From Candidatus Binatia bacterium (GTDB taxonomy: Bacteria > Desulfobacterota > Binatia > HRBIN30), in the NCBI GenBank assembly GCA_038245295.1, contig JBBRSP010000007.1, forward strand, positions 155,185 through 219,184: DNA of 64,000 nucleotides, written 5' to 3'. Below are positions 1-64,000 of this stretch, piece by piece. The notes beneath the pieces are model-generated. The model saw only the letters and a list, made by a program, of their open reading frames with translations. It had not been told where the DNA came from and did not search any database. Positions within the stretch are counted from its first letter, which is position 1. Each line of letters opens with the position of its first letter. The position numbers were made by a program, and so were the translations under genes.

Positions 1-1108
1 TCCCGGCGACAATAAAGCGGTGGTCGCACGCGCCGCCGAGCTCGCCGAAGAAGCCGGCAGCGTCGGCATGCTGGCGAGCATTCGCACCTTCCAGGGAATG
101 ATGATGATGCGCGGCGACGCCGTTGCCTTTGCGCGCGGGCTGGCGCTCGCCGAGGACGGCTTGGCAATCGCGCAGAAGGCGGGCCTGCGCGACGTGGCGG
201 CGTTCCAGGCCCGCGGGGTTGCCTGGGCCTACACCCTCGATGCGCGCTTCGATATCGCCTTGCGCATGATTGATTGGGCGCTCGCCGAGATGGAGGAAAA
301 GGGTCCGGCGGCGCGCGCCACGGACATCTATTGCTCAGCCCGCTGGATGCGCGAACGCATTTGCTTTTATGCCGACAATTTCGAATCCCCCATCGCGGCG
401 TTCCCCAGTTGCTACGCGCTCGCCGAATCGATCGGCAACCGTACGATCCGCAGCGCCTCGTCGTCGGCGATGTCCCATCTCTGCTTGATTCAGGGCAAGT
501 ACGAAGAAGCCTTGGTACACGCAGAACGTAGCCTGGAGATTGCCTTGGCATTAGGCCACGCCGTCAGCGCCGCCACGCCGGCGGCGGTTTCGATCATCGC
601 CTCGCGCGAGATCGGCCGGCAGATTTCGACGCAACGGATGGTGGCGATCATGGAGAAATCGCAGGTGTCGGGTGCCGATGTCGCCCTCAATTCACCGATC
701 TGTGTCGAGGCACTGCTGGCCGTTGGCCTCATCGCCCAGGCCGAAGAGTGGGCGACGATGTCGGAGGTCTCAGGAGGAGGTGCGCTGCAACGCATGCACA
801 CGGCCCTGGCCGTCGCTGAAGTGGCCTGCGCCGGTGGCCGTGATGGTCTCAGCGAAGCCCACCGCGCCTTCGAGCGCGCCATCGAGCTGGCCGAAGCGGC
901 CAACGTGCGCAGCGTCATAGCGCAAGCGCGCCTGGGGCTTGCCAACATTGCCTTCCAGAGTGGCAATACACGCGGTGGCATCGATCAACGCAACCGCGCC
1001 GTTGCTATCGCCCGCGAACTCGGCCTCGAGCATCTCGTGCGTCGCGCTGCCCGGCTCGACGCCGAACGGCTCGAAGGCGAACCGGCGGCCAATGACCTGG
1101 CCATCTAA
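1..1108 (+). CDS. C-terminal fragment of a large helical-repeat (TPR-like) regulatory protein. The 5' end lies outside the window.
   Basis: The ORF runs to the window edge with no stop upstream of position 20. Composition is Ala/Leu-rich with amphipathic helix repeats, as in MalT/LuxR-type or adenylate-cyclase-associated TPR regions. Confidence 0.35.
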   Translation, partial: PGDNKAVVARAAELAEEAGSVGMLASIRTFQGMMMMRGDAVAFARGLALAEDGLAIAQKAGLRDVAAFQARGVAWAYTLDARFDIALRMIDWALAEMEEKGPAARATDIYCSARWMRERICFYADNFESPIAAFPSCYALAESIGNRTIRSASSSAMSHLCLIQGKYEEALVHAERSLEIALALGHAVSAATPAAVSIIASREIGRQISTQRMVAIMEKSQVSGADVALNSPICVEALLAVGLIAQAEEWATMSEVSGGGALQRMHTALAVAEVACAGGRDGLSEAHRAFERAIELAEAANVRSVIAQARLGLANIAFQSGNTRGGIDQRNRAVAIARELGLEHLVRRAARLDAERLEGEPAANDLAI

Positions 1109-1128
1109 GTAGGCCATCCGGCCCGTGG

Positions 1129-2130
1129 TCAAATGATCAACGCGGCCTTGCCGGTGACGCGACGGCCCAGCTGATCGTGCAGGGCGCGCGCCGCATCGGC
1201 GAGCGCATACTCGTGCGGGGCGATGGGCGACAGTTTGCGGTCGCCGATCTGCTGCAACACGTCGCGCAGCAGGGCACGGTTGGCGTCCGGGTCAGACATC
1301 GACCAGGCTCCCCAGTCAACACCGATCACCGATCGATTGCGCAGCAGGATGTGATTGAGCGGCAGACGTGGGATGGGTCCGGCGGCAAACCCGATCACCA
1401 GGAAGCGGCCCCCTGGAGCTAATACACGCAGGCCAACCTCCGAGAGATCACCACCGACGGGATCATACACAACGTCGATGGTTCCCAGCTGGCGAATTCG
1501 ATCCTTCAGATCGCCGGCCGTCGAGTCGATCACCGCATCCGCACCGGCGGCCGCGGCGGCGACGCGTTTCTCCTCTGAGGAAGCGGCGGCGATGACACGT
1601 GCTCCCAACATCTTGCCGACATCGACGGCGGCTAGCCCGACACCGCCGCCGGCCCCGAACACCAGCAGGGTTTCACCAGCGCCGAGGGCGATCCGGCGCG
1701 TCAAAGCGAACCACGCGGTGCAATAACTCTGCATACACGTGGCGGCGCGCGCGAAGTCGAGCTCGGCTGGAATCTTCATCGCTTGCTCGGGGAAGACGGC
1801 GATCTGCTCAGCGAATCCACCAAGCCCCGTCGTCGCCAAGACGCGATCACCGGCGGCAAACGCAGTCACACCGTCACCCACGGCGCTCACAACCCCGGCC
1901 ACTTCGCTGCCGGGCGTAAACGGCAACGGCGGTTTGATCTGGTACTTGCCCATGACAAACAATCCGTCCACGAAGTTGACGCCGGCTGCTTTGACGTTGA
2001 TGAGGATCTGCCCCGGCCGAGCTTCCAGCGCCGGTCGTTCTTCGATCTCGAGGAGATCCGGCGAACCGATCTCCGTGCAAACAACAGCGCGCATGGTGTC
2101 TCTCCTCCTGGCGCGGCTCGTCTCAGGCAA
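1129..2130 (-). CDS. NADPH:quinone oxidoreductase, zinc-binding alcohol dehydrogenase (MDR) superfamily
   Basis: 333 aa. N-terminus MRAVV..GSPDLLEIEE, a GroES-like fold, then a Rossmann GxGxxG motif (VFGAGGGVGLAAV). Typical Qor-like layout. Confidence 0.8.
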   Translation of the reverse strand: MPETSRARRRDTMRAVVCTEIGSPDLLEIEERPALEARPGQILINVKAAGVNFVDGLFVMGKYQIKPPLPFTPGSEVAGVVSAVGDGVTAFAAGDRVLATTGLGGFAEQIAVFPEQAMKIPAELDFARAATCMQSYCTAWFALTRRIALGAGETLLVFGAGGGVGLAAVDVGKMLGARVIAAASSEEKRVAAAAAGADAVIDSTAGDLKDRIRQLGTIDVVYDPVGGDLSEVGLRVLAPGGRFLVIGFAAGPIPRLPLNHILLRNRSVIGVDWGAWSMSDPDANRALLRDVLQQIGDRKLSPIAPHEYALADAARALHDQLGRRVTGKAALII

Positions 2131-2737
2131 GCAGCGGAATCAGCTCAGGGAGTCTGGTGACGCGGATGTCGCCCGGTCCGTGCTCGCCAAAGCCGACAAA
2201 ATGCATGCCCGCCGCCTGCGCCGCCTGTTGATCCGTCGGCGCGTCGCCGACATAGACGGCGCTGCCCGGCGCCACACCCATGGTCTGCAGACAGTGCAGC
2301 AGCATGTCGGGATGCGGTTTTGGGCGCGGCACGTCATTAATCCCGACGACGCATTCGAAGAGCGGCGCCAAACCAAACCGGCGCGCCACTTCGGCCGCGG
2401 TGAAACCTCGGTTAGTCGCCATGGCGAGGCGGTAGCGCGTTCGCAGCTGCGCCAGCGTCGCATGCAGATCGGCCATCGGCTGCATCATTAAGTAAAACGG
2501 CTCGTAGTCGGTGGCCAAGGCGACACGCCGGGCTTCGACGACGCGCTCCCTGTCATCACCAAACAAGCGTTCGAACAACTGCTGTGACGACAACTGGTGT
2601 CCGACACGCTCCAACTCCGCGGTCATCGGCGCGCAGCCGAGCGCGGCCAAGACAGCATTGTAATAGGCGACGTTGGCTGCGAGCGAGTCGAACAGCACCC
2701 CATCGCAATCGAAGATGACCGCCTCGACCTGTTTCAT
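2123..2737 (-). CDS. HAD-IA family hydrolase (phosphoglycolate-phosphatase-like)
   Basis: Begins MKQVEAVIFDCDGVLFDS (DxDG motif I) and carries a C-terminal GDxxxD motif (YVGDAPTDQQAA). The start ATG was confirmed as 'cat' at 2735-2737 and overlaps the upstream gene's stop (ATGA). The Arg-rich 5' extension of the 365-aa track ORF is rejected. Confidence 0.75.
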   Translation of the reverse strand: MKQVEAVIFDCDGVLFDSLAANVAYYNAVLAALGCAPMTAELERVGHQLSSQQLFERLFGDDRERVVEARRVALATDYEPFYLMMQPMADLHATLAQLRTRYRLAMATNRGFTAAEVARRFGLAPLFECVVGINDVPRPKPHPDMLLHCLQTMGVAPGSAVYVGDAPTDQQAAQAAGMHFVGFGEHGPGDIRVTRLPELIPLLA

Positions 2738-3276
2738 CGGCGTGTCGCTTGCGCAGTGCCCTTGTCGATCGGCGCGGGCGGCATCTGCAGTTGCCACAAG
2801 CTGCTGAGCTCGGGATACGTCACGGCAAACCAAAGACCCAGCGGACCGACGACAAACGCCACGAGGCCCGAGAACACACCGAGGGTATCCTTGAGAGTAT
2901 TCGGGTCGTTCATGATGACCGGATACAACAGGACAATCACGACATGGATCAGGAAGAAACCGAGCACGCCCAGACTGGTAGCAATCAGCATGCGGCGCGG
3001 CCGCAACCCTGGTGTGGCTACAATGAGCGCGACAAGCGGCATGAGCGCCATGGAGAGAGCGGTAAGCTGGATCTGCAGCGGCATCTCGATCCCGGCATGG
3101 CGAAAGACTTCCTTGTTCGGACCGTATTCCAGAAACCACCCATTGAGGTACGGGCTCACCACGGCGGCGCACGCCAAGACGGCATTGCGATAGGCGCCGG
3201 CGACATCGACGGCGTGCCACACACCCACCATGACGGCAAAACTTCCGAGGAACAGCAGAGCGAAACGTCCCTTCAT
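2734..3276 (-). CDS. Polytopic membrane protein (about 4 TM helices), translationally coupled to the exosortase-like gene
   Basis: Start MKGRFALLFLGSFAVMV confirmed. Four hydrophobic segments. There is a 4-nt overlap with the upstream ORF end at 3273 and with the HAD gene start. Confidence 0.5.
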   Translation of the reverse strand: MKGRFALLFLGSFAVMVGVWHAVDVAGAYRNAVLACAAVVSPYLNGWFLEYGPNKEVFRHAGIEMPLQIQLTALSMALMPLVALIVATPGLRPRRMLIATSLGVLGFFLIHVVIVLLYPVIMNDPNTLKDTLGVFSGLVAFVVGPLGLWFAVTYPELSSLWQLQMPPAPIDKGTAQATRR

Positions 3277-3755
3277 CGACGCGCCCACTCCACCCAGGTA
3301 ATCGAGTAGAGAGTCACCATCATCAGGAAGATTCCCTGCCACACATACTCGTGGAAGTAGACGAACATCGATGGGTAGTACTCCACGAGTCGTACAAGCG
3401 TGGCGATGCGCAGAATGTTCACCAACGTCAGAGCGACGATGCCGACGGCAATCCCGGCGAGCCGCATGCCCCAACGCGCCGGGTAGGCGACGATGAAACT
3501 GATGAGCACGAAGAAAACGAAAATGCCGGTGCACTCGTGGTTGATGTTCAGGCTCATGCCCTGAACGCTGATGTAGTTCCCGTCCACTATTTGCGCTGGG
3601 CTGCCGGTAAGGCGCGCCAACCACGTTGATGCGGCAGCGATGGATTCTTCGAGCAAACGGAGATGGTTCTGCAGGTCGACGACCACCGCGAAGACGCTGA
3701 AGCCCAGAAGGCATAAGAAGAAGACGGCAGCAAAGCGGCTGATCGAGCGATTCAT
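3273..3755 (-). CDS. Short exosortase/archaeosortase-family-like membrane protein
   Basis: 160 aa, multi-TM. Contains 'NINHECTGIFVF', resembling the exosortase ExCSG nucleophile motif. A downstream 'LVNILRIATL' resembles the conserved N-x-x-R motif of EpsH/XrtA-family proteins. Confidence 0.5.
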   Translation of the reverse strand: MNRSISRFAAVFFLCLLGFSVFAVVVDLQNHLRLLEESIAAASTWLARLTGSPAQIVDGNYISVQGMSLNINHECTGIFVFFVLISFIVAYPARWGMRLAGIAVGIVALTLVNILRIATLVRLVEYYPSMFVYFHEYVWQGIFLMMVTLYSITWVEWARR

Positions 3756-3919
3756 GAAGTGCCGAACCTAGTCGGTGTGGCAACCGGCGGCAAGCGATCA
3801 CCCGCGCCCGCGTACAAACGGTAGGGGTCTAAGCTACAACGTACAGGTGCGCTCCGAAGCGGATGTGAATCTGTTCCCGTCGCAGGGTCGGTAAACACGC
3901 AACAGGATCGTGTGTGAAC

Positions 3920-3950
3920 AAGGGGCGCGGATGGCAAATCCGCGCCCCTT
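3920..3950. promoter_or_regulatory. Perfect 12-bp-stem hairpin (AAGGGGCGCGGA-TGGCAAA-TCCGCGCCCCTT) about 20 nt upstream of the tauE start, in the divergent region shared with the exosortase-like gene
   Basis: Read directly from the sequence as an exact inverted repeat. The loop TGGCAAA resembles the recurrent CAAATGGC octamer family. Confidence 0.5.
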
Positions 3951-3969
3951 TGTGCTCTAGTCCGGCCCA

Positions 3970-4731
3970 ATGTCCGAAGCCCTGGCATGGTTTGGCTTCA
4001 CGCCCGTCGAGGCGTTGGCGGCGACGCTCGTCCTGTTCGTCGCGGCGCTCGTGCGGGGCTTCGGGGGCTTCGGTTTTTCGATGGTGGCCGTGACCGGGAT
4101 GTCGTTGTTCTACCCACCGGCGCACGTCATTCCGATGGTGTTGTTGCTGGAGGTCCTCGCCAGTGTGCACATGCTGCCGAGTACCTGGCGCCATATCGAC
4201 TGGCATTCCCTACGTTGGCTATTGATGGGTGCGCTGATCGCCACACCGCTGGGCGTGTGGGCCCTGGCAATCGCACCGCCCAACGCGATGCGCGCCGTAG
4301 TTTCGCTAGCCGTACTGGTCGGCGCGATCGCCCTGCGCAGCGGTTGGAAACCTCAGCGCGCCCCCAGCAACGGAGAGATTCTGGCCGCCGGTGCGTTATC
4401 CGGCCTTCTCAACGGCGCCGCTTCCATCGGCGGGCCGCCGGTAATTCTCTTCTACTTCTCGTCGCCGGCGGCAATCAGCGTGTCGCGAGCATCCTTAATC
4501 GCCTATTTCATGTTCAGCGACATCATCGCCCTGGGTTGGGGTAGCGTCTTCGGTCTACTCGACGGCAGCGCTGTCTCGAGAGCCTCGCTGCTCGCCATCC
4601 CGGTCGCCGCAGGTATCGCCCTCGGTCAGCACCGCTTCCGCGCAACGGAGGCCGATGCTTTCCGGCGCGCCGTCTTACTCATCCTGATCGTGCTCTCCGC
4701 GCTCGGCGTCGGGCGGGCCCTCCTCGGCTAA
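3970..4731 (+). CDS. Sulfite exporter TauE/SafE family membrane protein (DUF81)
   Basis: 253 aa with two repeated 4-TM halves carrying Gly-rich motifs (GFGGFGFSMVAV; GAASIGGPP). Confidence 0.8.
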   Translation: MSEALAWFGFTPVEALAATLVLFVAALVRGFGGFGFSMVAVTGMSLFYPPAHVIPMVLLLEVLASVHMLPSTWRHIDWHSLRWLLMGALIATPLGVWALAIAPPNAMRAVVSLAVLVGAIALRSGWKPQRAPSNGEILAAGALSGLLNGAASIGGPPVILFYFSSPAAISVSRASLIAYFMFSDIIALGWGSVFGLLDGSAVSRASLLAIPVAAGIALGQHRFRATEADAFRRAVLLILIVLSALGVGRALLG

Positions 4732-4746
4732 CAAAGCGGGCGTCGA

Positions 4747-5625
4747 TCAGGCAAGCTCGCCACGAGCGCTGAGAATCACGCGCCCACCAACCTCCACGGT
4801 AACAGCCCCGGCGTCGCGTCGCGCTTTGACGCGCAAGAGTGATGGACGGTTGATCTCGTAACCCTGCTCGACATTCACATCGACCACGTCTGTCTCGAGG
4901 TGTTCGAGGAGGTAGCGACCGAGGCAGGCATTGGCGCTGCCGGTGGCCGGATCTTCCGGAATGCCGAATACGTCGGCGAACAAGCGGGCATGTAGGTGAT
5001 TTTCTGCGGCAATGGCTTCGCGACAGAACAGGAAGATGCTCGGGTGAAACCCAAGATGCGCGACGCGATCGTAGGCAACGCGATCGAAGCGCGCTCGCCG
5101 CACCCCTTCGAGGTGACGCACCGGGATGAATGTGAAATTGACGCCGACCGACATCTCTTGCACGGGAAGATCGGAGTCGAGATCGACCGGCGCCAGCCCG
5201 ATGACCGGCGCCAGCGTGGCGCCATCGAGCACGCGTTGCAAACTAACGTCGGGGGAACGCAGCCACGCCAGATCCGCCCCGTCGGCGCGTGGCTTGAATG
5301 TTACCGGGACCCGGCCGATCTTCAGATCGAGATCAATCGTCGTCGCCTGCGATGCCAGCTCGCTACGGATGACCCACGCTGTTCCAAGTGTGGGATGGCC
5401 GGCAAAGGGCATCTCACCGGCGGGCGTAAAGATGCGCACGGCATACCCCTTGGGGCTCGGCTGCTTGGAAAGAACAAAAGTCGTCTCTGAGAAGTTGGTC
5501 TCGCGGGCGATGCGCTGCATCTCCTCGGTTCCGAGCCCTTCACAATCTAGAACGACGGCGAGCTGGTTACCGGCCCACTTCTCTTCCGCAAAGACATCGA
5601 CGATCACAAAGCGACGCATCTCCAA
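4747..5625 (-). CDS. PhzF-family phenazine-biosynthesis-like isomerase
   Basis: The N-terminus FVIVDVFAEEKWAGNQLAVV and the motifs ETTFV and FTPAGEMPFAGHPTLG are typical of the PhzF/DAP-epimerase-like fold. Confidence 0.8.
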   Translation of the reverse strand: MEMRRFVIVDVFAEEKWAGNQLAVVLDCEGLGTEEMQRIARETNFSETTFVLSKQPSPKGYAVRIFTPAGEMPFAGHPTLGTAWVIRSELASQATTIDLDLKIGRVPVTFKPRADGADLAWLRSPDVSLQRVLDGATLAPVIGLAPVDLDSDLPVQEMSVGVNFTFIPVRHLEGVRRARFDRVAYDRVAHLGFHPSIFLFCREAIAAENHLHARLFADVFGIPEDPATGSANACLGRYLLEHLETDVVDVNVEQGYEINRPSLLRVKARRDAGAVTVEVGGRVILSARGELA

Positions 5626-5730
5626 CCTCCTCGAAGATGCTGCAACGTGTCACGCCGTGGCGCCATCGGGAAGGTCCCAGGCAACGCAGCGTTGCTACAG
5701 ATGTGGAGCGGGACATGGGATTGTTTGGCA

Positions 5731-5775
5731 ATTTTGAAATGTGGCCATTTTCCATTTGGCTATTTCGTCTAGCGA
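5731..5775. repeat. Octamer tandem-repeat array (GCCATTTT/CCATTTGG units) upstream of phzF
   Basis: tttggcaattttgaaatgtggccattttccatttggctattt. Belongs to the same family as the arrays at 23852, 24021, 46136 and 59611. Confidence 0.5.
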
Positions 5776-7259
5776 ACCTGCACATCATATTGGCCGGAGA
5801 CCGACACCAGAGCTCGATAACCGCCTTCGACCGGCACGAGTGTCACCGCACCACCGCCGGTGACGACGGGTGTGCGTTCGCCGCGCGCTGGCACCCAGAG
5901 ATCGAGTGTACCGACGCCTTCGCCCTGGACGCGCATCGTAGCGGCGTCGCCGTCGCTTTCGAGCGACTTGATGTGTCCCGGCGCGGCACGCGGGAACGGG
6001 CGTGAGACGATGGCCGCCCACTCGGGAACCGGCTCAAGGTCGACGTCACCAGGGCAGCTCGAATACAAGAAATGAGTCAGGTGCGACGGCGGCGTCCCGC
6101 CGGTGGAGCCGATGCTGTGTGGATCGCCGCAGGCCTGTTTCCATTGCCACCAGGCACTGCTGATCAGCAGGCGATCCTCTTCGCGCGCGTAGCGGATCAG
6201 GCGCGCCTTGTTATTGCCGGCATCACCGAACCAGCCGTATTCACCGATCCACAGAGTCGTACCGTAGGTGGCGGCGTCCTCGCTCGCACGTGCGAACAGT
6301 TGCTCGATGGTCAGCGAATTCAGACCCGTGATCGATTCGGCGTAGTTGTGAGGCGCATAGACAATGTTGGTGTCATCGGTGAAGGATGGGTCGGGTGCCG
6401 TCCCCGTTACGGGGAAGAGGGCGATCGGCTCGAAGAAGACGATATGCGAAAAGCCACCGGCCTGACGTTCAGCGGTACGAATCGCGTTGATCGCATGCGC
6501 CGAGTACGAGGCCAGCTTCGGCGTGCTGCCGACCAACGCCGCGCCGAAGTGGGGTTCGTTCAGGAGATCATAGCCGGCCACGGCCGGCTCCTTGGCGAAG
6601 TGGGCCGCCACGAATGCCCAGGCATGAACCAGCTCTGTCTGGATACCATCCCGGTCATCGTAGAAACTGGCGAACGCCGTACTGACAGCAGGAGCAAGCT
6701 CCCGCACACCGGCCGAACGGCAGGTGCTACGGTTGTCGGTGATCGTCGCCCACTCCGGCGCGCCATCCCAACCGATCGCCGGCTCGCGACCCGCGGGACA
6801 GGTGGTACCCGGCGGCGAAGCGATATACTTGCCCCACGCGTCCTGGTGCATGTCGAGCACCACGTACACGCCCGCCGCCTTGGCCGTGGCCACGGCCCGA
6901 CGAACCCTTTCCATATACGCCTCGTCGAACTGTCCACGCTGCGGTTCGACCGACGACCAACTGAGAATCAGGCGCACCCCGTTCAGCCCGAACGAGGCCA
7001 TCCGCGGGAGGTCGCGGTCGTTGATCGGAATCACCTGGGGATAGGCCGGGTTGCCCTGGAAATAGTCGCCCAAGGAGTTGAGGTTCATCGAATGCAGCAG
7101 GACCTGGCGACCCTCGCTGTCGAAGATGCCGGGTGCCGCACCGCGCGTCGCATGCAGCGGCAGTAACTCCGGCAAGGCTGTCGAGGAACCCGACTCACCG
7201 TCGTCGCCGCAAGCGGCTAGAAGCAGCAAGAACACGAATAGCAATGAGCGAATGCGCAT
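5769..7259 (-). CDS. Glycoside hydrolase family 5 (cellulase/endoglycoceramidase-like) lipoprotein
   Basis: Signal peptide with a lipobox (MRIRSLLFVFLLLLAACG). The GH5 signatures VVLDMHQD, LLNEP (acid/base) and WIGEYG (nucleophile) are present. Confidence 0.75.
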   Translation of the reverse strand: MRIRSLLFVFLLLLAACGDDGESGSSTALPELLPLHATRGAAPGIFDSEGRQVLLHSMNLNSLGDYFQGNPAYPQVIPINDRDLPRMASFGLNGVRLILSWSSVEPQRGQFDEAYMERVRRAVATAKAAGVYVVLDMHQDAWGKYIASPPGTTCPAGREPAIGWDGAPEWATITDNRSTCRSAGVRELAPAVSTAFASFYDDRDGIQTELVHAWAFVAAHFAKEPAVAGYDLLNEPHFGAALVGSTPKLASYSAHAINAIRTAERQAGGFSHIVFFEPIALFPVTGTAPDPSFTDDTNIVYAPHNYAESITGLNSLTIEQLFARASEDAATYGTTLWIGEYGWFGDAGNNKARLIRYAREEDRLLISSAWWQWKQACGDPHSIGSTGGTPPSHLTHFLYSSCPGDVDLEPVPEWAAIVSRPFPRAAPGHIKSLESDGDAATMRVQGEGVGTLDLWVPARGERTPVVTGGGAVTLVPVEGGYRALVSVSGQYDVQVR

Positions 7260-7409
7260 GGGGCGATCGAAACACAGAGGACCGGATCGATCAATGCGCC
7301 GTCTTCCCGGCGAAGGCCGCAAGCCCGACGCCGAACCGGTGTCCTGAGCGGCTAGTGCAAGGCGGCGCCGCGTTGACTCACGAACGTCGCCCCACTAGCG
7401 TCGGCACCG

Positions 7410-8582
7410 ATGCCCCAAGACGATTTCATCACCCGCGAACTGGCGGCACAGGCTGCCGCCGGGCTCAGCCGGCGCATGCGGACGGTCGATGGGCCACAGG
7501 ACTCGTGGATCACGGTCGAAGGCAAACGGGCGTTGCTCCTGTGCTCCAACAACTACCTTGGCCTGGCCAACCATCCCGCTCTCATCGAAGCATCGCAACG
7601 CGCCGCCGCCGAATTCGGGGTCGGCTCCGGGGCTTCACGACTGATCTCCGGCTCGATGCGTTTGCATCATGATCTCGAGGAACGCCTGGCCGAGTTAAAA
7701 CGGTGCGAACGCGCCTTGCTCTTCACGTCGGGCTATCAGGCAAACATTGGTGTCATCGGCGCCCTGGTCGGCAACAGCGACGCGGTCTTCAGCGATGAGC
7801 TCAATCACGCCAGCTTGATCGACGGCTGTCGCTTGTCGCGCGCTCGGGTGCACATCTATCCGCACTGCGACACCGAGGCGCTGGCCGAGCAACTGCGAAC
7901 CAGCCAGGCACGTCGCAAACTGATCGTCACGGATTCGATCTTCAGCATGGATGGAGACACGGCCCCGTTGCGGAAAATTTGCACGCTCGCCGAGGAGCAT
8001 GACGCGATGGTGTTGGTCGACGAGGCACACGCCACGGGCTGCATCGGGCCACACGGCGCCGGCGTTGTCGCCGCCGAGGGATTGCAGGATCGGGTCACCG
8101 TTCAAATGAGCACGTTGGGCAAGGCGCTCGGCACCTTCGGCGCGTTTGTGGCGGCGCGGCGGCCGATCATTGAACTGTTGGTGAACAAGGCCCGCAGCTT
8201 TATCTTCACCACAGCACTGCCGCCGCCGATCGTGGCAGCCGCTCACGCCGGGCTCGATCTCGCCATTCGCGATGCGCCGCGGCGGCGACAGCTGGCCGAC
8301 AATGCAGCGTTTCTAACGCAGCAACTGCGCCAGAGCGGACTGCCGGTCGGCGAGGGAGCCTGTCACATCTTGCCCGTTCTGATCGGTGACTCGCGCCGCA
8401 CCATGCAGCTCTCGGAGGCACTGCTCGATTCAGGTGTCTTCGTGCAGGGTATTCGACCACCCACCGTGCCCAACGGCACAGCTCGCCTGCGTATCACCGT
8501 AATGGCGACACACACCACCGAAGACCTGCGCTTTGCCGTCAAAATGTTCCAGCGCGCCTTTGCCGCGGAGCAAGCGGCATGA
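7410..8582 (+). CDS. bioF: 8-amino-7-oxononanoate synthase
   Basis: 390 aa. PLP-dependent class II aminotransferase features and a KAPA synthase-like N-terminus. The 4-nt overlap with bioA indicates operon context. Confidence 0.85.
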   Translation: MPQDDFITRELAAQAAAGLSRRMRTVDGPQDSWITVEGKRALLLCSNNYLGLANHPALIEASQRAAAEFGVGSGASRLISGSMRLHHDLEERLAELKRCERALLFTSGYQANIGVIGALVGNSDAVFSDELNHASLIDGCRLSRARVHIYPHCDTEALAEQLRTSQARRKLIVTDSIFSMDGDTAPLRKICTLAEEHDAMVLVDEAHATGCIGPHGAGVVAAEGLQDRVTVQMSTLGKALGTFGAFVAARRPIIELLVNKARSFIFTTALPPPIVAAAHAGLDLAIRDAPRRRQLADNAAFLTQQLRQSGLPVGEGACHILPVLIGDSRRTMQLSEALLDSGVFVQGIRPPTVPNGTARLRITVMATHTTEDLRFAVKMFQRAFAAEQAA

Positions 8583-9940
8583 GTCGCCGCGCCAACCCCG
8601 AAGAGCTGGCGGCGTGGGACCACGCCTATCTGTGGCATCCCTTCACGCAGATGCAGGAGTGGATGGCGCAACCGCCGCTGATCATCGAGCGCGGCGAAGG
8701 GCCCTATCTCTACGACGTGCACGGGCGCCGCTATCTCGATGGTGTGTCGTCGTTGTGGTGCAATGTCCACGGCCACCATCATCCGAAATTGGACGCCGCC
8801 CTTCGAGACCAGTTGGAACGCGTCGCCCACACGACGTTGCTCGGCTTGGCGAGCCCGCCATCCATCGAGTTGGCCAAACGCCTGGTCGAACTGGCACCAC
8901 GCAACCTGACACGCGTCTTCTACTCCGACGCCGGCGCCACGGCAGTCGAAATCGCCCTCAAGATAGCCTTCCAATACCAGCAGCTGCGCGGCGAAACCCA
9001 ACGCACCAGCTTTGCCTCACTGACCGAGGCGTACCACGGCGACACCATCGGGGCGATCAGTGTTGGTTACTCGGAGGCCTTCCATCGTCACTTCAAGCCG
9101 CTGCTCTTCCCCTGCCACAAGCTAAACCCGCCGCATGTCTTTCGCTGGGAGCGGGGCATGGATGAATCCGCCGCTGTCGATGCGGCCGTAGCCGAAGCCG
9201 AGTTGCTGTTACGCGAGCATGGTCACGAACTCGCAGCCCTGATCATCGAGCCGGTGATGCAGGGTGCCGCCGGCATGTGGGTGCAGCCCGCCGGCTACGT
9301 GCGCGCGCTGCGTGATCTGACCCAGCGCCATGACGTGCTGCTGATCTGCGACGAAGTGGCGACGGGCTTCGGCCGCACGGGAACCATGTTCGCCGTGGAG
9401 CAGGACGGCGTCGAGCCCGACCTCCTGTGCGTCGGCAAAGGCATCACCGGGGGATACCTACCCCTGGCCGCCACGTTTGCCAGCGACGAGATCTTTCAAG
9501 CGTTCGTCGCCCCCTACGATCAGTTCAAAACCTTCTTCCACGGCCATACCTACACTGGTAATGCCCTCGCCTGCGCCGTCGCCCTTGCCAACCTCGAGGT
9601 GTTCGAGGAACAACACGTGCTCGCCAACGTGGCTCGCAGGGCGACTCAGGTCGCCGACTACTTACAACACGAAATCAGCACCTTGGATCACGTCGGCGAC
9701 ATCCGACGGGCAGGTCTCATGGTGGGTATCGAACTCGTCAAAGACCGCCGGACCCGCAGCTCCTACGCAACCGCCGAACGCATGGGAATGCAGGTGACCT
9801 ACGAGGCGCGCAAGCATGGCGTAATCCTGCGACCGCTTGGAAATGTGATCATCTTGATGCCGCCGTTGTGCATCACGGAAGCCCAAACGGCCGATCTCTG
9901 CCGGGTCACCCGCGACGCGATCGTCACCACCACCGTCTGA
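8579..9940 (+). CDS. bioA: Adenosylmethionine-8-amino-7-oxononanoate aminotransferase
   Basis: 453 aa. Class III aminotransferase, with WHPFTQM near the N-terminus and a DEVATGFGRTG PLP motif. Confidence 0.9.
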   Translation: MSRRANPEELAAWDHAYLWHPFTQMQEWMAQPPLIIERGEGPYLYDVHGRRYLDGVSSLWCNVHGHHHPKLDAALRDQLERVAHTTLLGLASPPSIELAKRLVELAPRNLTRVFYSDAGATAVEIALKIAFQYQQLRGETQRTSFASLTEAYHGDTIGAISVGYSEAFHRHFKPLLFPCHKLNPPHVFRWERGMDESAAVDAAVAEAELLLREHGHELAALIIEPVMQGAAGMWVQPAGYVRALRDLTQRHDVLLICDEVATGFGRTGTMFAVEQDGVEPDLLCVGKGITGGYLPLAATFASDEIFQAFVAPYDQFKTFFHGHTYTGNALACAVALANLEVFEEQHVLANVARRATQVADYLQHEISTLDHVGDIRRAGLMVGIELVKDRRTRSSYATAERMGMQVTYEARKHGVILRPLGNVIILMPPLCITEAQTADLCRVTRDAIVTTTV

Positions 9941-10101
9941 CAGCCCATACAACTGTCTCAATTTAAGGATAGTGGTGTCGCAATATTTTCCGGATTGCAG
10001 ACATCCCTACAACTGCATGAGGACACCTGCCCATTCGTAACAACCAAACGAACTCCGGCACGGCGCTTGCTGAGTAACACTACAGAGAAAGGAGCCGCAA
10101 A

Positions 10102-10263
10102 ATGCAACTTACCTATCACGAACCGATGCCTGTGCGGCTGGAAGACCGATTCGCTCCCGAACAGACCCGCAATATCCCGTTCCTCGGGTTCGCCACGGCG
10201 ACAGTCCTGAGTGCGGGGATCTGGGCCTGGGTTGTTTGGGCATTTTGGTCGGTTCTCGTCTGA
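10102..10263 (+). CDS. Hypothetical 53-aa single-TM membrane peptide inserted between bioA and bioD
   Basis: A strong Shine-Dalgarno (agagaaaggag) sits 7 nt upstream of the ATG. The product is MQLTYHEPMPVRLEDRFAPEQTRNIPFLGFATATVLSAGIWAWVVWAFWSVLV. It falls below the ORF-track length cutoff. Confidence 0.35.
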   Translation: MQLTYHEPMPVRLEDRFAPEQTRNIPFLGFATATVLSAGIWAWVVWAFWSVLV

Positions 10264-10408
10264 GATCGAAGGTACAATGGTGTCGGGTGTGGCTGCTATG
10301 GCGGCCACCCCGACGACCGTAACAGCCTGAGACCATAACTCCCCCCTCCCCGTTTCCCTTGCCCGAATTACCGGCGTTGCTAATCGTTGCAGCGCGAATC
10401 CCGGGTTC

Positions 10409-11131
10409 ATGGTTTTTAAAAGTCTTTTCGTCACCGGAACCGACACTGGTTCGGGCAAGACTACTGTTTCGTGCGCCATCTTGGCCGCACTAGCCGCGCG
10501 TGGGAAGCGGATCGGTGTGCTCAAGCCGGCCGAAACAGGATGTCTCCGTGGCGCTGACGGCACCCTGATTGCGGAAGACGCTGAGCGGTTGCGTTTCTTT
10601 GCTGGCCTTCAGCAAGATCGACAGAGTGTCTGTCCGTATAAGATGAGCCAACCTCTGGCTCCCGTCGTGGCCGCCGGGTTGGACGGGATTACGATCGACC
10701 CGCAATATATCCGCACCATCCACGACGGCCTGACGGCAACCCACGATCTTACCCTCGTAGAGGGCGCCGGCGGGTTGCTGGTTCCCCTGACAAGCTCGCT
10801 TACGTTTTGTGACTTTGCCGCCGCCTTGCACCTACCGGTTCTCATTGTCGTCGGCTCGAAGCTCGGCTGCATCAATCACGCACTGCTTACCTATCGGGCG
10901 GCGCGTGCCGCCGGATTGCACGTAATCGGGTACGTGATGAATGCTCTCGCCGCGGAGGGCGACCTGTCGAGCCGGACAAACAGCGAAGTCCTCACCCAAT
11001 GGCTGGGCCCACCATTGGGGCACCTGCCGTTTCTCGACACGATTGGGATGGACGAAACGTCACGGGCTCGGCTGGCCGCGGCGGCGGAAGCCAACCTCAC
11101 CCTCGATCAACTCGGAAGTCGTCCTGGCTGA
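10409..11131 (+). CDS. bioD: Dethiobiotin synthetase
   Basis: The N-terminus carries a P-loop (FVTGTDTGSGKTTVS) followed by LKPAETGC. Confidence 0.85.
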   Translation: MVFKSLFVTGTDTGSGKTTVSCAILAALAARGKRIGVLKPAETGCLRGADGTLIAEDAERLRFFAGLQQDRQSVCPYKMSQPLAPVVAAGLDGITIDPQYIRTIHDGLTATHDLTLVEGAGGLLVPLTSSLTFCDFAAALHLPVLIVVGSKLGCINHALLTYRAARAAGLHVIGYVMNALAAEGDLSSRTNSEVLTQWLGPPLGHLPFLDTIGMDETSRARLAAAAEANLTLDQLGSRPG

Positions 11132-12330
11132 TCGGCTGCGGTTCCAGCCGCCGCCACCGCCGCGGCAAACACATCGCGAATCGGCACCTGGTGCTCGCGC
11201 GCCAGGCGATGACAATCGTCGTATTCTGGGGCGACATTGACGCCGCCGTCGGGCCGCTGCGCAAATTTGACGCGTACCGTCCCGAACGGCGTTGCCACCT
11301 CGCGCACCTGCCGCGGCAGGATCATGCGCTCGGCCCGCGAGAACCGAACCCCGATGGCCGATGTCTCATTGAGAAGAATCGCCGCCAGCTTGTCGCGGTC
11401 CGCCGGCACGGCCATTACCGTGAGCACGACGCCCGGGCGATTTTTCTTCATCTGCACAGACGTCAGGAACACATCGCGGGCTCCCGCCTCGAACAGGCGA
11501 CTACTGATATGGTCGTAGAACTCGGGATTCAGGTCATCGATGTTGGTTTCGATCATGACGATCTCATCCTGACCGACGGCAGCCGTATCACCCACCACAA
11601 CACGCAAAAGGTTGGGGCGATCGTGCTGCGCACGCGTGCCGGCACCGTAGCCAATTCGGCTGGCCAGGAAGGACGGAGGCGGCTCGGCGCTGGCGAGCGC
11701 GGCAATGATCGCCGCACCGGTCGGCGTAACCAGTTCTCCTTCACCATCGCCAGCTCGCGTGACGAAGCCCTTGAGCAATTCGGCCGTCGCCGGGGCCGGA
11801 ACCGGAATCATGCCATGCTGCGACTTGATCACGCCGGAGCCAAGCGGCAAGGCGGAGACATAGATTCGCTCCAGGCCCAACGTTTCGATCGCGATGGCGG
11901 TCGCGACGATATCGACAATTGAATCGATGGCGCCCACTTCATGGAAGGTTACCTCGTCGATCGGCACGCCGTGGATGTGCCCCTCGGCGCGCGCCAGTAC
12001 GTCGAAGATGCGCCGCGCCGTTGCCTTGATCCCGTCGCTCAAGCTGCTGGCTGCGATGATGGCGCGAATGTCGCGATAGGCGCGGTGTGTGTGCGCGCTC
12101 TCGTCATGATGATGATCGTGTCCGTGGTGTTGGTGTGCCAGGTGAACATTGAACTTGGTAGCACCGATTCCGTTGACCTGACGCGGCTCGGCGGTCACGT
12201 GATACCCGTCGATGCCGAGCAGACGTAGCGAAGTCTGAAGATGCTCGAAGGACACACCCGCGTCCAACAGCGCGCCAACCGTCATATCGCCGCTGATTCC
12301 GGCAAACGCATCGAAGTAGAGAATTCGCAT
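11107..12330 (-). CDS. larC: Nickel-pincer cofactor biosynthesis protein LarC (DUF111 family)
   Basis: Starts MRILYFDAFAGISGDM, has a His-rich segment (HQHHGHDHHHDESAHTH) and a C-terminal CTP-binding-like region. Start confirmed as 'cat' at 12328-12330. Confidence 0.8.
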   Translation of the reverse strand: MRILYFDAFAGISGDMTVGALLDAGVSFEHLQTSLRLLGIDGYHVTAEPRQVNGIGATKFNVHLAHQHHGHDHHHDESAHTHRAYRDIRAIIAASSLSDGIKATARRIFDVLARAEGHIHGVPIDEVTFHEVGAIDSIVDIVATAIAIETLGLERIYVSALPLGSGVIKSQHGMIPVPAPATAELLKGFVTRAGDGEGELVTPTGAAIIAALASAEPPPSFLASRIGYGAGTRAQHDRPNLLRVVVGDTAAVGQDEIVMIETNIDDLNPEFYDHISSRLFEAGARDVFLTSVQMKKNRPGVVLTVMAVPADRDKLAAILLNETSAIGVRFSRAERMILPRQVREVATPFGTVRVKFAQRPDGGVNVAPEYDDCHRLAREHQVPIRDVFAAAVAAAGTAADQPGRLPS

Positions 12331-12365
12331 CGTGTCTGAATCACTCCATAGACGAGAACGCCGCT

Positions 12366-12878
12366 TCACACAGCCGAAAACGGCAGCGCATAGATCACCG
12401 TGCCGCGCACACCATCGAGCGCTTCCGGAAAAAGCTCGCATACCTTGAATGAATCGGCATTCACCGGGAACGGTGCAGCAATGCCGCGCGGATTGGCCGG
12501 CAAGAATCCGAAGCGGGGGTAGTAGGTCGCGTGGCCCAGCACAACAACGATGGAATGGCCGAGGCGTCTCGCCTCGCTTAGTCCGAAACGCGAAAGCGCC
12601 GATCCAAGGCCGAGATTCTGATGGCTCAGGTGCACGGCGAGCGGCGCCAGCGCCAAGCCAGGAGTCGTCTCCGCGCCATCGGCGATCACGATGCGGGTAA
12701 ACAAGATGTGGGCGACGATTCGGGAATTGTCTTCGGCAACCAGGGAGAGTTGCGGGATGCAGGAGGCATCGCGGCGCAACGCATCGACAAGCTTCGCCTC
12801 GCCTTCGCGGCCGAACGCGCTGGCGACCACGGCATGAACCGCTTCACGGTCCCGCTCTTCTTCCCTTCGCAGATGCAT
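12366..12878 (-). CDS. GNAT family N-acetyltransferase
   Basis: About 170 aa with an acetyl-CoA binding motif region (HQNLGLGSALSRFGLSEARRLG). Start chosen at MHLRREEERDREAVHAV. Confidence 0.7.
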   Translation of the reverse strand: MHLRREEERDREAVHAVVASAFGREGEAKLVDALRRDASCIPQLSLVAEDNSRIVAHILFTRIVIADGAETTPGLALAPLAVHLSHQNLGLGSALSRFGLSEARRLGHSIVVVLGHATYYPRFGFLPANPRGIAAPFPVNADSFKVCELFPEALDGVRGTVIYALPFSAV

Positions 12879-12954
12879 GCGGCGTTTCTTGCTACCGCCG
12901 TGACGCGCCACGCAACGCGACAAGGCCGCGGCGCGTGTGCTACGAGGGCGGCCC

Positions 12955-13923
12955 ATGGAAATCTCCTGCAGTTTCCCGCCACGACCGGATGTCGTTGATT
13001 TGGCGCGCCTCGCCGAGGATCTCGGGTACAAGCGTGTTTGGATCTACGACTCGCCGGCTTTCTACGGCGACGTCTGGATCACCTTGGCGCGGATTGCCGA
13101 GCACACGCGTCGCGTCGAAATCGGCCCCGCGGTTCTGGTCCCGAGTTTGCGCCACGTCGCCACCCAGGCAGCCGCCATCGCCTCTCTGGTCGAGTTGGCA
13201 CCCAAGAGAGTCGTGGTTGCGCTCGGTTCGGGGTTCACCGGGCGTATGGCGCTCGGCAAGAAGGCTCTGCGCTGGTCGTTTGTCGAGACCTACATTCGCC
13301 AGCTGAAAGCGCTTTTGCGCGGTGAGACCGTCGAAGTCGATGGCGCCGCGGTGAAGCTCCTCCACCCGCCGGGATTCAGCGCACCCTTTCCGATCGATGT
13401 GCCGATCATCGCGGCTGCCAACGGACCCAAGGGCCTGGCCGTCGCGCAGGAGCTCGGCGACGGTGTGATGTGTGTCGGCAATCCGCAACCGGGGTTCAAG
13501 CGCTGCAGCTTACTGGCCTTCGGGACCGTTCTCGATCCCGACGAAGCAGCAGACTCCGAACGTGCCTTTGCCGCCGCCGGCCCTGCTCTGAGTGCTGCCT
13601 ATCACGGCATCTACGAGGCAGGAGGCGAAAGCGTCGACAATTTCCCCGGCGGCGCCGAATGGCGCGCGCGCCTCGAAGCCTTGCCCTCGAGAACGCGCCA
13701 TCTGGCCTTGCACGAAGGGCACCTGGTGTATGTCAACGAGCGCGATCGCCCGCTTTTGAACGGCGACATGCTGCGTGCACTCACGTGGACCGGGACCCGC
13801 GAAGAAGTGCGGCAGCGCGTCGAGTTGGCCGCCGGGCAAGGAGCAACAGAAATCTTGTACGCGCCCATGGGCCCGGATGTAGCGCGCGAGTTGCGCGAGT
13901 TCGCGACGGCGGCCGGCTTGTAG
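12955..13923 (+). CDS. LLM-class (luciferase-like) flavin/F420-dependent oxidoreductase
   Basis: TIM-barrel LLM signatures: RVWIYDSP, GPAVLVP, VALGSGFTG. Start at MEISCSF. Confidence 0.75.
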   Translation: MEISCSFPPRPDVVDLARLAEDLGYKRVWIYDSPAFYGDVWITLARIAEHTRRVEIGPAVLVPSLRHVATQAAAIASLVELAPKRVVVALGSGFTGRMALGKKALRWSFVETYIRQLKALLRGETVEVDGAAVKLLHPPGFSAPFPIDVPIIAAANGPKGLAVAQELGDGVMCVGNPQPGFKRCSLLAFGTVLDPDEAADSERAFAAAGPALSAAYHGIYEAGGESVDNFPGGAEWRARLEALPSRTRHLALHEGHLVYVNERDRPLLNGDMLRALTWTGTREEVRQRVELAAGQGATEILYAPMGPDVARELREFATAAGL

Positions 13924-14008
13924 TTCCGGGGGCTCTGGCCCCGGCTGGCCCAGCGAGCTGCCGCGTGACAAGAGAATACAATTCAATCGTTGTTCGGAGG
14001 TGTTTCCA

Positions 14009-15037
14009 ATGCGCGCAGCGATCATGCGAAACCGACAGATGGTGGTCGACACGATCCCCGATCCGGTCCCTCAATCCGGCGAGGTTCTGGTCAAGACGTT
14101 GGCCTGTGGGATTTGTGGCTCCGACCTGCACGCCCTCAAACACGCCGACAAGATGATCGACGCCATGATCGACTCGGGTTTCCCGAGCTCGATGGATCTG
14201 TCGCGCGACCTGGTCATGGGTCACGAGTTCTGCGCCGAGGTGGTCGACTACGGGCCCGACACGGCGCCGACGATCAACCCGGGCGAGCGCGTCGTGTCGA
14301 TGCCCCTCAGTTTCCGCAACGGCACGCCGGCCGCCGTTGGCTACAGCAACGATGTACCCGGAGGCTACGGCGAAGCGATGGTGTTGTCGGCCTACACCAT
14401 CTTGACAGTGCCAAATGGCCTATCGACCGAGCACGCAGCACTCACCGAGCCGATGGCGGTCGGTGTACACGCCGTAAACAAGGGCAACCTGCAGGCGGGT
14501 GATGCGCCGTTGGTCGTCGGCTGCGGGCCGGTTGGCCTGGCGGTGATCGCCGCCCTGAAGATGCGTGGTGCCAGCCCGATCATCGCTGCCGACTACTCTC
14601 CGAAGCGCCGGGCCCTCGCCGAGCGCATGGGTGCTGATGTCGTCATCGATCCGGCTGTGCGGCCGACCTATGAGGCCTACAAGGAGGCGTCTAACCTGGC
14701 GCCGTCCTTGATCTTCGAGTGTGTCGGCGTTGCCGGCATCCTGCAGCAGATTTTGCGCGGTGCCCCGCTGGGAGCGCGCGTTGTTGTCGTCGGTGTCTGC
14801 ATGGACGACGATACGATCCGCCCGATCTACGCCATCAACAAGGAGATCAACCTGCAGTTTGTCCTGGGGTACACACCCGAGGAGTTCGCCAATACCCTGC
14901 GCGCCTTGTCCGAAGGGCAAATCGACGCCACGCCACTGATCACCGGGCAGATTGGCATTGATGGTGTGCCGGAGGCGTTCGAGATGCTCGCCAATCCGGA
15001 GAAACACGCCAAGATTTTGGTTCAGCCCGGACGCTGA
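14009..15037 (+). CDS. Zinc-dependent alcohol/threonine/sorbitol dehydrogenase family (MDR) oxidoreductase
   Basis: Catalytic zinc motif GICGSDLH and a Rossmann motif VVGCGPVGLAVIAAL. GGAGG Shine-Dalgarno 8 nt upstream of the ATG at 14009. Confidence 0.8.
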   Translation: MRAAIMRNRQMVVDTIPDPVPQSGEVLVKTLACGICGSDLHALKHADKMIDAMIDSGFPSSMDLSRDLVMGHEFCAEVVDYGPDTAPTINPGERVVSMPLSFRNGTPAAVGYSNDVPGGYGEAMVLSAYTILTVPNGLSTEHAALTEPMAVGVHAVNKGNLQAGDAPLVVGCGPVGLAVIAALKMRGASPIIAADYSPKRRALAERMGADVVIDPAVRPTYEAYKEASNLAPSLIFECVGVAGILQQILRGAPLGARVVVVGVCMDDDTIRPIYAINKEINLQFVLGYTPEEFANTLRALSEGQIDATPLITGQIGIDGVPEAFEMLANPEKHAKILVQPGR

Positions 15038-15103
15038 TTCATTCGACGGCGCTTCCCGCAAGAGCATGACTTCGTCCAGTGCAACGGCTACAGGAGCGCG
15101 CCT

Positions 15104-15676
15104 ATGGTGACCGCAGGAGATTTGAAGCGTGGTGGTCGGATCGTCATCGATGGCGATCCGTTTGTGGTTCTTGATTTGCACATGCAGTCGCCGTCGGCGC
15201 GCGGTGCGAGTACGCTTGCCAAGGTGAAACTACGGAATCTGCGCAACGGCAATTTTGCCGAGCGTACCTTCAAAGCAGCCGACAAGCTCGAAGAGGCCCA
15301 GGTTGAGCTGCGGCCGGTGCAGTTCCTGTATTCGGATGCCGATGGCTTCCACTTCATGGATACAAATTCTTACGAACAGTTCATGCTGACGACGGACGCG
15401 CTCGGCGACGACGCCGGCTACCTCCTCGAAGGGCTCGCCGGAATTCGCTCCGTCGTTTTCAACGGCAACGTCATGAACATCGACCTGCCGCAATCGGTCG
15501 TGCTGCGCGTGACCATGACCGATCCGGCCATCAAGGGCGCCACGGCGCAGGCACAGACCAAAGCCGCCACGCTCGAGACCGGCCTCATCATCCAGGTGCC
15601 GTCGTACATGGAAACGGGCGACGCCGTGCAGGTGGACACGCGCGAAAAGCGCTTCATCGCTCGCGCCAAGGTCTAA
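15104..15676 (+). CDS. efp: Translation elongation factor P
   Basis: 190 aa with the KPGKG-like loop region (MQSPSARGASTLAKVKLRNLRNG). Confidence 0.9.
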   Translation: MVTAGDLKRGGRIVIDGDPFVVLDLHMQSPSARGASTLAKVKLRNLRNGNFAERTFKAADKLEEAQVELRPVQFLYSDADGFHFMDTNSYEQFMLTTDALGDDAGYLLEGLAGIRSVVFNGNVMNIDLPQSVVLRVTMTDPAIKGATAQAQTKAATLETGLIIQVPSYMETGDAVQVDTREKRFIARAKV

Positions 15677-15691
15677 GGAACAGGTTGCGCG

Positions 15692-17158
15692 GTGTCTGCT
15701 CAACGCTTTCAACCGACACTTCGCAGCCTCAAGCGTCATCGTCTGCCGACCTGGTACGACGATGCGAAGTTCGGCATTTTTATCCACTGGAGCGTGTCGT
15801 CGGTTGCCGGCTTCGCGCCGCGCGACAAAGACATCAACGAACAGCTACGCCACAACTACGATAACGCGAACGTCTACATGCCCTACACCGAGTGGTATGA
15901 GAACTCGCTGCGCTTCCCCGAAAGCCCGGTCTCCGAATTCCACCGACGCACCTACGGAGCGCGATCGTACGCGTCACTCGCCGAAGAATTCACCAAGGCC
16001 ATCGACGAACAGTGGGATCCGGTCGCCTGGGCGAAGCACTTCCGCGCCGCCGGCGCGCAGTACGTCGTCTTCGTCACCAAACATCACGACGGCTTTTGCC
16101 TATGGCCAAGCCGGGTCGCCAATCCCCGCAAATCCGGGTGGCACACGCGTCGCGATTGCGTGCGCGAGCTCGCCGACGCCGTGCGCGCCGAAGGCATGCG
16201 GTTCGGCGTCTACTACTCCGGTGGTCTCGATTGGACCTTCGAACCCAGACCGATGCGCACCATGGCCGATGTGCTGGCCGCCGTGCCGCGCGGTGACTAC
16301 CCGGCCTACGCCGAAGCGCAGGTCCGCGAACTAATGGCGCATGTTCAGCCCGACGTCCTGTGGAACGACATCGCCTGGCCGGCAACAGCAAAGGAGCTCT
16401 ACCGCCTGTTCGCCGACTACTATGCCGCAATACCCGACGGCGTGATCAACGATCGCTGGGTGGCATGGTCACAAGTCATGGGCGCTTTTCGCTACCCGAT
16501 CGTCCGTCGCATGTTCGATGCCTACATGCGGCGCAACTTCCGCAGGCCGGATGCCGGCCTGACGCCACCGGGCATTGGCTACTTCGACTACCAGACACCC
16601 GAGTACACCGTGTTCCCCGACGTGCGTCAGCGGAAATGGGAATGTGTGCGCGGCATGGATAAGAGCTTCGGCTTCAACCGCAACTCTCTCCCGGAAGACT
16701 TCATCTCACGCCAGGAATTGATTCACTCGCTCATCGACATCACGGCGAAGAACGGCAATCTCCTGCTGAATGTCGGACCGCGCGGCGAAGACGCAGCTAT
16801 CCCGGACGAGCAAATCACCCGTCTGCGTTGGCTCGGCGAGTGGCTCGGCATCAACGGCGAGGCGATCTACTCGACGCGTCCGTGGACGCTCGCCGGCAGT
16901 CGCAGCGCCGATGGCACCGAGATCCGCTTCACCGCACGCGGACATACTGTCTACGCCATCTTCTTGGGCACGCCACCGGGCGGGCGAGTTGTGGTGTCGT
17001 CCTTGCGGGTAACGCCGACAACTTCGGCACGTCTGCTCGGCGGCGGTGCGTTGACGGTGGAGGGCGGTGAACGCGGGCTGACCATCACTCTACCGGCCCT
17101 GCCGAACAGTCCGGCTCATGTCGTCGCTTTCACCGACGTTGCTTGCGCATCCGTCTAG
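15692..17158 (+). CDS. Alpha-L-fucosidase (GH29)
   Basis: WYDDAKFGIFIHWSV and VVFVTKHHDGFCLWPS are typical of GH29. Confidence 0.8.
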   Translation: MSAQRFQPTLRSLKRHRLPTWYDDAKFGIFIHWSVSSVAGFAPRDKDINEQLRHNYDNANVYMPYTEWYENSLRFPESPVSEFHRRTYGARSYASLAEEFTKAIDEQWDPVAWAKHFRAAGAQYVVFVTKHHDGFCLWPSRVANPRKSGWHTRRDCVRELADAVRAEGMRFGVYYSGGLDWTFEPRPMRTMADVLAAVPRGDYPAYAEAQVRELMAHVQPDVLWNDIAWPATAKELYRLFADYYAAIPDGVINDRWVAWSQVMGAFRYPIVRRMFDAYMRRNFRRPDAGLTPPGIGYFDYQTPEYTVFPDVRQRKWECVRGMDKSFGFNRNSLPEDFISRQELIHSLIDITAKNGNLLLNVGPRGEDAAIPDEQITRLRWLGEWLGINGEAIYSTRPWTLAGSRSADGTEIRFTARGHTVYAIFLGTPPGGRVVVSSLRVTPTTSARLLGGGALTVEGGERGLTITLPALPNSPAHVVAFTDVACASV

Positions 17159-19485
17159 GCGGCGGAACAAGTATCGTGACACCTCCCGACGCTTTCTCAC
17201 GGTATCTTGAGCTTCTCGAACGCAAAGCGCCCCGTCCCCTGTCGATCGATGACATGGTGCGGGCCTTGGCGATCGACGACTACGACCGTCGCACGTTGAA
17301 GAAAGCTCTCGAAGAGCAGGTTTCTCAAAAGCGCCTGCGGCGCATCGGCAAGACACGCTACCAATGGCTGCGCGATGTCGATCGGCCGACGCCAAAGACG
17401 ACGGGAAGCTCGTCGCTGCACCAGCCACGACGCACAAAGCAGCGTGGTAGCAGCCAGCGCATCGAAGGGCGTTTCATCCGCACTCGTTCGGGTTTCTCGT
17501 TCGTCGAGCCACTGACACGACGCGGAGAACAGTTCAGCCGCGACATTCTCATCCCCCTGGGCCTGGAGAAGGGCGCGTTGCATGGAGACCGCGTCGAGGT
17601 GGAGATCACGCGGCGTGACCCGCGGACACGCCGCTGGGTCGGACAAGTCGTCGCCGTCACCGTCGCGGTGCACAGCGAGATTGTCGGAACCTTGGCGAGC
17701 GATCGACGCGGCTGGGTGCTGTTGCCGGAGAATTCCCTCCTGCCACCCATTCGCCTACTTGGCAGTACTCGCCCCGAACCAGCCCAGGAGGGCTTAGTAG
17801 CTCGCGTTCGCCTCACACGCGCCGGATCTGAGCACCAGGAGCCGGGCGGCGAGCTTGATGCGGTACTGGGCGCGGTCGACGATCCGGAAGTTCAGTTCAT
17901 CATCATCACGACGGAGTACGGGCTGCGGGTGGACTTCCCTGATGAGGTCGTCGCCGAGGCGAAGCGATTCCCGGCCGACCCAGCCGAGCCGACAGACTAC
18001 GAACGGCGCGACGACCTGCGCCATCTCCACTTCGTAACCATCGACGGTGAGACGGCGCGCGACTTTGACGATGCCGTCTGCCTAGAATCTCTCCCCACTG
18101 GGGGCAGCCGACTATGGGTCGCGATCGCCGATGTCGCCCACTACATCAGCCCGGGATCGGCACTCGACCTCGAAGCTCTTCGCCGCGGCAACAGTGTCTA
18201 CTTTCCCGATCGTGCCATCCCGATGCTTCCTCACGAGCTGTCGGCCGGCTTGTGCTCACTGATGCCGCAGCGCGACCGGCTCGTGCAGTATGCCGAGATG
18301 GAGTACGACCCAAGTGGTCGACGCAGGTCGGCGCGGTTTGGACGCGGCGTAATTCGCAGCCGCGCTCGCCTGACGTACACCGAAGTGGCGGCGCATCTGG
18401 CCGCGGCGACCAGCGAATCATCCGCCGAGGAGATGTGGCGCGCGCAGCTCAATCCGATGGCGGCATTGATGCGACAACTCCTCACGCATCGCGTCGGCGA
18501 CGGCGCCCTCGATCTGGATTTGCCCGAGGCAGTCGTCGAGCTGTCACCTGAAGGCCGTTGCATTGGTATCGGCGTCGTCGACCGCAACGACGCACACCGG
18601 CTCATCGAGGAGTTCATGCTCGAAGCCAATCGCGCTGTCGCGACGCGGCTGCGCGACAAGGGTTATGCATTGCCTTACCGCGTACATGAGCCACCCGACC
18701 CTGACGACATCGATACGCTGAACGGGTTTCTCCACGCCTTTGGTTTTGCGGTTGAACACGAGCAGGTCGTGCGCCCGGCCGACGTGCAACGGTTACTGCG
18801 CCAACTGGCGCGCCATCCCTTGTCGCGCGTCTTGTCGCGCCACATCCTAAGAGCCCTGGCGAAAGCAAAGTACAGTACCAGCAATGCCGGCCACTTCGGC
18901 CTCGCCTTTCCGATCTATTGTCACTTCACGTCACCGATCCGCCGCTATCCGGATCTACTGGTGCATCGTCAGCTCACCCGTCTACTCCATGGTGAAGCAG
19001 CCGAGGAAGAAGAAACGGCGGTCATCGAAGCGGCATGTGTGCAGAGCTCACAGTGTGAGCGCCAGGCCATGGAAGCCGAGCGCGCCATGACCGATCTGAA
19101 GAAGTGCGAGTTCATGCAGGGGCATCTGCAGGAGCCACACGAGGGAACAATCGTCTCCGTCACCAAGTTCGGTTTCTTCGTTGAGCTCGACGCCTATCCT
19201 GTCGAGGGATTGGTTCGCGTCGCCGATCTGCCCGACGCCTATACCTTCATCGAAGCCGAGCAGATGCTGAAGGGAAGCCGCAAACGCAATCGCTTTCGCG
19301 TTGGCGGTCGGGTCCGCGTCAAGCCAATTGAGGTCTCGCTGCGAACGCGGCAGATCACCCTAGGCTTGATCGAGGACGAGAACGCGGCCGAGGTGCCGAT
19401 CCGTCCGGAACATCGACGCGGCAAGCCGCCAAAACGAGTCGGCAAGCTGCGACGCGGCAAGAACAAGAAGGAGAAGCAGCGATGA
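17143..19485 (+). CDS. rnr: Ribonuclease R (RNase II/VacB family 3'-5' exoribonuclease)
   Basis: RNB catalytic motif HFGLAFPIYCHFTSPIRRYPDLLVHRQL, a C-terminal S1 domain and a basic Lys/Arg tail. The start has a +/-1 nt uncertainty. Confidence 0.85.
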   Translation: MRIRLGGGTSIVTPPDAFSRYLELLERKAPRPLSIDDMVRALAIDDYDRRTLKKALEEQVSQKRLRRIGKTRYQWLRDVDRPTPKTTGSSSLHQPRRTKQRGSSQRIEGRFIRTRSGFSFVEPLTRRGEQFSRDILIPLGLEKGALHGDRVEVEITRRDPRTRRWVGQVVAVTVAVHSEIVGTLASDRRGWVLLPENSLLPPIRLLGSTRPEPAQEGLVARVRLTRAGSEHQEPGGELDAVLGAVDDPEVQFIIITTEYGLRVDFPDEVVAEAKRFPADPAEPTDYERRDDLRHLHFVTIDGETARDFDDAVCLESLPTGGSRLWVAIADVAHYISPGSALDLEALRRGNSVYFPDRAIPMLPHELSAGLCSLMPQRDRLVQYAEMEYDPSGRRRSARFGRGVIRSRARLTYTEVAAHLAAATSESSAEEMWRAQLNPMAALMRQLLTHRVGDGALDLDLPEAVVELSPEGRCIGIGVVDRNDAHRLIEEFMLEANRAVATRLRDKGYALPYRVHEPPDPDDIDTLNGFLHAFGFAVEHEQVVRPADVQRLLRQLARHPLSRVLSRHILRALAKAKYSTSNAGHFGLAFPIYCHFTSPIRRYPDLLVHRQLTRLLHGEAAEEEETAVIEAACVQSSQCERQAMEAERAMTDLKKCEFMQGHLQEPHEGTIVSVTKFGFFVELDAYPVEGLVRVADLPDAYTFIEAEQMLKGSRKRNRFRVGGRVRVKPIEVSLRTRQITLGLIEDENAAEVPIRPEHRRGKPPKRVGKLRRGKNKKEKQR

Positions 19486-19859
19486 AACACAGCCCTGGGT
19501 TCTTGCAGATCGTCAATGCGGCCCGCTCTCGCGTGCGCGAATGCACCGTGTCCGATGTCAAAGCCATGCTCGATGCCGGCGAAACGTTCGAGCTGATCGA
19601 CGTCCGTGAAGAGAGCGAATGGAACAACGGCCACCTGCCGCGGGCGCGTCATCTGTGCAAAGGCATCATCGAACGCGACATCGAGACCGCCATTGCCGAT
19701 CACGGCGCCAAGATCGTGCTCTACTGCGGCGGGGGCTTCCGCTCGGCGCTTGCCGCCGACAATCTGCAGCAGATGGGGTACACGAATGTGATTTCGATGG
19801 ATGGGGGCTGGCGTGGATGGACGGAAGCGGGAATGCCGGTTGAGCGGCAGGGTGGCTAG
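19482..19859 (+). CDS. Rhodanese-domain sulfurtransferase
   Basis: Active-site loop CGGGFRS. A 4-nt overlap with rnr. Confidence 0.8.
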   Translation: MKHSPGFLQIVNAARSRVRECTVSDVKAMLDAGETFELIDVREESEWNNGHLPRARHLCKGIIERDIETAIADHGAKIVLYCGGGFRSALAADNLQQMGYTNVISMDGGWRGWTEAGMPVERQGG

Positions 19860-19878
19860 CACTGTCGTGCTGCGCTGC

Positions 19879-19898
19879 CCGCAGGCTTCAGCCTGCGG
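19879..19898. terminator. GC-rich hairpin (CCGCAGGC-TTCA-GCCTGCGG) between the convergent rhodanese and glutaredoxin genes. Candidate bidirectional terminator and member of a dispersed hairpin family.
   Basis: Exact 8-bp inverted repeat. The same sequence in opposite orientation occurs at 38099..38116. Confidence 0.35.
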
Positions 19899-19915
19899 CG
19901 TGGCCTGATTGAACG

Positions 19916-20170
19916 TCAGGCCTCCAGCAGCTTATCCAACTCGCCCGCCTGTTCGAGAGCGTTGAGCTCGTCGAAACCACCAATTGGCTTTTCATTGATG
20001 AAGATTTGCGGCACCGTGCGACGGCCCGAATCGTTCACCATCTTCTCGCGTAGCGCGTCATCATCCGTGACATCAATCTCATCGTAGGCGACGCGCTTGT
20101 GTTGCAGCAGCCGCTTGGCGCGCACGCAGTAAGGACAGACCTGAGTCGTATACATCACAACCTTCGCCAT
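19916..20170 (-). CDS. grxC: Glutaredoxin (Grx3-like)
   Basis: Begins MAKVVMYTTQVCPYCVRAKRLL, giving a CPYC active site. 84 aa. Confidence 0.8.
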   Translation of the reverse strand: MAKVVMYTTQVCPYCVRAKRLLQHKRVAYDEIDVTDDDALREKMVNDSGRRTVPQIFINEKPIGGFDELNALEQAGELDKLLEA

Positions 20171-20337
20171 GGGTTTCAGTGCTCCGTCCGCGGAACATAC
20201 GGACGGTCCGAGGCTCAGGCAAGGGAGAAGCTGCAAGTCTAGGGTCTATAGTTGCTAGTTGACGGTGGCGCTCTCGACCCTGAACTGTCGACTCTAAACT
20301 CGCCTCCGGCCCACCGACCCACTACCTGCCGCTCGCA

Positions 20338-21141
20338 TTGTCTGCCATACGAGCGACCATGACTCCCGGCGAAGCGTTCACACAATTGGTCGACATCATG
20401 GCGCGGCTGCGGGCTCCGGGCGGTTGCCCGTGGGATCGCGAACAGGACCACGCCTCCATCAAGCCCTACCTGATCGAAGAGGCATACGAAGTAGCCGAGG
20501 CGATCGAAGACAACGACATGCGCGAGTTGTGCGTCGAGCTCGGCGACCTGCTCCTACAGATCGTCTTCCACGCGCAAATGGCACAAGAGGCCGGCAACTT
20601 CGCCGTCGTCGATGTCTGCCGCGCCATCTCCGAGAAGATGATTCGGCGTCATCCACATGTTTTTGGCGACGTTGAGGTCAAGGATTCCGACGAGGTGTTG
20701 CGCAACTGGGCCAGGATCAAGACAGAGGAGCGCAAAGACAAGGCCGACAACTCGGTCCTGACCGGTGTGCCGCGCGCCCTTCCCGGTCTCCTACGTGCCC
20801 ACCGCCTTGGCGAGAAGGCGGCACACGTTGGCTTCGATTGGACGGCGACGCGCGATGTACTGGCCAAGGTTCACGAGGAGATCGCCGAGTTGGAAGAAGC
20901 AATCGCCGCGCAGGACACCGCCGCGAGCGAAGCCGAGCTTGGCGATGTCCTATTCGCTCTTTCGTCGCTCGGACGTCATCTCAACACCCACAGCGAAGAC
21001 GCCCTGCATCGCGCCAGTGATCGTTTCATCCACCGGTTTCACTTCATCGAAGAGCAGCTCGCAACCAAAGGCGAAGACATCCACAGCACGACACCGCAGC
21101 GCATGAACGAGCTGTGGGAAGAAGCGAAGCGGCGGCCTTAG
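20338..21141 (+). CDS. mazG: Nucleoside triphosphate pyrophosphohydrolase MazG
   Basis: Two MazG EExxE-type domains (EEAYEVAEAIE and EEIAELEEAIA). Confidence 0.85.
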   Translation: MSAIRATMTPGEAFTQLVDIMARLRAPGGCPWDREQDHASIKPYLIEEAYEVAEAIEDNDMRELCVELGDLLLQIVFHAQMAQEAGNFAVVDVCRAISEKMIRRHPHVFGDVEVKDSDEVLRNWARIKTEERKDKADNSVLTGVPRALPGLLRAHRLGEKAAHVGFDWTATRDVLAKVHEEIAELEEAIAAQDTAASEAELGDVLFALSSLGRHLNTHSEDALHRASDRFIHRFHFIEEQLATKGEDIHSTTPQRMNELWEEAKRRP

Positions 21142-21206
21142 GATCCGCACCGCCAATCGGGCTTCCGTGGAAATGGGCGGGGGTCCGAAACGCAGCAGGA
21201 GGACGT

Positions 21207-22085
21207 ATGGGACGACCGACACGAGTTCTTGCCGAAGGGATCTATTTCGGGGAAGGACCGCGCTGGCACGATGGGCGATTGTGGTTCAGCGACTTCTTCG
21301 CTTACGCCGTAAAGTCGGCGTCGCTGGCCGGCGATGTACGCACCGAAATCGAACTCGACGACCGGCCCTCGGGTCTCGGGTGGATGCCGGATGGCTCGCT
21401 GCTCGTCGTCTCGATGACAAAGCGCCAGCTTCTGCGCCGCACTGGGGCGGGGGCGCTTGTCATTCATGCCGATCTGTCCGACATCGCGACCTTCCACTGC
21501 AATGATATGGTCGTCGATTCGGTTGGTCGCGCCTACGTCGGCAACTTCGGATTCGATCTCGACACCGCATTGGCCGAGCGAGGTGTTGCATCCGTCCTCG
21601 CGGATCACATCGCCGCAAAGGTCGCTCTTGTATTGCCGGACGGCAAAGCGAGTGTCGCGGCCATCGACATGCACTTCCCCAACGGCACGGTGATCACGCC
21701 AGACGGCAAGACTCTCATCATCGGCGAAACTCTCAGCGCTCAGCTGACGGCGTTCGACATCCAGGCGGACGGCAGCCTGGCGAATCGTCGCGTGTGGGCT
21801 TCGACCGGCAGCCGCGTCCCCGACGGTATCGCCCTCGACAGCAACGGCCATATCTGGGTCGCCAACCCAATCGCCCCAGAGTGTGTTCTGTTTGCCGAAG
21901 GTGGCGACGTGGTCGAGGTCGTCGATACAGAGCAGCCTTGTTACGCCTGCATGCTGGGCGGCAACGACGGACGCACCCTGTTCATGTTGACGGCGCCGAC
22001 CTCGATCGCCCATGAGGCCGCCGTGGCGCCCAAAGGAAAGGTGCTGATCGCCACCGTCGAGGCACCGCACGCCGGTCTGCCGTAA
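21207..22085 (+). CDS. SMP-30/gluconolactonase/LRE family protein
   Basis: Six-bladed beta-propeller motifs (EGPRWHDGRLWFSD and DSNGHIWVAN). An AGGAGGA Shine-Dalgarno precedes the ATG at 21207. Confidence 0.75.
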   Translation: MGRPTRVLAEGIYFGEGPRWHDGRLWFSDFFAYAVKSASLAGDVRTEIELDDRPSGLGWMPDGSLLVVSMTKRQLLRRTGAGALVIHADLSDIATFHCNDMVVDSVGRAYVGNFGFDLDTALAERGVASVLADHIAAKVALVLPDGKASVAAIDMHFPNGTVITPDGKTLIIGETLSAQLTAFDIQADGSLANRRVWASTGSRVPDGIALDSNGHIWVANPIAPECVLFAEGGDVVEVVDTEQPCYACMLGGNDGRTLFMLTAPTSIAHEAAVAPKGKVLIATVEAPHAGLP

Positions 22086-22195
22086 AACCGTCTCAAGCCG
22101 ACCCGCATAACACGTGACACCAACCTCTCGCGTCGAAGGCAGGACCATTTGGACATAGCCTTCAGGACCTACCACTGCCGCCGTCGCTCGTTGCG

Positions 22196-23851
22196 TTATG
22201 CGACGTCCGGACCCGAGGGGTTGCGGCGGCGGCGAATCTGGCGAATCACGGCGCCGATCTCCTCGCTTCCGAGTGCTCCCTGCACCACCGCATAGGTGGC
22301 GATCCCGGCGGCAACCGCGGCGAAGAGATCTGTTGCCCTGGCGACCAGACCCGGACTCGCTGCCCAGTCGATACAGCCGCTGATGTAGACTACCGGCACA
22401 ACCATCGCGGCCGCTGCAACGGCCGAGCGCCCAAGGGACGGCAGGATCTCACGCAACTCCAGGGTGCCGAGTTTGCCCCGCAGTAACCAGGTCAGCAGGA
22501 TCAGATTCACCGTCGCCGCCAGCGATGTCGACAGCGCCAATCCGGAGTGGCGCAGATCGAAGACCGCCAAATGCTGCGACACCGAAGCAATCATGCCGGC
22601 GACCGGTGAATCGTTGGTGGCAAGAACAGGGCCCATCAAAACGAGACTGAAGATGACATTAGCGACGAAAGCGGCGGCGGCGGTTACCACCGGCGTTCGC
22701 GTGTTCTGCAACGCGTAGAAGGCGGGAATCACCAGACGTACCATCGCGACCGGCCACAATCCTACGGAGAACGCCCCCAGAGCCTGGCCTGTCAGGAGCA
22801 CCTGTGGGTAGCCGAAGGCGCCGCGTTGGAAGAGCACCGAGGTAATCGGCACGGCCAACAGGTAGATGCCTACAGCGGCAGGCATGACGATGAAGTTGGT
22901 GAGACGCATCGCAAAGAGCAGGCTCTGACGCATCTCGTCGAGTGCACCACGCGCCGCTTGCGCCGCGAAGCTCGGCAGGGCTGCGGTTCCCAGGGCAATC
23001 GCAAATACGCCCAGGGGAAACTCGAAGACGCGGTCGGCATACCAGAGATACGACACGCTACCGGTCGGCAACATCGAGGCAAGGATCGTGTCGACCATGA
23101 GGTTGATCTGATAGACGGCGGCGCCGAACACCATCGGCCCCATCAAGCGCATGGTGCGGCGGACCGCGGCGTGTTGAGGATTCCAGATCGGTCGCAGGCG
23201 GACACCGAGTCGGAACATGGCGGGGACCTGCAACAAAAGTTGCGCCACGCCGCCAATCAGAACGCCGGCCGCCAATCCATAGACGGGAGTGCTCAAGCGC
23301 GGCGCGATCAGCAGAATCGAGGCGATCATCGCCAAGTTGAGGAATACCGGCGACAAGGCCGGCGCCGTGAAGTGCCGCAGCGAGTTCAGAATACCGCTAC
23401 ACAGGGCCACCATGCTGACGAGGAAAATGTACGGGAAGCACCAGCGGGTCAGCGAAACAGTGAGCTCATACTTGCCTGCTTCACCGACAAAACCTGGCGC
23501 AAACCAGCTCGTCAGCTGCGGCGAGAAGAGGGTTCCAAGAGCGGTCACGACCGCCAATACCGCGGCCATGAATGTCGCAAGCACAGAGGCCGCCTCGAGG
23601 GCCTCCTCACGCGTGCGGGTGGTCCAATAGTCGGTGAAGACCGGAATGAAGGCCGTGCTCATCGCGCCTTCCGCAACGAAACGTCGCAAGAGATTGGGAA
23701 TACGAAAGGCGACGAAGAAGGCATCGGCGGCAACGCCGGTCCCGAAGTAGTACCCCATCACCGAATCGCGAACCAAGCCGGCGACACGACTCACGAGAGT
23801 AAAGAAGCCAACTGTACCCGCCGCCTTGGCGATCGCGCGGTTCTCACTCAT
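22196..23851 (-). CDS. murJ: Lipid II flippase MurJ (MviN)
   Basis: 552 aa, beginning MSENRAIAKAAGTVGFFTLVSRVAGLVRD, with the FGTGVAADAFFVAFRIPN MurJ signature. Start confirmed as 'cat' at 23849-23851. Confidence 0.85.
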   Translation of the reverse strand: MSENRAIAKAAGTVGFFTLVSRVAGLVRDSVMGYYFGTGVAADAFFVAFRIPNLLRRFVAEGAMSTAFIPVFTDYWTTRTREEALEAASVLATFMAAVLAVVTALGTLFSPQLTSWFAPGFVGEAGKYELTVSLTRWCFPYIFLVSMVALCSGILNSLRHFTAPALSPVFLNLAMIASILLIAPRLSTPVYGLAAGVLIGGVAQLLLQVPAMFRLGVRLRPIWNPQHAAVRRTMRLMGPMVFGAAVYQINLMVDTILASMLPTGSVSYLWYADRVFEFPLGVFAIALGTAALPSFAAQAARGALDEMRQSLLFAMRLTNFIVMPAAVGIYLLAVPITSVLFQRGAFGYPQVLLTGQALGAFSVGLWPVAMVRLVIPAFYALQNTRTPVVTAAAAFVANVIFSLVLMGPVLATNDSPVAGMIASVSQHLAVFDLRHSGLALSTSLAATVNLILLTWLLRGKLGTLELREILPSLGRSAVAAAAMVVPVVYISGCIDWAASPGLVARATDLFAAVAAGIATYAVVQGALGSEEIGAVIRQIRRRRNPSGPDVA

Positions 23852-24070
23852 GGCACTTGGCCATTTTGCCATTTGGCCAAGTGGCCAGGTGGTGGTCTTC
23901 GCGCGCGGCGGGCATTCTGGGTCGGAGCGATTAGCCGTTCGTGAGGCGGAAGACACGGGCCTGCCGAAAACACTCGGTAAGCGCTCTAGGCAAAGGCGTG
24001 CCGCGTTACGGGAACCCCAATCGCCAAATGGCAAATGGCCAAAGGGCCAGGTGGCCAAAGGGCCAAATGG
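23852..24070. repeat. Composite element of two inverted octamer-repeat arrays (23852..23893 GCCATTTG-type; 24021..24070 CAAATGGC-type) flanking a core of about 125 bp. It fills the entire gap between the response-regulator stop and the murJ start.
   Basis: Left array: tggcacttggccattttgccatttggccaagtggccaggtgg. Right array: cgccaaatggcaaatggccaaagggccaggtggccaaagggccaaatggtcag. The arrays are mutually inverted. Confidence 0.55.
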
Positions 24071-24490
24071 TCAGAGTTTCGCTTCGAGCTCGGCGCGCTG
24101 CTCCGCCGACAGCTCGCCGATGAGAAAGTCGACAATGTTCATGAGTTGGGCGGCGCGGAAGGGTTTGGTCAAGTAGTAGTCGGCACCGGCGGCGTACGCG
24201 GCAACCAGATCTTCGTCCGAGTCCAACGCCGTCAGCATGATGACGGGCAAGGTTGGGAACCCGCCTTCGCGTAGCTTCTCAATCGTTTCGATGCCGCTCA
24301 TCTCGGGCATCATGAGGTCGAGGACCAGAAGGTCGACGCGTTCCGCTTTGCAGTACTCCAGGGTTTGGCGGCCGCCGTCGGCCTCCAACACCTTGTGTCC
24401 GCGCTGGGCGATGATCGCCGCCGTCACAGCCCGCAGGTCGGCGGTGTCGTCGGTAACCACCACAGTCTTTCCAGTCGGCGCAGCAGCCAT
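24071..24490 (-). CDS. Single-domain response regulator (CheY-like receiver)
   Basis: 139 aa with the phospho-acceptor Asp in VLDLMMP and a conserved Lys (YLTKP). No output domain. Confidence 0.8.
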   Translation of the reverse strand: MAAAPTGKTVVVTDDTADLRAVTAAIIAQRGHKVLEADGGRQTLEYCKAERVDLLVLDLMMPEMSGIETIEKLREGGFPTLPVIMLTALDSDEDLVAAYAAGADYYLTKPFRAAQLMNIVDFLIGELSAEQRAELEAKL

Positions 24491-24560
24491 CAGTTCCTCC
24501 CGTGCGTATGCTGAACGATTTCACCGCCACGGTCTACTGAAAATACACGGCGTGAAAAAA

Positions 24561-25460
24561 CTACGCGTTGATCGCACGACCGAGCTCTTCGATCGCGTGC
24601 TCACGTGCCGCATCGATCGCTGCTTCCCAGGTCGCTCGCGAGTCGGTGGCCGCTGCCTTCGGGAATAGGAGTCCGCGCGACGAGTTGACAATGCCACCTT
24701 CGGCGCCACGCGGTCCGGGGACGAAACCGGCAACCGCGTCGGTCGCACCGCCACCTTGGGCGCCGTAGCCGGGGACCAGGAACAGCGCGTCCGGCAACAG
24801 AGCTCGGATGCGTCGACTTTGCTCGGGATGAGTGGCGCCCACGACCACACCGAGGCTCGACCAACCCGTCTGACCACGCAAATCCGTCGCGAATGAAGTG
24901 AGGGAGTCGGCGATTCGTTCGTAGAGCGGTCGCCCATCAATGAGTTGATCTTGATAGTCATGAGAGCCTGGGTTGCTCGTCTTGACCAGGATGAAGACAC
25001 CACGCCCGTGATCACGGCAGCAGTCGAGGAACGGCGCAAGCGTATCACGGCCGAGGAAGGGATTGACGGTGAGAGCATCGACGCCAAGTGCCGAATCCGG
25101 ATCAAGGTACGTGGCATAGGCCGCCGCCGTCGAGTCGATATCACCGCGCTTCGCGTCCAGGAGAACCAACAGGCCCATCTGGCGGGCGCGCGCCACGATT
25201 CGATCGAGTAACGCGATGCCACGCCAACCCAACTGCTCGAAGAAGGCGCTTTGCGGTTTCACGACTGCGACCTTGCCGACGTAACGTTCGAGAACGGCCA
25301 GGAGAAACGTCTCGGCCGCATGCATTGTTTTGGGATCACGGCGCTCCATGGATCCGGAACGGAACAATGGGGGGATGAGCGACAGATGCGGGTCGAGCCC
25401 AAGACAAAGCGGATGACCCAGCTCCCGTGTGCGCGTGATCAGTCGATCGGCGAAGTGCAC
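24561..25460 (-). CDS. pyrF: Orotidine-5'-phosphate decarboxylase (type 2, long form)
   Basis: 299 aa with LCLGLDPH and VKPQSAFFE motifs and a DAKRGDI active-site region. Confidence 0.8.
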   Translation of the reverse strand: MHFADRLITRTRELGHPLCLGLDPHLSLIPPLFRSGSMERRDPKTMHAAETFLLAVLERYVGKVAVVKPQSAFFEQLGWRGIALLDRIVARARQMGLLVLLDAKRGDIDSTAAAYATYLDPDSALGVDALTVNPFLGRDTLAPFLDCCRDHGRGVFILVKTSNPGSHDYQDQLIDGRPLYERIADSLTSFATDLRGQTGWSSLGVVVGATHPEQSRRIRALLPDALFLVPGYGAQGGGATDAVAGFVPGPRGAEGGIVNSSRGLLFPKAAATDSRATWEAAIDAAREHAIEELGRAINA

Positions 25461-25559
25461 GGCTTATGAGACTAGCGCATCACTGCGATGGTGGCGACCC
25501 TGCTTTACCCCAAATGAGCGTGTTGCTCCCGATCGGCTTGCTACGATAAACAGGCGGCT

Positions 25560-26294
25560 GTGTTAGTAGCGCGCATCGGCTCGACCGTCTTCTGGGGCTC
25601 CATCCTTTTCACCTCGATGATCCTCTTCCCCGTGGCTTTTGTGATCTGGGTGGCGACGGCGATCTTTGATCGCCGCTTGCGGCTGCTGCATCAGTTCACC
25701 TGTTTCTGGGCCTCGCTCTACACGTGGTTCAACCCGGTCTGGCGCGTCGTCGTCGAGGGGCGCGAGAAGATCCGCAATAACACCACCTACGTCATGGTGG
25801 CCAATCACATGTCGCTCCTCGACATCCTAGTGTTGTTCCGCCTGTTCGCTCACTTCAAATGGGTGTCGAAGATCGAGAACTTCCGCATTCCGTTCGTCGG
25901 CTGGAACATGTCGCTCAACCGTTACATCAAGCTGCGCCGCGGCGACAAAGAAAGCATCGATCGGATGATGCGCGCCTGCGAGCAAACTCTGACCGAAGGC
26001 AACTCGATCATGATGTTTCCGGAAGGCACACGCTCGGAGGACGGCAGACTCAAAGACTTCAAACACGGGGCCTTCATCCTAGCCAAGACTCAGCGCATCC
26101 CCGTGCTGCCGATCGTCATCGAAGGCACTTCCAATGCCCTGCCGAAGCGCGGGTACGTGTTGCGCGGGCGTCACCAGATCACCGTGCGCATCCTCGAAGA
26201 AATTCCGGCCGAGTCGTTTCGCGACAAATCGGCCGAGACTCTCGCCAACGACGTGCGCGGCGTCATTCTCGACGCGCTCGGCCAACGCCCCTGA
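25560..26294 (+). CDS. plsC: 1-acyl-sn-glycerol-3-phosphate acyltransferase (lysophospholipid acyltransferase family)
   Basis: HxxxxD motif (VANHMSLLD) and FPEGTRS motif. Two N-terminal TM segments. Confidence 0.8.
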   Translation: MLVARIGSTVFWGSILFTSMILFPVAFVIWVATAIFDRRLRLLHQFTCFWASLYTWFNPVWRVVVEGREKIRNNTTYVMVANHMSLLDILVLFRLFAHFKWVSKIENFRIPFVGWNMSLNRYIKLRRGDKESIDRMMRACEQTLTEGNSIMMFPEGTRSEDGRLKDFKHGAFILAKTQRIPVLPIVIEGTSNALPKRGYVLRGRHQITVRILEEIPAESFRDKSAETLANDVRGVILDALGQRP

Positions 26295-26482
26295 AGGCCT
26301 ACGGCACCGTCAGGTGCGACGGTACACAGAATCGCTTGAGACTGTTCACGTTCACCTTGGCGACGCCGAACTGACCATTGACGAAGGCACGCCCGACGGA
26401 GACGGCCTCCCGAGGTAACGTGTAACAGAGCAAGGCCGCATCCGGGGTTACAGTCTTCGATCGAGTAACGACGAGAGCCGAT

Positions 26483-26503
26483 ATTGTCATACCAGTTGAC
26501 AAT
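26483..26503. promoter_or_regulatory. Candidate GntR-family operator: perfect 7-bp inverted repeat ATTGTCA-N7-TGACAAT about 35 bp upstream of the regulator ATG
   Basis: attgtcataccagttgacaat, read directly. It fits FadR/GntR-type T.GT..AC.A operator logic. Confidence 0.4.
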
Positions 26504-26534
26504 CGGACGATCGTGGCGCTACACGCGCCACCCC

Positions 26535-27293
26535 ATGAGTGAATCCGTCGCGATCCGTCAGCTGCGCCCGGTGCAGCGCCAAGCCCTCTCCGATGCCGTC
26601 TACGAACAGTTGCGGCATCAGATCGTCAGCGGCGAACTGGCTGCCGGTGATCCGCTACCGGCCGAGCGACTCCTCTGCGAAGCCTTGGGGGTGAACCGCG
26701 GCTCGGTGCGCGAAGCGCTGCGCCGCCTGCAACAGGCACGCCTTGTCGATGTGCGTCATGGCGGGACATCGCGTGTTCTCGACTACCGTCAGTCGGCCGG
26801 TCTCGATTTTCTGGCGAGCTTGCTGCTCACCGCAACCGGGGACTTCGATCCCGACGTCGTCCGCAGTGTCATGGAGATGCGTTCGGCGCTTGCACCCGAT
26901 ATCGCGCGCCTGGCGGCGCTTCGCGGTCGCGACGTCGCCGCGAAACTGCACTCCCTGGTCGAAGCGATGGGGAACGCCCACGACGACGCGGCGCAGCTGC
27001 AGACACTGGCCGCCGAGTTCTGGTCGCGTCTCGTCGATGCCGCCGACAACGTTGCCTATCGGCTCGCCTACAACTCCTTGCTGGAAACCTACGAGCGCTG
27101 CCGACAGCTACTGGTTCAGGTCCTGGGCGACGAGCTGCGCGACCAGGCAAGCTACGCGGCGATTACCAAAGCCGTCGCCAGTGGTGACGCGGCGGCGGCC
27201 GAGGCACGAGCGCGCGAGTTGGTGCGCCGCGGCGAGAGCGGGATCAATCGTGTACTCGGTCAAATCAAGCCAGCGCGGAGGACGCGAACATGA
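26535..27293 (+). CDS. GntR-family transcriptional regulator (FadR/FCD subfamily)
   Basis: N-terminal wHTH (VYEQLRHQIVSGELAAGDPLPAERLLCEALGVNRGSVREAL) and a C-terminal all-helical FCD domain. Confidence 0.8.
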   Translation: MSESVAIRQLRPVQRQALSDAVYEQLRHQIVSGELAAGDPLPAERLLCEALGVNRGSVREALRRLQQARLVDVRHGGTSRVLDYRQSAGLDFLASLLLTATGDFDPDVVRSVMEMRSALAPDIARLAALRGRDVAAKLHSLVEAMGNAHDDAAQLQTLAAEFWSRLVDAADNVAYRLAYNSLLETYERCRQLLVQVLGDELRDQASYAAITKAVASGDAAAAEARARELVRRGESGINRVLGQIKPARRTRT

Positions 27294-27988
27294 GCAGTCT
27301 GACAGCTACCGTCCGTGATCAGCCAGCAATGCCGGGGCTCGCCGCATCCGACAGCCCGCGCACAATGGGCCAAGCATTACCGGTTTTTCTCCGCCACGGC
27401 AGCCCGCGTATCTTGCTCGTGCTGTGCGCCGCAAGCCTGATCTGGCGTGCCAAACTCGGGGGCTTCTCGTGGTGGGACATCCTTCCGGTGGTTGGCATTC
27501 TGGCCATCTGGCCGATCCAGGAGTGGATGATTCATGTGTTCATCCTGCACTTCAAACCGATCCGACTCGGGCGCCGGACGATCGACTTTCGCGTGCCGAA
27601 GAAACACCGGGAGCACCACAGCGATCCGTGGAACTACGATATCCTCTTCATCCCGATGCAGTCGTTTCTCTACAGCGTCCCGCTGGTGGCGGCAGTGTGG
27701 TACGCGGTGATGCCGACCACCGAGCTGGCGTGGACCGGGATCACGGCACACCTGCTTCTTTCTCTCCACTACGAGTGGATCCACTACATGGTGCACACGC
27801 GTTACACGCCGACGACGCGCTACTACCAGCGCCTCTGGAAGAACCATCGCCTGCACCACTTCAAGAACGAGAAGTTCTGGTACGGCGTCACCCGCTTGGA
27901 AGGCGACTGGCTGCTGCGCACCCAGCCGGCGGCGAAAGAGGTTCCCCTGTCGCCAACCGCGAAGTCACTGCTTGGCCAGGCGGCCTGA
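27290..27988 (+). CDS. Fatty acid hydroxylase/sterol desaturase superfamily membrane protein
   Basis: Histidine boxes HVFILH, HREHH, HYMVH and HRLHH, plus TM segments. A 4-nt overlap with the GntR gene. Confidence 0.7.
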   Translation: MSSLTATVRDQPAMPGLAASDSPRTMGQALPVFLRHGSPRILLVLCAASLIWRAKLGGFSWWDILPVVGILAIWPIQEWMIHVFILHFKPIRLGRRTIDFRVPKKHREHHSDPWNYDILFIPMQSFLYSVPLVAAVWYAVMPTTELAWTGITAHLLLSLHYEWIHYMVHTRYTPTTRYYQRLWKNHRLHHFKNEKFWYGVTRLEGDWLLRTQPAAKEVPLSPTAKSLLGQAA

Positions 27989-28550
27989 TCAGCGTCGGAT
28001 GTTCGCTTCGATCCACACGGCGAAGGCCTGCATGAACTTCTGCAGGTATGCCGTCGTGCCTTCATTGGTGATCTTTCCGGCGTCGTCGAAGAGCTTCGCC
28101 GCGTTACCGATGTAGGCCTCGGGCTTGCTGCAGCGTCGGCACGTTCAGAAAGACAAGCGACTGTCGCAGCACCTGGTTGGCGCCGAATCCACCCATCGCG
28201 CCAGGCGAGACACTCATCACCGCACCCGGCTTACCGTCCCAGGCGCTCTGGCCGTAAGGCCGCGAGGCAACGTCGATGGCATTTTTCAGCACACCCGGGA
28301 TCGATCGATTGTATTCAGGAGTGACGAACAGAACCGCGTCGGCAGCCTTCACCTGTTGCTTGAAGACTACCCAGGCCGGCGGCGGGGACTCATCGAGGTC
28401 TTGGTTGTACAGTGTCAACTGGTCGATCTCGACGATCTCGAGTTTCAACGAACTCGGCGCCAACTCCGCCAGAGCTTTGGCCATCTTACGGTTGAACGAC
28501 TCCTTGCGGAGGCTGCCGACGATTACGGCAACGTTGCGGGTTGTACTCAT
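27989..28550 (-). pseudogene. NAD(P)H-dependent FMN reductase gene interrupted by a +1 frameshift (extra base near 28121-28127)
   Basis: Frame A (28104..28550) encodes MSTTRNVAVIVGSLRKESFNRKMAKAL...NVPTLQQ, then stops after ARGLHR. Frame B (27989..28126) continues in family-typical sequence SKPEAYIGNAAKLFDDAGKITNEGTTAYLQKFMQAFAVWIEANIRR*. Confidence 0.6.
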
Positions 28551-28595
28551 CGGCGCATCTTTCCAATCGTTACCGAGTGCGTCAACCGTCTAACC

Positions 28596-28797
28596 AATCC
28601 TAATGTGACAATCTCATTCTTAACCGCAGAGGCGCAGGGCCGCAGAGAGCGCCGCCAAAAGCGCGTACCGAACGGGCAAAGTAAACATCATTCAAAATGA
28701 ACTGATCAGGTGCGGACACCGCAGGGCATTCACACGCAGGGGCTCTGCGCGCTCTGCCCCTCTGCGGTGAGGTCTTTTGTCACATTGGAGTTAATTG
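28596..28797. repeat. MITE-like imperfect inverted repeat with arms of about 60 nt (TAATGTGACAA...CCGCAGAGG...GCAGAGAGCGCC versus its reverse complement) around a spacer of about 75 nt, in the gap between the FMN-reductase start and the EamA stop
   Basis: Hand alignment of the arms gives about 45 of 60 matches, including exact TGTGACAA/TTGTCACA and CCGCAGAGG/CCTCTGCGG blocks. Confidence 0.4.
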
Positions 28798-28805
28798 CCT
28801 CGCCA

Positions 28806-29666
28806 TCACGCCTCGCGGCGGTTGGCGAGCAACGCCGCACCGGTTAGCGCCAGAAGCATGGAGACCGGCCGCACAAAGCCGAAGCGGCCGCTGCCAATGA
28901 GCGGCTCCCCGAAGACCATGGCGCCGCCGGCGATCGGAACAATGTTGGAAATCACCGAGAAGATTGGCACAACCACCACTCCGCGACCGCCCTGCAACGT
29001 CGCTTGCATGGCAGCAAACCCGGCCGCATTGGTCAGCAGCGTCGTCCACAGGGGCCCGGCCAGAGCCTCCGCAAATGAGTCGACCGCCGATAGCTGCTTG
29101 GCGAACAAACCGGCGAGGCCCAGCAACACACCCGCCGCAACGGCCCAGCCGATCTCGCGGCGCGGGCGGCGGTCACCCCAGACCGCGAATACCGAGATTC
29201 CGATCGATAACACGGAGAAGAAGGTGATCGACAGTCCGGCGGCCGGAGCGGACGCGTGTTCCTCGAGGGTTGATCCAAGCAGCACTAGACCAATGGTTAC
29301 GGCGACAACGCCAACCCATTCGACCCCACGCAACCGCTCGCCCAGCCCGATTACGGCCATCAGCACAAAGACGGCGATGCCACCATCCATCGCCGTGTGG
29401 ACGATGGAGAGCGGCGCCCAACGCAGCGCGAGGATGTAAACACCATAGGCGAATGTCTGCAGCGCAACACCGAAGACCCACCAGCGATTACGCGCAAACG
29501 CGGCCCAGGCTTTGGCGCTCAGCCCGCCTCGGATCGGCGGCAAGCCCTCCGCCTCGCGCTTCATGTAGTACAAGCCCACCGACATCGTGGTGCTCGCGAA
29601 GATCGAGAGAAGAACCGAAAGAAGCATCGTAGAAATGCGAAACGCCCTGTTGCCAGGGCGTTTCAC
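28806..29666 (-). CDS. EamA/DMT-family transporter
   Basis: 286 aa, about 10 TM segments and a duplicated EamA-like architecture. Confidence 0.75.
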   Translation of the reverse strand: MKRPGNRAFRISTMLLSVLLSIFASTTMSVGLYYMKREAEGLPPIRGGLSAKAWAAFARNRWWVFGVALQTFAYGVYILALRWAPLSIVHTAMDGGIAVFVLMAVIGLGERLRGVEWVGVVAVTIGLVLLGSTLEEHASAPAAGLSITFFSVLSIGISVFAVWGDRRPRREIGWAVAAGVLLGLAGLFAKQLSAVDSFAEALAGPLWTTLLTNAAGFAAMQATLQGGRGVVVVPIFSVISNIVPIAGGAMVFGEPLIGSGRFGFVRPVSMLLALTGAALLANRREA

Positions 29667-29698
29667 GTATCAGGGTGGGTTACCGGTATAAGTCGCGC

Positions 29699-31147
29699 CT
29701 ACACGGCTCCCGGCGTCGCCGGGGTGCGCGATGAGTTGCGCCGCTTGCGCATCGTCGTCAGAAACTCGCCGGCTTCGCGCATCAAGCGCTTGCGCTCGTC
29801 GGAGCTGCCGATCATCTTCTTGGCCGCCTTTATGAAGTACTTCGGACGGAAGTAGTACGAGCGGTAGACACGTTCGACCGCGTCGAAAATTTCCTGCGAT
29901 GACAGGCCGGGGTAGCTGACGGTGCACTTTTGGTAGCCGGCTTCGTCATTGTAGACGTCCTGCACCAGGAAGCCGTTCTCTTTGACGTAGTTGTAGAAAT
30001 GCGTGCCCGGGTATGGCGAAGCCAGCGAAACCTGCAGAGTTTCCGGGTTCATTTCACGCGCGAACTTGATCGTCTCGTTGATGGTTTCCATCGTCTCGCC
30101 CGGCAGACCGACGATGAACGTGCCATGGATCAGGATGCCGATCTCGTGGCAGTCCTTGGTGAAGCGGCGGGCGCGTTCGACACTCACACCCTTCTTGATG
30201 TTCTTGAGGATCTCTTCGTTACCCGACTCGTAACCGACGACGAAAAGGCGCAAGCCGCCGTCCTTCATCGATTTCAACGTCTCACGATCGACGTTGGCTC
30301 GGGCGTTGGTCGACCAACAGAGGTTCTGCGTCTTGAACAAGTCGGCTAGCTGGCGGGCTCGCAGGGGGTCGGCCGTGAACGTGTCGTCGTCGAAGAAGAT
30401 CTCTTTCATCTTCGGGAAACGCCGCGGCATCTCCTTCACTTCCTCGAAAACATTCTCAGGGCTCCGCGTGCGATACGAATGCCCCGTGGTCACCTGTGGC
30501 CACAGGCAGAACGTGCAACGCGCCGGACAACCGCGGCCGGTGTAAAGTGAAACGTACGGATATTGGCAGTAGGGACTGTTGTACTTGAGATAGTCGAGAT
30601 CGCGTTCGTAGATCTGCGTCACGAACGGCAGCGCATCGAGTTGCTCACGCGTCATCGGTGCCGAATCTGGATTGTGCGTGATGACGCCGTTCTTGCGGTA
30701 GCTTAGACCTGGGATCGAGGCCCAGTCCTTGCCGGCAGCAAGGTCGACCAGCGCGTGATCGAACTCTTTGCGGGCGATGACATCGATCGCGTCGCCGAAG
30801 TCGAGCGATTCCTGCGGCTGCGCCGTGACGTGGCCGCCGACAAACGCAATCGTCGCCTTGGGATTCAGATCCTTGATCATCCGCGCCGTGCGCACATCGA
30901 GTTTGAACGATGGCGTGCTGGTGTGCAGGACCACGAAATCATACTTCGAAGCCGTAGAGACCACCTCGGCCTGCTTCAGGTGCTCCGGCGGCGCGTCGAG
31001 CAAACGCGCCCCTTCGATCATTCCAGCCGGATAAGCGAGCCAGGTGGGATACCAGAACGACCAGACTTCACGCGTCGCCTGGTAGCGGGAACCCGCTCCA
31101 CCATCAAAATCGTCGTAGGAGGGCGGATTAAGAAGGATAGTCTTCAT
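29699..31147 (-). CDS. hpnJ: B12-binding-domain radical SAM protein, HpnJ-like (hopanoid-biosynthesis-associated)
   Basis: 482 aa. The N-terminus LNPPSYDDFDGGAGSRYQATREVWSFWYPTWLA is characteristic of HpnJ. A CxxxCxxC motif follows (GRGCPARCTFCLWPQ). The family assignment comes from memory of the TIGR03471 signature. Confidence 0.7.
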   Translation of the reverse strand: MKTILLNPPSYDDFDGGAGSRYQATREVWSFWYPTWLAYPAGMIEGARLLDAPPEHLKQAEVVSTASKYDFVVLHTSTPSFKLDVRTARMIKDLNPKATIAFVGGHVTAQPQESLDFGDAIDVIARKEFDHALVDLAAGKDWASIPGLSYRKNGVITHNPDSAPMTREQLDALPFVTQIYERDLDYLKYNSPYCQYPYVSLYTGRGCPARCTFCLWPQVTTGHSYRTRSPENVFEEVKEMPRRFPKMKEIFFDDDTFTADPLRARQLADLFKTQNLCWSTNARANVDRETLKSMKDGGLRLFVVGYESGNEEILKNIKKGVSVERARRFTKDCHEIGILIHGTFIVGLPGETMETINETIKFAREMNPETLQVSLASPYPGTHFYNYVKENGFLVQDVYNDEAGYQKCTVSYPGLSSQEIFDAVERVYRSYYFRPKYFIKAAKKMIGSSDERKRLMREAGEFLTTMRKRRNSSRTPATPGAV

Positions 31148-31353
31148 GAGAATATTTCCCCTCGAGTGCGGCGGACACTAACCGAGCACTCAGGGTCAAT
31201 CAAGACAAGAAAGGTCTAGATTGAACCCGTCGGTAGGCATCAGACGGTAGACGGCGATTCGTCGGCGGGGATGGGATACGACCCTCGTGCCTGCGCCATC
31301 CGGGGCGTCGATGAACAACCGTCTACCCTCTGCGACCTACCGTGGGGAAGGCA

Positions 31354-31668
31354 TCAGTGCATCGTTGCATGGCAACAGCGAGTGCAGAGATGATTGGTTC
31401 CGGTATCGTGAACAATGGTCAGATGAACACCGCAAGCCGAGCAGTGATCGTCAACACCCGGCTGAGGGTGGAACGCGCGCCAATGATGGCTGCCAAGGGT
31501 TACATCGACCCAGCTCTCGTGCCGCGCCCGGTTGGTGATGTGCTCAAACACCATCTGCCAATCGTAGTCGGTATGGATCGACATCACCAACCCGCCATGC
31601 GGGGTCCTTAGCCTCACGTTCTGGTTCGTCTTCATGGTGCCGTGTGACGTGTGCAACTCAGGTGCCAT
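31354..31668 (-). CDS. Hypothetical Cys/His-rich small protein (104 aa) inside an otherwise gene-free interval of about 700 bp
   Basis: GC3 is about 70% (lower than neighbouring genes). C-terminal HCSACGVH...HLCTRCCH metal-binding-like pattern. No convincing Shine-Dalgarno. Confidence 0.25.
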   Translation of the reverse strand: MAPELHTSHGTMKTNQNVRLRTPHGGLVMSIHTDYDWQMVFEHITNRARHESWVDVTLGSHHWRAFHPQPGVDDHCSACGVHLTIVHDTGTNHLCTRCCHATMH

Positions 31669-31798
31669 TCATGTCCGACGTGTCAAAGGCCCCAACCTCC
31701 GGCACAAGCGTCGCGCTGGCGGACCACCTGTGCTGCTCAGACTACAGACACTGCCCCGGTGGCAGGCGGCGCTTCAGGAGGCGAGAGTCTAGACAACG

Positions 31799-31834
31799 TG
31801 CCGCGTAGGACGGGCAATGCCAGCCCTACGCGGC
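31799..31834 (-). terminator. Candidate terminator hairpin (GCCGCGTAGG-N14-CCTACGCGGC) immediately 3' of the aldehyde dehydrogenase gene
   Basis: Perfect 10-bp inverted repeat 15-50 nt downstream of the stop at 31849. Confidence 0.4.
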
Positions 31835-31848
31835 GTCGTTTCACACAT

Positions 31849-33252
31849 CTACTTCTTCACGTTGATGACCTGGATTGCCGTGAACTCGTTGTAGCCCCAG
31901 CGGCCGTTCTCGTAGCCGATTCCACTCCACTTTGAGCCGCCGAACGGCGTGTACGGCGTGAGGTCCAGATGATGGTTGACCCACCCCGTACCGGAGTCGA
32001 GCTCCTGCACCAGCTCAGCTCCCTTCTGGGGGTCCGATGTCCATACGGAAGCGCCCAGCCCGAAATGTGTGCGATTGGCCTGGGCGACGGCGTCTTCGAC
32101 CTTGCTGTAGCGAATCATCGGCAACGCCATGCCGAACTGCTCCTCGTCGACCAGACGCATGCCTTCTTCCGCCCCACTGACGATCGTCGGCGGGTAAAAA
32201 TACCCCGAGCCCTCGAGACGCACGCCGCCCGAATCGACACTGGCACCGGCCTTACGAGCATCGTCGACCAGCTCCATGACTTTATTGAGCTGCATCGAGT
32301 TGTTCATCGGTCCGAGCTGAGTCTCGGGGTCGCTACCCGGCCCGACCCGCACCGACTTGGCACGCGCCACAAGGGCAGCTCGGATGGGTTCGTAAACGCT
32401 ATCGTGAACATACAAGCGCTTGATCGCCGCGCAGACTTGCCCCGAGTTCTGAAACGCGCCCCAGAACAGACCTTCGGCGACGGCTTCCGGGTTCACATCG
32501 GGCAAGACGATCGCCGGATCATTGCCGCCGAGCTCGAGGGTGACGCGCTTCAAGTCATCCGCCGCGGCGTGCATGATGCGTTTGCCCGTCGCCACACTGC
32601 CGGTGAAGGAGATCTTACGCGGCGTCGGATGGGCCGTCATCAGACCACCCAGCTCGTTGCCGCCCGGCACGATGTTGATAACGCCCTTGGGCAAGACATC
32701 CTTCAAGATGTCGAACAGCAGTAGCGACGACAGCGGCGTGTAGGGCGATGGCTTGGCAACGATGGTGTTGCCGGCGAGCAGGGCCGGAGCCAGCTTCCAA
32801 CACATGAGGATGACCGGGAAGTTCCACGGCGTGATGGCCGCCACGACCCCGAGAGGCTTGCGGATAATGGTGATCTTCTTCTCGCTGTCGTCCTGCAGGA
32901 CTTCCGGTTCGAGCTGCAGCGACGCGAAGTAGCTGAACCAGATCGACGCCCCGAAGACTTCAGCCATCGCCGCCGTGATCGGCTTGCCCTGCTCCAAACT
33001 CAGCAAGGCAGCCAGATCTTGCACACGTCCCTGGATCGCCATGGCGCATTCGCCCAGCTTGGCGCGCCGGAGATTCTCGTCTTTGCGCCATTCGCCGAAC
33101 GCCGCGTTGGCCGCCAGCATGGCTTGGTCGACATGTTCCTTGGTGGCACGAGCGCAGGTCGCAAACGGCTCGCCCTTGGCGGGGTCGATGACCGGATCCT
33201 GCTCCGTCGTGTTTATCAACTCACCATTGATCAACATCGGGTAAGACTGCAT
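31849..33252 (-). CDS. NAD(P)+-dependent aldehyde dehydrogenase
   Basis: 467 aa from MQSYPMLINGE. ALDH signatures ELGGNDP (Glu active site) and QVCAAIKRLYV (Cys active site). AAGGAG Shine-Dalgarno. Start confirmed at 33250-33252. Confidence 0.85.
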   Translation of the reverse strand: MQSYPMLINGELINTTEQDPVIDPAKGEPFATCARATKEHVDQAMLAANAAFGEWRKDENLRRAKLGECAMAIQGRVQDLAALLSLEQGKPITAAMAEVFGASIWFSYFASLQLEPEVLQDDSEKKITIIRKPLGVVAAITPWNFPVILMCWKLAPALLAGNTIVAKPSPYTPLSSLLLFDILKDVLPKGVINIVPGGNELGGLMTAHPTPRKISFTGSVATGKRIMHAAADDLKRVTLELGGNDPAIVLPDVNPEAVAEGLFWGAFQNSGQVCAAIKRLYVHDSVYEPIRAALVARAKSVRVGPGSDPETQLGPMNNSMQLNKVMELVDDARKAGASVDSGGVRLEGSGYFYPPTIVSGAEEGMRLVDEEQFGMALPMIRYSKVEDAVAQANRTHFGLGASVWTSDPQKGAELVQELDSGTGWVNHHLDLTPYTPFGGSKWSGIGYENGRWGYNEFTAIQVINVKK

Positions 33253-33389
33253 GGCTGTCTCCTTCTTTTGCGTGACGGATTCTTCGATAGGGGCGGGCGA
33301 CGACATAGCGGTTCGCGAACGCCGAGGAAACAACCAGCCCGCTCGCGCTGGCGCCGCTGGTTGCGGGTCCATTTGAAACCCGAAGCGGC

Positions 33390-33645
33390 GAGGATGCGTC
33401 ATTCCGGCGAACGAGACTGTCGTAAAACCAAAGTGGAGCAACGTCATCCCGGTGAAAACCGGGATCTCCCCTGCTGGAAGCCTCGAAAGCTGGCGAGATA
33501 CCGGCTTTCGCCGGTATCTCGGAGGTGGTTGCGCAGTTTCAAACGAAGAATCAGAGAAAATCGGCACACTCGAAAGCCGGAATCTCGCCGGCCTTCCCAG
33601 GCTCCACTTGAGGAGATCCCGGCTTTCGCCGGGATGACGTCGCCT
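33390..33645. repeat. Cluster of four or five related GC-rich stem-loops (unit GAGAT[ACT]CCGG(C)-tetraloop-(G)CCGG[GT]ATCTC, with TTTC/GAAA-type loops) in the 573-bp divergent region between the ALDH and thioredoxin-domain genes
   Basis: Copies at 33446-33469, 33495-33520 (perfect 11-bp stem), 33573-33590 and 33612-33639. The outer copies are mutually inverted about 28-mers. Confidence 0.5.
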
Positions 33646-33825
33646 ACCCCCTCGAAATCAAACGGACCCCACTACCGCTCCGCTGCTCCCCTTTGCCGCC
33701 CATCACAGGAAATGGTACACCCCCGGACTTTGCAGACCGTCGGCGGCCACGAGAAGGGACATTGAGCGAATGAGGCGATCAACGCGGCTTTCGTTGCGCT
33801 TGGCGATCATTTCCCCGAGCTGATC

Positions 33826-36072
33826 ATGCGTCTGGGCCGGCTCATCGTCGTCGCAATCGCCGCCTGCGCCCTGCGAGGCACGGTGGCCGCCGCACCGACG
33901 CCGGCCATTCAACTCCCTGGTGCGGCGCCGTTTGACGCTGCCTTCCAATCACAACTCCGCGAAGCCTGGAAGAAATCGCCTGTCTACAAGTCCGACAGCT
34001 CCCCAAAGTTCATCAACCGGTTGATCTTCGCCTCGAGCCCCTACCTGCAGCAACACTCCCTCAACCCCGTAAATTGGTATCCGTGGGGCGACGAGGCCTT
34101 TGCCGCCGCCAAGCGCGATAACAAGCCTGTCTTCCTGTCGATCGGTTACGCCACCTGCCATTGGTGCCACGTCATGGAAGAGGAGAGCTTTAAAAATCCG
34201 CAGATCGCCCGCCTCCTCAACGAGGGGTTCATCTCAATCAAAGTCGACCGCGAGGAGCGCCCCGATATCGATGCCCTCTATATCGCCGCCGTGGAAAAGC
34301 TGACCGGCGGCGGGGGCTGGCCGCTCAACGTCTTCCTCGATCCCGAACGTCAACCGTTCTATGGCGGCACCTACTTCCCACCCAGCGACCGCGGCGGCCG
34401 GCCCGGCCTGCCGAAGGTCCTGCAACAGATCAGCGAGACGTGGAAGTCCGGCCCCGACACGGCGCGCAGCGCGGCCGTATCACTCCTCAAAACCCTCGCC
34501 CCTCAGCCGGCGAGCCCGACCGAGCTGAGCGAGGCAACACTCGCCAAGGCGGCGGCAGATTTCGGCCGCGCCTTCGATGCAACCAACGGTGGCTTCGGCC
34601 GAAGTACCAAGTTTCCGCAACCGCACACCCTCGTGTTCCTGCTGCGGTACGGTGCCCGAGCCAAGGATGCGCAAGCCACCCAGATGGCCGAAACCACGCT
34701 CAATCATATGGCAGCCGGCGCCATCCACGACATTCTGGGCGGTGGCTTCCATCGTTACTCCGTAACCCCCGACTGGACCCAGCCACACTACGAAAAGATG
34801 CTCTACGATCAGGCCGGCATCGCGCGCGCCTACCTCGAAGCATCGCAAGCCCTGCGGCCGCAGTATGGCGAGGTGAGCCGCTTCATCTTTGAGTATGTCC
34901 TACGCGACCTGCATTCGCCGGAGGGCGCCTTCTTCACGGCGGAGGATGCCGACAGCGAAGGCGAAGAGGGACGCTTCTATCTCTGGACCAGGGCGCAGGT
35001 CATCAAAGCGCTCGGACAAAACAACGGGGCGCTTGTGGCCGACTTCTACAGCCTCACCGAAACGCCGCGGCCACTGGTGATGACCGGGTCGCAGGCGACA
35101 TTTGTTGAGACGCACAAGATTGGCAGCAAAGAGTTCGAGAAGGTCATCAACGAGGCGCGTCAGGCGTTGTTGGCGGTGCGTAACCAGCGACCGCGACCGC
35201 GCCGCGACGACAAGATCATCACCGCCTGGAACGGCTTGATGATCGCCGACCTGGCGCGTGCCGGCGCCATGGAGAGTGCTCCGGATCTCGGCGCGGCGGC
35301 GGCGAAGGCGGCCGATTTTCTCCTGCGACAGTCACAACGCAACGGCCGGCTGATGCGCAGCTGGCGCAACGGCGTCCTCGGTGTGCCCGGATTTCTCGAT
35401 GACTATGCATTTCTCATCTCGGGTCTGCTCGAGCTCTACGAATCGACCTTCGACCCACGCTGGTTGCGCGAGGCGACGCGGCTGTCGAACGACATGCTGC
35501 GTTTGTTCGCCGACCCTTCAAATGGCAGCCTGCGTTATCGCGCCAGCGACCACGAGGCCTTGGTGGCAACCACGGAGTCACTCGACGATGCGGCGCTGCC
35601 GGCGGCTCAATCGGTTGCCGCCGACGTGCTGTTGCGGCTCGGACGCATGACCACCAATGCCGAGTACGAAAAGGTTGGCCATGCGTTGCTGGCTGCCAAC
35701 TCCGCCGACGTGGCGCGATCCCCCACCGCCTATGCGGCGCTGCTGCAAGCGCTGATGTTTGCGCTCGGCCCGTCGAAGGAGATCGTCATCATCGGGCCGC
35801 GCGACAGCAAGGATACGCAGATCCTCATCGCCATCGCGCACGTCGCCTACTTACCGAATGCCGTCCTCTTGCAGAGCTCTCCGGGCGACACCGAGATCAC
35901 CAAGCTGGCCCCGTTTGTCGCCAAGCAGCCGATGCTCGACGGCAAGGCGACGGCTTACGTGTGCGAGAACTATGTGTGCAAGCGCCCGACGAACGACCCG
36001 AAACAGTTCGCCATTTCGCTCGGCGTCCTCAACGCGGCAGCACCGCCGCCGACTCCGGCTGCAGCTCGGTAA
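33826..36072 (+). CDS. Thioredoxin-domain-containing protein, YyaL/DUF255 family (N-terminal thioredoxin-like, C-terminal six-hairpin glycosidase-like), with signal peptide
   Basis: Motif [22 protein letters not shown], then [25 protein letters not shown]. Signal peptide [22 protein letters not shown]. Confidence 0.8.
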
Positions 36073-37375
36073 CATACTTCACCTCGCCCGACGTGTTGCG
36101 TACCTCGATAAACGCATTGCCGACGGCGTCGATGCGCATCTCACCGAACGTGAACCACGTCTTGGCTTCTTCGAAATCGACGCCCGCCTTGAAGGCCGGA
36201 TACGTCAGCAAGCGCTGCGGCTTCAACGTATCGTCCCACTCGTGGCCAGGGTAGACACCAGCCTGCAGTGGCCCAACTTCCAACTCTAGAAAGTGAAACC
36301 ACGGCGCGTCGTCGAAGGGTTGATAACGCGTCACCGCCGTGTAGTGGACGTCGGTCGACAGCCACACGGTGTTGTTGATCTTGTGATCGCGCAGGAATCG
36401 GACGATGGCGAGCAACTCCTGCTCGAAGCCGGTCGTCGTATCGAAGTTGGCCCAGCCATCGCGGCCATGCAGGCGGCCGCCGGTCGGAATCGACAGCGGC
36501 ACACTCGTCACGATGACTTTCCAGGTCGCATCGGAGTTGGCCAGACCATCCAAGAGCCATTGCCGCTGTGCCGGGCCGAGCATGGTTTTCGGATGATCGG
36601 GGCTGTCGATCATGGCGTTCGGGTCGCGGAAGCTGCGCGTATCGAGGAAGAAGACCTCCAGATGCTTGCCCCAGCGCACGTTGCGGAAAAACGGCGCGCC
36701 GTCACGCAACGGATTGTAGTCGCCGAAGGCTTTGACACCCGGCGCAAACAAATGGCGCCCGGCCTCATCGGTATCCTCCGTCGGTCCCGCATCGTTGCGT
36801 ACTTCGTGGTCGTCGTAGACGGCATACATCGGCGTCGCCGCGAGAAGCTGCTGCTGGTGCGCATCCGCCCGATTGTACTTCCACTTCGCCCAGAAGCTTG
36901 GCCGATCGAAAGCACGCGGCGGACCCGGGATCTGTTCATTGCGGTAGCTGCTGGTCGCCGGGCAGTCGTCATCCGCATAGATCATGTCGCCAAGCGCGAT
37001 GAAGAAATCGGGCTGGCGCTGCCGAATCGTATCGAAAATCGGGTAACCTTCCTTCACGTCGCGGCAGGCCTTCTGGCCGCCGAGATCGCCGCTCCAGACG
37101 AAACGCACTGGCCCTGCAACATCTCCGGTTGCCGGCGTTTGGAAACTACCGCGCGCGGCGCCGGCGTTGGGCTTCGCTGCATTGCCACACCACAGCTCGT
37201 ATTGGTAGCGCGTCCCAGGATGCAGACCCGCCAATTCGATATGCACCGTCGAGTCGCGCGTGGCAACGGTCTTCGCCTCGGTCGCGACGCGCGAGCCGTC
37301 CACACCGGTCGTCAGCAGATGAACGACGTTGGCATCAGAGCAGCGTGCCCAAACCACGGCCCGGGTTTGGGTCAC
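36029..37375 (-). CDS. phoD: PhoD-like phosphatase (alkaline phosphatase D family). Coordinates run from the first canonical (GTG) start; the gene probably extends to about 37498.
   Basis: Metallophosphatase motifs (GDMIYADD; VYDDHEV; STDVHYTAV). An in-frame upstream sequence, not included in the ORF, encodes a Tat-like signal peptide. Confidence 0.75.
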
Positions 37376-37484
37376 TTCGCCGACGGCAACACCGTGCGTC
37401 GGCGGCGCTGCCAGGGCAGCCGGAGAGAATGCCAGCAGAGTTAGAACAACACAGATACCGCCGAACGCGACAAGCCGCAGTGTA

Positions 37485-38051
37485 CTACTCCTTCTCAGCC
37501 GTCTCCTCCGTCTGGTAGCGCTGGAACTCGCGCATGAACGTCAGCGATTCCATCGACGTCATACGGTCGACATACACCTTACCCCACAGATGGTCGCACT
37601 CGTGTTGCGCGACGCGCGCCTCGAAGCCTTTCGCGACGTAGTTGAGCTTGTTGCCGTCGCGATCAAAGGCCTCGACTCGCACCTTGGTGTGCCGCGGCAC
37701 GCGACCACGCAGATCCGGCAAACTCAAACAGCCTTCCCAGTCTTCTTCGATCTCGTCGGAGATCGGCGTGATCTGCGGGTTGATCAGTACCGTGAGTGCC
37801 ACCGATTCGGCATCGGGGTAGCGCGGGTTGTTCTCGACTTCAAAGACGACAAGCTGCGCCGAGACATGCACCTGTGGCGCCGCCAGACCGGCACCGTCGT
37901 ACTCGTCCATGGTCTCGATCATGTCGTCGATGAGCTGCTGCACCAGGGGCGAGGAGATGTCTTCGGGTGGAATCGGCTCGGCGACCAGGCGCAGCACCGG
38001 GTGACCAAGTCGGGCGACTTTCAGAATGGCCATGTCCCGTGTGTATCGGAG
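37485..38051 (-). CDS. def: Peptide deformylase
   Basis: 188 aa from MAILKVARLGHPVLR. Motifs GAGLAAPQV, EGCLS and HECDHL. The 230-aa N-terminal extension of the track ORF is rejected. Confidence 0.85.
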   Translation of the reverse strand, partial: LRYTRDMAILKVARLGHPVLRLVAEPIPPEDISSPLVQQLIDDMIETMDEYDGAGLAAPQVHVSAQLVVFEVENNPRYPDAESVALTVLINPQITPISDEIEEDWEGCLSLPDLRGRVPRHTKVRVEAFDRDGNKLNYVAKGFEARVAQHECDHLWGKVYVDRMTSMESLTFMREFQRYQTEETAEKE

Positions 38052-38098
38052 CGATTCGGTGCGCGCCAGCATGGCGCTTGAATTCGCATCGGCAGACG

Positions 38099-38116
38099 CC
38101 GCAGGCTGAAGCCTGC
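38099..38116. repeat. Hairpin CGCAGGC-TGAA-GCCTGCG in the divergent def/SDR promoter region. Same element as 19879..19898 in opposite orientation.
   Basis: Exact match of the 16-nt core. A partial third copy (GCAGGCTGAAG) lies at about 46690. Confidence 0.3.
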
Positions 38117-38210
38117 GCCTACCAGCCTGCGGACAGCTGAGCGCGACCTCATCGCTTGCGTTTCGCGTGAGGCATAGGCAGAGGCATGGGCGCAGGCTGA
38201 GGAGGAAACA

Positions 38211-39023
38211 ATGGCTGCCTTGAGCGGAAAAGTTGCCGTCGTCACCGGCGGTGGATCGGGAATCGGTCGCGCCATCGCGCTGCGCTTGGCGCGTGAGGGC
38301 GCCAAGGTGGCGATCGGCGAGATCAACGTTGACAACGGTGCCTTGGTTGTTGACGAGATTGCGGCGACAGGCGGGACGGCCTTTTCGTTGGCTACCGACG
38401 TGACGCAGTCGACGCAGGTCGACACGCTGTTCGCCGAAACCGTGAAGCGCTTCGGCACCGTCGACATTCTGGTCAACAACGCCGGCATCGGCGAGATGAG
38501 CCCGCAGGCGCAGGAGCGCGTGCGCGAGCGGATGATGAAAGCGATGGGTGGCCAGCGCGACTCCCTCGGCGTGACGCGCGACCTCTCCGACGCCGACTTC
38601 AAACGCATGCTCGAGGTTCATCTGTTCGGCAATTTCTACTGCATCCGCGCCGCCCTGCGGATCATGGAAGAGAAACGCAGCGGCTCGATCATCAACATGG
38701 CGTCGGTCGCCGGCATCAACGGAATTCCGTCGGCGCCCCACTACGGGGCTGCCAAAGCTGGGATCATCGGGCTCACCAAATCGGTGGCTGCCGAGGTCGG
38801 CGGCGCCGGGATTCGCGTCAACGCGATCGCCCCCGGCTTGATCGATACGCCGATGACCGCCGGCATCCCGGCGATGGGTAAGCAGATGCTGCTGATGCGT
38901 GTACCGCTAGGCCGCGAAGGGACACCCGACGATATCGCCGGGGCGGCGTTCTTCCTGGCCTCGGATGATTCGGCGTATGTGACCGGACAGGTGATCAGTC
39001 CGAACGGCGGCTTGTCGTTGTAG
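38211..39023 (+). CDS. SDR-family oxidoreductase (3-oxoacyl-ACP reductase-like)
   Basis: TGGGSGIGRAIA Rossmann motif, NNAG, and a catalytic S...YxxxK (YGAAKAG). Confidence 0.85.
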   Translation: MAALSGKVAVVTGGGSGIGRAIALRLAREGAKVAIGEINVDNGALVVDEIAATGGTAFSLATDVTQSTQVDTLFAETVKRFGTVDILVNNAGIGEMSPQAQERVRERMMKAMGGQRDSLGVTRDLSDADFKRMLEVHLFGNFYCIRAALRIMEEKRSGSIINMASVAGINGIPSAPHYGAAKAGIIGLTKSVAAEVGGAGIRVNAIAPGLIDTPMTAGIPAMGKQMLLMRVPLGREGTPDDIAGAAFFLASDDSAYVTGQVISPNGGLSL

Positions 39024-39044
39024 GGGCGTTTCGCGAACCGCCGC

Positions 39045-39659
39045 CTACGGGATGCGTTTATCGAGCTCGCCGAGCAGGCGCTCGACGCCGACGCCCGAGA
39101 GCTCCGCGGCGCTGAGCCACTTGGGCCCGGCGTTCCAGAAGATCCACCACTTGAAGAGGTTCTCGGTGAGCGGCTTCTGTGTCTCGTCGAATTCTCCCTT
39201 CCACAGGATCCGCCCGCCGCTGACGGAGACGAGCTCCAGCGTGAACGAAACCCCGGCCGGGTCGGTGGCGCCGTATTCGGTACCAACCCGCTCCATGAAT
39301 CGCGACACGGTGCCGATCAGAACCGCGTCGGCCGACGTTGCTTTGCCGAGCTGCACGGCGCGTTGGATCTGCGTTGCCTGCGCGTCCACCTTGCGCAACG
39401 CGTCGTTGATCTGCAAATCGGGAACGAAGCGCCAACGCGACGACTGCGAAAGCACTCCATACACCTGCGCCGTCACCACATTCGCCGCTTCGGCCTCGAG
39501 ATGAATGCGGCCGTCCTGATCTGTCCGCGCCGCTGTCTTGTCCAGCGGCAACACAGCGATGAGGTTGACCGACTCGTCGAGCGGTTCGGCCTTGAAGAAA
39601 TACGAGCAGCCGGGCAGCAACAAACCGGCCAGCGCGACGGCGAGGACGACCCGTTTCAT
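39045..39659 (-). CDS. Hypothetical lipoprotein (lipobox LLLPGC), translationally coupled to aspS
   Basis: Start [21 protein letters not shown] confirmed at 39657-39659. A 4-nt overlap with the aspS stop. Confidence 0.55.
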
Positions 39660-41458
39660 ACGTTCACCTTGATCCCAAGCTCCTTCAACTGCTTGGGATC
39701 GACCTCGGACGGCGCTTCGGTCATCAAGCAAGTCGCGCGCTGCGTCTTCGGGAAAGCGATGACGTCGCGGATCGACGTGCCACCGCTCAGGAGCATGGCA
39801 AGACGGTCCAGGCCGAAGGCAATGCCGCCGTGCGGCGGAGCGCCGAACGCCAGGGCGTCGAGCAGGAAGCCGAACTTATTGCGTGCTTCCGCTTCACCAA
39901 TGCCGAGCAGCTCGAAGACACGCGACTGCACATCGGGCCGATGGATACGCACGCTGCCGCCGCCGAGCTCAGTGCCGTTCAGCACGACGTCATAGGCCTT
40001 GGCGCGCACGGAGATCGGGTCGGACTCGAGACGATCCATGTCTTCGTCCAGCGGCGCCGTGAACGGGTGGTGCACCGCGACGTGGCGCTTGTCTTCAGGC
40101 GAGTACTCGACGAGCGGGAAATCGGTTACCCAAACGAAAGCAAACTTGTCGGTTCCCATCATCCCGAGTTGCTCGGCCAGCTTGAGCCGCAGGTGGGCCA
40201 GGGAGTCGTTGACGATCTTCGCCGTGTCGGCGGAGAACATCAGCAGGTCGCCAACCTGTGCCCCACAGGCCGCCTCGATGCCCTTCTTTTCGTCGTCAGT
40301 GAGGAACTTGGCGATCGGCGACTGCCAGCCGTCGCTGTTGACGCGCACCCAGGCCACACCCTTGGCGCCATACGGCGCGACGATCTCCGGTAAGCCGTCG
40401 AGATCCTTACGCGACAAGCGGTCGCCGTCCGGCAGCCGCAACACTTTACAAATGCCGCCTTTGGCAAGCGCCTCGCGGAAGACCTTGAACTGCGAGTTGC
40501 GCAGCACGTCGGAAATCTCGTTCAGCTCGAGCTCGAAGCGCATGTCGGGCCGATCGATGCCGAACCGGCGAATCGCCTCGTCGTAGGTGAGGCGTGGAAT
40601 TGGCCGCGGCACCTCGATGCCGCGCAGGGCGCAGGCAACCGACAGTAGGCCTTCGGTGATTGCCATGACATCGTCCGGCTGCACGAACGACATCTCCATG
40701 TCGATCTGTGTGAACTCCGGTTGGCGATCGGCGCGTAGGTCTTCGTCGCGGAAGCAACGGACGATCTGGAAATAACGATCGAAGCCGGCGACCATGAGGA
40801 TCTGCTTGAAGAGCTGCGGCGACTGCGGCAAGGCGAAAAAGTTGCCCGGGCTGACGCGGCTCGGCACCAGATAGTCGCGCGCCCCCTCCGGTGTGCTGCG
40901 CGTCAGCACCGGCGTTTCGATCTCAATGAAGCCGTTCGTATCCAGATAGTCGCGCACCGCCTTCACCAGGCGATGGCGGAACATCATACGCTCCTGCATC
41001 TCGGGGCGGCGCAAGTCGAGGTAGCGATACTTGAGACGCGTGCTCTCGGCGACATTGCCGCCATCGTCGAGTGAGAACGGCAGCGGGCGTGACTGGCTCA
41101 GCAGCTTGGCCTCTTCGGCAATCACCTCGATCTCGCCCGTCGGCAGGTTCGGGTTCACGGTCTCGGCAGTACGCGGCGCCACCTTGCCACGCACGGCCAG
41201 CACGTACTCGCCGCGCACATCTTCGGCGGCCTTGAATGCCTTGGCGCTGCGCTCTGGATCGAACACCACTTGAGCGATGCCGGTACGATCGCGCAGATCG
41301 ACGAAAACCACGCCGCCGTGATCGCGGCGCGTATTGACCCAGCCCATGATCGTGACTTCTTGCCCGGCCTGTGCCGCACGCAAGTCGCCGCAATAACTCG
41401 AGCGCTTCCAATCGCCGAGGGACTCGGCCGTAACGATTCGTGGTTGTTCTTCACTCAT
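39656..41458 (-). CDS. aspS: Aspartate--tRNA ligase
   Basis: 600 aa with an N-terminal OB anticodon-binding domain ([26 protein letters not shown]) and class II motifs ([21 protein letters not shown]). Confidence 0.9.
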
Positions 41459-41492
41459 AGGGACACTTCACCGCTTTCTCGAGAACCAGCCC

Positions 41493-42779
41493 TTACTCCA
41501 TGCCGGCGGGAACAGAAACCTTCAGGGCCGCGCGTAGTTCAGCCGCCGACGATTTCAGAGGCACGCCGCGGGGGTAATCTTGCTTGGCAACCATATCGCG
41601 GACAGTTGCGGCGCCGGCCGCCAACTCATCCTCGCCAAGGATCAATACGAAGGGGGCTTGGCTTTTGTCTGCGGCGCGCATCTGGCTCTTCAGGCTACGC
41701 GCACCGTTACTCATCTCGACCCGCACACCTTCGCCGCGCCAGCGATGCGCCAGGTGCAGGGCTTCGGCTTCGGCAGGGGCTCCCAGCGGGGCGATGAACA
41801 CCTCCGGACGGGTGATCGCCGTATGGGCATCATCGGGCATCGACAGGAGCAGGCGTTCGACACCGAGGGCGAAACCGACACCCGGAACATCCGGACCGCC
41901 CAGGCTTTTGACCAGGCCGTCGTAACGACCGCCGCCGCCGACGGCGCTCTGCGAGCCGAGACCTTCGGCCGATACTTCAAAGGCCGTGCGGCAATAGTAG
42001 TCGAGCCCGCGCACCATGCGGGCGTTCATGACGTAGGGCACCGACTCGCGATCGAGCACGGCGCGGACGATGGCGATATGCGCGGCGCAATCACCGCAGA
42101 GGTGGTCGATCATCACCGGCGCGTCCTGCGTCACGGCGCGACACTCGGGAACTTTGCAATCGAGGAGCCGCAGCGGGTTGCGCTCCAGACGACGGCGGCA
42201 GTTCTCGCACAGCTTGTCGTGACGGGCGCGGCCGTACTCTTGCAGCAACTCGCGATACTTCGGGCGGCAAACTGTGTCGCCGAGTGAGTTGAGCTCGATC
42301 TTGGCGCCGCGCACCTGCAAAGCCGCCAGCAGGTCATGCAGCAGAAGCAGCACTTCGGCATCGATGGCGGCGTCGTCGCGCCCGAGAACCTCGGCACCAA
42401 TCTGATGGAACTGCCGCAATCGACCCTTCTGAGGACGTTCACGGCGAAACATCGGCCCCATGTAGGAAAGCTTCGAGACGGGTTCGGCCTGTTGCATCGC
42501 ATGCTCGACATAGGCGCGCACGACCGACGCGGTACCTTCCGGGCGCAACGTCAGCGCCGTACCGTCGCGATCTTCGAAGGCGTACATCTCCTTCTCGACG
42601 ATATCGGTGGTGTCACCAATCGAGCGTTTAAAGAGATCGGCGCGCTCGACAATCGGAATCCGCAGCTCGGCGAAGCCATAACGACCGAACAAATCGCGGG
42701 CCTGTTGCTCGATTAAGATCCAACGCGCGCTTTCACTCGGGAGGACATCGTGAAATCCTTTGACCGACGTGATTTTCAT
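41493..42779 (-). CDS. hisS: Histidine--tRNA ligase
   Basis: 428 aa from MKITSVKGFHDVLP, with class II motifs and a C-terminal anticodon-binding domain. Start confirmed. Confidence 0.9.
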   Translation of the reverse strand: MKITSVKGFHDVLPSESARWILIEQQARDLFGRYGFAELRIPIVERADLFKRSIGDTTDIVEKEMYAFEDRDGTALTLRPEGTASVVRAYVEHAMQQAEPVSKLSYMGPMFRRERPQKGRLRQFHQIGAEVLGRDDAAIDAEVLLLLHDLLAALQVRGAKIELNSLGDTVCRPKYRELLQEYGRARHDKLCENCRRRLERNPLRLLDCKVPECRAVTQDAPVMIDHLCGDCAAHIAIVRAVLDRESVPYVMNARMVRGLDYYCRTAFEVSAEGLGSQSAVGGGGRYDGLVKSLGGPDVPGVGFALGVERLLLSMPDDAHTAITRPEVFIAPLGAPAEAEALHLAHRWRGEGVRVEMSNGARSLKSQMRAADKSQAPFVLILGEDELAAGAATVRDMVAKQDYPRGVPLKSSAAELRAALKVSVPAGME

Positions 42780-42854
42780 GGGAAGGAACCTTGCGCCATT
42801 GGGCCGGACTAGGTAACGAGGCCCCTGCTGCAAGTCAACGAACGGTCCACACAC

Positions 42855-45800
42855 GTGGGGCAAATGCAACAACCTCCAAGGCAGCCCACTCAGCTAGCGA
42901 CGCCGACGCCGTTTACGCGCACCAGACCGCGCCGCCTGAGCCTCGCGCCGCCTCGGAACCAGGCTGCGGCGGTCTTCGCATGTGCCCTAGTCCTGCTCGT
43001 CTCCTTGCTCGCTCCATCCGGGGCTCGCGCCGCGGATTGCTGCCAATGCTTCTTCGACATCCCCGTGTGCAGCGTGGCCACGGCGGACTGCGATTCCTCG
43101 ACGGTCGGCTGTTTCCGCGTCGCGAATGCACAGTGCCAGGGTGGCGCCTGCGTGCCGATCCCGTCGGCAACGCCTACCTCGACACAAACGTCCACACCAA
43201 CCCAGACGAACACCGCCACTCCATCCTGTACGCCGAGCGGCACCGCCACGCGCACTCCCACCAACACGCAGACGGCGAGCCCCACGCGCACCTCGACGAG
43301 CACGCCGAGTGCCTCGCCAACATCGAGCCCGACACCGACGACAACCGCGACACGCACGGCAACGTCGACTCCCAGCAGCACTCCCACATCGACGCCAAGC
43401 CCGACGCCGACGGTCACTTCGACCGGCACGCAGACGAACACACCGACCATCACGCGGACGCCGACCATTACGCGCACACCAAGCATCACGCGCACACCGA
43501 CGACAACGCCGGGGCCGATGGACTGTTGTCAATTCAGCCTCATCGGCTCGCTCTTCTGCGGTGCGCCGAATGACGGCTCCTGTCAGGGCGGCCTGCCTGT
43601 TTACGGGACGGGGTGTGTCGACGGCCTATGCACACCATTTACGCCAACGCCGACCCAGACTTCGACGCCGACGGTCACCGCCACGCCGACCGCCACCTCA
43701 ACGCCTACACAAACGGCGACGCAGACGGCCCTTCCGACGTTCACGCCGACCTCCACATCAACCAGCACCGTAACCTTCACGCCGACGAGCACCCCGACGA
43801 TCACCTCGACGGCGACGCCTGGCCCCCAGGATTGCTGCCAGTTTGGATCGCCCGACGCAGCTGCTTGCACGGCGCCGATCGCCGGACTGGGCTGCGGCGC
43901 GGTCGGCGCGGCGGTTTACGGCGCAACTTGCAATGGCGCCTCGGGAGCGTGCATCACGTATACACCGACCCCAACCCCAACGACCTTCCCCACATCGGGT
44001 GCGAACTGCATGGCGCTTGGACCGGTCGCGAACTACTCGCAGCCGCAAAACAAGCGACGCGGTTGCGCCAGCAACTACATGTGTGTCGCCGGCAACGACG
44101 GCGACAGTTCGTACATCTTCTGGTCGGATCCGACGTCGCTGTCAGGACCTATAGAGGACCAATATGTCGTGGACGACCCGCCGCCGCGCACGGAGAAGAT
44201 CACCTCGGTGGCGATCCACGCCGTGTCGCGTGCCGAACAAGGCTTCGGTTCGACGCGGCTCCGGACGTACATCCTGTCGGGAAACGACCTGAAATTTAAC
44301 AGCGCCGTCGAACAGGTCGTCACCAACCAATACGTCGACTATCTCTCCGTGTTCTGCGGCTTCGTGTCGGGCACGTGCAGCCACCCGATCTTCGGGCGAC
44401 CTTGGACATGGGCGGACATCGCCGACCTGCGGATCGGCATCGGGCATCAGGTGACGTTCGGTGATCCCATTCGTACCACCAGCCTCTATGTCGAGGTTTG
44501 TTGGGAAGCGCCAACACCGACACCTACGTTCACGGCGACCCAAACGTCGACTCGGACCTCGACGCCGACTTTCACGGCGACGCCAAGTCCATCATCAACC
44601 TCGACGCCCTCTTCAACGCCGACATCCACGTCGACGTCGACGAGCACACCGACATCAACCCCGACGCCAACCCCAACGGAAACCGACATCCCAACCGTAA
44701 CGCCGACTCTTACTTCAACCCGGACTTCCACGGCGACACTGACAGCGACCATCACTCAGACGCCGACGCCGACGCGCACCGCGACACCAACCTCGTCACC
44801 GTCGCGGACGCCAACCGTGACGGCAACAAGTACACCGAGCGAGACTCCGGTACCGACGCCGACGCCGACGGCCACCGGCCAGCCAAGCTCGACACCGACA
44901 CTGTCTCCCGTGCCGACCCTGTCGCCGACGCCGACACGCTCCGGCACATCGACGCGCTCGGCAACGTCAACGCGCACCTATTCCCCGTCGGCGACGGCTA
45001 CGACAACGCAGACAGCGACGCGCAGCAGCACATCGACGCGCACCGCAACACCGACCGTCACGCTGCCATTGCCATCGGCGACGCTGACACCGGTGCGGCC
45101 AACGAACACGCCGACACGCACCTACAGCTCGACACCGACCATCACCGGCACACGTCCGACGATGACCGCCACACCGATGAGCAAGGTCGACTTCCTCTTC
45201 GGCTCAGGGAGCAACTCGAACGCCGAGTTCTGCCTCGACACCGCCACACCTCTGAACTTCATGAGTGCATCGCGTTCGCTCTTCAGCCTGCGCAGCGAGC
45301 CGGTCGCCGCCGCACGCGATCGTTATCAGGTGATCTACATCCCGCCGGGCCTCAGCACCGACGACTACTTCCAGGTCCAGAAGTTGGTGACCGATGGCGG
45401 CTTCATCGACCAGTTCGTTCGCCTCGGTGGCGTCGCCGTCATCAACGTCGGTGGTGTGATCGGCGACCAGATGATGATCGCCCCGGGTGGCGTCGGCTTC
45501 CTGCGCCAACCGCACCAGTCCGAGATCATCGATCTCCCCGACAGCCCCTATGTCACAGGCCAGGGTATCGGCGGCGAACAACTCGGCATGAGCGACTTTG
45601 ACTCGTGGAACCAGACCGACGAGGGTGTGCTCGATATGCTGCCCCCCGATGCAACGGTTCTGACTCACAACTCCGACGGTCCTTCGCTGGCGCAATACAA
45701 CTGGGGCGACGGGCGCGTCATCGTCAGCACGCTGAGCGTCTGCTGGGCCGGCCGCAACAACACCGATGGCCCGGCGACCCGCAACCTGTTCCGCTACAGC

Positions 45801-46127
45801 AGCTTCTACCAGGGCTCGGCGGCGACGCCGGCGCCGACCGTGACGCCGACCGGCACACCGACGATTACGCCGACTCGCACCATCACAGCGACACGCACGG
45901 CGACGCGCACCCGCACGACAACCCGAACGCCGACAGTGACACCGACGGTCAACTACGTGGTCGGCGATGCCAACATCGATGGCGTGCTCGATTACCTCGA
46001 CCTCGACGCCCTCATCCTGACGATCTACGGCGACGTAGATCCGCCACCGGCGCAGGCGGACGTAAACCTCGACGGCCGTGTCGACTCAGGGGACATCATC
46101 GCGCTGCTCATCTTGCTCGGCGGATGA
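42855..46127 (+). CDS. Secreted modular protein: signal peptide, three Cys-rich DCCQ[CF] modules separated by Pro/Thr-rich linkers, an unassigned central domain, a long PT linker, a possible class-I glutamine-amidotransferase-like (ThuA-like) domain, a further PT linker, and a C-terminal type-I dockerin
   Basis: 1090 aa. Signal RRLSLAPP...[21 protein letters not shown]. Cys-rich modules at about aa 60-105, 235-275 and 330-375. Dockerin [12 protein letters not shown]...[12 protein letters not shown] shows the canonical D-x-N-x-D-G-x-x-D-x-x-D loops. Confidence 0.7.
43141..43525 (+). repeat. Low-complexity ACN-CCN (Thr-Pro-Ser) coding repeats of PT linker 1. Similar tracts occur at about 43630-43830, 44506-45175 and 45820-45950.
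   Basis: Tandem acgccgacg/accccgacg-type units. They generate many spurious overlapping ORFs in all frames. Confidence 0.7.
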
Positions 46128-46135
46128 CAGGGATA

Positions 46136-46190
46136 TCTGGCCATTTGAAGGCGCCCAACTAGCAAGATGGCCAATGGCCAAATGAAATGG
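46136..46190. repeat. Octamer repeat array (ATGGCCAATGGCCAAATGAAATGGCGG) between the dockerin-protein stop and the start codon of the SRPBCC gene
   Basis: Same CAAATGGC family. The array runs into the annotated ATG at 46187. Confidence 0.5.
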
Positions 46191-46618
46191 CGGAAGGACA
46201 CCCCATGGCCCACGTGACGGTAAAAGGTGAGATCAACGTTCCAGTCGAACGCCTATGGGCGGTGGTTGCCGACTTCGGCAGTGTTGGCTGGATCCCCGGT
46301 GGCGAGACGGCCCGCGTCGAAGGCAACGGCCCTGGGATGGTGCGGATGTTCGGTGGTGGCAGCACCGAGATTCGCGAACGTCTGGAGAGTCGTGACGACG
46401 CGATGCGCACCATCGTCTACACCATCCCGCAGGGCCTCCCGATGCCCATCACCGGCTACCGCGCCACGATGGTCGTGCGCCCCGCCGGCGCCGGCAGCGA
46501 GTTGGAATGGTCATGCACCTTCGAACCGGATGGCGTAACCGAGGCCGAAGCCAAGGCTCAAGTCGAGGGGCTCTACGGCATGATGATCGGTTGGATCCGC
46601 GATTTCGTAACTCGCTGA
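46187..46618 (+). CDS. SRPBCC-family protein (polyketide cyclase/dehydrase, Bet v1-like)
   Basis: 143 aa. The motif VERLWAVVADFGSVGWIPG is typical of SRPBCC. The alternative start at 46205 (MAHVTV) is possible. Confidence 0.7.
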   Translation: MAEGHPMAHVTVKGEINVPVERLWAVVADFGSVGWIPGGETARVEGNGPGMVRMFGGGSTEIRERLESRDDAMRTIVYTIPQGLPMPITGYRATMVVRPAGAGSELEWSCTFEPDGVTEAEAKAQVEGLYGMMIGWIRDFVTR

Positions 46619-46646
46619 GCGCCCGCGAACCCGGCACGCCGGCAGG

Positions 46647-46664
46647 CGCAAGCTTCCGCTTGCG
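46647..46664 (+). terminator. Hairpin CGCAAGC-TTCC-GCTTGCG, 29 nt after the SRPBCC stop
   Basis: Exact 7-bp stem. No T-tract follows, which is common in high-GC genomes. Confidence 0.35.
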
Positions 46665-46958
46665 GCGGAAAATCCAAGACGAACCGGGCATCCGGCGCAG
46701 GCTGAAGGAGGCTGCCTCAAAACATAGGCTCACCCTTCGTCCTTCGACAAGCTCAGGATGAGCGGGGCTCAGGGCGAGCGGACAAAATGTCTTTGAAAAT
46801 CAACCAAGCACCCGCTCAGGCTGAGCCTGTCGAAGCCGGCTCCGCAAGGTTTTGAGACAGCCTCTGAAGACCTGCGCCCACCTCTCCCACCGGTGCCAAG
46901 TTTCCGGTTGCATTTAGTTTAATATTTTGACAACTATTTGCACATTCAAGAAAGGAGT

Positions 46959-47426
46959 GGATTCATGGCAACCAATGTGACGCGCGCTTCCTTGTCTTCC
47001 GCCTTGTGTTATCGGGATCCCAAAGCCGCGCTGGAGTGGCTGCAGAAGGCCTTCGGCTTTGAGACCTTCATGGTGATCACCGACAACGACGGCAATCTGG
47101 CGCACTCGGAGATGCGCTTCGGCAACGGCGTGCTCATGGTCGGCAACGAGTGGACGGCGCAACACAAGAGCCCGAAGTCGATCCAAGGTTTCAATACACA
47201 GACCGTGCACGTGCACCTCGACGCCGACATCAACAAACACTGCGAACAGGCGCGGGCCGCCGGCGCCGTAATCATACAAGAGCCCGAAGACCAGTTTTAC
47301 GGCGATCGTACCTATCGTGCTGCCGACCCGGAGGGGCACATCTGGACCTTCGGTCAAACCCTGCGTGTCGTCTCGCGTGAAGATGCCGAGAAGGCCAGCG
47401 GCCTGAAGATCGACGGATGGGTCTGA
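46959..47426 (+). CDS. VOC-family (glyoxalase/bleomycin-resistance-like) protein
   Basis: AAAGGAG Shine-Dalgarno 7 nt upstream of the ATG at 46959. A paired beta-alpha-beta-beta-beta module composition. Preceded by an AT-rich promoter-like island containing TTGACA. Confidence 0.75.
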   Translation, partial: GFMATNVTRASLSSALCYRDPKAALEWLQKAFGFETFMVITDNDGNLAHSEMRFGNGVLMVGNEWTAQHKSPKSIQGFNTQTVHVHLDADINKHCEQARAAGAVIIQEPEDQFYGDRTYRAADPEGHIWTFGQTLRVVSREDAEKASGLKIDGWV

Positions 47427-47764
47427 AAGCCGCCAAACGACTCGACAGCACCTTCGCGGCGCTGGCGGATCCGTATCGCCGGCGCGTCGTCGATCTCCTA
47501 CGCGAGAGCCCTCGACGCGCCGGCGAGCTGGCTGAGCTCACCGGCCTGCCGCCGGCCGCCATGAGTCGCCACTTGCGCACCCTGCGTCGCAGCGGCGTCG
47601 TCGAAGAGTCGCATCCCGACTTCGACGCGCGCGTCCGCATCTATGCTCTGAAGCCGGAGTTCATGGCTGACCTCAAGGCGTGGCTAAAGGAGACCGAAGC
47701 GCTGTGGACCAAGCAACTGCTGCACCTCAAGCAGAGCATCGAGGACGAGGAGGCCGACGCATGA
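47417..47764 (+). CDS. ArsR/SmtB-family transcriptional regulator
   Basis: HTH region LADPYRRRVVDLLRESPRRAGELAELTGLPPAAMSRHLRTLRRSGVV. Confidence 0.8.
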   Translation: MGLKAAKRLDSTFAALADPYRRRVVDLLRESPRRAGELAELTGLPPAAMSRHLRTLRRSGVVEESHPDFDARVRIYALKPEFMADLKAWLKETEALWTKQLLHLKQSIEDEEADA

Positions 47765-48249
47765 CGTCGTCCGTCCTCGTCGCCCTGCGTATCAAGGCAG
47801 CCCCGGCGCGCGTCTTCGACGCCTTTACTCGCGATATCTCGTCCTGGTGGGTGCCGAACACGCTCTTCCGCTTCACCAAGGGCAAGCCCGGCCGACTCGC
47901 GTTCGAGGCCGGCGTCGGCGGCCGCCTTACCGAAACCTCGGCGAGCGGCGATGTCTTCGAGATCGGTACCATCAAGGTCTGGAAGCCAGGACACGCCTTG
48001 GTGTTTTCGTGGCGTCAGGCAACCTTCAACAACGAGCAGAACACCGAGGTCGACGTCCGTTTCGAGCCTGTTGGCGACGAAACTCGCGTCACCGTGACAC
48101 ACCGGGGTTGGGACAGCGTACCGGCCGACCATGTCGCGCGACATACCTTCCCCGACGCGATCTTCCTGCGCCGACATGCGGAGTGGTGGGTCACCTTGCT
48201 CGATTCACTCTCCGGTTCGTGTAACCTCGCTCCTGCGTCTAGCGTGTAA
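47761..48249 (+). CDS. SRPBCC-domain protein (Aha1/activator-of-Hsp90-ATPase homolog-like), ArsR-linked
   Basis: ATGA overlap with arsR. The motif ARVFDAFTRDISSWW is typical of the Aha1-like SRPBCC domain commonly paired with ArsR. Confidence 0.7.
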   Translation: MTSSVLVALRIKAAPARVFDAFTRDISSWWVPNTLFRFTKGKPGRLAFEAGVGGRLTETSASGDVFEIGTIKVWKPGHALVFSWRQATFNNEQNTEVDVRFEPVGDETRVTVTHRGWDSVPADHVARHTFPDAIFLRRHAEWWVTLLDSLSGSCNLAPASSV

Positions 48250-48268
48250 CGAGAAACATGGAGGCAGG

Positions 48269-48694
48269 ATGCAACAATCGTTACGCCTATCACACGTAGT
48301 GTTCGACGGGTGGACCATCGTCCTCGGTCTGTTCGCCCTGTCGAATCTGATCAACGGTGCCTGGATGCTCGCCAACCCGACGCACTGGTACTACACGTTG
48401 CCGGCGAACGTGCCCGACTTCGGCCCGCTCAACGAACACTTCGTGCGCGACATCGGCAGCATCTTCACCTTGCTAGGACTCGGACTCGGCATCGCTGCCG
48501 CCGTGCCGTCGTGGCGCGTCGCCGCGTGCGCCGCGGCAGCGGGATTCTCGGTGTTGCACGCCTTCGTGCATGTCCTCGACACCGCGCGCGGTCTGGTCGG
48601 CCCCGAGCACTGGTGGATCGACATGCCCGGTGTCTATGCGCCGGCGATCGTCCTCTCCCTAGTCACCATTTGGGTGGCGCGTACATCGCGTTGA
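48269..48694 (+). CDS. Hypothetical 4-TM membrane protein
   Basis: GGAGG Shine-Dalgarno, followed by MQQSLRLSHVVFDGWTIVLGLFAL. 141 aa. Confidence 0.5.
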   Translation: MQQSLRLSHVVFDGWTIVLGLFALSNLINGAWMLANPTHWYYTLPANVPDFGPLNEHFVRDIGSIFTLLGLGLGIAAAVPSWRVAACAAAAGFSVLHAFVHVLDTARGLVGPEHWWIDMPGVYAPAIVLSLVTIWVARTSR

Positions 48695-48698
48695 AGCG

Positions 48699-49109
48699 AT
48701 GCACGCAGAGACTCGCCCTCTGACAGCCAGGCGCATCGCCGCGGCGGTAGCCTTCGGACTGTTCCTGGCGACCTTGCCGTTCTGGCCCTACTTGGTGGCG
48801 CTGCGGGCCATCGAGCCACACACCGACCACGCGCCGCGACACGGTGGACAACTTGCCATGGTCGGGGATCATCACATCGAGGTCGTGCGCCGGCGCGGCC
48901 TCGTCGAAGTCTTCGTCAGCGATGCGCAGCGCCGCCCGGTCGACGCCGCCGGCTGCTGGCTGGTGTTCGACAATACAGAAAAGGTGGCTCTTGAACCCGC
49001 CAACGATCGTTGGCGCGCCGTCGATCGTCCCGCGGCACGCGAGATCGAGGCAACCATGTTGCTCGTGGACGGTACGCGATTGGCAATGGAGTTCGACTTT
49101 TCGCCGTAG
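48699..49109 (+). CDS. Hypothetical membrane-anchored protein (N-terminal TM, His-rich periplasmic region)
   Basis: 136 aa. TM segment AAAVAFGLFLATLPFWPYLVAL, then HTDHAPRHGGQ...GDHHIEVV. No family recognised. Confidence 0.45.
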   Translation: MHAETRPLTARRIAAAVAFGLFLATLPFWPYLVALRAIEPHTDHAPRHGGQLAMVGDHHIEVVRRRGLVEVFVSDAQRRPVDAAGCWLVFDNTEKVALEPANDRWRAVDRPAAREIEATMLLVDGTRLAMEFDFSP

Positions 49110-49515
49110 GCGGTGGCAAGCCGACGAACTTCCACCCGCATGGGACCCTGAACGACCTACGGCATTTGCCATGCGGTCATCTCAACCGGCCAAAATCGAT
49201 GCTGCCGATCGGCATCGGTGACGCATCAGGAAGCCCCAGGACGGGCTTTCGGCGGTCGGGATGGCTCTACCTACGCACGCAAATTCAACGTTTTTAGGCA
49301 ATCTTGCGAGCGGGGCATTGAAATCAAAGGAGAATTTCTGCGCGCAGGGGTGGTTTGCTCCGCCCTCCCGAGGCATCGAGAAGCCCCGGCACTCTTCGTC
49401 CGATAGCACCAGTCCGCCAACCCACGGCGAGGTGCGGCTCCGGGGGTAAACCGGCGCGGTGAAGTCGAGATGTAGGAGGAGCGACGGCGACGACGGAAGC
49501 CGAAGCCGACAGAGA

Positions 49516-49731
49516 TCAGGAGGCTTTTGCCAGCTTCGGTCGAACCGGCGCCTTGACGACCTTCCCGGAGACGATGCACTGAGTGCAGGCGACGATGCGA
49601 CGGGTGCCGCCGTTGATCGACGCACGCACGGGCTGCAAGTTCGGCTTCCACAGGCGCCGGGTCTTGTTGTTGGCGTGGCTGACCGAATTGCCGGTCGATG
49701 AATGCTTTCCGCAAATGTCACAAGAGCGCAT
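49516..49731 (-). CDS. rpmB: 50S ribosomal protein L28
   Basis: [33 protein letters not shown] matches the L28 consensus. Start confirmed as 'cat' at 49729-49731. Confidence 0.85.
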
Positions 49732-49821
49732 GATGGAAGACCTCCAAGGGCCGCGCAGAGCTAGCCAAGCCATCAAGCGGCGTCAAGGCGCCGCGGTCCT
49801 CTGGGTGTCCACGCTCAGGGG

Positions 49822-51050
<1,229 letters not shown>

Positions 51051-51054
<4 letters not shown>

Positions 51055-51782
51055 GACTGTGCCACCGCCACGCTGGCGGCCAACCGCCGTGGGTTCGGGT
51101 TTACATCATCCGCAATCACTTGCCCGTCGCGAAACGTGATGTGGCGCGCCGCATAGGCAGCGATGTCCGGCTCGTGTGTCACCAAGACGATGGTGATGCC
51201 ATGGCGCGTGTGCAGGTTGACCAGAATCGCCATGATCTCGAGGCTCATCTGCGTATCGAGATTGCCCGTCGGCTCGTCAGCCAACAGCAGCGACGGATTA
51301 TTCACCAGAGCGCGCGCGATGGCGACGCGCTGCTGCTGTCCGCCCGACAGCTGGCCCGGCAGGTGATCTTCACGGCCGGCAAGACCGACCGCCGCCAGGG
51401 CGGCGCGGGCGCGCGTGCGTTGATCGCGAAACGACACACCGGCGTAGATCAGCGGCAACTCGACGTTCTCCGTCGCGGTTGAACGACCAAGAAGATTGAA
51501 TCCTTGGAAGACGAAGCCGATTTTGTCGCCGCGCAAGCTGGCACGTTCGTCACCCGACATCGCCGACGCTTCCTGCCCATCGATACGATAGGTGCCGCGC
51601 GTCGGCTGGTCGAGACATCCGACGATGTTCATGAACGTCGATTTGCCCGACCCGGACGCTCCCATGATGGCGACAAATTCGCCCGTCGCGATATCGATTG
51701 AAACCCCGCGTAACGCGTCGACGCGCTGCGTCCCGAGCTCATATGATTTCCATACATCGCGTAGTTCGAGGAGAGCCGGCAT
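51051..51782 (-). CDS. ABC transporter ATP-binding protein (MacB/LolD-like)
   Basis: Walker A (GASGSGKST), signature [15 protein letters not shown] and Walker B ([12 protein letters not shown]). 4-nt overlap with the permease. Confidence 0.9.
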
Positions 51783-51791
51783 CGCTGCTCC

Positions 51792-53078
51792 CTAGAAGCG
51801 CCGCCCACCGGCGAATGACGGCGGCTTCCCGGCGCCTGCCGCGGGTGCGGCGCTGGCATCGCGTTGCAACGCCACCGCAACCTGATCGCCGTCCTTCAGT
51901 TCGCCACCAAGAACCTCGGCGCTCTGTGAATCGCGGATGCCGACCTGGACCGGCACGGCACGTGGCGAACCGTCGCCACCGACTACGTAGACCGTCGGTT
52001 GCTCGGCGGCTTTTTCTGCCTTGCCGCGGCCGCCACCTGGTGCTGCGGGCTTGGCGCCCTCCTTTGTACTCTCGGGACGGAAACGGAGAGCACGCAAAGG
52101 TACCCGCAGGACGTTGTCACGCTTCGCCGTGGTAATGGAAACATTCGCCGTCATACCAGGCTTCAACTTGAGGTCGGGATTGTCGACGGCCACAACGACG
52201 TCGTACGTCACCACGTTCGCGACCGTGAGTGGCGCGTTGCGCACCTGGGCCACCTCGGCGCGAAACATCTCGCCGGGGTATGCGTCGACCGAAAAGGTAG
52301 CGTGTTGTCCCTGGCTGACATTGCCGACGTCGGCCTCGCTGACATTCGAGTCTACCTGCATTTTCGTCAGATCTTCGGCAATCAGGAACAACGTCGGCGT
52401 CTGGAAGCTGGCGGCAACGGTCTGGCCGACATCGACGTTGCGCGACACGACGACGCCGTCCACCGGCGATAGAATTTCCGTGTACCGGAAGTTTACCTGC
52501 GATTCTTCCAGGCTCGCCTGCGCCTGCTTGATGCCGGCCAGGTCGACCGCGAGTTGCGCGTCGGCCTGATCGTAATTGCTGCGCGCCGTATCGAGATCAT
52601 TCTGGGCGATCAGTTTGCGCGTCAGAAGCTCCTGATTGCGCTCTAGTTGGAGCTTCTTGAAGACGAGGTCGGCACGGTCCTTTTGCACGCGCGCTTCGGC
52701 ATTGGCGAGGTTGCCCTCGGCTTGGCGAACTTTGACGATAAACGTCGCGGCGTCGATCTTGGCGACGCGTTGGCCCTTCTTCACCGGCGAATTGAAGTCG
52801 ACATCGATGGCCTGGATCGGGCCGGAAACGTAGGTTCCCACTTGCACGGTCTTGACCGGATTGACCGTGCCCGTGGCGGTGATGATGCGCTCGACCTTGC
52901 CACGGTCGACCGCCGCCGTGACGTAATGTGTTTCCCCATCGGAGTCGCGGTGCGAGTAGATCCAATAGCCCCATCCAGCACTGCCGAGGGCCAGAAGAAT
53001 GACCAGCACCGTCACCAGGCGGCGCACGCGTCGCCGCTTCGGCTGTGCCGTAATGATCGGGTCGCTGCTCGTACTCAT
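51792..53078 (-). CDS. Efflux transporter periplasmic adaptor subunit (MacA/HlyD family)
   Basis: N-terminal TM, coiled-coil hairpin (EGNLANAEARVQKDRADL...) and beta-barrel/MP domains. Confidence 0.85.
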   Translation of the reverse strand: MSTSSDPIITAQPKRRRVRRLVTVLVILLALGSAGWGYWIYSHRDSDGETHYVTAAVDRGKVERIITATGTVNPVKTVQVGTYVSGPIQAIDVDFNSPVKKGQRVAKIDAATFIVKVRQAEGNLANAEARVQKDRADLVFKKLQLERNQELLTRKLIAQNDLDTARSNYDQADAQLAVDLAGIKQAQASLEESQVNFRYTEILSPVDGVVVSRNVDVGQTVAASFQTPTLFLIAEDLTKMQVDSNVSEADVGNVSQGQHATFSVDAYPGEMFRAEVAQVRNAPLTVANVVTYDVVVAVDNPDLKLKPGMTANVSITTAKRDNVLRVPLRALRFRPESTKEGAKPAAPGGGRGKAEKAAEQPTVYVVGGDGSPRAVPVQVGIRDSQSAEVLGGELKDGDQVAVALQRDASAAPAAGAGKPPSFAGGRRF

Positions 53079-53084
53079 TCTCCC

Positions 53085-54386
53085 TCACTCCCTGACGAAC
53101 GGATGTGCGGTGGCGCGCTCGAGCGCCGCCAGCGTGGTGCGGTAGTTGGCGAGCGACTGAACGCGATTGGCCTCGGCATTGGAAAGCGAAGTCTGCGCGT
53201 CCGTCAGCTCGATCATCGACCCGACCCCGGTGGAGTATCGCCCTTCCGCCAGCTCTAGATTCTCACGCGCCTGCTGCAGGCCCTTGTTGGCGACGCGTAG
53301 GCTCTCCGCCGCCTGATGCAGATTGAGCGTCGCCTGCCGTACTTCCAGAGTAATGTTCTGTCGCAGCGACTCGCGATCCGCCTGCAGCTTGCTGAGGTTG
53401 GCTTTGGCTTCGCCGACTTGAGCCGTGGTCAAGCCGCCGTTGAAGACCGAGATGTTCACGGTCGCTCCCACATTCCAGCTGTCGGTCAACGGGAAGTCGG
53501 AACCGGTCCAATTGTACGCCCCATTGCCGCTGAGCTTGGGAAAGTAGTCCTTCTGGATTGCCGAAATCTGCTCACTTGCCGCCTCTTCTTGCGCCATGGC
53601 GCTGCGCAGCTCCGGACGATTTTTCTCGGCGAGCGCAACCGCATCTTTCTCGGCGATCGGCCGGATTGGCTCCTCGAGCACGTCGACGATGTCGAAATCG
53701 AGCGGCACCACTAGGCCCATGGCGTTGCGCAGCGTCTCGCGGCCCAGGTCAACGTTGTTGCGTGCCGTCACCTGGCTGAGCTCCGCATTGGCCAACTGCA
53801 CCTGGGCCTGAGTAACTTCGATTCGTGCGGCGTAACCGACGTCGAAGCGCCCCTGGGCGACGTCGAGATGCCGTTGGCTCTGCGCCACCGTCTCTTCCGC
53901 CACATCACGCAGGCGATATGCCGTCAGCAGCCCGAAGTATGCCTCTTCGACCCGGAAGACGACGGCATCATGCTGCGTTGCGGCGTCGGCATCGGCGGCG
54001 TTTACCAATGCTTGCGAGCGGTGAATCAAGGCGAGGTTTTGGCCAAAGTCGAACAACACCTGCGACAACGAGACGCCGCTGGAATAGAAGTTGAAGGTTT
54101 GCGAACGACTGCCGAGGCTGCTGCTACCGGTGAGGCTGCCGGCGCTGGCGTGACGGCGGTTGACGGCAAACGAACCGCCGACCTGCGGCAGGTAGGCCGC
54201 GGCACTTTCCCACACGCGTTCGCGAGCCGCTTCCACCGATGCGGCAGACGAAGCCAACAACGGCTGCTGACGGATGGCGATTTCGATGCACTCTTGTAAC
54301 GTCTTCCGCGGCAGCGCGTCGCTAGCGGCGACACAGGGACGAACCAGCGTCGCGAGTAGGGCGATAAGTAGTGTGGTTCGTATCAC
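53085..54386 (-). CDS. TolC-family outer-membrane efflux protein
   Basis: Signal peptide, two repeated coiled-coil/beta segments, and the TolC-type motif LTLEVRQA...GLQQARENLELAEGRYSTGVG. Confidence 0.85.
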   Translation of the reverse strand: MIRTTLLIALLATLVRPCVAASDALPRKTLQECIEIAIRQQPLLASSAASVEAARERVWESAAAYLPQVGGSFAVNRRHASAGSLTGSSSLGSRSQTFNFYSSGVSLSQVLFDFGQNLALIHRSQALVNAADADAATQHDAVVFRVEEAYFGLLTAYRLRDVAEETVAQSQRHLDVAQGRFDVGYAARIEVTQAQVQLANAELSQVTARNNVDLGRETLRNAMGLVVPLDFDIVDVLEEPIRPIAEKDAVALAEKNRPELRSAMAQEEAASEQISAIQKDYFPKLSGNGAYNWTGSDFPLTDSWNVGATVNISVFNGGLTTAQVGEAKANLSKLQADRESLRQNITLEVRQATLNLHQAAESLRVANKGLQQARENLELAEGRYSTGVGSMIELTDAQTSLSNAEANRVQSLANYRTTLAALERATAHPFVRE

Positions 54387-54574
54387 GGCGCTCTCCGTGG
54401 TGCTGGCATGTTACAGCGATATCGGCCGTGAAGAGCGGCTCGATAGTGACGGCAACGAGGTTGCATGGGGGATCTGCTTGCCGCCATCTCGACTACCGAC
54501 TCATGCGTCATAAATCTCTGTGTGACGATGTCGGGTCAATAGTGATTCAATCCTCCAGGGGAAGAAGTTACCGA

Positions 54575-54582
54575 GGGGGGGG
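54575..54582. repeat. Homopolymeric G8 tract about 190 bp upstream of the tolC start, just after the rfaE stop
   Basis: ccgagggggggggcggcg, read directly. Confidence 0.3.
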
Positions 54583-54600
54583 CGGCGCCGTCGAGCCGAT

Positions 54601-55140
54601 TCAGTCGCCGGGGTGCTTTGCAGCGCGTTGCACAAGGCGCGTCGTCGAATAACCGTCGGCGAACTTGAGGGATCGAACTTTGCCGCCGCGGGCCTTGACG
54701 AGATCGGCACCGACGATCTGACTCGGCTTCCAGTCGCCACCTTTCACCAGCACATCCGGTTCGAGGCGGTCGATCAACGTGTAGGGCGTCTCGTCGCCGA
54801 AGATGGTGACGTAGTCGACCATCTCGAGCGCGGCCATGACTTCCGCGCGATCATCCTGCTTGTTGAGGGGACGCGATGGTCCTTTGAGGCGTCTTACCGA
54901 AGCGTCGCTGTTGAGGGCGACAACGAGAACGTCGCCGAGCTTGCGGGCCGCCCGCAAGTAACGCACGTGGCCGGGGTGGATCAGATCGAAGCAGCCGTTG
55001 GTGAAGACGATGCGCTCGCCACGGTGCCGGCGCGCCGCAAGCTGGCGCCGCAGGGCAACCTGGGAGAGAATCTTGCGCGTCACGATGTTGCCTCTCGCAT
55101 GCGCGCCAAAGCCGGTCAACGCGTTGCGGCGCGCTCCCAC
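54601..55140 (-). CDS. rfaE: D-glycero-beta-D-manno-heptose-1-phosphate adenylyltransferase (RfaE/HldE domain II, cytidylyltransferase-like)
   Basis: [34 protein letters not shown] and VKGGDW. The precise start is uncertain. Confidence 0.8.
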
Positions 55141-55186
55141 GGCCGACGCGCTTTGCCTTTGCTGACGTGAGTGTTAGGAACGCCGC

Positions 55187-56590
55187 ATGCCTGATTACCG
55201 GCGGCGTGCTCTGCGCGAAGCGATGGGTGTGCGGCTCGACGTCAACGGAATCATGTCCGAACTGATCGGCCCGGCCGGGGTTTCGCGCGACGAGTTCGAC
55301 GCGCTGAGCCCGCGCCTCTCAGAACTTACACATGCGCTCAAGGGGCGTCGGCAATCCGGCGAGCTCCCTTTCTATGAACTTCCCTACCAGAAGGATCCGC
55401 TTGCCAAGGTCAAAGCTCTCGCCGCCGAAGTCCGACAAGAATGTGATACCCTCGTCGTTCTGGGCATCGGCGGCTCGGCGCTTGGCACCAAGACAATGCT
55501 CGAAGCGCTCGGCATGAATTCGCACCGGGTCATCGTTGCCGACAACGTCGACCCGCACTCGTTCGGCAACCTGATCGATTCACTCGACTTGTCACGCACG
55601 ACCTTCAACGTCATCAGCAAATCGGGCGAGACAGCCGAGACGATGGCGCAGTTCCTCATCGTCCGCGACATGCTGCTGCGCACCCTCGGCGCTGTCGACT
55701 ATACACGTCGCGTCGTCATCACCACCGATGCCGAGCACGGGGTTCTGCGACAGATCGTCCACGACGAGGGATTCCGCGACCTGATTGTTCCAGCCGGTGT
55801 TGGTGGTCGTTTTTCGGTGCTGACCCCCGTCGGCCTGTTCCCCGCAGCCGTTGCCGGCATCAACATCGATGAATTGCTTGCCGGCGCGGCATTTGCCGAC
55901 ACGCGCTGCCAGGAGGACGATGTCTGGAAGAACCCGGCGCATCTGTTCGGCACGTTGATGTATCTGGCCAACACACAACACCACCAGAACATCGTCGTCA
56001 TGATGCCCTATAGCGATCGCCTGCAGCGCTTCAGCGCCTGGTTCGCGCAGCTGTGGGCGGAGAGTCTCGGCAAGGCCACAACACTCGAAGGTCAGCCGGT
56101 GCACGTCGGGCAAACTCCCGTCGCCGCTCTCGGTGCGACGGATCAACATTCCCAGATGCAACTGTTCGCCGAAGGGCCGGTCGACAAGGTCGTGATCATG
56201 CTGCGCGTCGAGGACCACGGACGCGAGCTGCCGATTCCCGCCGCCTATGCCGATCTAGAAACCCTGAGTTACCTCGGCGGCGCCGGGCTCGGGAAGTTGT
56301 TGAATCTCGAACAACGCGCCACCGAGTTGGCGCTGACGAAACAGTTGCGGCCCGTGGTGACGTTGTCGCTCGCGCAGGTCAACGCCTTCACGCTCGGCCA
56401 ATTATTCTACCTCTTCGAGGTGGCGACGGTGTTTGCCGGCGGGCTGTATCGGATCAACCCGTTCGATCAGCCGGGAGTCGAAGAAGGCAAACGTCTCACC
56501 TACGGACAGATGGGGCGCCGCGGTTTTGAAGCGAAGAAAAACGAAGTCGAAGCGCTACTAGCGCGCAAGCGGCCGGAGTACTTGCTCTGA
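55187..56590 (+). CDS. pgi: Glucose-6-phosphate isomerase
   Basis: 467 aa. SIS domains LVVLGIGGSALG and NVISKSGETAET. Confidence 0.85.
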   Translation: MPDYRRRALREAMGVRLDVNGIMSELIGPAGVSRDEFDALSPRLSELTHALKGRRQSGELPFYELPYQKDPLAKVKALAAEVRQECDTLVVLGIGGSALGTKTMLEALGMNSHRVIVADNVDPHSFGNLIDSLDLSRTTFNVISKSGETAETMAQFLIVRDMLLRTLGAVDYTRRVVITTDAEHGVLRQIVHDEGFRDLIVPAGVGGRFSVLTPVGLFPAAVAGINIDELLAGAAFADTRCQEDDVWKNPAHLFGTLMYLANTQHHQNIVVMMPYSDRLQRFSAWFAQLWAESLGKATTLEGQPVHVGQTPVAALGATDQHSQMQLFAEGPVDKVVIMLRVEDHGRELPIPAAYADLETLSYLGGAGLGKLLNLEQRATELALTKQLRPVVTLSLAQVNAFTLGQLFYLFEVATVFAGGLYRINPFDQPGVEEGKRLTYGQMGRRGFEAKKNEVEALLARKRPEYLL

Positions 56591-56613
56591 CCACCGAGCC
56601 GGCCCCGACGTCA

Positions 56614-58431
56614 TTGCCAGGACGCATCCAGGTCCTTCCCCCGGACGTTGCCGACAAGATCGCCGCCGGCGAAGTCGTCGAGCGGCCGGCCTCGGTGGTG
56701 AAGGAGCTTGTCGAGAACTCCATCGACGCCGGGGCGCGAACGATTCGAATCGAGCTCGAAGACGCCGGCATCGGTCTGATCGCCGTCATCGACGACGGCG
56801 AGGGAATGGGCCCCGAGGATGCCGTCATCGCCTTCCAACGTCACGCCACCAGCAAGGTACGCTGCGTCGACGACCTGTTCCATATTTCAACTCTCGGGTT
56901 TCGCGGCGAGGCGCTGGCCAGCATTGCCGCCGTGTCGACAATGAACCTGGTCACTCGTCGAGCCGGTGACCTTGCCGGAACACACGTGTTGGCGCGCGGC
57001 GGGCCGATCATCGAAACACGCTCCATCGGGGCCGTCGTCGGCACACGCATCGAGGTATCGGATCTCTTCGGGAACACGCCGGCTCGCCGAAAGTTCCTCA
57101 AGGCACCGTCGACCGAAGTCGGACACGTCAGCGAACTGGTGACACGCACCGCACTAGCCGCGCCGGCAGTCACCTTCTCCCTCAAGCATGGCAAGCGTAC
57201 GTTGCTCGATTACCCCGGCGCCAACGATCCGAGCGAGCGGCTGGCTCAGGTCTTCGGCCGTGATCGGGCAATCGCCATGCTGCCCTTCCATGGCCGCAGC
57301 GTCGTCGGCGAGATTCGCGGCTGGCTCACCGGCTCGCACTTCAGCGTGCCCTCGGCGCGTCAGATCTATACCTACGTCAATGGCCGCTATGTGCGCGACA
57401 AGCTCGTCAGCCATGCGCTGGTCGCCGGCTATAGTACGCTGCTGATGCATGGGCGCTATCCGGCCGCGGTGGTGTTCATCGACATCGACCCGGCAGAGGT
57501 CGACGTCAACGTTCATCCGGCCAAGTCGGAAGTGCGCTTTCGCCGCGGCGGCGCGGTGCATGAGCTGATCACGCGCGCCGTGATGGAGCGCCTGCGCAGT
57601 CAGCCGCCGCCGGCCCACGTGCCGCCGAATCCGGCCGCTGCCGCGGTGGCCTCGGTCGAAGCGACGTTGGCGCAGATGCGTATCCCGATGTGGCCGTCGG
57701 CGCCGTTTACGCGCTCCACCGATTTCCTGCGTTCGACCGAAAGTACCGGACCAACCCGGGCGGCGACACCGTTCCACATGCCGACGTCGCCCAGCCTAGA
57801 GCCCGGCTCAGGGCCAGCAGCAGCGCTCGCAGCCACTGCAACCGCCGGCTTCTTCAGCCACCTACGTGTTCTCGGCCAGGCATTCGAGGGCTACCTCGTG
57901 TGTGAGAGCGATGGCGCGTTATTGGTGATCGATCAGCACGCGGCGCACGAACGAGTGATGTTCGAGCGCCTGCGCACCGCCTATGCAGCCGGCGGCGTGC
58001 AACGCCAACGCTTGTTGGTGCCGGTCGTCGTCGATGTCGGCGCTCACGCAGCACCGGTGGTCACCGAGCGTCTTGCGGAGCTCGAGCTAGTCGGTTTCGA
58101 ACTGGAACCCTTTGGTGGCACGAGCCTTTCGGTTCGCGCCGTTCCGGCACTGCTCGGCGACATGGATGCGGGCCAGCTGGTACGCGACCTCGCCGACGAG
58201 CTCGCCGATGTCGGCGGCTCGACGCGCGTTGCCCAAGCCGCGGAGAGTGTCTTGTCGCGCCTGGCTTGCCACAGCGCCGTACGCGTCGGCCAAAGCCTGA
58301 GCGGCGACCAGATCCGCGCCCTGCTGCTGTCGATGGACAATGTCGACTTCGCTTCCAACTGCCCGCACGGGCGCCCGGCGTTCATCACCATGCCACGCAG
58401 CGATCTGGAACGGCTGTTCAAACGGACGTGA
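56614..58431 (+). CDS. mutL: DNA mismatch repair protein MutL
   Basis: GHKL ATPase N-terminus (IAAGEVVERPASVVKELVENSIDAGA; GFRGEALASI) and a C-terminal dimerisation domain. Confidence 0.9.
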   Translation: MPGRIQVLPPDVADKIAAGEVVERPASVVKELVENSIDAGARTIRIELEDAGIGLIAVIDDGEGMGPEDAVIAFQRHATSKVRCVDDLFHISTLGFRGEALASIAAVSTMNLVTRRAGDLAGTHVLARGGPIIETRSIGAVVGTRIEVSDLFGNTPARRKFLKAPSTEVGHVSELVTRTALAAPAVTFSLKHGKRTLLDYPGANDPSERLAQVFGRDRAIAMLPFHGRSVVGEIRGWLTGSHFSVPSARQIYTYVNGRYVRDKLVSHALVAGYSTLLMHGRYPAAVVFIDIDPAEVDVNVHPAKSEVRFRRGGAVHELITRAVMERLRSQPPPAHVPPNPAAAAVASVEATLAQMRIPMWPSAPFTRSTDFLRSTESTGPTRAATPFHMPTSPSLEPGSGPAAALAATATAGFFSHLRVLGQAFEGYLVCESDGALLVIDQHAAHERVMFERLRTAYAAGGVQRQRLLVPVVVDVGAHAAPVVTERLAELELVGFELEPFGGTSLSVRAVPALLGDMDAGQLVRDLADELADVGGSTRVAQAAESVLSRLACHSAVRVGQSLSGDQIRALLLSMDNVDFASNCPHGRPAFITMPRSDLERLFKRT

Positions 58432-58448
58432 GCCTCGGTCGCATTTTG

Positions 58449-59537
58449 TCAGTCAATTGTAGCGTCGGTTCGAGGCCCCTCGACATTCGCCGCTAGGCGA
58501 CGTTTTCGCAGCTCCGGATTCCCCAGCTGCCCACACGCGCCCATCAGGTCACGGCCCTGCGTGATGCGGCGCTTCACGAAGATGCCGCGTTCGCGCAGGC
58601 GCAAGAAGAAAGCGTAGATGGTCTCTTCGGACGGCGTTGCATACGGCGAGTTGCTCTGCGGGTTGTAGGGGATGAGATTCACGACACAGCGCAGCGGTTT
58701 GCACCACTCCGCCACCTGATCGGCGTGCTCTAGCGCCGAATTAACACCATCGATCAGGACATACTCGATCAGGAAAACGTCGCGCTTGCGGAAGGGGTGC
58801 TCGATGAGCGCGCGCTGCAGCTCGGCGAGCGGCATGCCCTTGTTGATCGGCACCAGTTGATCGCGCAGCTCGTCGTTCGGGGCGTTGAGTGACACCGCCA
58901 GCCTGAGATTCAGCCACTGGGTCTCGCCGGCCTGAATACGTGCCGCCAGGGCGCGCAGGCCATCGATGCGGCCGACGGTGGAGAGAGTGATCTGCGATAG
59001 CGGGAACGAGATGCCGCGCGGATCACTCAAAACCCGCAAGGCCTGCAACACGTTATCGAGGTTGTCGAACGGCTCACCCATACCCATCAAGACCATGTTG
59101 TGGATGCCATCCCAGTCGTAGACGTAGGGAGCGCTCGAACCCTCGGGGGCAATGACTTGGCGGGCCGCCAGGCGTTGCAAGACAATCTCCTGCGGCTCGA
59201 GGTTGCGCAGCAGACCCATACGACCGGTTTCGCAGAACGTGCAGCCCATACGGCAGCCGACCTGCGACGACACACACAACGTGTTCCACGAGGCGCCACG
59301 GTGGCTGCGCATCGGGATGATGACTGATTCGGTTTCCAACGCCCCCGGCCCGACATTGAGGCAAAACTTCGTGACACCGCCATCCCCCAACGCCCGCACC
59401 GGAGTGGAGAGTGGCGGTGGCGTGTCGCGCATCAATGCCGCGTACTCGCGGCGCTGCCGCACCTGATCACCGGCCCGCCCGACGCAGAATTCGGCGAAGG
59501 TCATGGCGAACTCGCGGCTGTCGGAGACTGGCTGCAT
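58449..59537 (-). CDS. rlmN: 23S rRNA (adenine2503-C2)-methyltransferase RlmN (radical SAM)
   Basis: CxxxCxxC (GCRMGCTFCETG), MGMGEPFDN, and a C-terminal Cys (MGACGQL). Confidence 0.85.
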   Translation of the reverse strand: MQPVSDSREFAMTFAEFCVGRAGDQVRQRREYAALMRDTPPPLSTPVRALGDGGVTKFCLNVGPGALETESVIIPMRSHRGASWNTLCVSSQVGCRMGCTFCETGRMGLLRNLEPQEIVLQRLAARQVIAPEGSSAPYVYDWDGIHNMVLMGMGEPFDNLDNVLQALRVLSDPRGISFPLSQITLSTVGRIDGLRALAARIQAGETQWLNLRLAVSLNAPNDELRDQLVPINKGMPLAELQRALIEHPFRKRDVFLIEYVLIDGVNSALEHADQVAEWCKPLRCVVNLIPYNPQSNSPYATPSEETIYAFFLRLRERGIFVKRRITQGRDLMGACGQLGNPELRKRRLAANVEGPRTDATID

Positions 59538-59610
59538 CGGCGCAGGTCCTTAGCACAATCGTGGCGCCCGGCACCGGCGGGAGACGAAAACGACAGCAAC
59601 ATCCACAACG

Positions 59611-59645
59611 ACCAATGGCCCAAATGACCAAACGGCTAAATGCGA
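59611..59645. repeat. Octamer repeat array (CCAATGGCCCAAATGACCAAACGGCTAAATGCG) abutting the MATE-gene stop, upstream of rlmN
   Basis: CAAATGRC family, read directly. Confidence 0.45.
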
Positions 59646-61006
59646 ATGCTCCTCCACGCACCGCCCTGGAAACGCCACCATTGCACAGCGTTCAGCACCA
59701 ACAGGTATCCCAGCTCGCCGAACCAGGCACCGGTGACACCACGCTGCAAGGTGATCGCCATGACGTAGACGAGCGGAATGCGTAGGAACCACGCGAGCAG
59801 CGTCTGCGCCACGAATGGGAAGCGCGTATCCCCGGCGCCGCGCAGGGAACCGCCGACGATGATACCGACGACGTCGATCACCTGGAACAACGCCCCGAGG
59901 GCAAGCAGGGGCCGGCCGAGCGCCAAGACTCGTTCGTCGGAGGTGAAGATCTGCAGCAACGTCTCCGGAATCGCCAGGAACAGCACGGCAACGGCGCACG
60001 ACAAGCCGAGTCCGAGCTTCAGCGCCGAGCGATGGGTGCGCACCGCCGCATCGAGATCACGGGCGCCGATGTAGCGCCCAACCAGAGCTCCCGACGCAAT
60101 CGACAGACCGTAGGCTTGCATGAAAGCGATCGACAGCAGCTGGATCATCGCCTGGTTCGCCGCCATCGACACTTCGCCCATGCGCGCGATGATCGTCGAG
60201 AAGATGGCAAACGATGTCATGTCGAGAACCCATTGGCCGCCCACCGGCACGCTGGTCCAGGCAAAACGCCGCATGTCACGAAACGACGGTCGACACGGCG
60301 CCGTGCCAAACTGCCGGCGCATGTGACGGCGCAGGACAAGCGTCGCGACGACGAAGCAGTAACTCCAGTTGGCCAACGCCGTGGCGATACCAGCGCCGAA
60401 CATACCCAAAGCCGGGAAGCCGAAGCGTCCGAACACGAGGGTATAGGCAAGAACGAAGTTTACGACGTTGGCAAAGATGGTCACCAGCATCGGCGTGCGC
60501 GTGTCGCCCAGGCCACGCAAGAAAGCCGAGGCAACAACCGCGATAATCAATGCGGGCGTTCCACACAGACGACCGTGAGCATAGTCACTCGCCATGTGGC
60601 TCATCTCCGGCGAAGCACCGAGCCGCAGCAACAGGGGTTCGAACGACAAGCCGACGAGCACAGCCCACACCGTAGCCACGGGCACGAGGGCATAACCGGC
60701 TTGCCACATCCAGCGACCAGCCTCTTTGGGTTTGCCGGCGCCGTGCGCTTGCGACACGAAGGTGGAAACCCCGGAGCCAATGCCGACGAAGGCGCACACC
60801 AGGGTCCACACCCATACACCGCCAAAGCCGATGGCACCGAGTTGCATGACGCCGAGGCGCCCGACGATGGCCGCGTCGACCATCTGCATCATCGAATCGG
60901 AAAGGAATTGCAGGACCGCAGGACCCGCCATACGTGCGACTTCGGCGATGTTGCCGCGCTCGCTCCGCGTATGCGGGATGGTCACTGCGTCCACTGAATA
61001 CGACAT
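59636..61006 (-). CDS. MATE-family efflux transporter
   Basis: 456 aa, 12 TM segments and a bilobed MATE repeat (QAHGAGKPKEAGRW; RGAGDTRFP). Confidence 0.85.
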   Translation of the reverse strand: MSYSVDAVTIPHTRSERGNIAEVARMAGPAVLQFLSDSMMQMVDAAIVGRLGVMQLGAIGFGGVWVWTLVCAFVGIGSGVSTFVSQAHGAGKPKEAGRWMWQAGYALVPVATVWAVLVGLSFEPLLLRLGASPEMSHMASDYAHGRLCGTPALIIAVVASAFLRGLGDTRTPMLVTIFANVVNFVLAYTLVFGRFGFPALGMFGAGIATALANWSYCFVVATLVLRRHMRRQFGTAPCRPSFRDMRRFAWTSVPVGGQWVLDMTSFAIFSTIIARMGEVSMAANQAMIQLLSIAFMQAYGLSIASGALVGRYIGARDLDAAVRTHRSALKLGLGLSCAVAVLFLAIPETLLQIFTSDERVLALGRPLLALGALFQVIDVVGIIVGGSLRGAGDTRFPFVAQTLLAWFLRIPLVYVMAITLQRGVTGAWFGELGYLLVLNAVQWWRFQGGAWRSIRI

Positions 61007-61335
61007 ATCCTGTACTCCCGAAAAGCCGAAGGCCGCCGACGCATCACGCGCCCGCGGCCTTCCGCTCAGGGTCTCTGCCAGCTTGTCGACGTCAGTCGAG
61101 GCGAGCGCGTGCGAAATGAAATACGAGTCCGACGTTGCCGCCCGATTCGCCTTCTCGATTGATCTGATTCATCCGCACTCATGCACCTCGTTTTCGGTAG
61201 GACCCGCGCTAGCTACCACACTCCGCGGCGCCGCCTCAACAAACGGAGATTCCTCGATCGTCGAGTGGCTCGACGTCTGGATGGGGCTAAACCCAGGCTA
61301 AACCCTAACACACTGTTCCGCTGTCTCGTTGATCC

Positions 61336-62202
61336 TCATCCATTCCGCGCCGTCACCACCCACGTCGCCGCCGGCATCTTCACGCCCCCCTCGGCCTGAT
61401 ACGGTACCAACGCTTCGCGAACTGATTTCTCGACGGCGGAACGCAGACTCGGATCGGCCTCGCGTAGGGCGCGTCCAGCGGGTCCGATCTGCAGCATGAA
61501 AGCAACAGCCTGGTCCAGCGTCGCCTTGTCGCCGCCGATCGCGATGTTCGCCAGGTGCGGCTCGCAGACGATATCACCGAAGCCGGCATCGCCGAGAATC
61601 GTACGCACACGCTCCGTATCGGCAAAGGCGAAGGGGCCTGGGGCTCCAGGCTCAGGCAGAGGTGGGGGCGGTAGATGCTGCAGCACCGCCATCATCGGCA
61701 CGAACATCCAGGGGTTCTCCGGCAATGCCTGCCAGCAGACAAAGGCGAGGCGACCCTGGGGTTTCATGGCGCGACGCAGGTTGGTGAACGCCGCCGTCGA
61801 GTCGGCGAAGAACATCACCCCGAAACGCGAGAACAGAACATCAAACGTGCGGGCACCGAAATCGTGGGTCTGCGCGTCGGCGTTGGCGAACGACACATTA
61901 GTCGCGCCAGCCGCCGTCGCGTTGCGGCGTGCCTGCGCCAACATGACGGTTGAGATGTCGATACCCGTAACCGCACCGGGCGCAACCCGTCGCGCCAGCT
62001 CGAGGCTGGTGTCCCCGCAACCGCAGCCGACATCGAGCACGTTGTCACCGCTGCGTAGACCGGCACGCTCCATCGCCGCGAGCCCGAGCGGCCGGATCAT
62101 GGCGTCGGTCAGTTGCTGCCCGGCCACCCAGGCCGGCCCCGATTGTGCGTTCCAATACTCGATCTGTTCGGCGTTCGGTCCTTCAGCGGCAAGTGCGGTC
62201 AT
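61336..62202 (-). CDS. Class I SAM-dependent methyltransferase
   Basis: Motif I VLDVGCGCGDTS. GAGGAGG Shine-Dalgarno. Start confirmed at 62200-62202. Confidence 0.75.
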   Translation of the reverse strand: MTALAAEGPNAEQIEYWNAQSGPAWVAGQQLTDAMIRPLGLAAMERAGLRSGDNVLDVGCGCGDTSLELARRVAPGAVTGIDISTVMLAQARRNATAAGATNVSFANADAQTHDFGARTFDVLFSRFGVMFFADSTAAFTNLRRAMKPQGRLAFVCWQALPENPWMFVPMMAVLQHLPPPPLPEPGAPGPFAFADTERVRTILGDAGFGDIVCEPHLANIAIGGDKATLDQAVAFMLQIGPAGRALREADPSLRSAVEKSVREALVPYQAEGGVKMPAATWVVTARNG

Positions 62203-62218
62203 AGATCCTCCTAGGGTT

Positions 62219-63112
62219 TCAATGCAGCCTGAACTCTTCCGAACATTCGTCGCCCGGGTCAACTTGCACCGTCGTATGGGAAATGCCGAAACGATCACGC
62301 AGGCGCGACTGCGCCGAATCGAGCACGCCGCCAGCTTCTTCCGAAGAGTCGACCACGAGATGTACGCTGAGCTGATGTTTGCCCGACGTCATGGTCCAGA
62401 TGTGCAGATCATGCACCTGCCGCACACCGCCAATATCGAGAAGGCAACGCTCCACGTCGGGTAAGTTGATATCGCGCGGCACGCCTTGCATGAGGATGTC
62501 GACCGATTCGCGGATGACGCCCCAGGAGCTGTAGAGGATCAGCGCGCCGATGACGACGCTGACCAGCGGATCGGCGATGTACGAGCCCGTCGTCAGCATG
62601 ACGACACCGGCAATCAGGGCGCCGACCGAGCCAAGGGTGTCGCCGAGCACATGTACAAACGCCGCTCGGACGTTGAGACTCTCCGACTTCGAACGACCGA
62701 GCACAGTCAGGCTAATCAGGTTGACGCCGAGTCCGGCGGCGGCGATTCCCAACATGCCGGAGGCATTCACAACCTGAGGGGTGAAGAGTCGCTGATACGC
62801 CTCGCTCCAAATCAGTCCCACAACGAGCCATAAGAGCAGGCCATTGACGAAGGCGGCCAAAATCTCGCCGCGATGGTAGCCAAACGTTTTGAACTCCGAG
62901 GGTGGCCGTTGCGCCAAACGCGCCGCGAACAGGCCGACGCCCAATGCTCCGACATCGGCGAGCATATGTCCGGCATCCGACAGCAGAGCCAGGCTGTTGG
63001 TCAGCCACCCGCCGATGAACTCAACGACGCAGAACATCGCCGTTGCGGCGAACGGAATGGCCAGGTGGTTGGTCGACGCGGCGCGAGGAGGATGATGATG
63101 ATCGTGTGCCAC
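62219..63112 (-). CDS. Cation diffusion facilitator (CDF) family metal exporter
   Basis: His-rich N-terminus (AHDHHHPP), motif SLALLSDAGHMLAD, a 6-TM core and a C-terminal cytoplasmic domain. The GTG start at 63112 is preferred. Confidence 0.8.
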   Translation of the reverse strand: MAHDHHHPPRAASTNHLAIPFAATAMFCVVEFIGGWLTNSLALLSDAGHMLADVGALGVGLFAARLAQRPPSEFKTFGYHRGEILAAFVNGLLLWLVVGLIWSEAYQRLFTPQVVNASGMLGIAAAGLGVNLISLTVLGRSKSESLNVRAAFVHVLGDTLGSVGALIAGVVMLTTGSYIADPLVSVVIGALILYSSWGVIRESVDILMQGVPRDINLPDVERCLLDIGGVRQVHDLHIWTMTSGKHQLSVHLVVDSSEEAGGVLDSAQSRLRDRFGISHTTVQVDPGDECSEEFRLH

Positions 63113-63123
63113 GCAAATGCCCG

Positions 63124-63462
63124 CTAGTGCTTGCCTTCTTTTAGTTGCGCCTTCCAGTCGAGGATGCGCGCCTTGGCGGCCCAGCCCTCGGCGTCCGGAA
63201 CGTTGCCCGAACGCTGATAGATGCGTGAAATGTTGGTGTAGGCCAGCTGTTCGTCCGGGGTGATCTCGACAACTTTCTTGGCGGCGGCGATGGCGTCGTC
63301 CCAGTTTTCCTGATCGGCCAACGCCATCGATAAACCTTCCCAAGCATCGGCGAACTGCGGATCGAGCTCCAGGGCGGCGCGATACTTGGCGATCGCCGCG
63401 TCGAGGTCACCGTCAGCGACATAGTCAACGGCTTCGTTAAAGAGATCTTCGCTGCTCGGCAT
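63124..63462 (-). CDS. Tetratricopeptide-repeat protein
   Basis: 112 aa with three TPR-like helices (AIAKYRAALELDPQFADAWEGL...). Confidence 0.7.
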   Translation of the reverse strand: MPSSEDLFNEAVDYVADGDLDAAIAKYRAALELDPQFADAWEGLSMALADQENWDDAIAAAKKVVEITPDEQLAYTNISRIYQRSGNVPDAEGWAAKARILDWKAQLKEGKH

Positions 63463-63576
63463 CTCGCTTACTCCTATCTAAGCCACCCCTGTCGCTCAAC
63501 GGCGTTGTTGCCGCAAGCTCAGGCTGCTAGCTGCGTCGGTTGCACCATGGCTTGTCCGGGTGCCACAGCGATCCCT

Positions 63577-64000
63577 ATGGCTCTGCCGCAACACGATCAA
63601 CTACACGCCTTGACGGCGCTCAATGGAGCGCTGGCGCGATCCGCGCGGGCGGACGTCGGCAAGCCGTGGCGCATCCAGGGTCTGCAGGGTGGAGGGCGCG
63701 CCTACTTCTTGTGGCGCACGCTCACGGCGGCGCCGCGACCGACGCTGATTGTCTGTCCGACCTCCAAAGAGGCCGAAACCCTGGTCGAGGATCTGCGCTC
63801 GTTCTTCGAAGAAAACGACAGCGCGTCGCTCTTGCACCGTCGCATTCACTACTTCCCGGCATGGGACGTGGCCCCGTTCGAGGATCTATCGCCAACCCCC
63901 GATATTGCCGCCGCGCGCGTCGAGGGTCTCTACCACCTGCAGCAAACCCAGAACCCGATCGTCGTCACCACCGCCGAGGCACTGCTGCAACGGGTACCGC
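63577..64000 (+). CDS. mfd: Transcription-repair coupling factor Mfd, N-terminal fragment that continues beyond the window
   Basis: The Mfd N-domain pattern (LIVCPTSKEAETLVEDLRSFF...FPAWDVAPFEDLSPTPDIAAARVEGLYHL...IVVTTAEALLQRVP) aligns with the UvrB-homology module of Mfd. Confidence 0.75.
   Translation, partial: MALPQHDQLHALTALNGALARSARADVGKPWRIQGLQGGGRAYFLWRTLTAAPRPTLIVCPTSKEAETLVEDLRSFFEENDSASLLHRRIHYFPAWDVAPFEDLSPTPDIAAARVEGLYHLQQTQNPIVVTTAEALLQRVP

Follow-up and report, generated by a model that had tools for sequence, protein, structure and literature searches.

A putative two-gene exosortase H-type sorting module in the uncultured class Binatia

The window, i.e., the whole 64-kb stretch of Candidatus Binatia bacterium DNA analyzed here, carried three consecutive genes, designated A, B, and C, on its reverse strand (Table 1). 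The stop codon TGA of gene A overlapped the ATG of gene B as ATGA, and the stop of gene B overlapped the ATG of gene C in the same manner. The same three genes were called by an independent gene caller in the public copy of the contig, and the layout described in a first-pass annotation of the window, with three ORFs and two ATGA overlaps, was reproduced at every position. The promoter of an A-B-C operon is presumed to lie in the gap that separates gene A from the TauE-family gene; this assignment follows from its position only, as a scan for the sigma-70 consensus returned no site there. No sigma-70-like sites were found in the interval 1900..4100, and terminator-like sites in this interval were no commoner than in shuffled sequences.

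Table 1. Features of the A-B-C locus (window coordinates).
Feature	Coordinates	Strand	Description
Gene A	3273..3755	-	160-aa short-form exosortase/archaeosortase-family protein, XrtH-like
Gene B	2734..3276	-	180-aa hydrophobic membrane protein, probable XrtH_assoc lineage
Gene C	2123..2737	-	204-aa HAD-IA family phosphatase, DxDG motif
Intergenic region	3756..3969		214 bp separating gene A from the TauE-family gene; presumed promoter region, by position only
TauE-family gene	3970..4731	+	Divergent from gene A

The product of gene A, currently annotated simply as "exosortase/archaeosortase family protein", scored 52.9 bits with the TIGR04178 model (cutoff of 23) and 45.1 bits with PF09721 (cutoff of 25.7), the latter alignment covering profile positions 103–251 of 254. 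Judged by these profile matches, A is a genuine exosortase/archaeosortase-family protein of the short-form type, in agreement with the first-pass annotation, which had recognized it as exosortase-like and considered a minimal variant. Both objections that the same annotation had foreseen, the lack of a significant exosortase match and membership in an unrelated family such as CPBP proteases, fall away, since the match was significant and neither the CPBP intramembrane protease nor any other protease family was among the Pfam matches of A or B at E≤1. Its premise that about 160 aa is unusually short for such an enzyme was mistaken: profile lengths of 150–174 aa were found in at least ten curated subfamilies (XrtH, XrtX, XrtY, XrtM, XrtF, XrtP, ArtB, ArtD, ArtE, and pacearchaeosortase).

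The best subfamily match of A was XrtH (TIGR04177), with 75.4 bits, under the curated cutoff of 86. The alignment ran end to end (positions 2–155), and A resembles XrtH both in length (160 aa vs. a 158-position profile) and in the presence of the Cys, Arg, and His residues. The next-best subfamily scores were those of XrtX (65.9 bits) and ArtB (57.7 bits); the ArtA model gave a weak match (24.1 bits vs. a cutoff of 75), and neither TIGR02602 nor XrtA was present among the HMM matches at E≤1. Members of the paralog clades scored 56.6–77.5 bits with the XrtH model (cutoff of 86), and some of them scored higher with ArtB, which was their top match. Because A stays below the XrtH cutoff and some of its paralogs prefer ArtB, we regard A as only XrtH-like and its sorting signal as likewise putative. 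A total of 272 homologs of A were found; the best 120 of the 272 were 61–71% identical to it and mostly 159–161 aa long. As far as sampled, the clade was confined to Binatia MAGs.

Three motifs were identified in A: HECTG at residues 73–77, NILRI at residues 113–117, and FHEY, bearing His135. Cys75, Arg116, and His135 were invariant in the alignment of homologs (26/26) and were retained throughout three paralog groups; from their conservation, these residues (in HECTG, NILRI, and FHEY, respectively) are the catalytic candidates of A. HECTG and NILRI had been pointed out in the first-pass annotation, and with the HMM cutoffs passed and the three residues invariant, they are not a chance occurrence. 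A sortase-like Cys/Arg/His triad is conserved in archaeosortases, and mutants of ArtA confirmed the predicted active-site residues (PMC6098224). In the AF2 model of A (pLDDT of 87.7), four long hydrophobic helices, predicted to be transmembrane (TM), were accompanied by a periplasmic helix and a three-stranded sheet. According to the positive-inside rule, applied to the AF2 model and the sequence, Cys75, Arg116, and His135 are predicted to lie near the outer ends of the helices. No solved structures matched A at E≤1 in a profile search of PDB sequences, and a Foldseek search of the model against the PDB gave only insignificant helical-bundle matches (best E of 0.38).

Gene B is annotated at present as "hypothetical protein". 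We failed to find any Pfam or NCBIfam match to the window's own B at E≤1, and NF041730 (XrtH_assoc) gave no match even at E≤10. This family was, at the same time, matched by 4 of 22 diverse B homologs, the best of them over its full length with 36.1 bits (cutoff of 35), while another homolog reached 24.5 bits against the same cutoff. The Pfam family PF28117 (XrtH_assoc) was found among the precomputed annotations of relatives of B, and B itself was tied to the NF041730-matching homologs by profile and alignment. By this link, which is transitive via homologs, B would probably belong, as a divergent representative, to the lineage of the "exosortase H-associated membrane protein". The system of XrtH with NF041730/PF28117 has the same arrangement as A and B, a partner membrane gene for about 180 aa lying immediately downstream. 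The pairing of A and B is not unusual, as divergent relatives of B match the exosortase H-associated family.

The AF2 model of B (pLDDT of 92.7) was that of a four-helix membrane protein. The models of A and B consisted of nine identically arranged elements (two helices, three strands, a short helix, another helix, and two long helices), and an invariant A-[YT]-P closed helix 2 in both families. Comparison of A with B by hhalign gave P=0.0012, with a probability of 67.7% when secondary structure was included and 19.5% when it was not; the reversed-sequence control gave P=0.4–0.8. In cross-family hmmsearch, the best per-sequence P values were 9e-6 and 4.9e-5. These comparisons point weakly to homology of A and B at the sequence level. 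The catalytic residues of exosortase were absent from B. Since the secondary-structure elements of B follow one another as they do in A and these residues are missing, the models suggest that B is probably an inactive paralog of A, acting as its partner.

A different relationship had been proposed in the first-pass annotation, namely a split exosortase; on this reading, A and B would be halves of an eight-TM EpsH-type enzyme, with B providing the missing N-terminal helices. The restriction of the PF09721 alignment of A to positions 103–251 of 254 and the total of about eight predicted TM helices in A and B together are in line with this proposal, and with B placed before A, the PF09721 alignment reached back to profile position 28. 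However, the score then fell from 45.1 bits for A alone to 31.9 bits, which means that adding B weakens the exosortase match, and B alone matched no exosortase model at E≤1. Moreover, the order of secondary-structure elements in B, including the periplasmic three-stranded sheet, duplicates that of A instead of complementing it; the order of the genes is A then B; and stand-alone exosortase subfamilies of 150–175 aa are well established. HMM searches with B, B+A, and A+B gave no support to the split, and the predicted fold of B repeats that of A; we consider the proposal to have largely failed and this origin of the pair to be very improbable.

B might also be regarded as a dedicated substrate of A, carrying an internal sorting signal that is cut mid-protein, as proposed for the "midcut-by-XrtH protein". 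Residues 66–95 of B are indeed arranged like a sorting signal (LQ-L-T/P-A-L-S-M-A/G, a hydrophobic helix, and a basic RPRR), most B homologs possess the motif L-P-A-L-S-x-G, resembling I-P-T-L-S-E-W-G, and the name of the NCBIfam family NF033207 implies mid-protein cleavage by XrtH. However, NF033207 was matched by none of the B homologs, NF041730 being matched instead. In the high-confidence model (pLDDT as above), B is a compact four-helix bundle, in which the segment in question is an integral helix equivalent to the Cys-bearing helix 2 of A; owing to this equivalence, the signal-like segment is better explained by paralogy with A. A role of B as a substrate is, in our opinion, quite improbable, and B is treated below as the probable inactive paralog and partner of A.

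The pair was well conserved. According to tblastn, A was followed directly by B in 38 of the 42 related Binatia loci, across three paralog groups, and three of the four remaining loci had a called B-type ORF in this position. In most loci, the start of B overlapped the stop of A by at least 4 nt. Up to two paralogous A-B pairs per genome were present among the genomes sampled. In high-GC loci, several B genes were mis-called as wrong-frame ORFs and were left out of the alignments; the presence of B in these loci was taken from tblastn. Coupling of A to a second membrane gene, noticed in the first-pass annotation, is therefore a conserved property of these loci. Genes related to envelope lipids were also found beside A-B in close relatives: 11 loci had a gene for an MsbA-like exporter, and 5 had one for Lnt.

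Gene C scored 99.8 bits with PF13419 (HAD_2) and 55.6 bits with TIGR01509 (cutoff of 29.4) and contained the motif FDCDGV at residues 9–14. Specific equivalogs were all far under their cutoffs (e.g., phosphoglycolate phosphatase, 84.3 vs. 180), and the best solved relative was 4rn3, described as "HAD superfamily hydrolase". Gene C encodes, in this respect, a generic soluble HAD-IA enzyme without a membrane anchor. Among the 23 informative close loci, a HAD homolog adjoined A-B in 11, being convergent in 2 of these, and was absent from the other 12; it was likewise absent from all loci of two paralog clades. In the loci L002 and L013, it was encoded on the opposite strand; in L002, it overlapped the stop of an adenylate-cyclase-type gene and hence belongs to another operon. 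The window, L048, and L050 had the order A-B-HAD in common despite wholly different flanking genes. The HAD phosphatase is an accessory neighbor in one subclade, outside the conserved core. Of the three-gene synteny, suggested for inspection in the first-pass annotation, the A-B part was conserved and the HAD part patchy; similarly, the phosphatase, regarded there as an unusual partner enzyme, is joined to B by an ATGA overlap in the window and is not a general partner, being restricted to one subclade.

The three genes could nevertheless form a functional triad, in which the HAD enzyme makes or recycles the acceptor, e.g., through dephosphorylation of a head group of the phospholipid or sugar-phosphate type; in that case, the cassette would comprise an exosortase system together with an enzyme supplying its acceptor. 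The ATGA shared by B and C is a sign of translational coupling, and the persistence of the order A-B-HAD among differing flanks and the envelope-lipid neighbors of A-B in close relatives speak for such a role. Lipid attachment of ArtA substrates, which also fits it, has been established in haloarchaea (PMC6098224; PMC7157517). However, the gene is missing from 12 of the 23 informative close loci and from both paralog clades, it lies on the opposite strand in two loci and in a different operon in one of them, and its product is a generic soluble enzyme with neither a membrane anchor nor a specific equivalog. We consider a functional triad unlikely and retain A and B as the core.

Tripartite C-terminal tails (motif, hydrophobic helix, and basic cluster) were not found among all ORFs of the 64-kb window, and P-x-L-x-x-[WFY]-G motifs and internal motif-helix-basic elements occurred in window ORFs only in ordinary membrane proteins. 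These scans of every ORF agree with the first-pass annotation, which had seen no sorting tail in the window. Sorting-signal proteins of PEP-CTERM/PGF-CTERM systems are usually scattered across the genome (PMC6098224), so the lack of a substrate within 64 kb is expected. In the loci of relatives, IPTL-like tripartite tails were identified on three secreted proteins, starting 2.4–8.5 kb from the end of A, and these three were the total in about 0.7 Mb of the relatives' DNA. The best tail scored 15.6 bits with IPTL_CTERM (cutoff of 20.5) and 19.1 bits with the midcut-by-XrtH model, all three being below curated cutoffs; one of the three proteins possessed a choice-of-anchor C domain. The sorting signal would likely resemble IPTLxxWG-CTERM, roughly [VA]-P-x-hydrophobic-[ST]-x-x-G.

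The occurrence of IPTL-like tails near A-B in three relatives recalls the XrtH/IPTL-CTERM system (TIGR04174). The locus differs from the XrtH system in the subcutoff score of A, the lack of an NF041730 match for the window's B, and the tails scoring below the IPTL_CTERM cutoff, as well as in the unusually high conservation of the Binatia clade (61–71% identity), its confinement to Binatia MAGs as far as sampled, the presence of up to two A-B pairs per sampled genome, and the HAD gene appended in one subclade. The minimal architecture of about 150–175 aa is common to A and to ArtB (TIGR04144, VPXXXP-CTERM), XrtX, XrtY, XrtM, XrtF, and ArtE; unlike these short forms, A scores far under their cutoffs (150–170 bits), and no VPXXXP-type tail, as expected for ArtB, was seen here. 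A partner protein associated with its system is implied for XrtF, too, by the NCBIfam names. To our knowledge, none of the short-form exosortases, XrtH included, has been studied experimentally, and our literature search revealed no paper naming both exosortase and XrtH.

With the canonical eight-TM EpsH/XrtA, A has the superfamily and the catalytic core in common (PF09721 positions 103–251), whereas the N-terminal region of about 100 residues is absent from A. Neither a PEP-CTERM protein nor EpsI or an exopolysaccharide locus, belonging to the EpsH/XrtA type (TIGR02602, TIGR03109), was encoded in the window. ArtA from Haloferax volcanii was the sole superfamily member with experimental data found in our literature search. 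Its predicted catalytic residues are the same as those of A, and the reaction presumed for A is also that of ArtA: removal of a motif-helix-basic tail and subsequent covalent anchoring (PMC6098224). Unlike A, ArtA is an archaeal protein of about 300 aa, recognizes PGF-CTERM, and has no partner of the XrtH_assoc type. Bacterial exosortases had not been experimentally analyzed according to a 2018 review (PMC6098224).

We find it likely that A and B constitute a two-gene exosortase H-type protein-sorting module, belonging to a Binatia-specific clade. The enzyme would be A, a four-helix membrane cysteine transpeptidase/protease, with Cys75, Arg116, and His135 predicted close to where helices 2, 3, and 4, respectively, end on the periplasmic side. 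By analogy with archaeosortase A, it may recognize secreted proteins with a C-terminal tail in which a short motif is followed by a hydrophobic helix and a cluster of basic residues, remove this tail, and hand the protein to an envelope acceptor, its putative chemistry being extrapolated from ArtA. B would be translated together with A and probably has the same fold minus the catalytic residues; most likely, it would serve as the non-catalytic subunit of A, functioning as a scaffold or in substrate or acceptor binding. The formation of a complex by A and B, the signal recognized, the chemistry of cleavage and transfer, and the acceptor are all inferences. The HAD phosphatase would be co-transcribed in this lineage, and its role, if any, would be accessory.

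The A-B pairing, the short length of A, and the absence of a nearby substrate are expected for such systems, and the finding mainly improves annotation. The new point is that a conserved exosortase partner seems to be a paralog of the enzyme that has lost activity. A bolder and doubtful generalization is that XrtH-type mini exosortases are obligate heterodimers of an active A and its dead paralog B, forming an eight-helix pseudo-symmetric machine, with the HAD enzyme recruited in one Binatia subclade to prepare the acceptor. If this were true, the families annotated as "associated membrane protein" next to several short exosortases would consist of pseudoenzyme subunits, and the cassette of the window would represent a compact three-gene system for identifying the acceptor of a bacterial exosortase. 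Exosortase biochemistry is poorly known; the locus adds a well-conserved, Binatia-specific, short XrtH-like clade, unnamed by current curated models, and its partner, probably an inactive paralog, suggests how four-helix exosortases might work.

The exosortase-like membrane gene (A), the second membrane gene (B), and the HAD phosphatase gene (C) were consecutive on the minus strand of the window, with ATGA overlaps joining the TGA stop of A to the ATG of B and the TGA stop of B to the ATG of C. An independent gene call on the public copy of the same contig gave identical genes, in agreement with the first-pass annotation. The two motifs reported for A were also present, HECTG at residues 73-77 and NILRI at residues 113-117.

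Coordinates of genes and predicted structural elements (L handles, related loci from other genomes, with coordinates within each locus; distance, from the end of A to the near end of the tailed gene)
Feature	Position	Strand	Size	C-terminal tail	Distance
A	window 3273..3755	-	160 aa
B	window 2734..3276	-	180 aa
C	window 2123..2737	-	204 aa
Alpha-L-fucosidase	window 15692-17158
RNase R-like	window 17143-19485
MurJ	window 22196-24058
PhoD	window 36029-37375
Tailed protein	L011 13869-15332		487 aa	APALTPWG + helix + RR	3.4 kb
Tailed protein	L027 5366-5893	-	175 aa	VPAMSAAG + helix + RRR	2.4 kb
Tailed protein, choice-of-anchor C domain	L025 18917-19567		216 aa	VPVASTGG + helix + RSRRR	8.5 kb
Helix 1	A 3-25; B 2-22
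Helix 2	A 28-49; B 25-44
Three strands	A 55-70; B 48-66
Short helix	A 73-76; B 71-75
Helix after short helix	A 78-90; B 78-86
First long helix	A 95-126; B 93-123
Second long helix	A 128-159; B 127-152

Protein A exceeded the curated cutoffs of both the exosortase/archaeosortase signature TIGR04178 (52.9 bits, cutoff 23) and Pfam PF09721 (45.1 bits, cutoff 25.7), confirming its proposed family membership. The PF09721 alignment covered only profile positions 103-251 of 254; therefore, what A matches is the C-terminal, catalytic portion of the long exosortases. Its shortness, contrasted with canonical exosortases in the first-pass annotation, is ordinary: the top subfamily matches (XrtH, XrtX, ArtB, XrtM, ArtE, XrtY, and XrtF) were all short, with profile lengths of 150-174. 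The closest was XrtH (exosortase H), aligned end to end with 75.4 bits; since this is below the curated cutoff of 86, A is, judging by sequence, a relative of XrtH outside its certified membership. A protein search yielded 272 homologs of A, the best 120 of which had 61-71% identity and were mostly 159-161 aa long; those of them with a name were all labelled "exosortase/archaeosortase family protein".

Cys75, Arg116, and His135 of A were invariant in an alignment of 26 homologs. Sortase-like catalytic residues are conserved across archaeosortases and were confirmed in ArtA by mutation (PMC6098224); the three residues of A correspond to them. The AlphaFold model of A was confident (pLDDT 87.7); in order, it comprised two helices, a three-stranded sheet, a short Cys-bearing helix, and three more helices. 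No solved structure resembling A was found by comparison of either sequence or fold.

When one genome per species was scanned with patterns built from the motifs of the A family itself, 42 loci were recovered, a range that holds for such loci only. Most were titled Candidatus Binatia, the remainder having other or unspecific titles (e.g., Deltaproteobacteria, Myxococcales, Terriglobales). Identity to A was 55-68% in the close paralog group (plus one intermediate locus at 51%), about 42-53% in the second, and 37-40% in the third; several single genomes contained two copies from different groups.

Gene B was the constant companion of A. A B homolog was detected by tblastn immediately after A in 38 of the 42 loci, with all three groups represented, and a B-type ORF was called there in three of the other four (L036, L042, and L046); in the fourth, L037, the call was ambiguous. 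In most loci, the B start codon overlapped the A stop by at least 4 nt. The window's B had no Pfam or NCBIfam match, and nearly all of its 106 database homologs were unnamed or "hypothetical protein". Among 22 diverse B homologs scanned singly, four hit the NCBIfam family "exosortase H-associated membrane protein" (NF041730), with a top score of 36.1 bits (cutoff 35) over the full length. Many relatives from a B-alignment profile search bore the precomputed Pfam PF28117, named XrtH_assoc in a neighbourhood listing. These matches indicate that B belongs, as a divergent member, to a family whose pairing with exosortase H is already recognised.

The suggestion that B is the missing half of a split exosortase was rejected: B alone matched no exosortase model, fusing it before A lowered the PF09721 score from 45.1 to 31.9 bits, and fusing it after A left the aligned region unchanged. 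On balance, we favor B as a catalytically inactive paralog of A, going by predicted structures and profile comparisons. The AlphaFold model of B was very confident (pLDDT 92.7), and the two models shared nine elements, identical in order and closely matched in position; the fifth element closes with an invariant A-[YT]-P in both families (A90-Y91-P92 in A, A87-T88-P89 in B). The profile-profile alignment was collinear over 105-146 columns (P = 0.0012), with a probability of 67.7% with secondary structure and 19.5% without; a control with reversed B gave P = 0.4-0.8, so the signal is not due to composition alone. Cross-family hmmsearch gave best per-sequence P values of 9e-6 and 4.9e-5, and two B homologs weakly matched exosortase O and pacearchaeosortase (E about 0.008). 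At the places equivalent to the catalytic residues of A, B had no conserved Cys, Arg, or His.

Protein C was a generic HAD-IA hydrolase with the nucleophile motif FDCDGV; it fell short of every specific equivalog, and the closest relative with a solved structure was an uncharacterised "HAD superfamily hydrolase". A C homolog adjoined A-B in 11 of the 23 informative close-group loci (nine co-directional, two opposite, L002 and L013) and in none of the second or third group. In L002, the HAD start overlaps an adenylate-cyclase/AAA_16 stop, which places the HAD gene of this locus in the operon of the cyclase gene. The A-B-HAD order was kept in the window, L048, and L050 despite different flanking genes throughout, but the linkage was patchy elsewhere; therefore, the link of the HAD gene to A-B is real inside one subclade, yet outside the conserved core.

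A gene for a zinc-ribbon/guanylate-cyclase/AAA_16 protein (1141 aa; L001 9702-13127) occurred near A-B in seven close-group loci, some of which lack the HAD gene. The window, one of the seven, begins within the C-terminal part of this gene (2-1108, +); it is the 3' end of the gene that overlaps the HAD start in L002. An MsbA-like ABC exporter (500 bits, under the MsbA cutoff of 602) was directly upstream in 11 close-group loci, and apolipoprotein N-acyltransferase Lnt, passing its equivalog cutoff, was nearby in five. A 1370-aa gene without a Pfam match was divergently upstream of A-B in L002 (5662-9774, -) and L003; a scan of the L002 protein found no tripartite tail. The third group (L036-L046, L047), whose A-B pair is most similar to curated XrtH_assoc, lay in a conserved block. 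Upstream, on the opposite strand, were the cytochrome-c maturation genes CcmE/CcmF/CcmH; downstream, on the strand of the pair, came a radical-SAM gene and then one or two NosD/beta-helix proteins. No L047 beta-helix protein had a sorting tail.

As the first-pass annotation had stated, ORF scans of the 64 kb window gave no substrate with a C-terminal motif-helix-basic tail. Such tails were present on three secreted proteins from the relatives' loci, which total about 0.7 Mb. In isolation, the tails scored up to 15.6 bits against IPTL_CTERM (TIGR04174, cutoff 20.5) and up to 19.1 bits against the sorting-signal-like part of "midcut-by-XrtH", which is compatible with XrtH-like specificity, short of establishing it.

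Among other window genes, 42855-46127 (+) encoded a 1090-aa predicted secreted protein without a Pfam match, in which long linkers rich in Thr, Pro, and Ser occur together with repeated Cys-rich "CCQ" modules and the C-terminus resembles a dockerin (DANIDGVLD...); its codon usage accounts for the skews at 42-46 kb, strongly negative for GC and positive for AT. Similar repeats ended a 726-aa protein (L047 17514-19691), and similar PT-rich linkers occurred in the IPTL-tailed L011 protein. A 187-aa membrane protein (48131-48694, +; no Pfam match) had the C-terminal segment HWWIDMPGVYAPAIVLSLV with a basic end, conserved as HWLIDLPGVFLPAIVLAVL in L010 (7003-7392, -), where the gene lies 3.2 kb beyond A in the downstream direction and on the other strand. 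The protein has the look of an integral membrane protein, not of a sorted substrate. Ordinary neighbours (7410-11131, +; 5769-7322, -) included Aminotran_1_2, Aminotran_3, and 240-aa (10409-11131) genes, which may be the biotin-synthesis genes bioF/bioA/bioD; a secreted GH5-type cellulase-family protein was another ordinary window neighbour. The alpha-L-fucosidase, RNase R-like, MurJ, and PhoD genes listed above are likewise ordinary.

The analysis establishes the family of A, the conservation of its catalytic residues, its coupling to B, and the tie of B to XrtH_assoc; from there we infer an A-B complex, its sorting signal, chemistry, and acceptor as follows. A would be a membrane cysteine transpeptidase/protease that cuts an IPTL-like C-terminal anchor off exported proteins and hands the trimmed proteins to an envelope acceptor. 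B, co-translated, would serve as a non-catalytic paralogous subunit, and the HAD protein as an accessory enzyme in one lineage.

The nearest known system, by both working and kinship, is the XrtH/XrtH-associated-protein pair curated in NCBIfam and Pfam, from which A differs in falling under the XrtH score cutoff. Because of this, the A-B system is best classed in the exosortase/archaeosortase superfamily next to XrtH, as a sister clade without a subfamily assignment. For systems of this type, a short enzyme, a second membrane gene paired with it, and no substrate nearby are all normal. What is new are the highly conserved clades, specific to Binatia as far as sampled and without a name in current models, the indication from models and sequence that partner B may be a dead paralog of enzyme A, and the addition of a HAD gene in one subclade.

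Follow-up and report, generated by a model that had tools for sequence, protein, structure and literature searches.

Degenerate octanucleotide arrays past stop codons in a Binatia genome and in metagenomic contigs: a dispersed short tandem repeat family with possible hairpin character

Why should imperfect arrays of a single 8-nt unit recur between functionally unrelated genes of one bacterium, and what could they do there? The question arises from a 64-kb stretch of DNA of a Candidatus Binatia bacterium (the window, analysed over its whole length), in which an earlier note had described tandem octamers at five or more gene starts and stops and had taken them for sites of a multimeric DNA-binding protein or for a REP-like mobile repeat. 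Dispersed families of 7-8-nt tandem repeats go back to the cyanobacterial STRR sequences (1990), the first of their kind, after which came the GGGAATC repeats of Xanthomonas and the TAACTGA repeats of Beggiatoa. To our knowledge, none of these families has an established function or an explained spread to hundreds of gene boundaries.

Octamer arrays and their placement in the window

The octamer unit has the consensus GGCCAAAT (reverse complement ATTTGGCC), and degenerate arrays of it are present at every locus of the window that had been reported. When the window was scanned with the 24-nt template (GGCCAAAT)3, allowing up to 6 mismatches, five clusters were found against a mean of 0.2 in Markov shuffles, and four of the five correspond to reported loci. 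The fifth, at 27490, was dropped together with a match at 14405, both being lone chance matches within genes. The locus at 46.1 kb is detected by the template only when up to 7 mismatches are allowed; it packs 3 of the 38 TGGCCA hexamers of the window into 45 nt. Throughout the window, TGGCCAWWTGGC with one mismatch has 16 matches where 1.18 are expected, and 13 of the 43 near-perfect CCAAATGG/CCATTTGG octamers fall in about 370 nt. TRF reports period 8 at 23857-23892 and 24019-24070, and 11 of 13 unit-to-unit spacings measure 8 nt. The arrays form AT-rich islands in a genome of 62% GC, and a Logan assembly made independently from the same run (SRR19962014) reproduces two of the array loci exactly. 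An exact-protein look-up traced MurJ and the RlmN-like protein to contigs of run SRR19962014 only; the response regulator and the SRPBCC protein were not on record in this look-up. The arrays are real and non-random, and the repeat family claimed for them stands; these window statistics cover 64 kb of the source genome, that is, five arrays.

Array 1 (5723..5768, minus strand) consists of about five degenerate units directly 3' of the stop of a GH5 gene (5769..7322, minus strand; TAG at 5771-5769). On the minus, gene-sense strand it reads ACGAAATA GCCAAAT GGAAAAT GGCCACAT TTCAAAAT TGCCAAAC, and the ATG of a phzF-like gene (about 5619) follows about 100 nt downstream. At the other end of the window, array 4 (59610..59641, plus strand; GACCAAT GGCCCAAAT GACCAAAC GGCTAAAT) is of the ATTTGGCC type on the gene-sense (minus) strand. 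Its last unit includes the TAG stop (59638-59636) of a MATE gene, and the ATG of an rlmN-like gene (59537) lies about 70 nt downstream.

Two arrays occupy the gap between a response regulator and murJ. The best array of the window, 2b (24022..24070, plus strand; TRF period 8, 6.6 copies), has the units CGCCAAAT GGCAAAT GGCCAAAG GGCCAGGT GGCCAAAG GGCCAAAT GG; read in gene sense (minus strand), it is of the CCAUUUGG type and directly follows, at 0 nt, the TGA stop of the response regulator (24073-24071). Array 2a (23852..23892, minus strand) is inverted with respect to 2b. Its minus-strand units, CCACCTGG CCACTTGG CCAAATGG CAAAATGG CCAAGTGCC, end about 3-4 nt before the murJ ATG (23851-23849) and stand in place of any murJ Shine-Dalgarno sequence, and the array as a whole is a small palindrome centred on TTGGCCAA (23873-23880). 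The murJ start at 23851 agrees with the N-termini of homologues, and coding repeats were rejected because the start is fixed in this way. The spacer between the two arrays (23893..24021, minus strand; about 130 nt) is unique and recurs neither elsewhere in the window nor among the fetched loci.

At the remaining locus, array 3a (46138..46147, plus strand) is one inverted unit, TGGCCATTTG, 10 nt past the TGA stop (46125-46127) of a gene for 1090 aa (42855..46127, plus strand). Array 3b (46166..46190, plus strand) has about three units (GATGGCCAAT GGCCAAAT GAAAT GG), and its end adjoins a GGAAGGA Shine-Dalgarno sequence 15 nt 5' of the likely SRPBCC ATG at 46205. The first in-frame ATG of this gene (46187) falls inside array 3b; the SRPBCC Pfam match begins at residue 7, which is the second ATG (46205) with its own GGAAGGA.

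All arrays are intergenic, in a window whose non-coding share is at most 15%. They are found in 4 of 19 tandem gaps, in none of the 9 divergent gaps and in none of the 5 convergent ones, and in all four gaps an array begins 0-10 nt past the upstream stop codon or overlaps it. The flanking gene pairs are functionally unrelated (GH5/PhzF, response regulator/MurJ, large secreted protein/SRPBCC, MATE/RlmN-like), and phzF, the SRPBCC gene and the rlmN-like gene each have a Shine-Dalgarno sequence of their own, at a distance of 15-100 nt from the arrays. The earlier note had missed this regular placement at upstream stops, and the contact with start codons that it described fails except at murJ: array 2a is the only one of five to touch a start codon, not one of four. 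The CAAATGGC strand is the sense strand in three of five cases rather than four, and the supposed TTGGCCAA cores reduce to a single TTGGCCAA (23873) within any array, the recurring palindrome being TGGCCA.

With a head-to-tail unit of 8 nt, a number of loci above chance and an intergenic position between aligned ORFs, the arrays have the features of a short tandem repeat family. Several other classes were considered and set aside. CRISPR arrays do not fit a period of 8 and the lack of spacers; uptake-signal-like single motifs do not fit single octamers that are not enriched outside the arrays; and the spacing does not fit a sigma-54 promoter. Phase-variation repeats were rejected because the degenerate arrays are found outside ORFs, for the most part past stops, and have housekeeping or mixed neighbours. 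G-quadruplex repeats were rejected as well: the standard unit has GG only, and GGG is limited to the occasional variant unit AAAGGGCC. A sigma-70 promoter scan of the window returned counts at or below the shuffle level and no site at the arrays. A terminator scan of the window gave 16, 18 and 16 sites against 15.1, 16.7 and 13.9 in shuffles, none of them at any array. Intrinsic terminators were discarded on this ground and because the window pairs have the U-rich arm 5' and the A-rich arm 3'. Searching the window against Rfam 15 gave no match at the gathering threshold.

The same unit in metagenomic contigs

The unit GGCCAAAT is abundant in metagenomic contigs, with at least 120 stretches. 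There the repeats make up both arms of hairpin elements of 100-140 nt that lie directly after stop codons. Among the matches listed, each of the 24 non-redundant pairs is built as A-arm, centre, T-arm, and the spacing is exactly 8 nt in 384 of 424 cases. The centres measure 0-46 nt and often hold a terminator-like, GC-rich hairpin with a U-rich stretch behind it. They are diverse; some, such as that of L194, contain a textbook terminator, and a weakly conserved inner junction, RAAGRC (for example GAAGGC...GCCTTC), recurs in the elements. When 12 element-bearing loci were searched against Rfam 15, the sole match was a tRNA.

As in the window, the position relative to genes is biased. Among the matches listed, 17 of 33 array edges turned towards a gene 3' end are at -8 to +9 nt from the stop, against 1-2 of 15 in the same range for edges turned towards a gene 5' end. 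Also among the matches listed, arrays occur in 10 of 50 convergent gaps (20%), 13 of 129 tandem gaps (10%) and 1 of 43 divergent gaps (2%), and stop-adjacent arrays carry CCAAAUGG in sense in 32 of 40 cases (80%) and ATTTGGCC in the other 8 of 40.

Comparison of closely similar loci indicates how the arrays change. L146 and L189 differ from L210 by one 8-nt indel and 0 mismatches, and L167 differs from L222 by one 8-nt indel and 6 mismatches; such single-unit differences between near-identical loci point to slippage. At one orthologous position, a concerted change of unit is seen, from CAAATGGC in L173 to CAGATGGC in L017 or the reverse, beside genes that are 62% identical.

The metagenomic contigs have few identifiable neighbours, which resemble Phycisphaerales MAGs, and the assignment to Phycisphaerae is based on only three contigs with tblastx links of 57-62% to such MAGs. 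Relative to the window organism, meaningful alignments reach at most about 50% amino-acid identity, so that none of the contigs is a close relative. The two sets share the unit GGCCAAAT, the 8-nt period, the pattern of degeneracy and a start at or inside the upstream stop. They differ in the polarity of the pairs, which is T-arm then A-arm in the window (3 of 3) and A then T in the contigs (24 of 24 among the matches listed). Stop-adjacent arrays of the window have ATTTGGCC in sense in 3 of 4 cases, compared with 8 of 40 among the metagenomic matches listed. Furthermore, the window has a unique centre of 130 nt and single arms, unlike the short centres and paired arms of the contigs. A function of the metagenomic family need not apply to the window arrays.

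Folding, relatives and the nature of the arrays

The gap between the response regulator and murJ folds into one long irregular hairpin, with a minimum free energy (MFE) of -99 kcal/mol against -80.5 kcal/mol in shuffles (z -3.9), and array 2a by itself forms a hairpin of -22.7 kcal/mol (z -3.5). The folds of locus 1 (z -0.6) and locus 3 (z -0.04) are not better than shuffles, and two of the four window loci are single arms. Six metagenomic elements were folded, with z between -6 and -12. In the MFE fold of the gap, the first unit after the response-regulator stop pairs with the last unit before the murJ AUG, and the G of this AUG and the next codon are paired.

These features of murJ would suit a translation device, in which the A-rich CCAAAUGG array substitutes for the Shine-Dalgarno sequence as a landing pad of the S1/Csp type, or the gap hairpin couples murJ translation to the response-regulator stop, or both. 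The array ends some 3-4 nt before an AUG that has no Shine-Dalgarno sequence, the relative L247 has AGAGGGAG upstream of murJ where the window has array 2a, stop-adjacent and start-adjacent units are paired and the G of the AUG with them, and an analogous proposal exists for the TAACTGA repeats (PMC4679880). We nevertheless regard this explanation as highly unlikely, as it fits one of the four loci while phzF, the SRPBCC gene and the rlmN-like gene keep their Shine-Dalgarno sequences, and metagenomic arrays among the matches listed follow stops rather than starts. Moreover, pairing is automatic for inverted copies of one repeat.

Among the matches listed, the arms of 24 metagenomic pairs are 65-87% complementary and their deviations are mostly uncompensated, so that selection for the hairpin is not demonstrable by a compensatory-change test. 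Within the unit, the AAA positions are conserved at 94-96% and GGCC at 76-88% (among the matches listed). Homogenisation or recognition by a protein would explain this pattern no less well than would selection for pairing.

Protein recognition could mean that the octamer is read on DNA by a nucleoid-associated protein, a gyrase- or IHF-like protein or a transcription factor, or on RNA, and that the array is coated cooperatively. The strict period (384 of 424 spacings among the matches listed), the AAA as best conserved part (94-96%) with arms that keep the consensus over complementarity (again among the matches listed), and the AT-rich islands in a genome of 62% GC are what such sites would look like. 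E. coli BIMEs, which bind gyrase and IHF, provide a precedent. We still hold this quite improbable. Promoter regions are avoided, with 0 of 9 divergent gaps in the window and 1 of 43 among the metagenomic matches listed; orientation is mixed, the neighbours are functionally unrelated, consecutive sites at a period of 8 bp do not share a face of the helix, and no candidate protein was found. Operator or iteron arrays were rejected on the empty divergent gaps of the window, the 8-bp period and the unrelated neighbours. The multimeric DNA-binding site of the earlier note finds no support in arrays that lie past stops, in mixed orientation beside unrelated genes, with a period off the helical repeat and a depletion in divergent gaps.

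We then looked at relatives and at sequence collections for signs of origin. For the closest MurJ homologue (85% identity), the response regulator-murJ synteny is the same, across a gap of 282 nt. The arrays are absent in Binatia relatives of about 70% MurJ identity (L002-L005 and L247), where the synteny is partly absent too. One relative encodes a Y1 transposase beside murJ. A tblastn search with this Y1_Tnp protein found no RAYT or Y1 transposase in the 64-kb window, a small part of the genome. The window holds a separate, classical REP-like hairpin family at 33440-33640 (CCGGCTTTCGCCGG), which resembles the hairpin beside the Y1 gene of the relative, and a RAYT, if there is one, would more plausibly serve that family. 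BLAST of the spacers and intergenic regions against the window and about 240 fetched loci gave matches to arrays only, and no target-site duplications were seen around the arrays. Scanning a genome collection with the permissive pattern GGCCANNKGGCCANNKGGCCANNKGG returned, among the matches listed, no Binatia and perfect octamer microsatellites of many different units from many phyla; GC-rich genomes commonly carry such perfect arrays of many octamers other than GGCCAAAT (among the matches listed). The octamer pattern matched once, by chance, in 2.9 million viral contigs. A full-text literature search for the repeat sequence returned 0 papers, and octamer-armed palindromic elements have no description there.

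Mobile, non-autonomous remnants, either REPs or REPINs moved by a RAYT or MITEs with terminal inverted repeats built of octamers, would account for inverted pairs around a spacer, for an extragenic position at gene 3' ends with embedded stops like that of GTAG REPs, for one unit in two distant phyla, and for the RAAGRC junction and the Y1 transposase next to murJ in a relative. This origin is very doubtful in our view: the spacers are unique and the centres diverse, target-site duplications were not observed, the number of units varies with single-unit slippage between near-identical loci, the tblastn search found no Y1 transposase in the window, and the viral contigs yielded their one chance match. 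Classification as REP or REPIN was dropped because the octamers are in tandem, without a GTAG or CGTC tag, and array 2a alone is palindromic. A MITE was dropped because there is no conserved element body between the inverted repeats, the window spacers being unique and the metagenomic centres diverse. Of the REP-like mobile repeat suggested earlier, the REP-like location and shape (gene 3' ends and long hairpins of inverted pairs) survive, and the mobility, given the unique spacers, does not. There is no element body, target-site duplication or RAYT in the window, and copy differences of one unit are those of slippage.

The reading that we prefer, with a probability of about 0.5, is that the arrays are a slippage-prone dispersed octanucleotide family of the STRR/GGGAATC/TAACTGA class, probably forming REP-like structural hairpins, and not operators. 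Units would be gained and lost singly through replication slippage, which would also homogenise the arrays. These would survive where they are harmless, in the untranslated stretch from a stop codon to the signals of the next gene, and survival only there would lead to a build-up in co-directional (elsewhere convergent) gaps and to avoidance of promoter-bearing divergent gaps. Since the unit is nearly self-complementary through its TGGCCA core, oppositely oriented arrays pair, and the pairing may produce long transcript hairpins or cruciform-prone DNA. In the window, this would give a hairpin that spans the gap from the response-regulator stop to the murJ start without Shine-Dalgarno sequence and a small hairpin past the 1090-aa gene, and loci 1 and 4 would be single, decayed arms. 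The likely activity is REP- or BIME-like and at the RNA level, with an intercistronic or 3'-end hairpin that would protect or process the upstream message and could modulate access to the downstream start. Any effect of the arrays on RNA stability, termination or translation is inferred; what has been observed are the arrays and their statistics, their position at stop codons, their potential to pair, the one-unit polymorphism in relatives of the family and the lack of a mobile-element body.

How much of this is function? At one extreme, the arrays may be neutral or selfish, microsatellite-like debris of slippage that is tolerated where selection is weakest, with accidental hairpins and no effect on expression. 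We consider this unlikely, although a good deal can be said for it: otherwise identical loci differ by one-unit indels; GC-rich genomes from many phyla commonly contain perfect arrays of many other octamers (among the matches listed); the arrays of the window are degenerate, some of them with one arm only, and the folds at loci 1 and 3 do not exceed shuffles; deviations between arms are uncompensated; and relatives with about 70% MurJ identity have no arrays. Simple local slippage, however, leaves unexplained why one unit is found at many loci in two phyla. Array edges match stop codons within a few nt, and beside genes that are only 62% identical an orthologous position has retained its array. 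Among the metagenomic matches listed, 32 of 40 arrays share their orientation relative to the upstream gene and 24 of 24 pairs keep a strict A-then-T polarity.

At the other extreme, the arrays could be functional modules, a previously undescribed tandem-octamer RNA element of 3' ends and intercistronic gaps common to Planctomycetota-Phycisphaerae and Binatota, which is less probable still. An AAAU-type arm would zip with an AUUU-type arm into a hairpin of 40-50 bp beginning at the stop codon, and this hairpin would, depending on its polarity, terminate or trim transcripts or couple translation. In the metagenomic (apparently Phycisphaerae) layout, arms around a GC hairpin might terminate or trim transcripts; in the layout between the response regulator and murJ, they might bridge a long gap and bring together a stop and a start without Shine-Dalgarno sequence, with coupled translation as the result. 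Slippage of units would then act as a built-in rheostat of stem length.

Known repeat families and consequences for annotation

The preferred reading places the arrays beside families already described. The heptamers GGGAATC of Xanthomonas and GGGGA(C/T)T of Nostoc (PMC4692102) belong to repeats with units of 7-8 nt in 2-26 tandem copies at dispersed loci. They are non-coding, favoured between aligned ORFs and rarer between divergent ones, and lie at most 50 bp from a stop or start codon next to functionally unrelated genes (PMC4692102). Close relatives carry different numbers of copies, and pairs in inverted orientation are able to fold into stem-loops; there is overlap between the Nostoc set and the STRR sequences of cyanobacteria (Rehm et al. 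2015, PMC4692102). Compared with these heptamers, the window unit is an octamer with a palindromic TGGCCA core and is not G-quadruplex-competent, and it forms short, degenerate arrays of 3-7 units in the window. The host phyla are different too, here Binatota-like and apparently Phycisphaerae.

A second parallel is offered by the TAACTGA repeats of marine Beggiatoaceae, some Cyanobacteria and Bacteroidetes, for which no transfer mechanism is evident (MacGregor 2015, PMC4679880). These sets are intergenic, with 2-6 copies beside genes of mixed function, and many lie a few nt 5' of start codons in gaps without canonical ribosome-binding sites (PMC4679880). Array 2a at murJ resembles them in being start-proximal and without a Shine-Dalgarno sequence, and the GGCCAAAT unit, like TAACTGA, is common to distantly related phyla. 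Unlike the TAACTGA sets, which are start-proximal with 169 direct and 1 inverted, GGCCAAAT arrays are mainly stop-proximal and often inverted pairs.

The third comparison is with GTAG- and CGTC-tagged REPs (Di Nocera et al. 2013, PMC3733652), which are extragenic, lie at gene 3' ends in convergent or co-directional gaps, often overlap or provide stop codons with their ends, and have been proposed to act in mRNA stabilisation, termination and supercoiling (PMC3733652). The arrays share with them the extragenic location at gene 3' ends, a palindromic character and stop codons in their edges. REPs, however, are single hairpins of 20-40 nt with a tetranucleotide tag and a RAYT, whereas here the arms consist of a variable number of octamers, are untagged and change by slippage.

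The arrays also have a practical side. They are free of stop codons in each of the six frames and offer an ATG at intervals of 8 nt, and ORF calls are artificially lengthened as a result. The murJ ORF, for example, is lengthened by 69 codons through both arrays. Start-codon prediction can be misled by the arrays, as it is for the SRPBCC gene.

With this finding, the dispersed short tandem repeats gain an octamer family that extends to two further phyla. The metagenomic loci provide a clean anatomy, with arms that start at stop codons, strictly biased polarity and orientation, centres that are often terminator-like and change by single units, and this anatomy makes concrete tests possible.

Octamer arrays of the window and their flanking genes

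The five reported places hold head-to-tail arrays of an imperfect 8-nt unit with the consensus GGCCAAAT (reverse complement ATTTGGCC), lying at 5723-5768 (array 1), 23852-23892 (array 2a), 24022-24070 (array 2b), 46138-46147 plus 46166-46190 (arrays 3a and 3b) and 59610-59641 (array 4). Unit spacing is 8 nt in 11 of 13 cases, and Tandem Repeats Finder called period 8 for the two best arrays. We scanned both strands of the 64-kb window, in every register, with a 24-nt (GGCCAAAT)3 template, using first-order Markov shuffles as control. The scan returned 4 clusters at up to 5 mismatches and 5 at up to 6, compared with 0.2 per window in shuffles, which bears out the earlier note's report of octamer arrays at these loci. 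Two additional weak matches (14405 and 27490) are each single and within genes. The 46.1-kb locus matches the template only at up to 7 mismatches, but of the 38 TGGCCA hexamers in the window, 3 fall inside 45 nt there. At one mismatch, TGGCCAWWTGGC occurs 16 times in the window against 1.18 expected, and 13 of the 43 near-perfect CCAAATGG/CCATTTGG octamers are confined to approximately 370 nt. An independent Logan assembly built from the same run reproduces two of the loci exactly. The window arrays are genuine and far above chance.

By Pfam, the flanking gene pairs are GH5 and PhzF-like, response regulator and MurJ, a 1090-aa protein and SRPBCC, and MATE and radical-SAM RlmN-like, so that the gene names proposed earlier are broadly correct. 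Our gene map, built from self-trained codon usage, contains 33 intergenic regions of at least 30 nt; arrays occupy 4 of the 19 co-directional regions and none of the 9 divergent or 5 convergent ones. In all four regions it is the stop codon of the upstream gene, rather than the start of the next one, that an array consistently lies beside. Array 1 starts immediately 3' of the GH5 TAG (5771-5769), array 2b starts 0 nt past the response-regulator TGA (24073-24071), array 3a starts 10 nt past the TGA at 46125-46127, and the last unit of array 4 (GGCTAAAT) includes the MATE TAG (59638-59636). Contact with a start codon, claimed for four of the five arrays, is true of array 2a only, which ends 3 nt short of the murJ ATG at 23851, a start fixed by homologue N-termini (all MSENR/MGENR/VSENR). 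The phzF-like start lies approximately 100 nt from array 1 with GAGGAGG upstream, the rlmN-like start approximately 70 nt from array 4 with AAGGA upstream, and the Pfam match of SRPBCC runs from its second ATG (46205), served by a GGAAGGA Shine-Dalgarno of its own. Three of the five arrays, rather than four, have the GGCCAAAT strand as sense, and in place of the proposed palindromic TTGGCCAA cores, of which one only lies within an array, the recurring palindrome is TGGCCA. Neither terminator-like nor sigma-70-like sites exceed shuffles in the window, and none occurs at an array. The idea that the arrays are transcription-factor operators, the first suggestion made for them, is the least supported reading.

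Because all six frames stay open across the arrays and there is one ATG per 8 nt, the mechanical murJ ORF (22196-24058, minus strand) gains 69 codons upstream via both arrays (…WPFGHLPFG…WPLGQMAKWPSA-MSENR), and the SRPBCC ORF gains 6 from its array. Octamer arrays can lengthen ORF calls and misdirect start-codon prediction.

Distribution of the unit and of similar octamers

The closest named MurJ homologues belong to 'Candidatus Binatia bacterium' MAGs (62-66% identity) and a 'Deltaproteobacteria bacterium' MAG (70%). In the sole close relative (85% MurJ), the response regulator likewise precedes murJ, across a gap of 282 nt. Relatives at approximately 70% MurJ identity (L002-L005, L247), partly different in synteny, contain no GGCCAAAT arrays and little other period-8 repeat, and because of this the family looks lineage-restricted within Binatia. 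One of them, L247, has short intergenic heptamer runs of its own (at 12525-12600 and 7726-7748; GCCACGA/CGAGCCA about 5 times and TTCGACA about 3 times), and separate lineages of this class may carry separate short tandem families.

In a first scan of genome collections with a permissive pattern, most of the matches listed were perfect microsatellites of other octamers from many phyla, such as (GGGCCACC)n in Streptomyces. Perfect GGCCANNK microsatellites ((GGGCCACC)n, (GGGCCACA)n, (GGGCCAGC)n, (GGGCCAAG)n, (GGGCCAAA)n) occur widely among GC-rich bacteria, including Streptomyces and other Actinomycetota, Burkholderiales, Pseudomonas and Pantoea; some of them span hundreds of bases, and in L041 GGCCACCG-type units extend over about 1.4 kb. 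The commonness of the GGCCA core is uninformative, since the search pattern selected it. Among the same matches, named Phycisphaerales MAGs (L031, L070) bear arrays nearly identical to those of the window. Inverted octamer-array pairs with other units occur in Planctomycetota and Acidobacteriota (L020, L024, L026, L068, L081), and L068 and L081 share one unit on separate contigs of a single genome. This Acidobacteriota MAG carries (TGGGCCAT)n on the two contigs; L026 (Phycisphaeraceae) and L024 (Pirellulales) have their own octamer families, including (GGCCAAGG)n, with two forward/reverse pairs inside 2 kb, and (GGCCACAG)n. Other genomes thus have dispersed octamer families that include inverted pairs of arrays, and the design of a palindrome with octamer arms is not confined to the GGCCAAAT unit.

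A second scan, of metagenome contigs with the pattern GCCAAATGGN{1,2}AAATGGCCAA, yielded at least 120 stretches. Among the matches listed, approximately 80 stretches at 58-71% GC contain degenerate (CCAAATGG)n arrays, a low-GC minority represents chance coding matches, and none comes from an organism closely related to that of the window, meaningful alignments reaching at most about 50% amino-acid identity. Three contigs (L173, L187, L169) match Phycisphaerales MAG loci by tblastx at 57-62% identity, and these links are the sole basis for taking the metagenomic set as apparently Phycisphaerae. Abundances from the genome and metagenome scans are lower bounds and their taxonomic breadth is incomplete. 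Viral contigs essentially lack the pattern.

Stop-anchored palindromic elements in metagenomic contigs

Genes on these contigs were called with a crude GC3/ORF caller (long, high-GC3 ORFs), for which stops are exact and starts are not. The dominant form, found in at least 24 non-redundant cases, opens with a stop codon, continues with 3-6 CCAAATGG units (the A-arm) and a 0-46-nt centre, and ends in an oppositely oriented T-arm of CCATTTGG units, which the stop of a convergent gene very often follows. The centre is often a GC-rich stem-loop, and some centres are textbook terminators (L194: GGGCGGGCGC...GCGCCCGC then TTTTTCAATTT). All six elements that we folded form one long predicted hairpin (z -6 to -12). 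Among the matches listed, an array is present in 10 of 50 regions between convergent genes, in 13 of 129 tandem ones and in 1 of 43 divergent ones; the A-arm precedes the T-arm in 24 of 24 pairs; and of 40 arrays next to a stop, 32 read CCAAAUGG along the sense strand of the upstream gene. Also among these matches, 17 of the 33 edges facing a gene 3' end fall within -8 to +9 nt of the stop, which is therefore often within the first unit (for example CCG TAA ATGGCC); edges facing gene 5' ends are scattered.

Of 424 spacings, 384 measure exactly 8 nt, and AAA is the most conserved part of the unit (94-96%, GGCC 76-88%). Complementarity between arms is only 65-87%. Since deviations from consensus are mostly uncompensated, each arm is held to the consensus and not to its partner. 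Near-identical loci differ by exactly one 8-nt indel (L146/L189 and L210, 0 mismatches; L167 and L222, 6 mismatches), and at an orthologous position, beside genes 62% identical, L173 has CAAATGGC units and L017 CAGATGGC units. Such one-unit indels and unit replacement are marks of slippage and concerted evolution.

Part of the element copy number is due to gene-family duplication: a multi-copy family with a dockerin-like C-terminus (…CNDIDFNNNGVFPEDQDVIDFFNVLAGGxCP*; L143, L183, L185, L208, L229) carries near-identical copies directly on the stop codon (CCG TAA ATGGCC…). In L167 (713-818) and L222 (4773-4886), a GGCCAAAT-type element adjoins an rlmN-like gene 49% identical to that of the window, mirroring the MATE-rlmN array (59538-59641), which may be coincidence.

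Folding, known relatives and possible role

The window arrays share unit, period, degeneracy and stop-codon anchoring with the metagenomic family, but differ from it in layout. Approximately 130 nt of unique sequence separates arrays 2b and 2a, an inverted pair with T-then-A polarity. The response-regulator-murJ gap has a predicted fold of -99 kcal/mol compared with -80.5 in shuffles (z -3.9), in which the unit adjoining the response-regulator stop pairs with the unit ending 4 nt before the murJ AUG; array 2a by itself gives a strong predicted hairpin (z -3.5), and no Shine-Dalgarno precedes murJ. At locus 3 there is a short hairpin of T-then-A polarity with predicted folding not above shuffles, and loci 1 and 4 each consist of one arm.

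The window has other repeats. A second octamer pair (28624-28647 and 28742-28767; CCGCAGAG GCGCAGGG CCGCAGAG and inverted GGCTCTGCG CGCTCTGC CCCTCTGCGG), its copies approximately 95 nt apart, lies between co-directional minus-strand genes (28806..29666 and 28104..28550) and has the architecture of the response-regulator-murJ gap, with a predicted hairpin across the gap (RNA z -3.5); in metagenomic L139 and L143, CCAAATGG elements are likewise flanked by octamer runs of GCAGAG type. In the gap between a convergent SGL-domain gene and murJ, a hairpin (22128-22162, GAAGGC-N17-GCCTTC) bears one CCATTTGG unit in its loop, and GAAGGC...GCCTTC is likewise the inner junction most often found in the metagenomic elements. 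A classical REP-like cluster of GC hairpins (33440-33645; core CCGGCTTTCGCCGG, e.g. GAGATCCCGGCTTTCGCCGGGATGACG) forms a 73-nt imperfect inverted repeat that covers the 5' end of ORF 31849..33567 together with the divergent gap next to it; allowing up to 2 mismatches, its pattern matches 8 times in the window where 1.6 matches are expected. In the relative L002, a similar hairpin (GGATTCCGGCTTCCGCCGGAATGACGG) at 12540-12570 adjoins a Y1-transposase (RAYT-like) gene.

The closest described relatives of the GGCCAAAT arrays are the GGGAATC/GGGGAYT heptamers, the TAACTGA repeats and REP elements. The heptamers of Xanthomonas (GGGAATC) and Nostoc (GGGGAYT) lie between aligned ORFs, no more than 50 bp from stops or starts, and rarely between divergent ORFs; they vary in repeat number, adjoin unrelated genes and are of unknown function (PMC4692102). 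TAACTGA repeats use one unit across distant phyla (Beggiatoaceae, Cyanobacteria, Bacteroidetes), often just 5' of starts without ribosome-binding sites (PMC4679880). The GGCCAAAT arrays resemble REP elements in their 3'-end location and habit of supplying stop codons (PMC3733652). Unlike REP elements, the window arrays show no conserved tag, fixed hairpin or RAYT. No Y1 transposase is encoded within the window, spacers and flanks of its arrays have no second copy in the window or the fetched loci, and the arrays and related elements examined match no Rfam family. We therefore place the GGCCAAAT arrays in the class of dispersed 7-8-mer tandem repeats, of which they are a new member. The full-text literature returned no match to the repeat sequence, and as far as we checked both the octamer family and the stop-anchored palindromic elements are undescribed.

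The evidence fits a dispersed, slippage-driven family of simple sequence repeats. Its arrays would survive in the stop-proximal, promoter-free portion of intergenic regions, and the near self-complementarity of the unit would let oppositely oriented copies build hairpins. The arrays probably act as structural elements of REP/BIME type at the RNA level, as intercistronic or 3'-end hairpins. An attractive possibility, drawn from the predicted fold of a single locus, is that the response-regulator-murJ hairpin couples or masks murJ translation.
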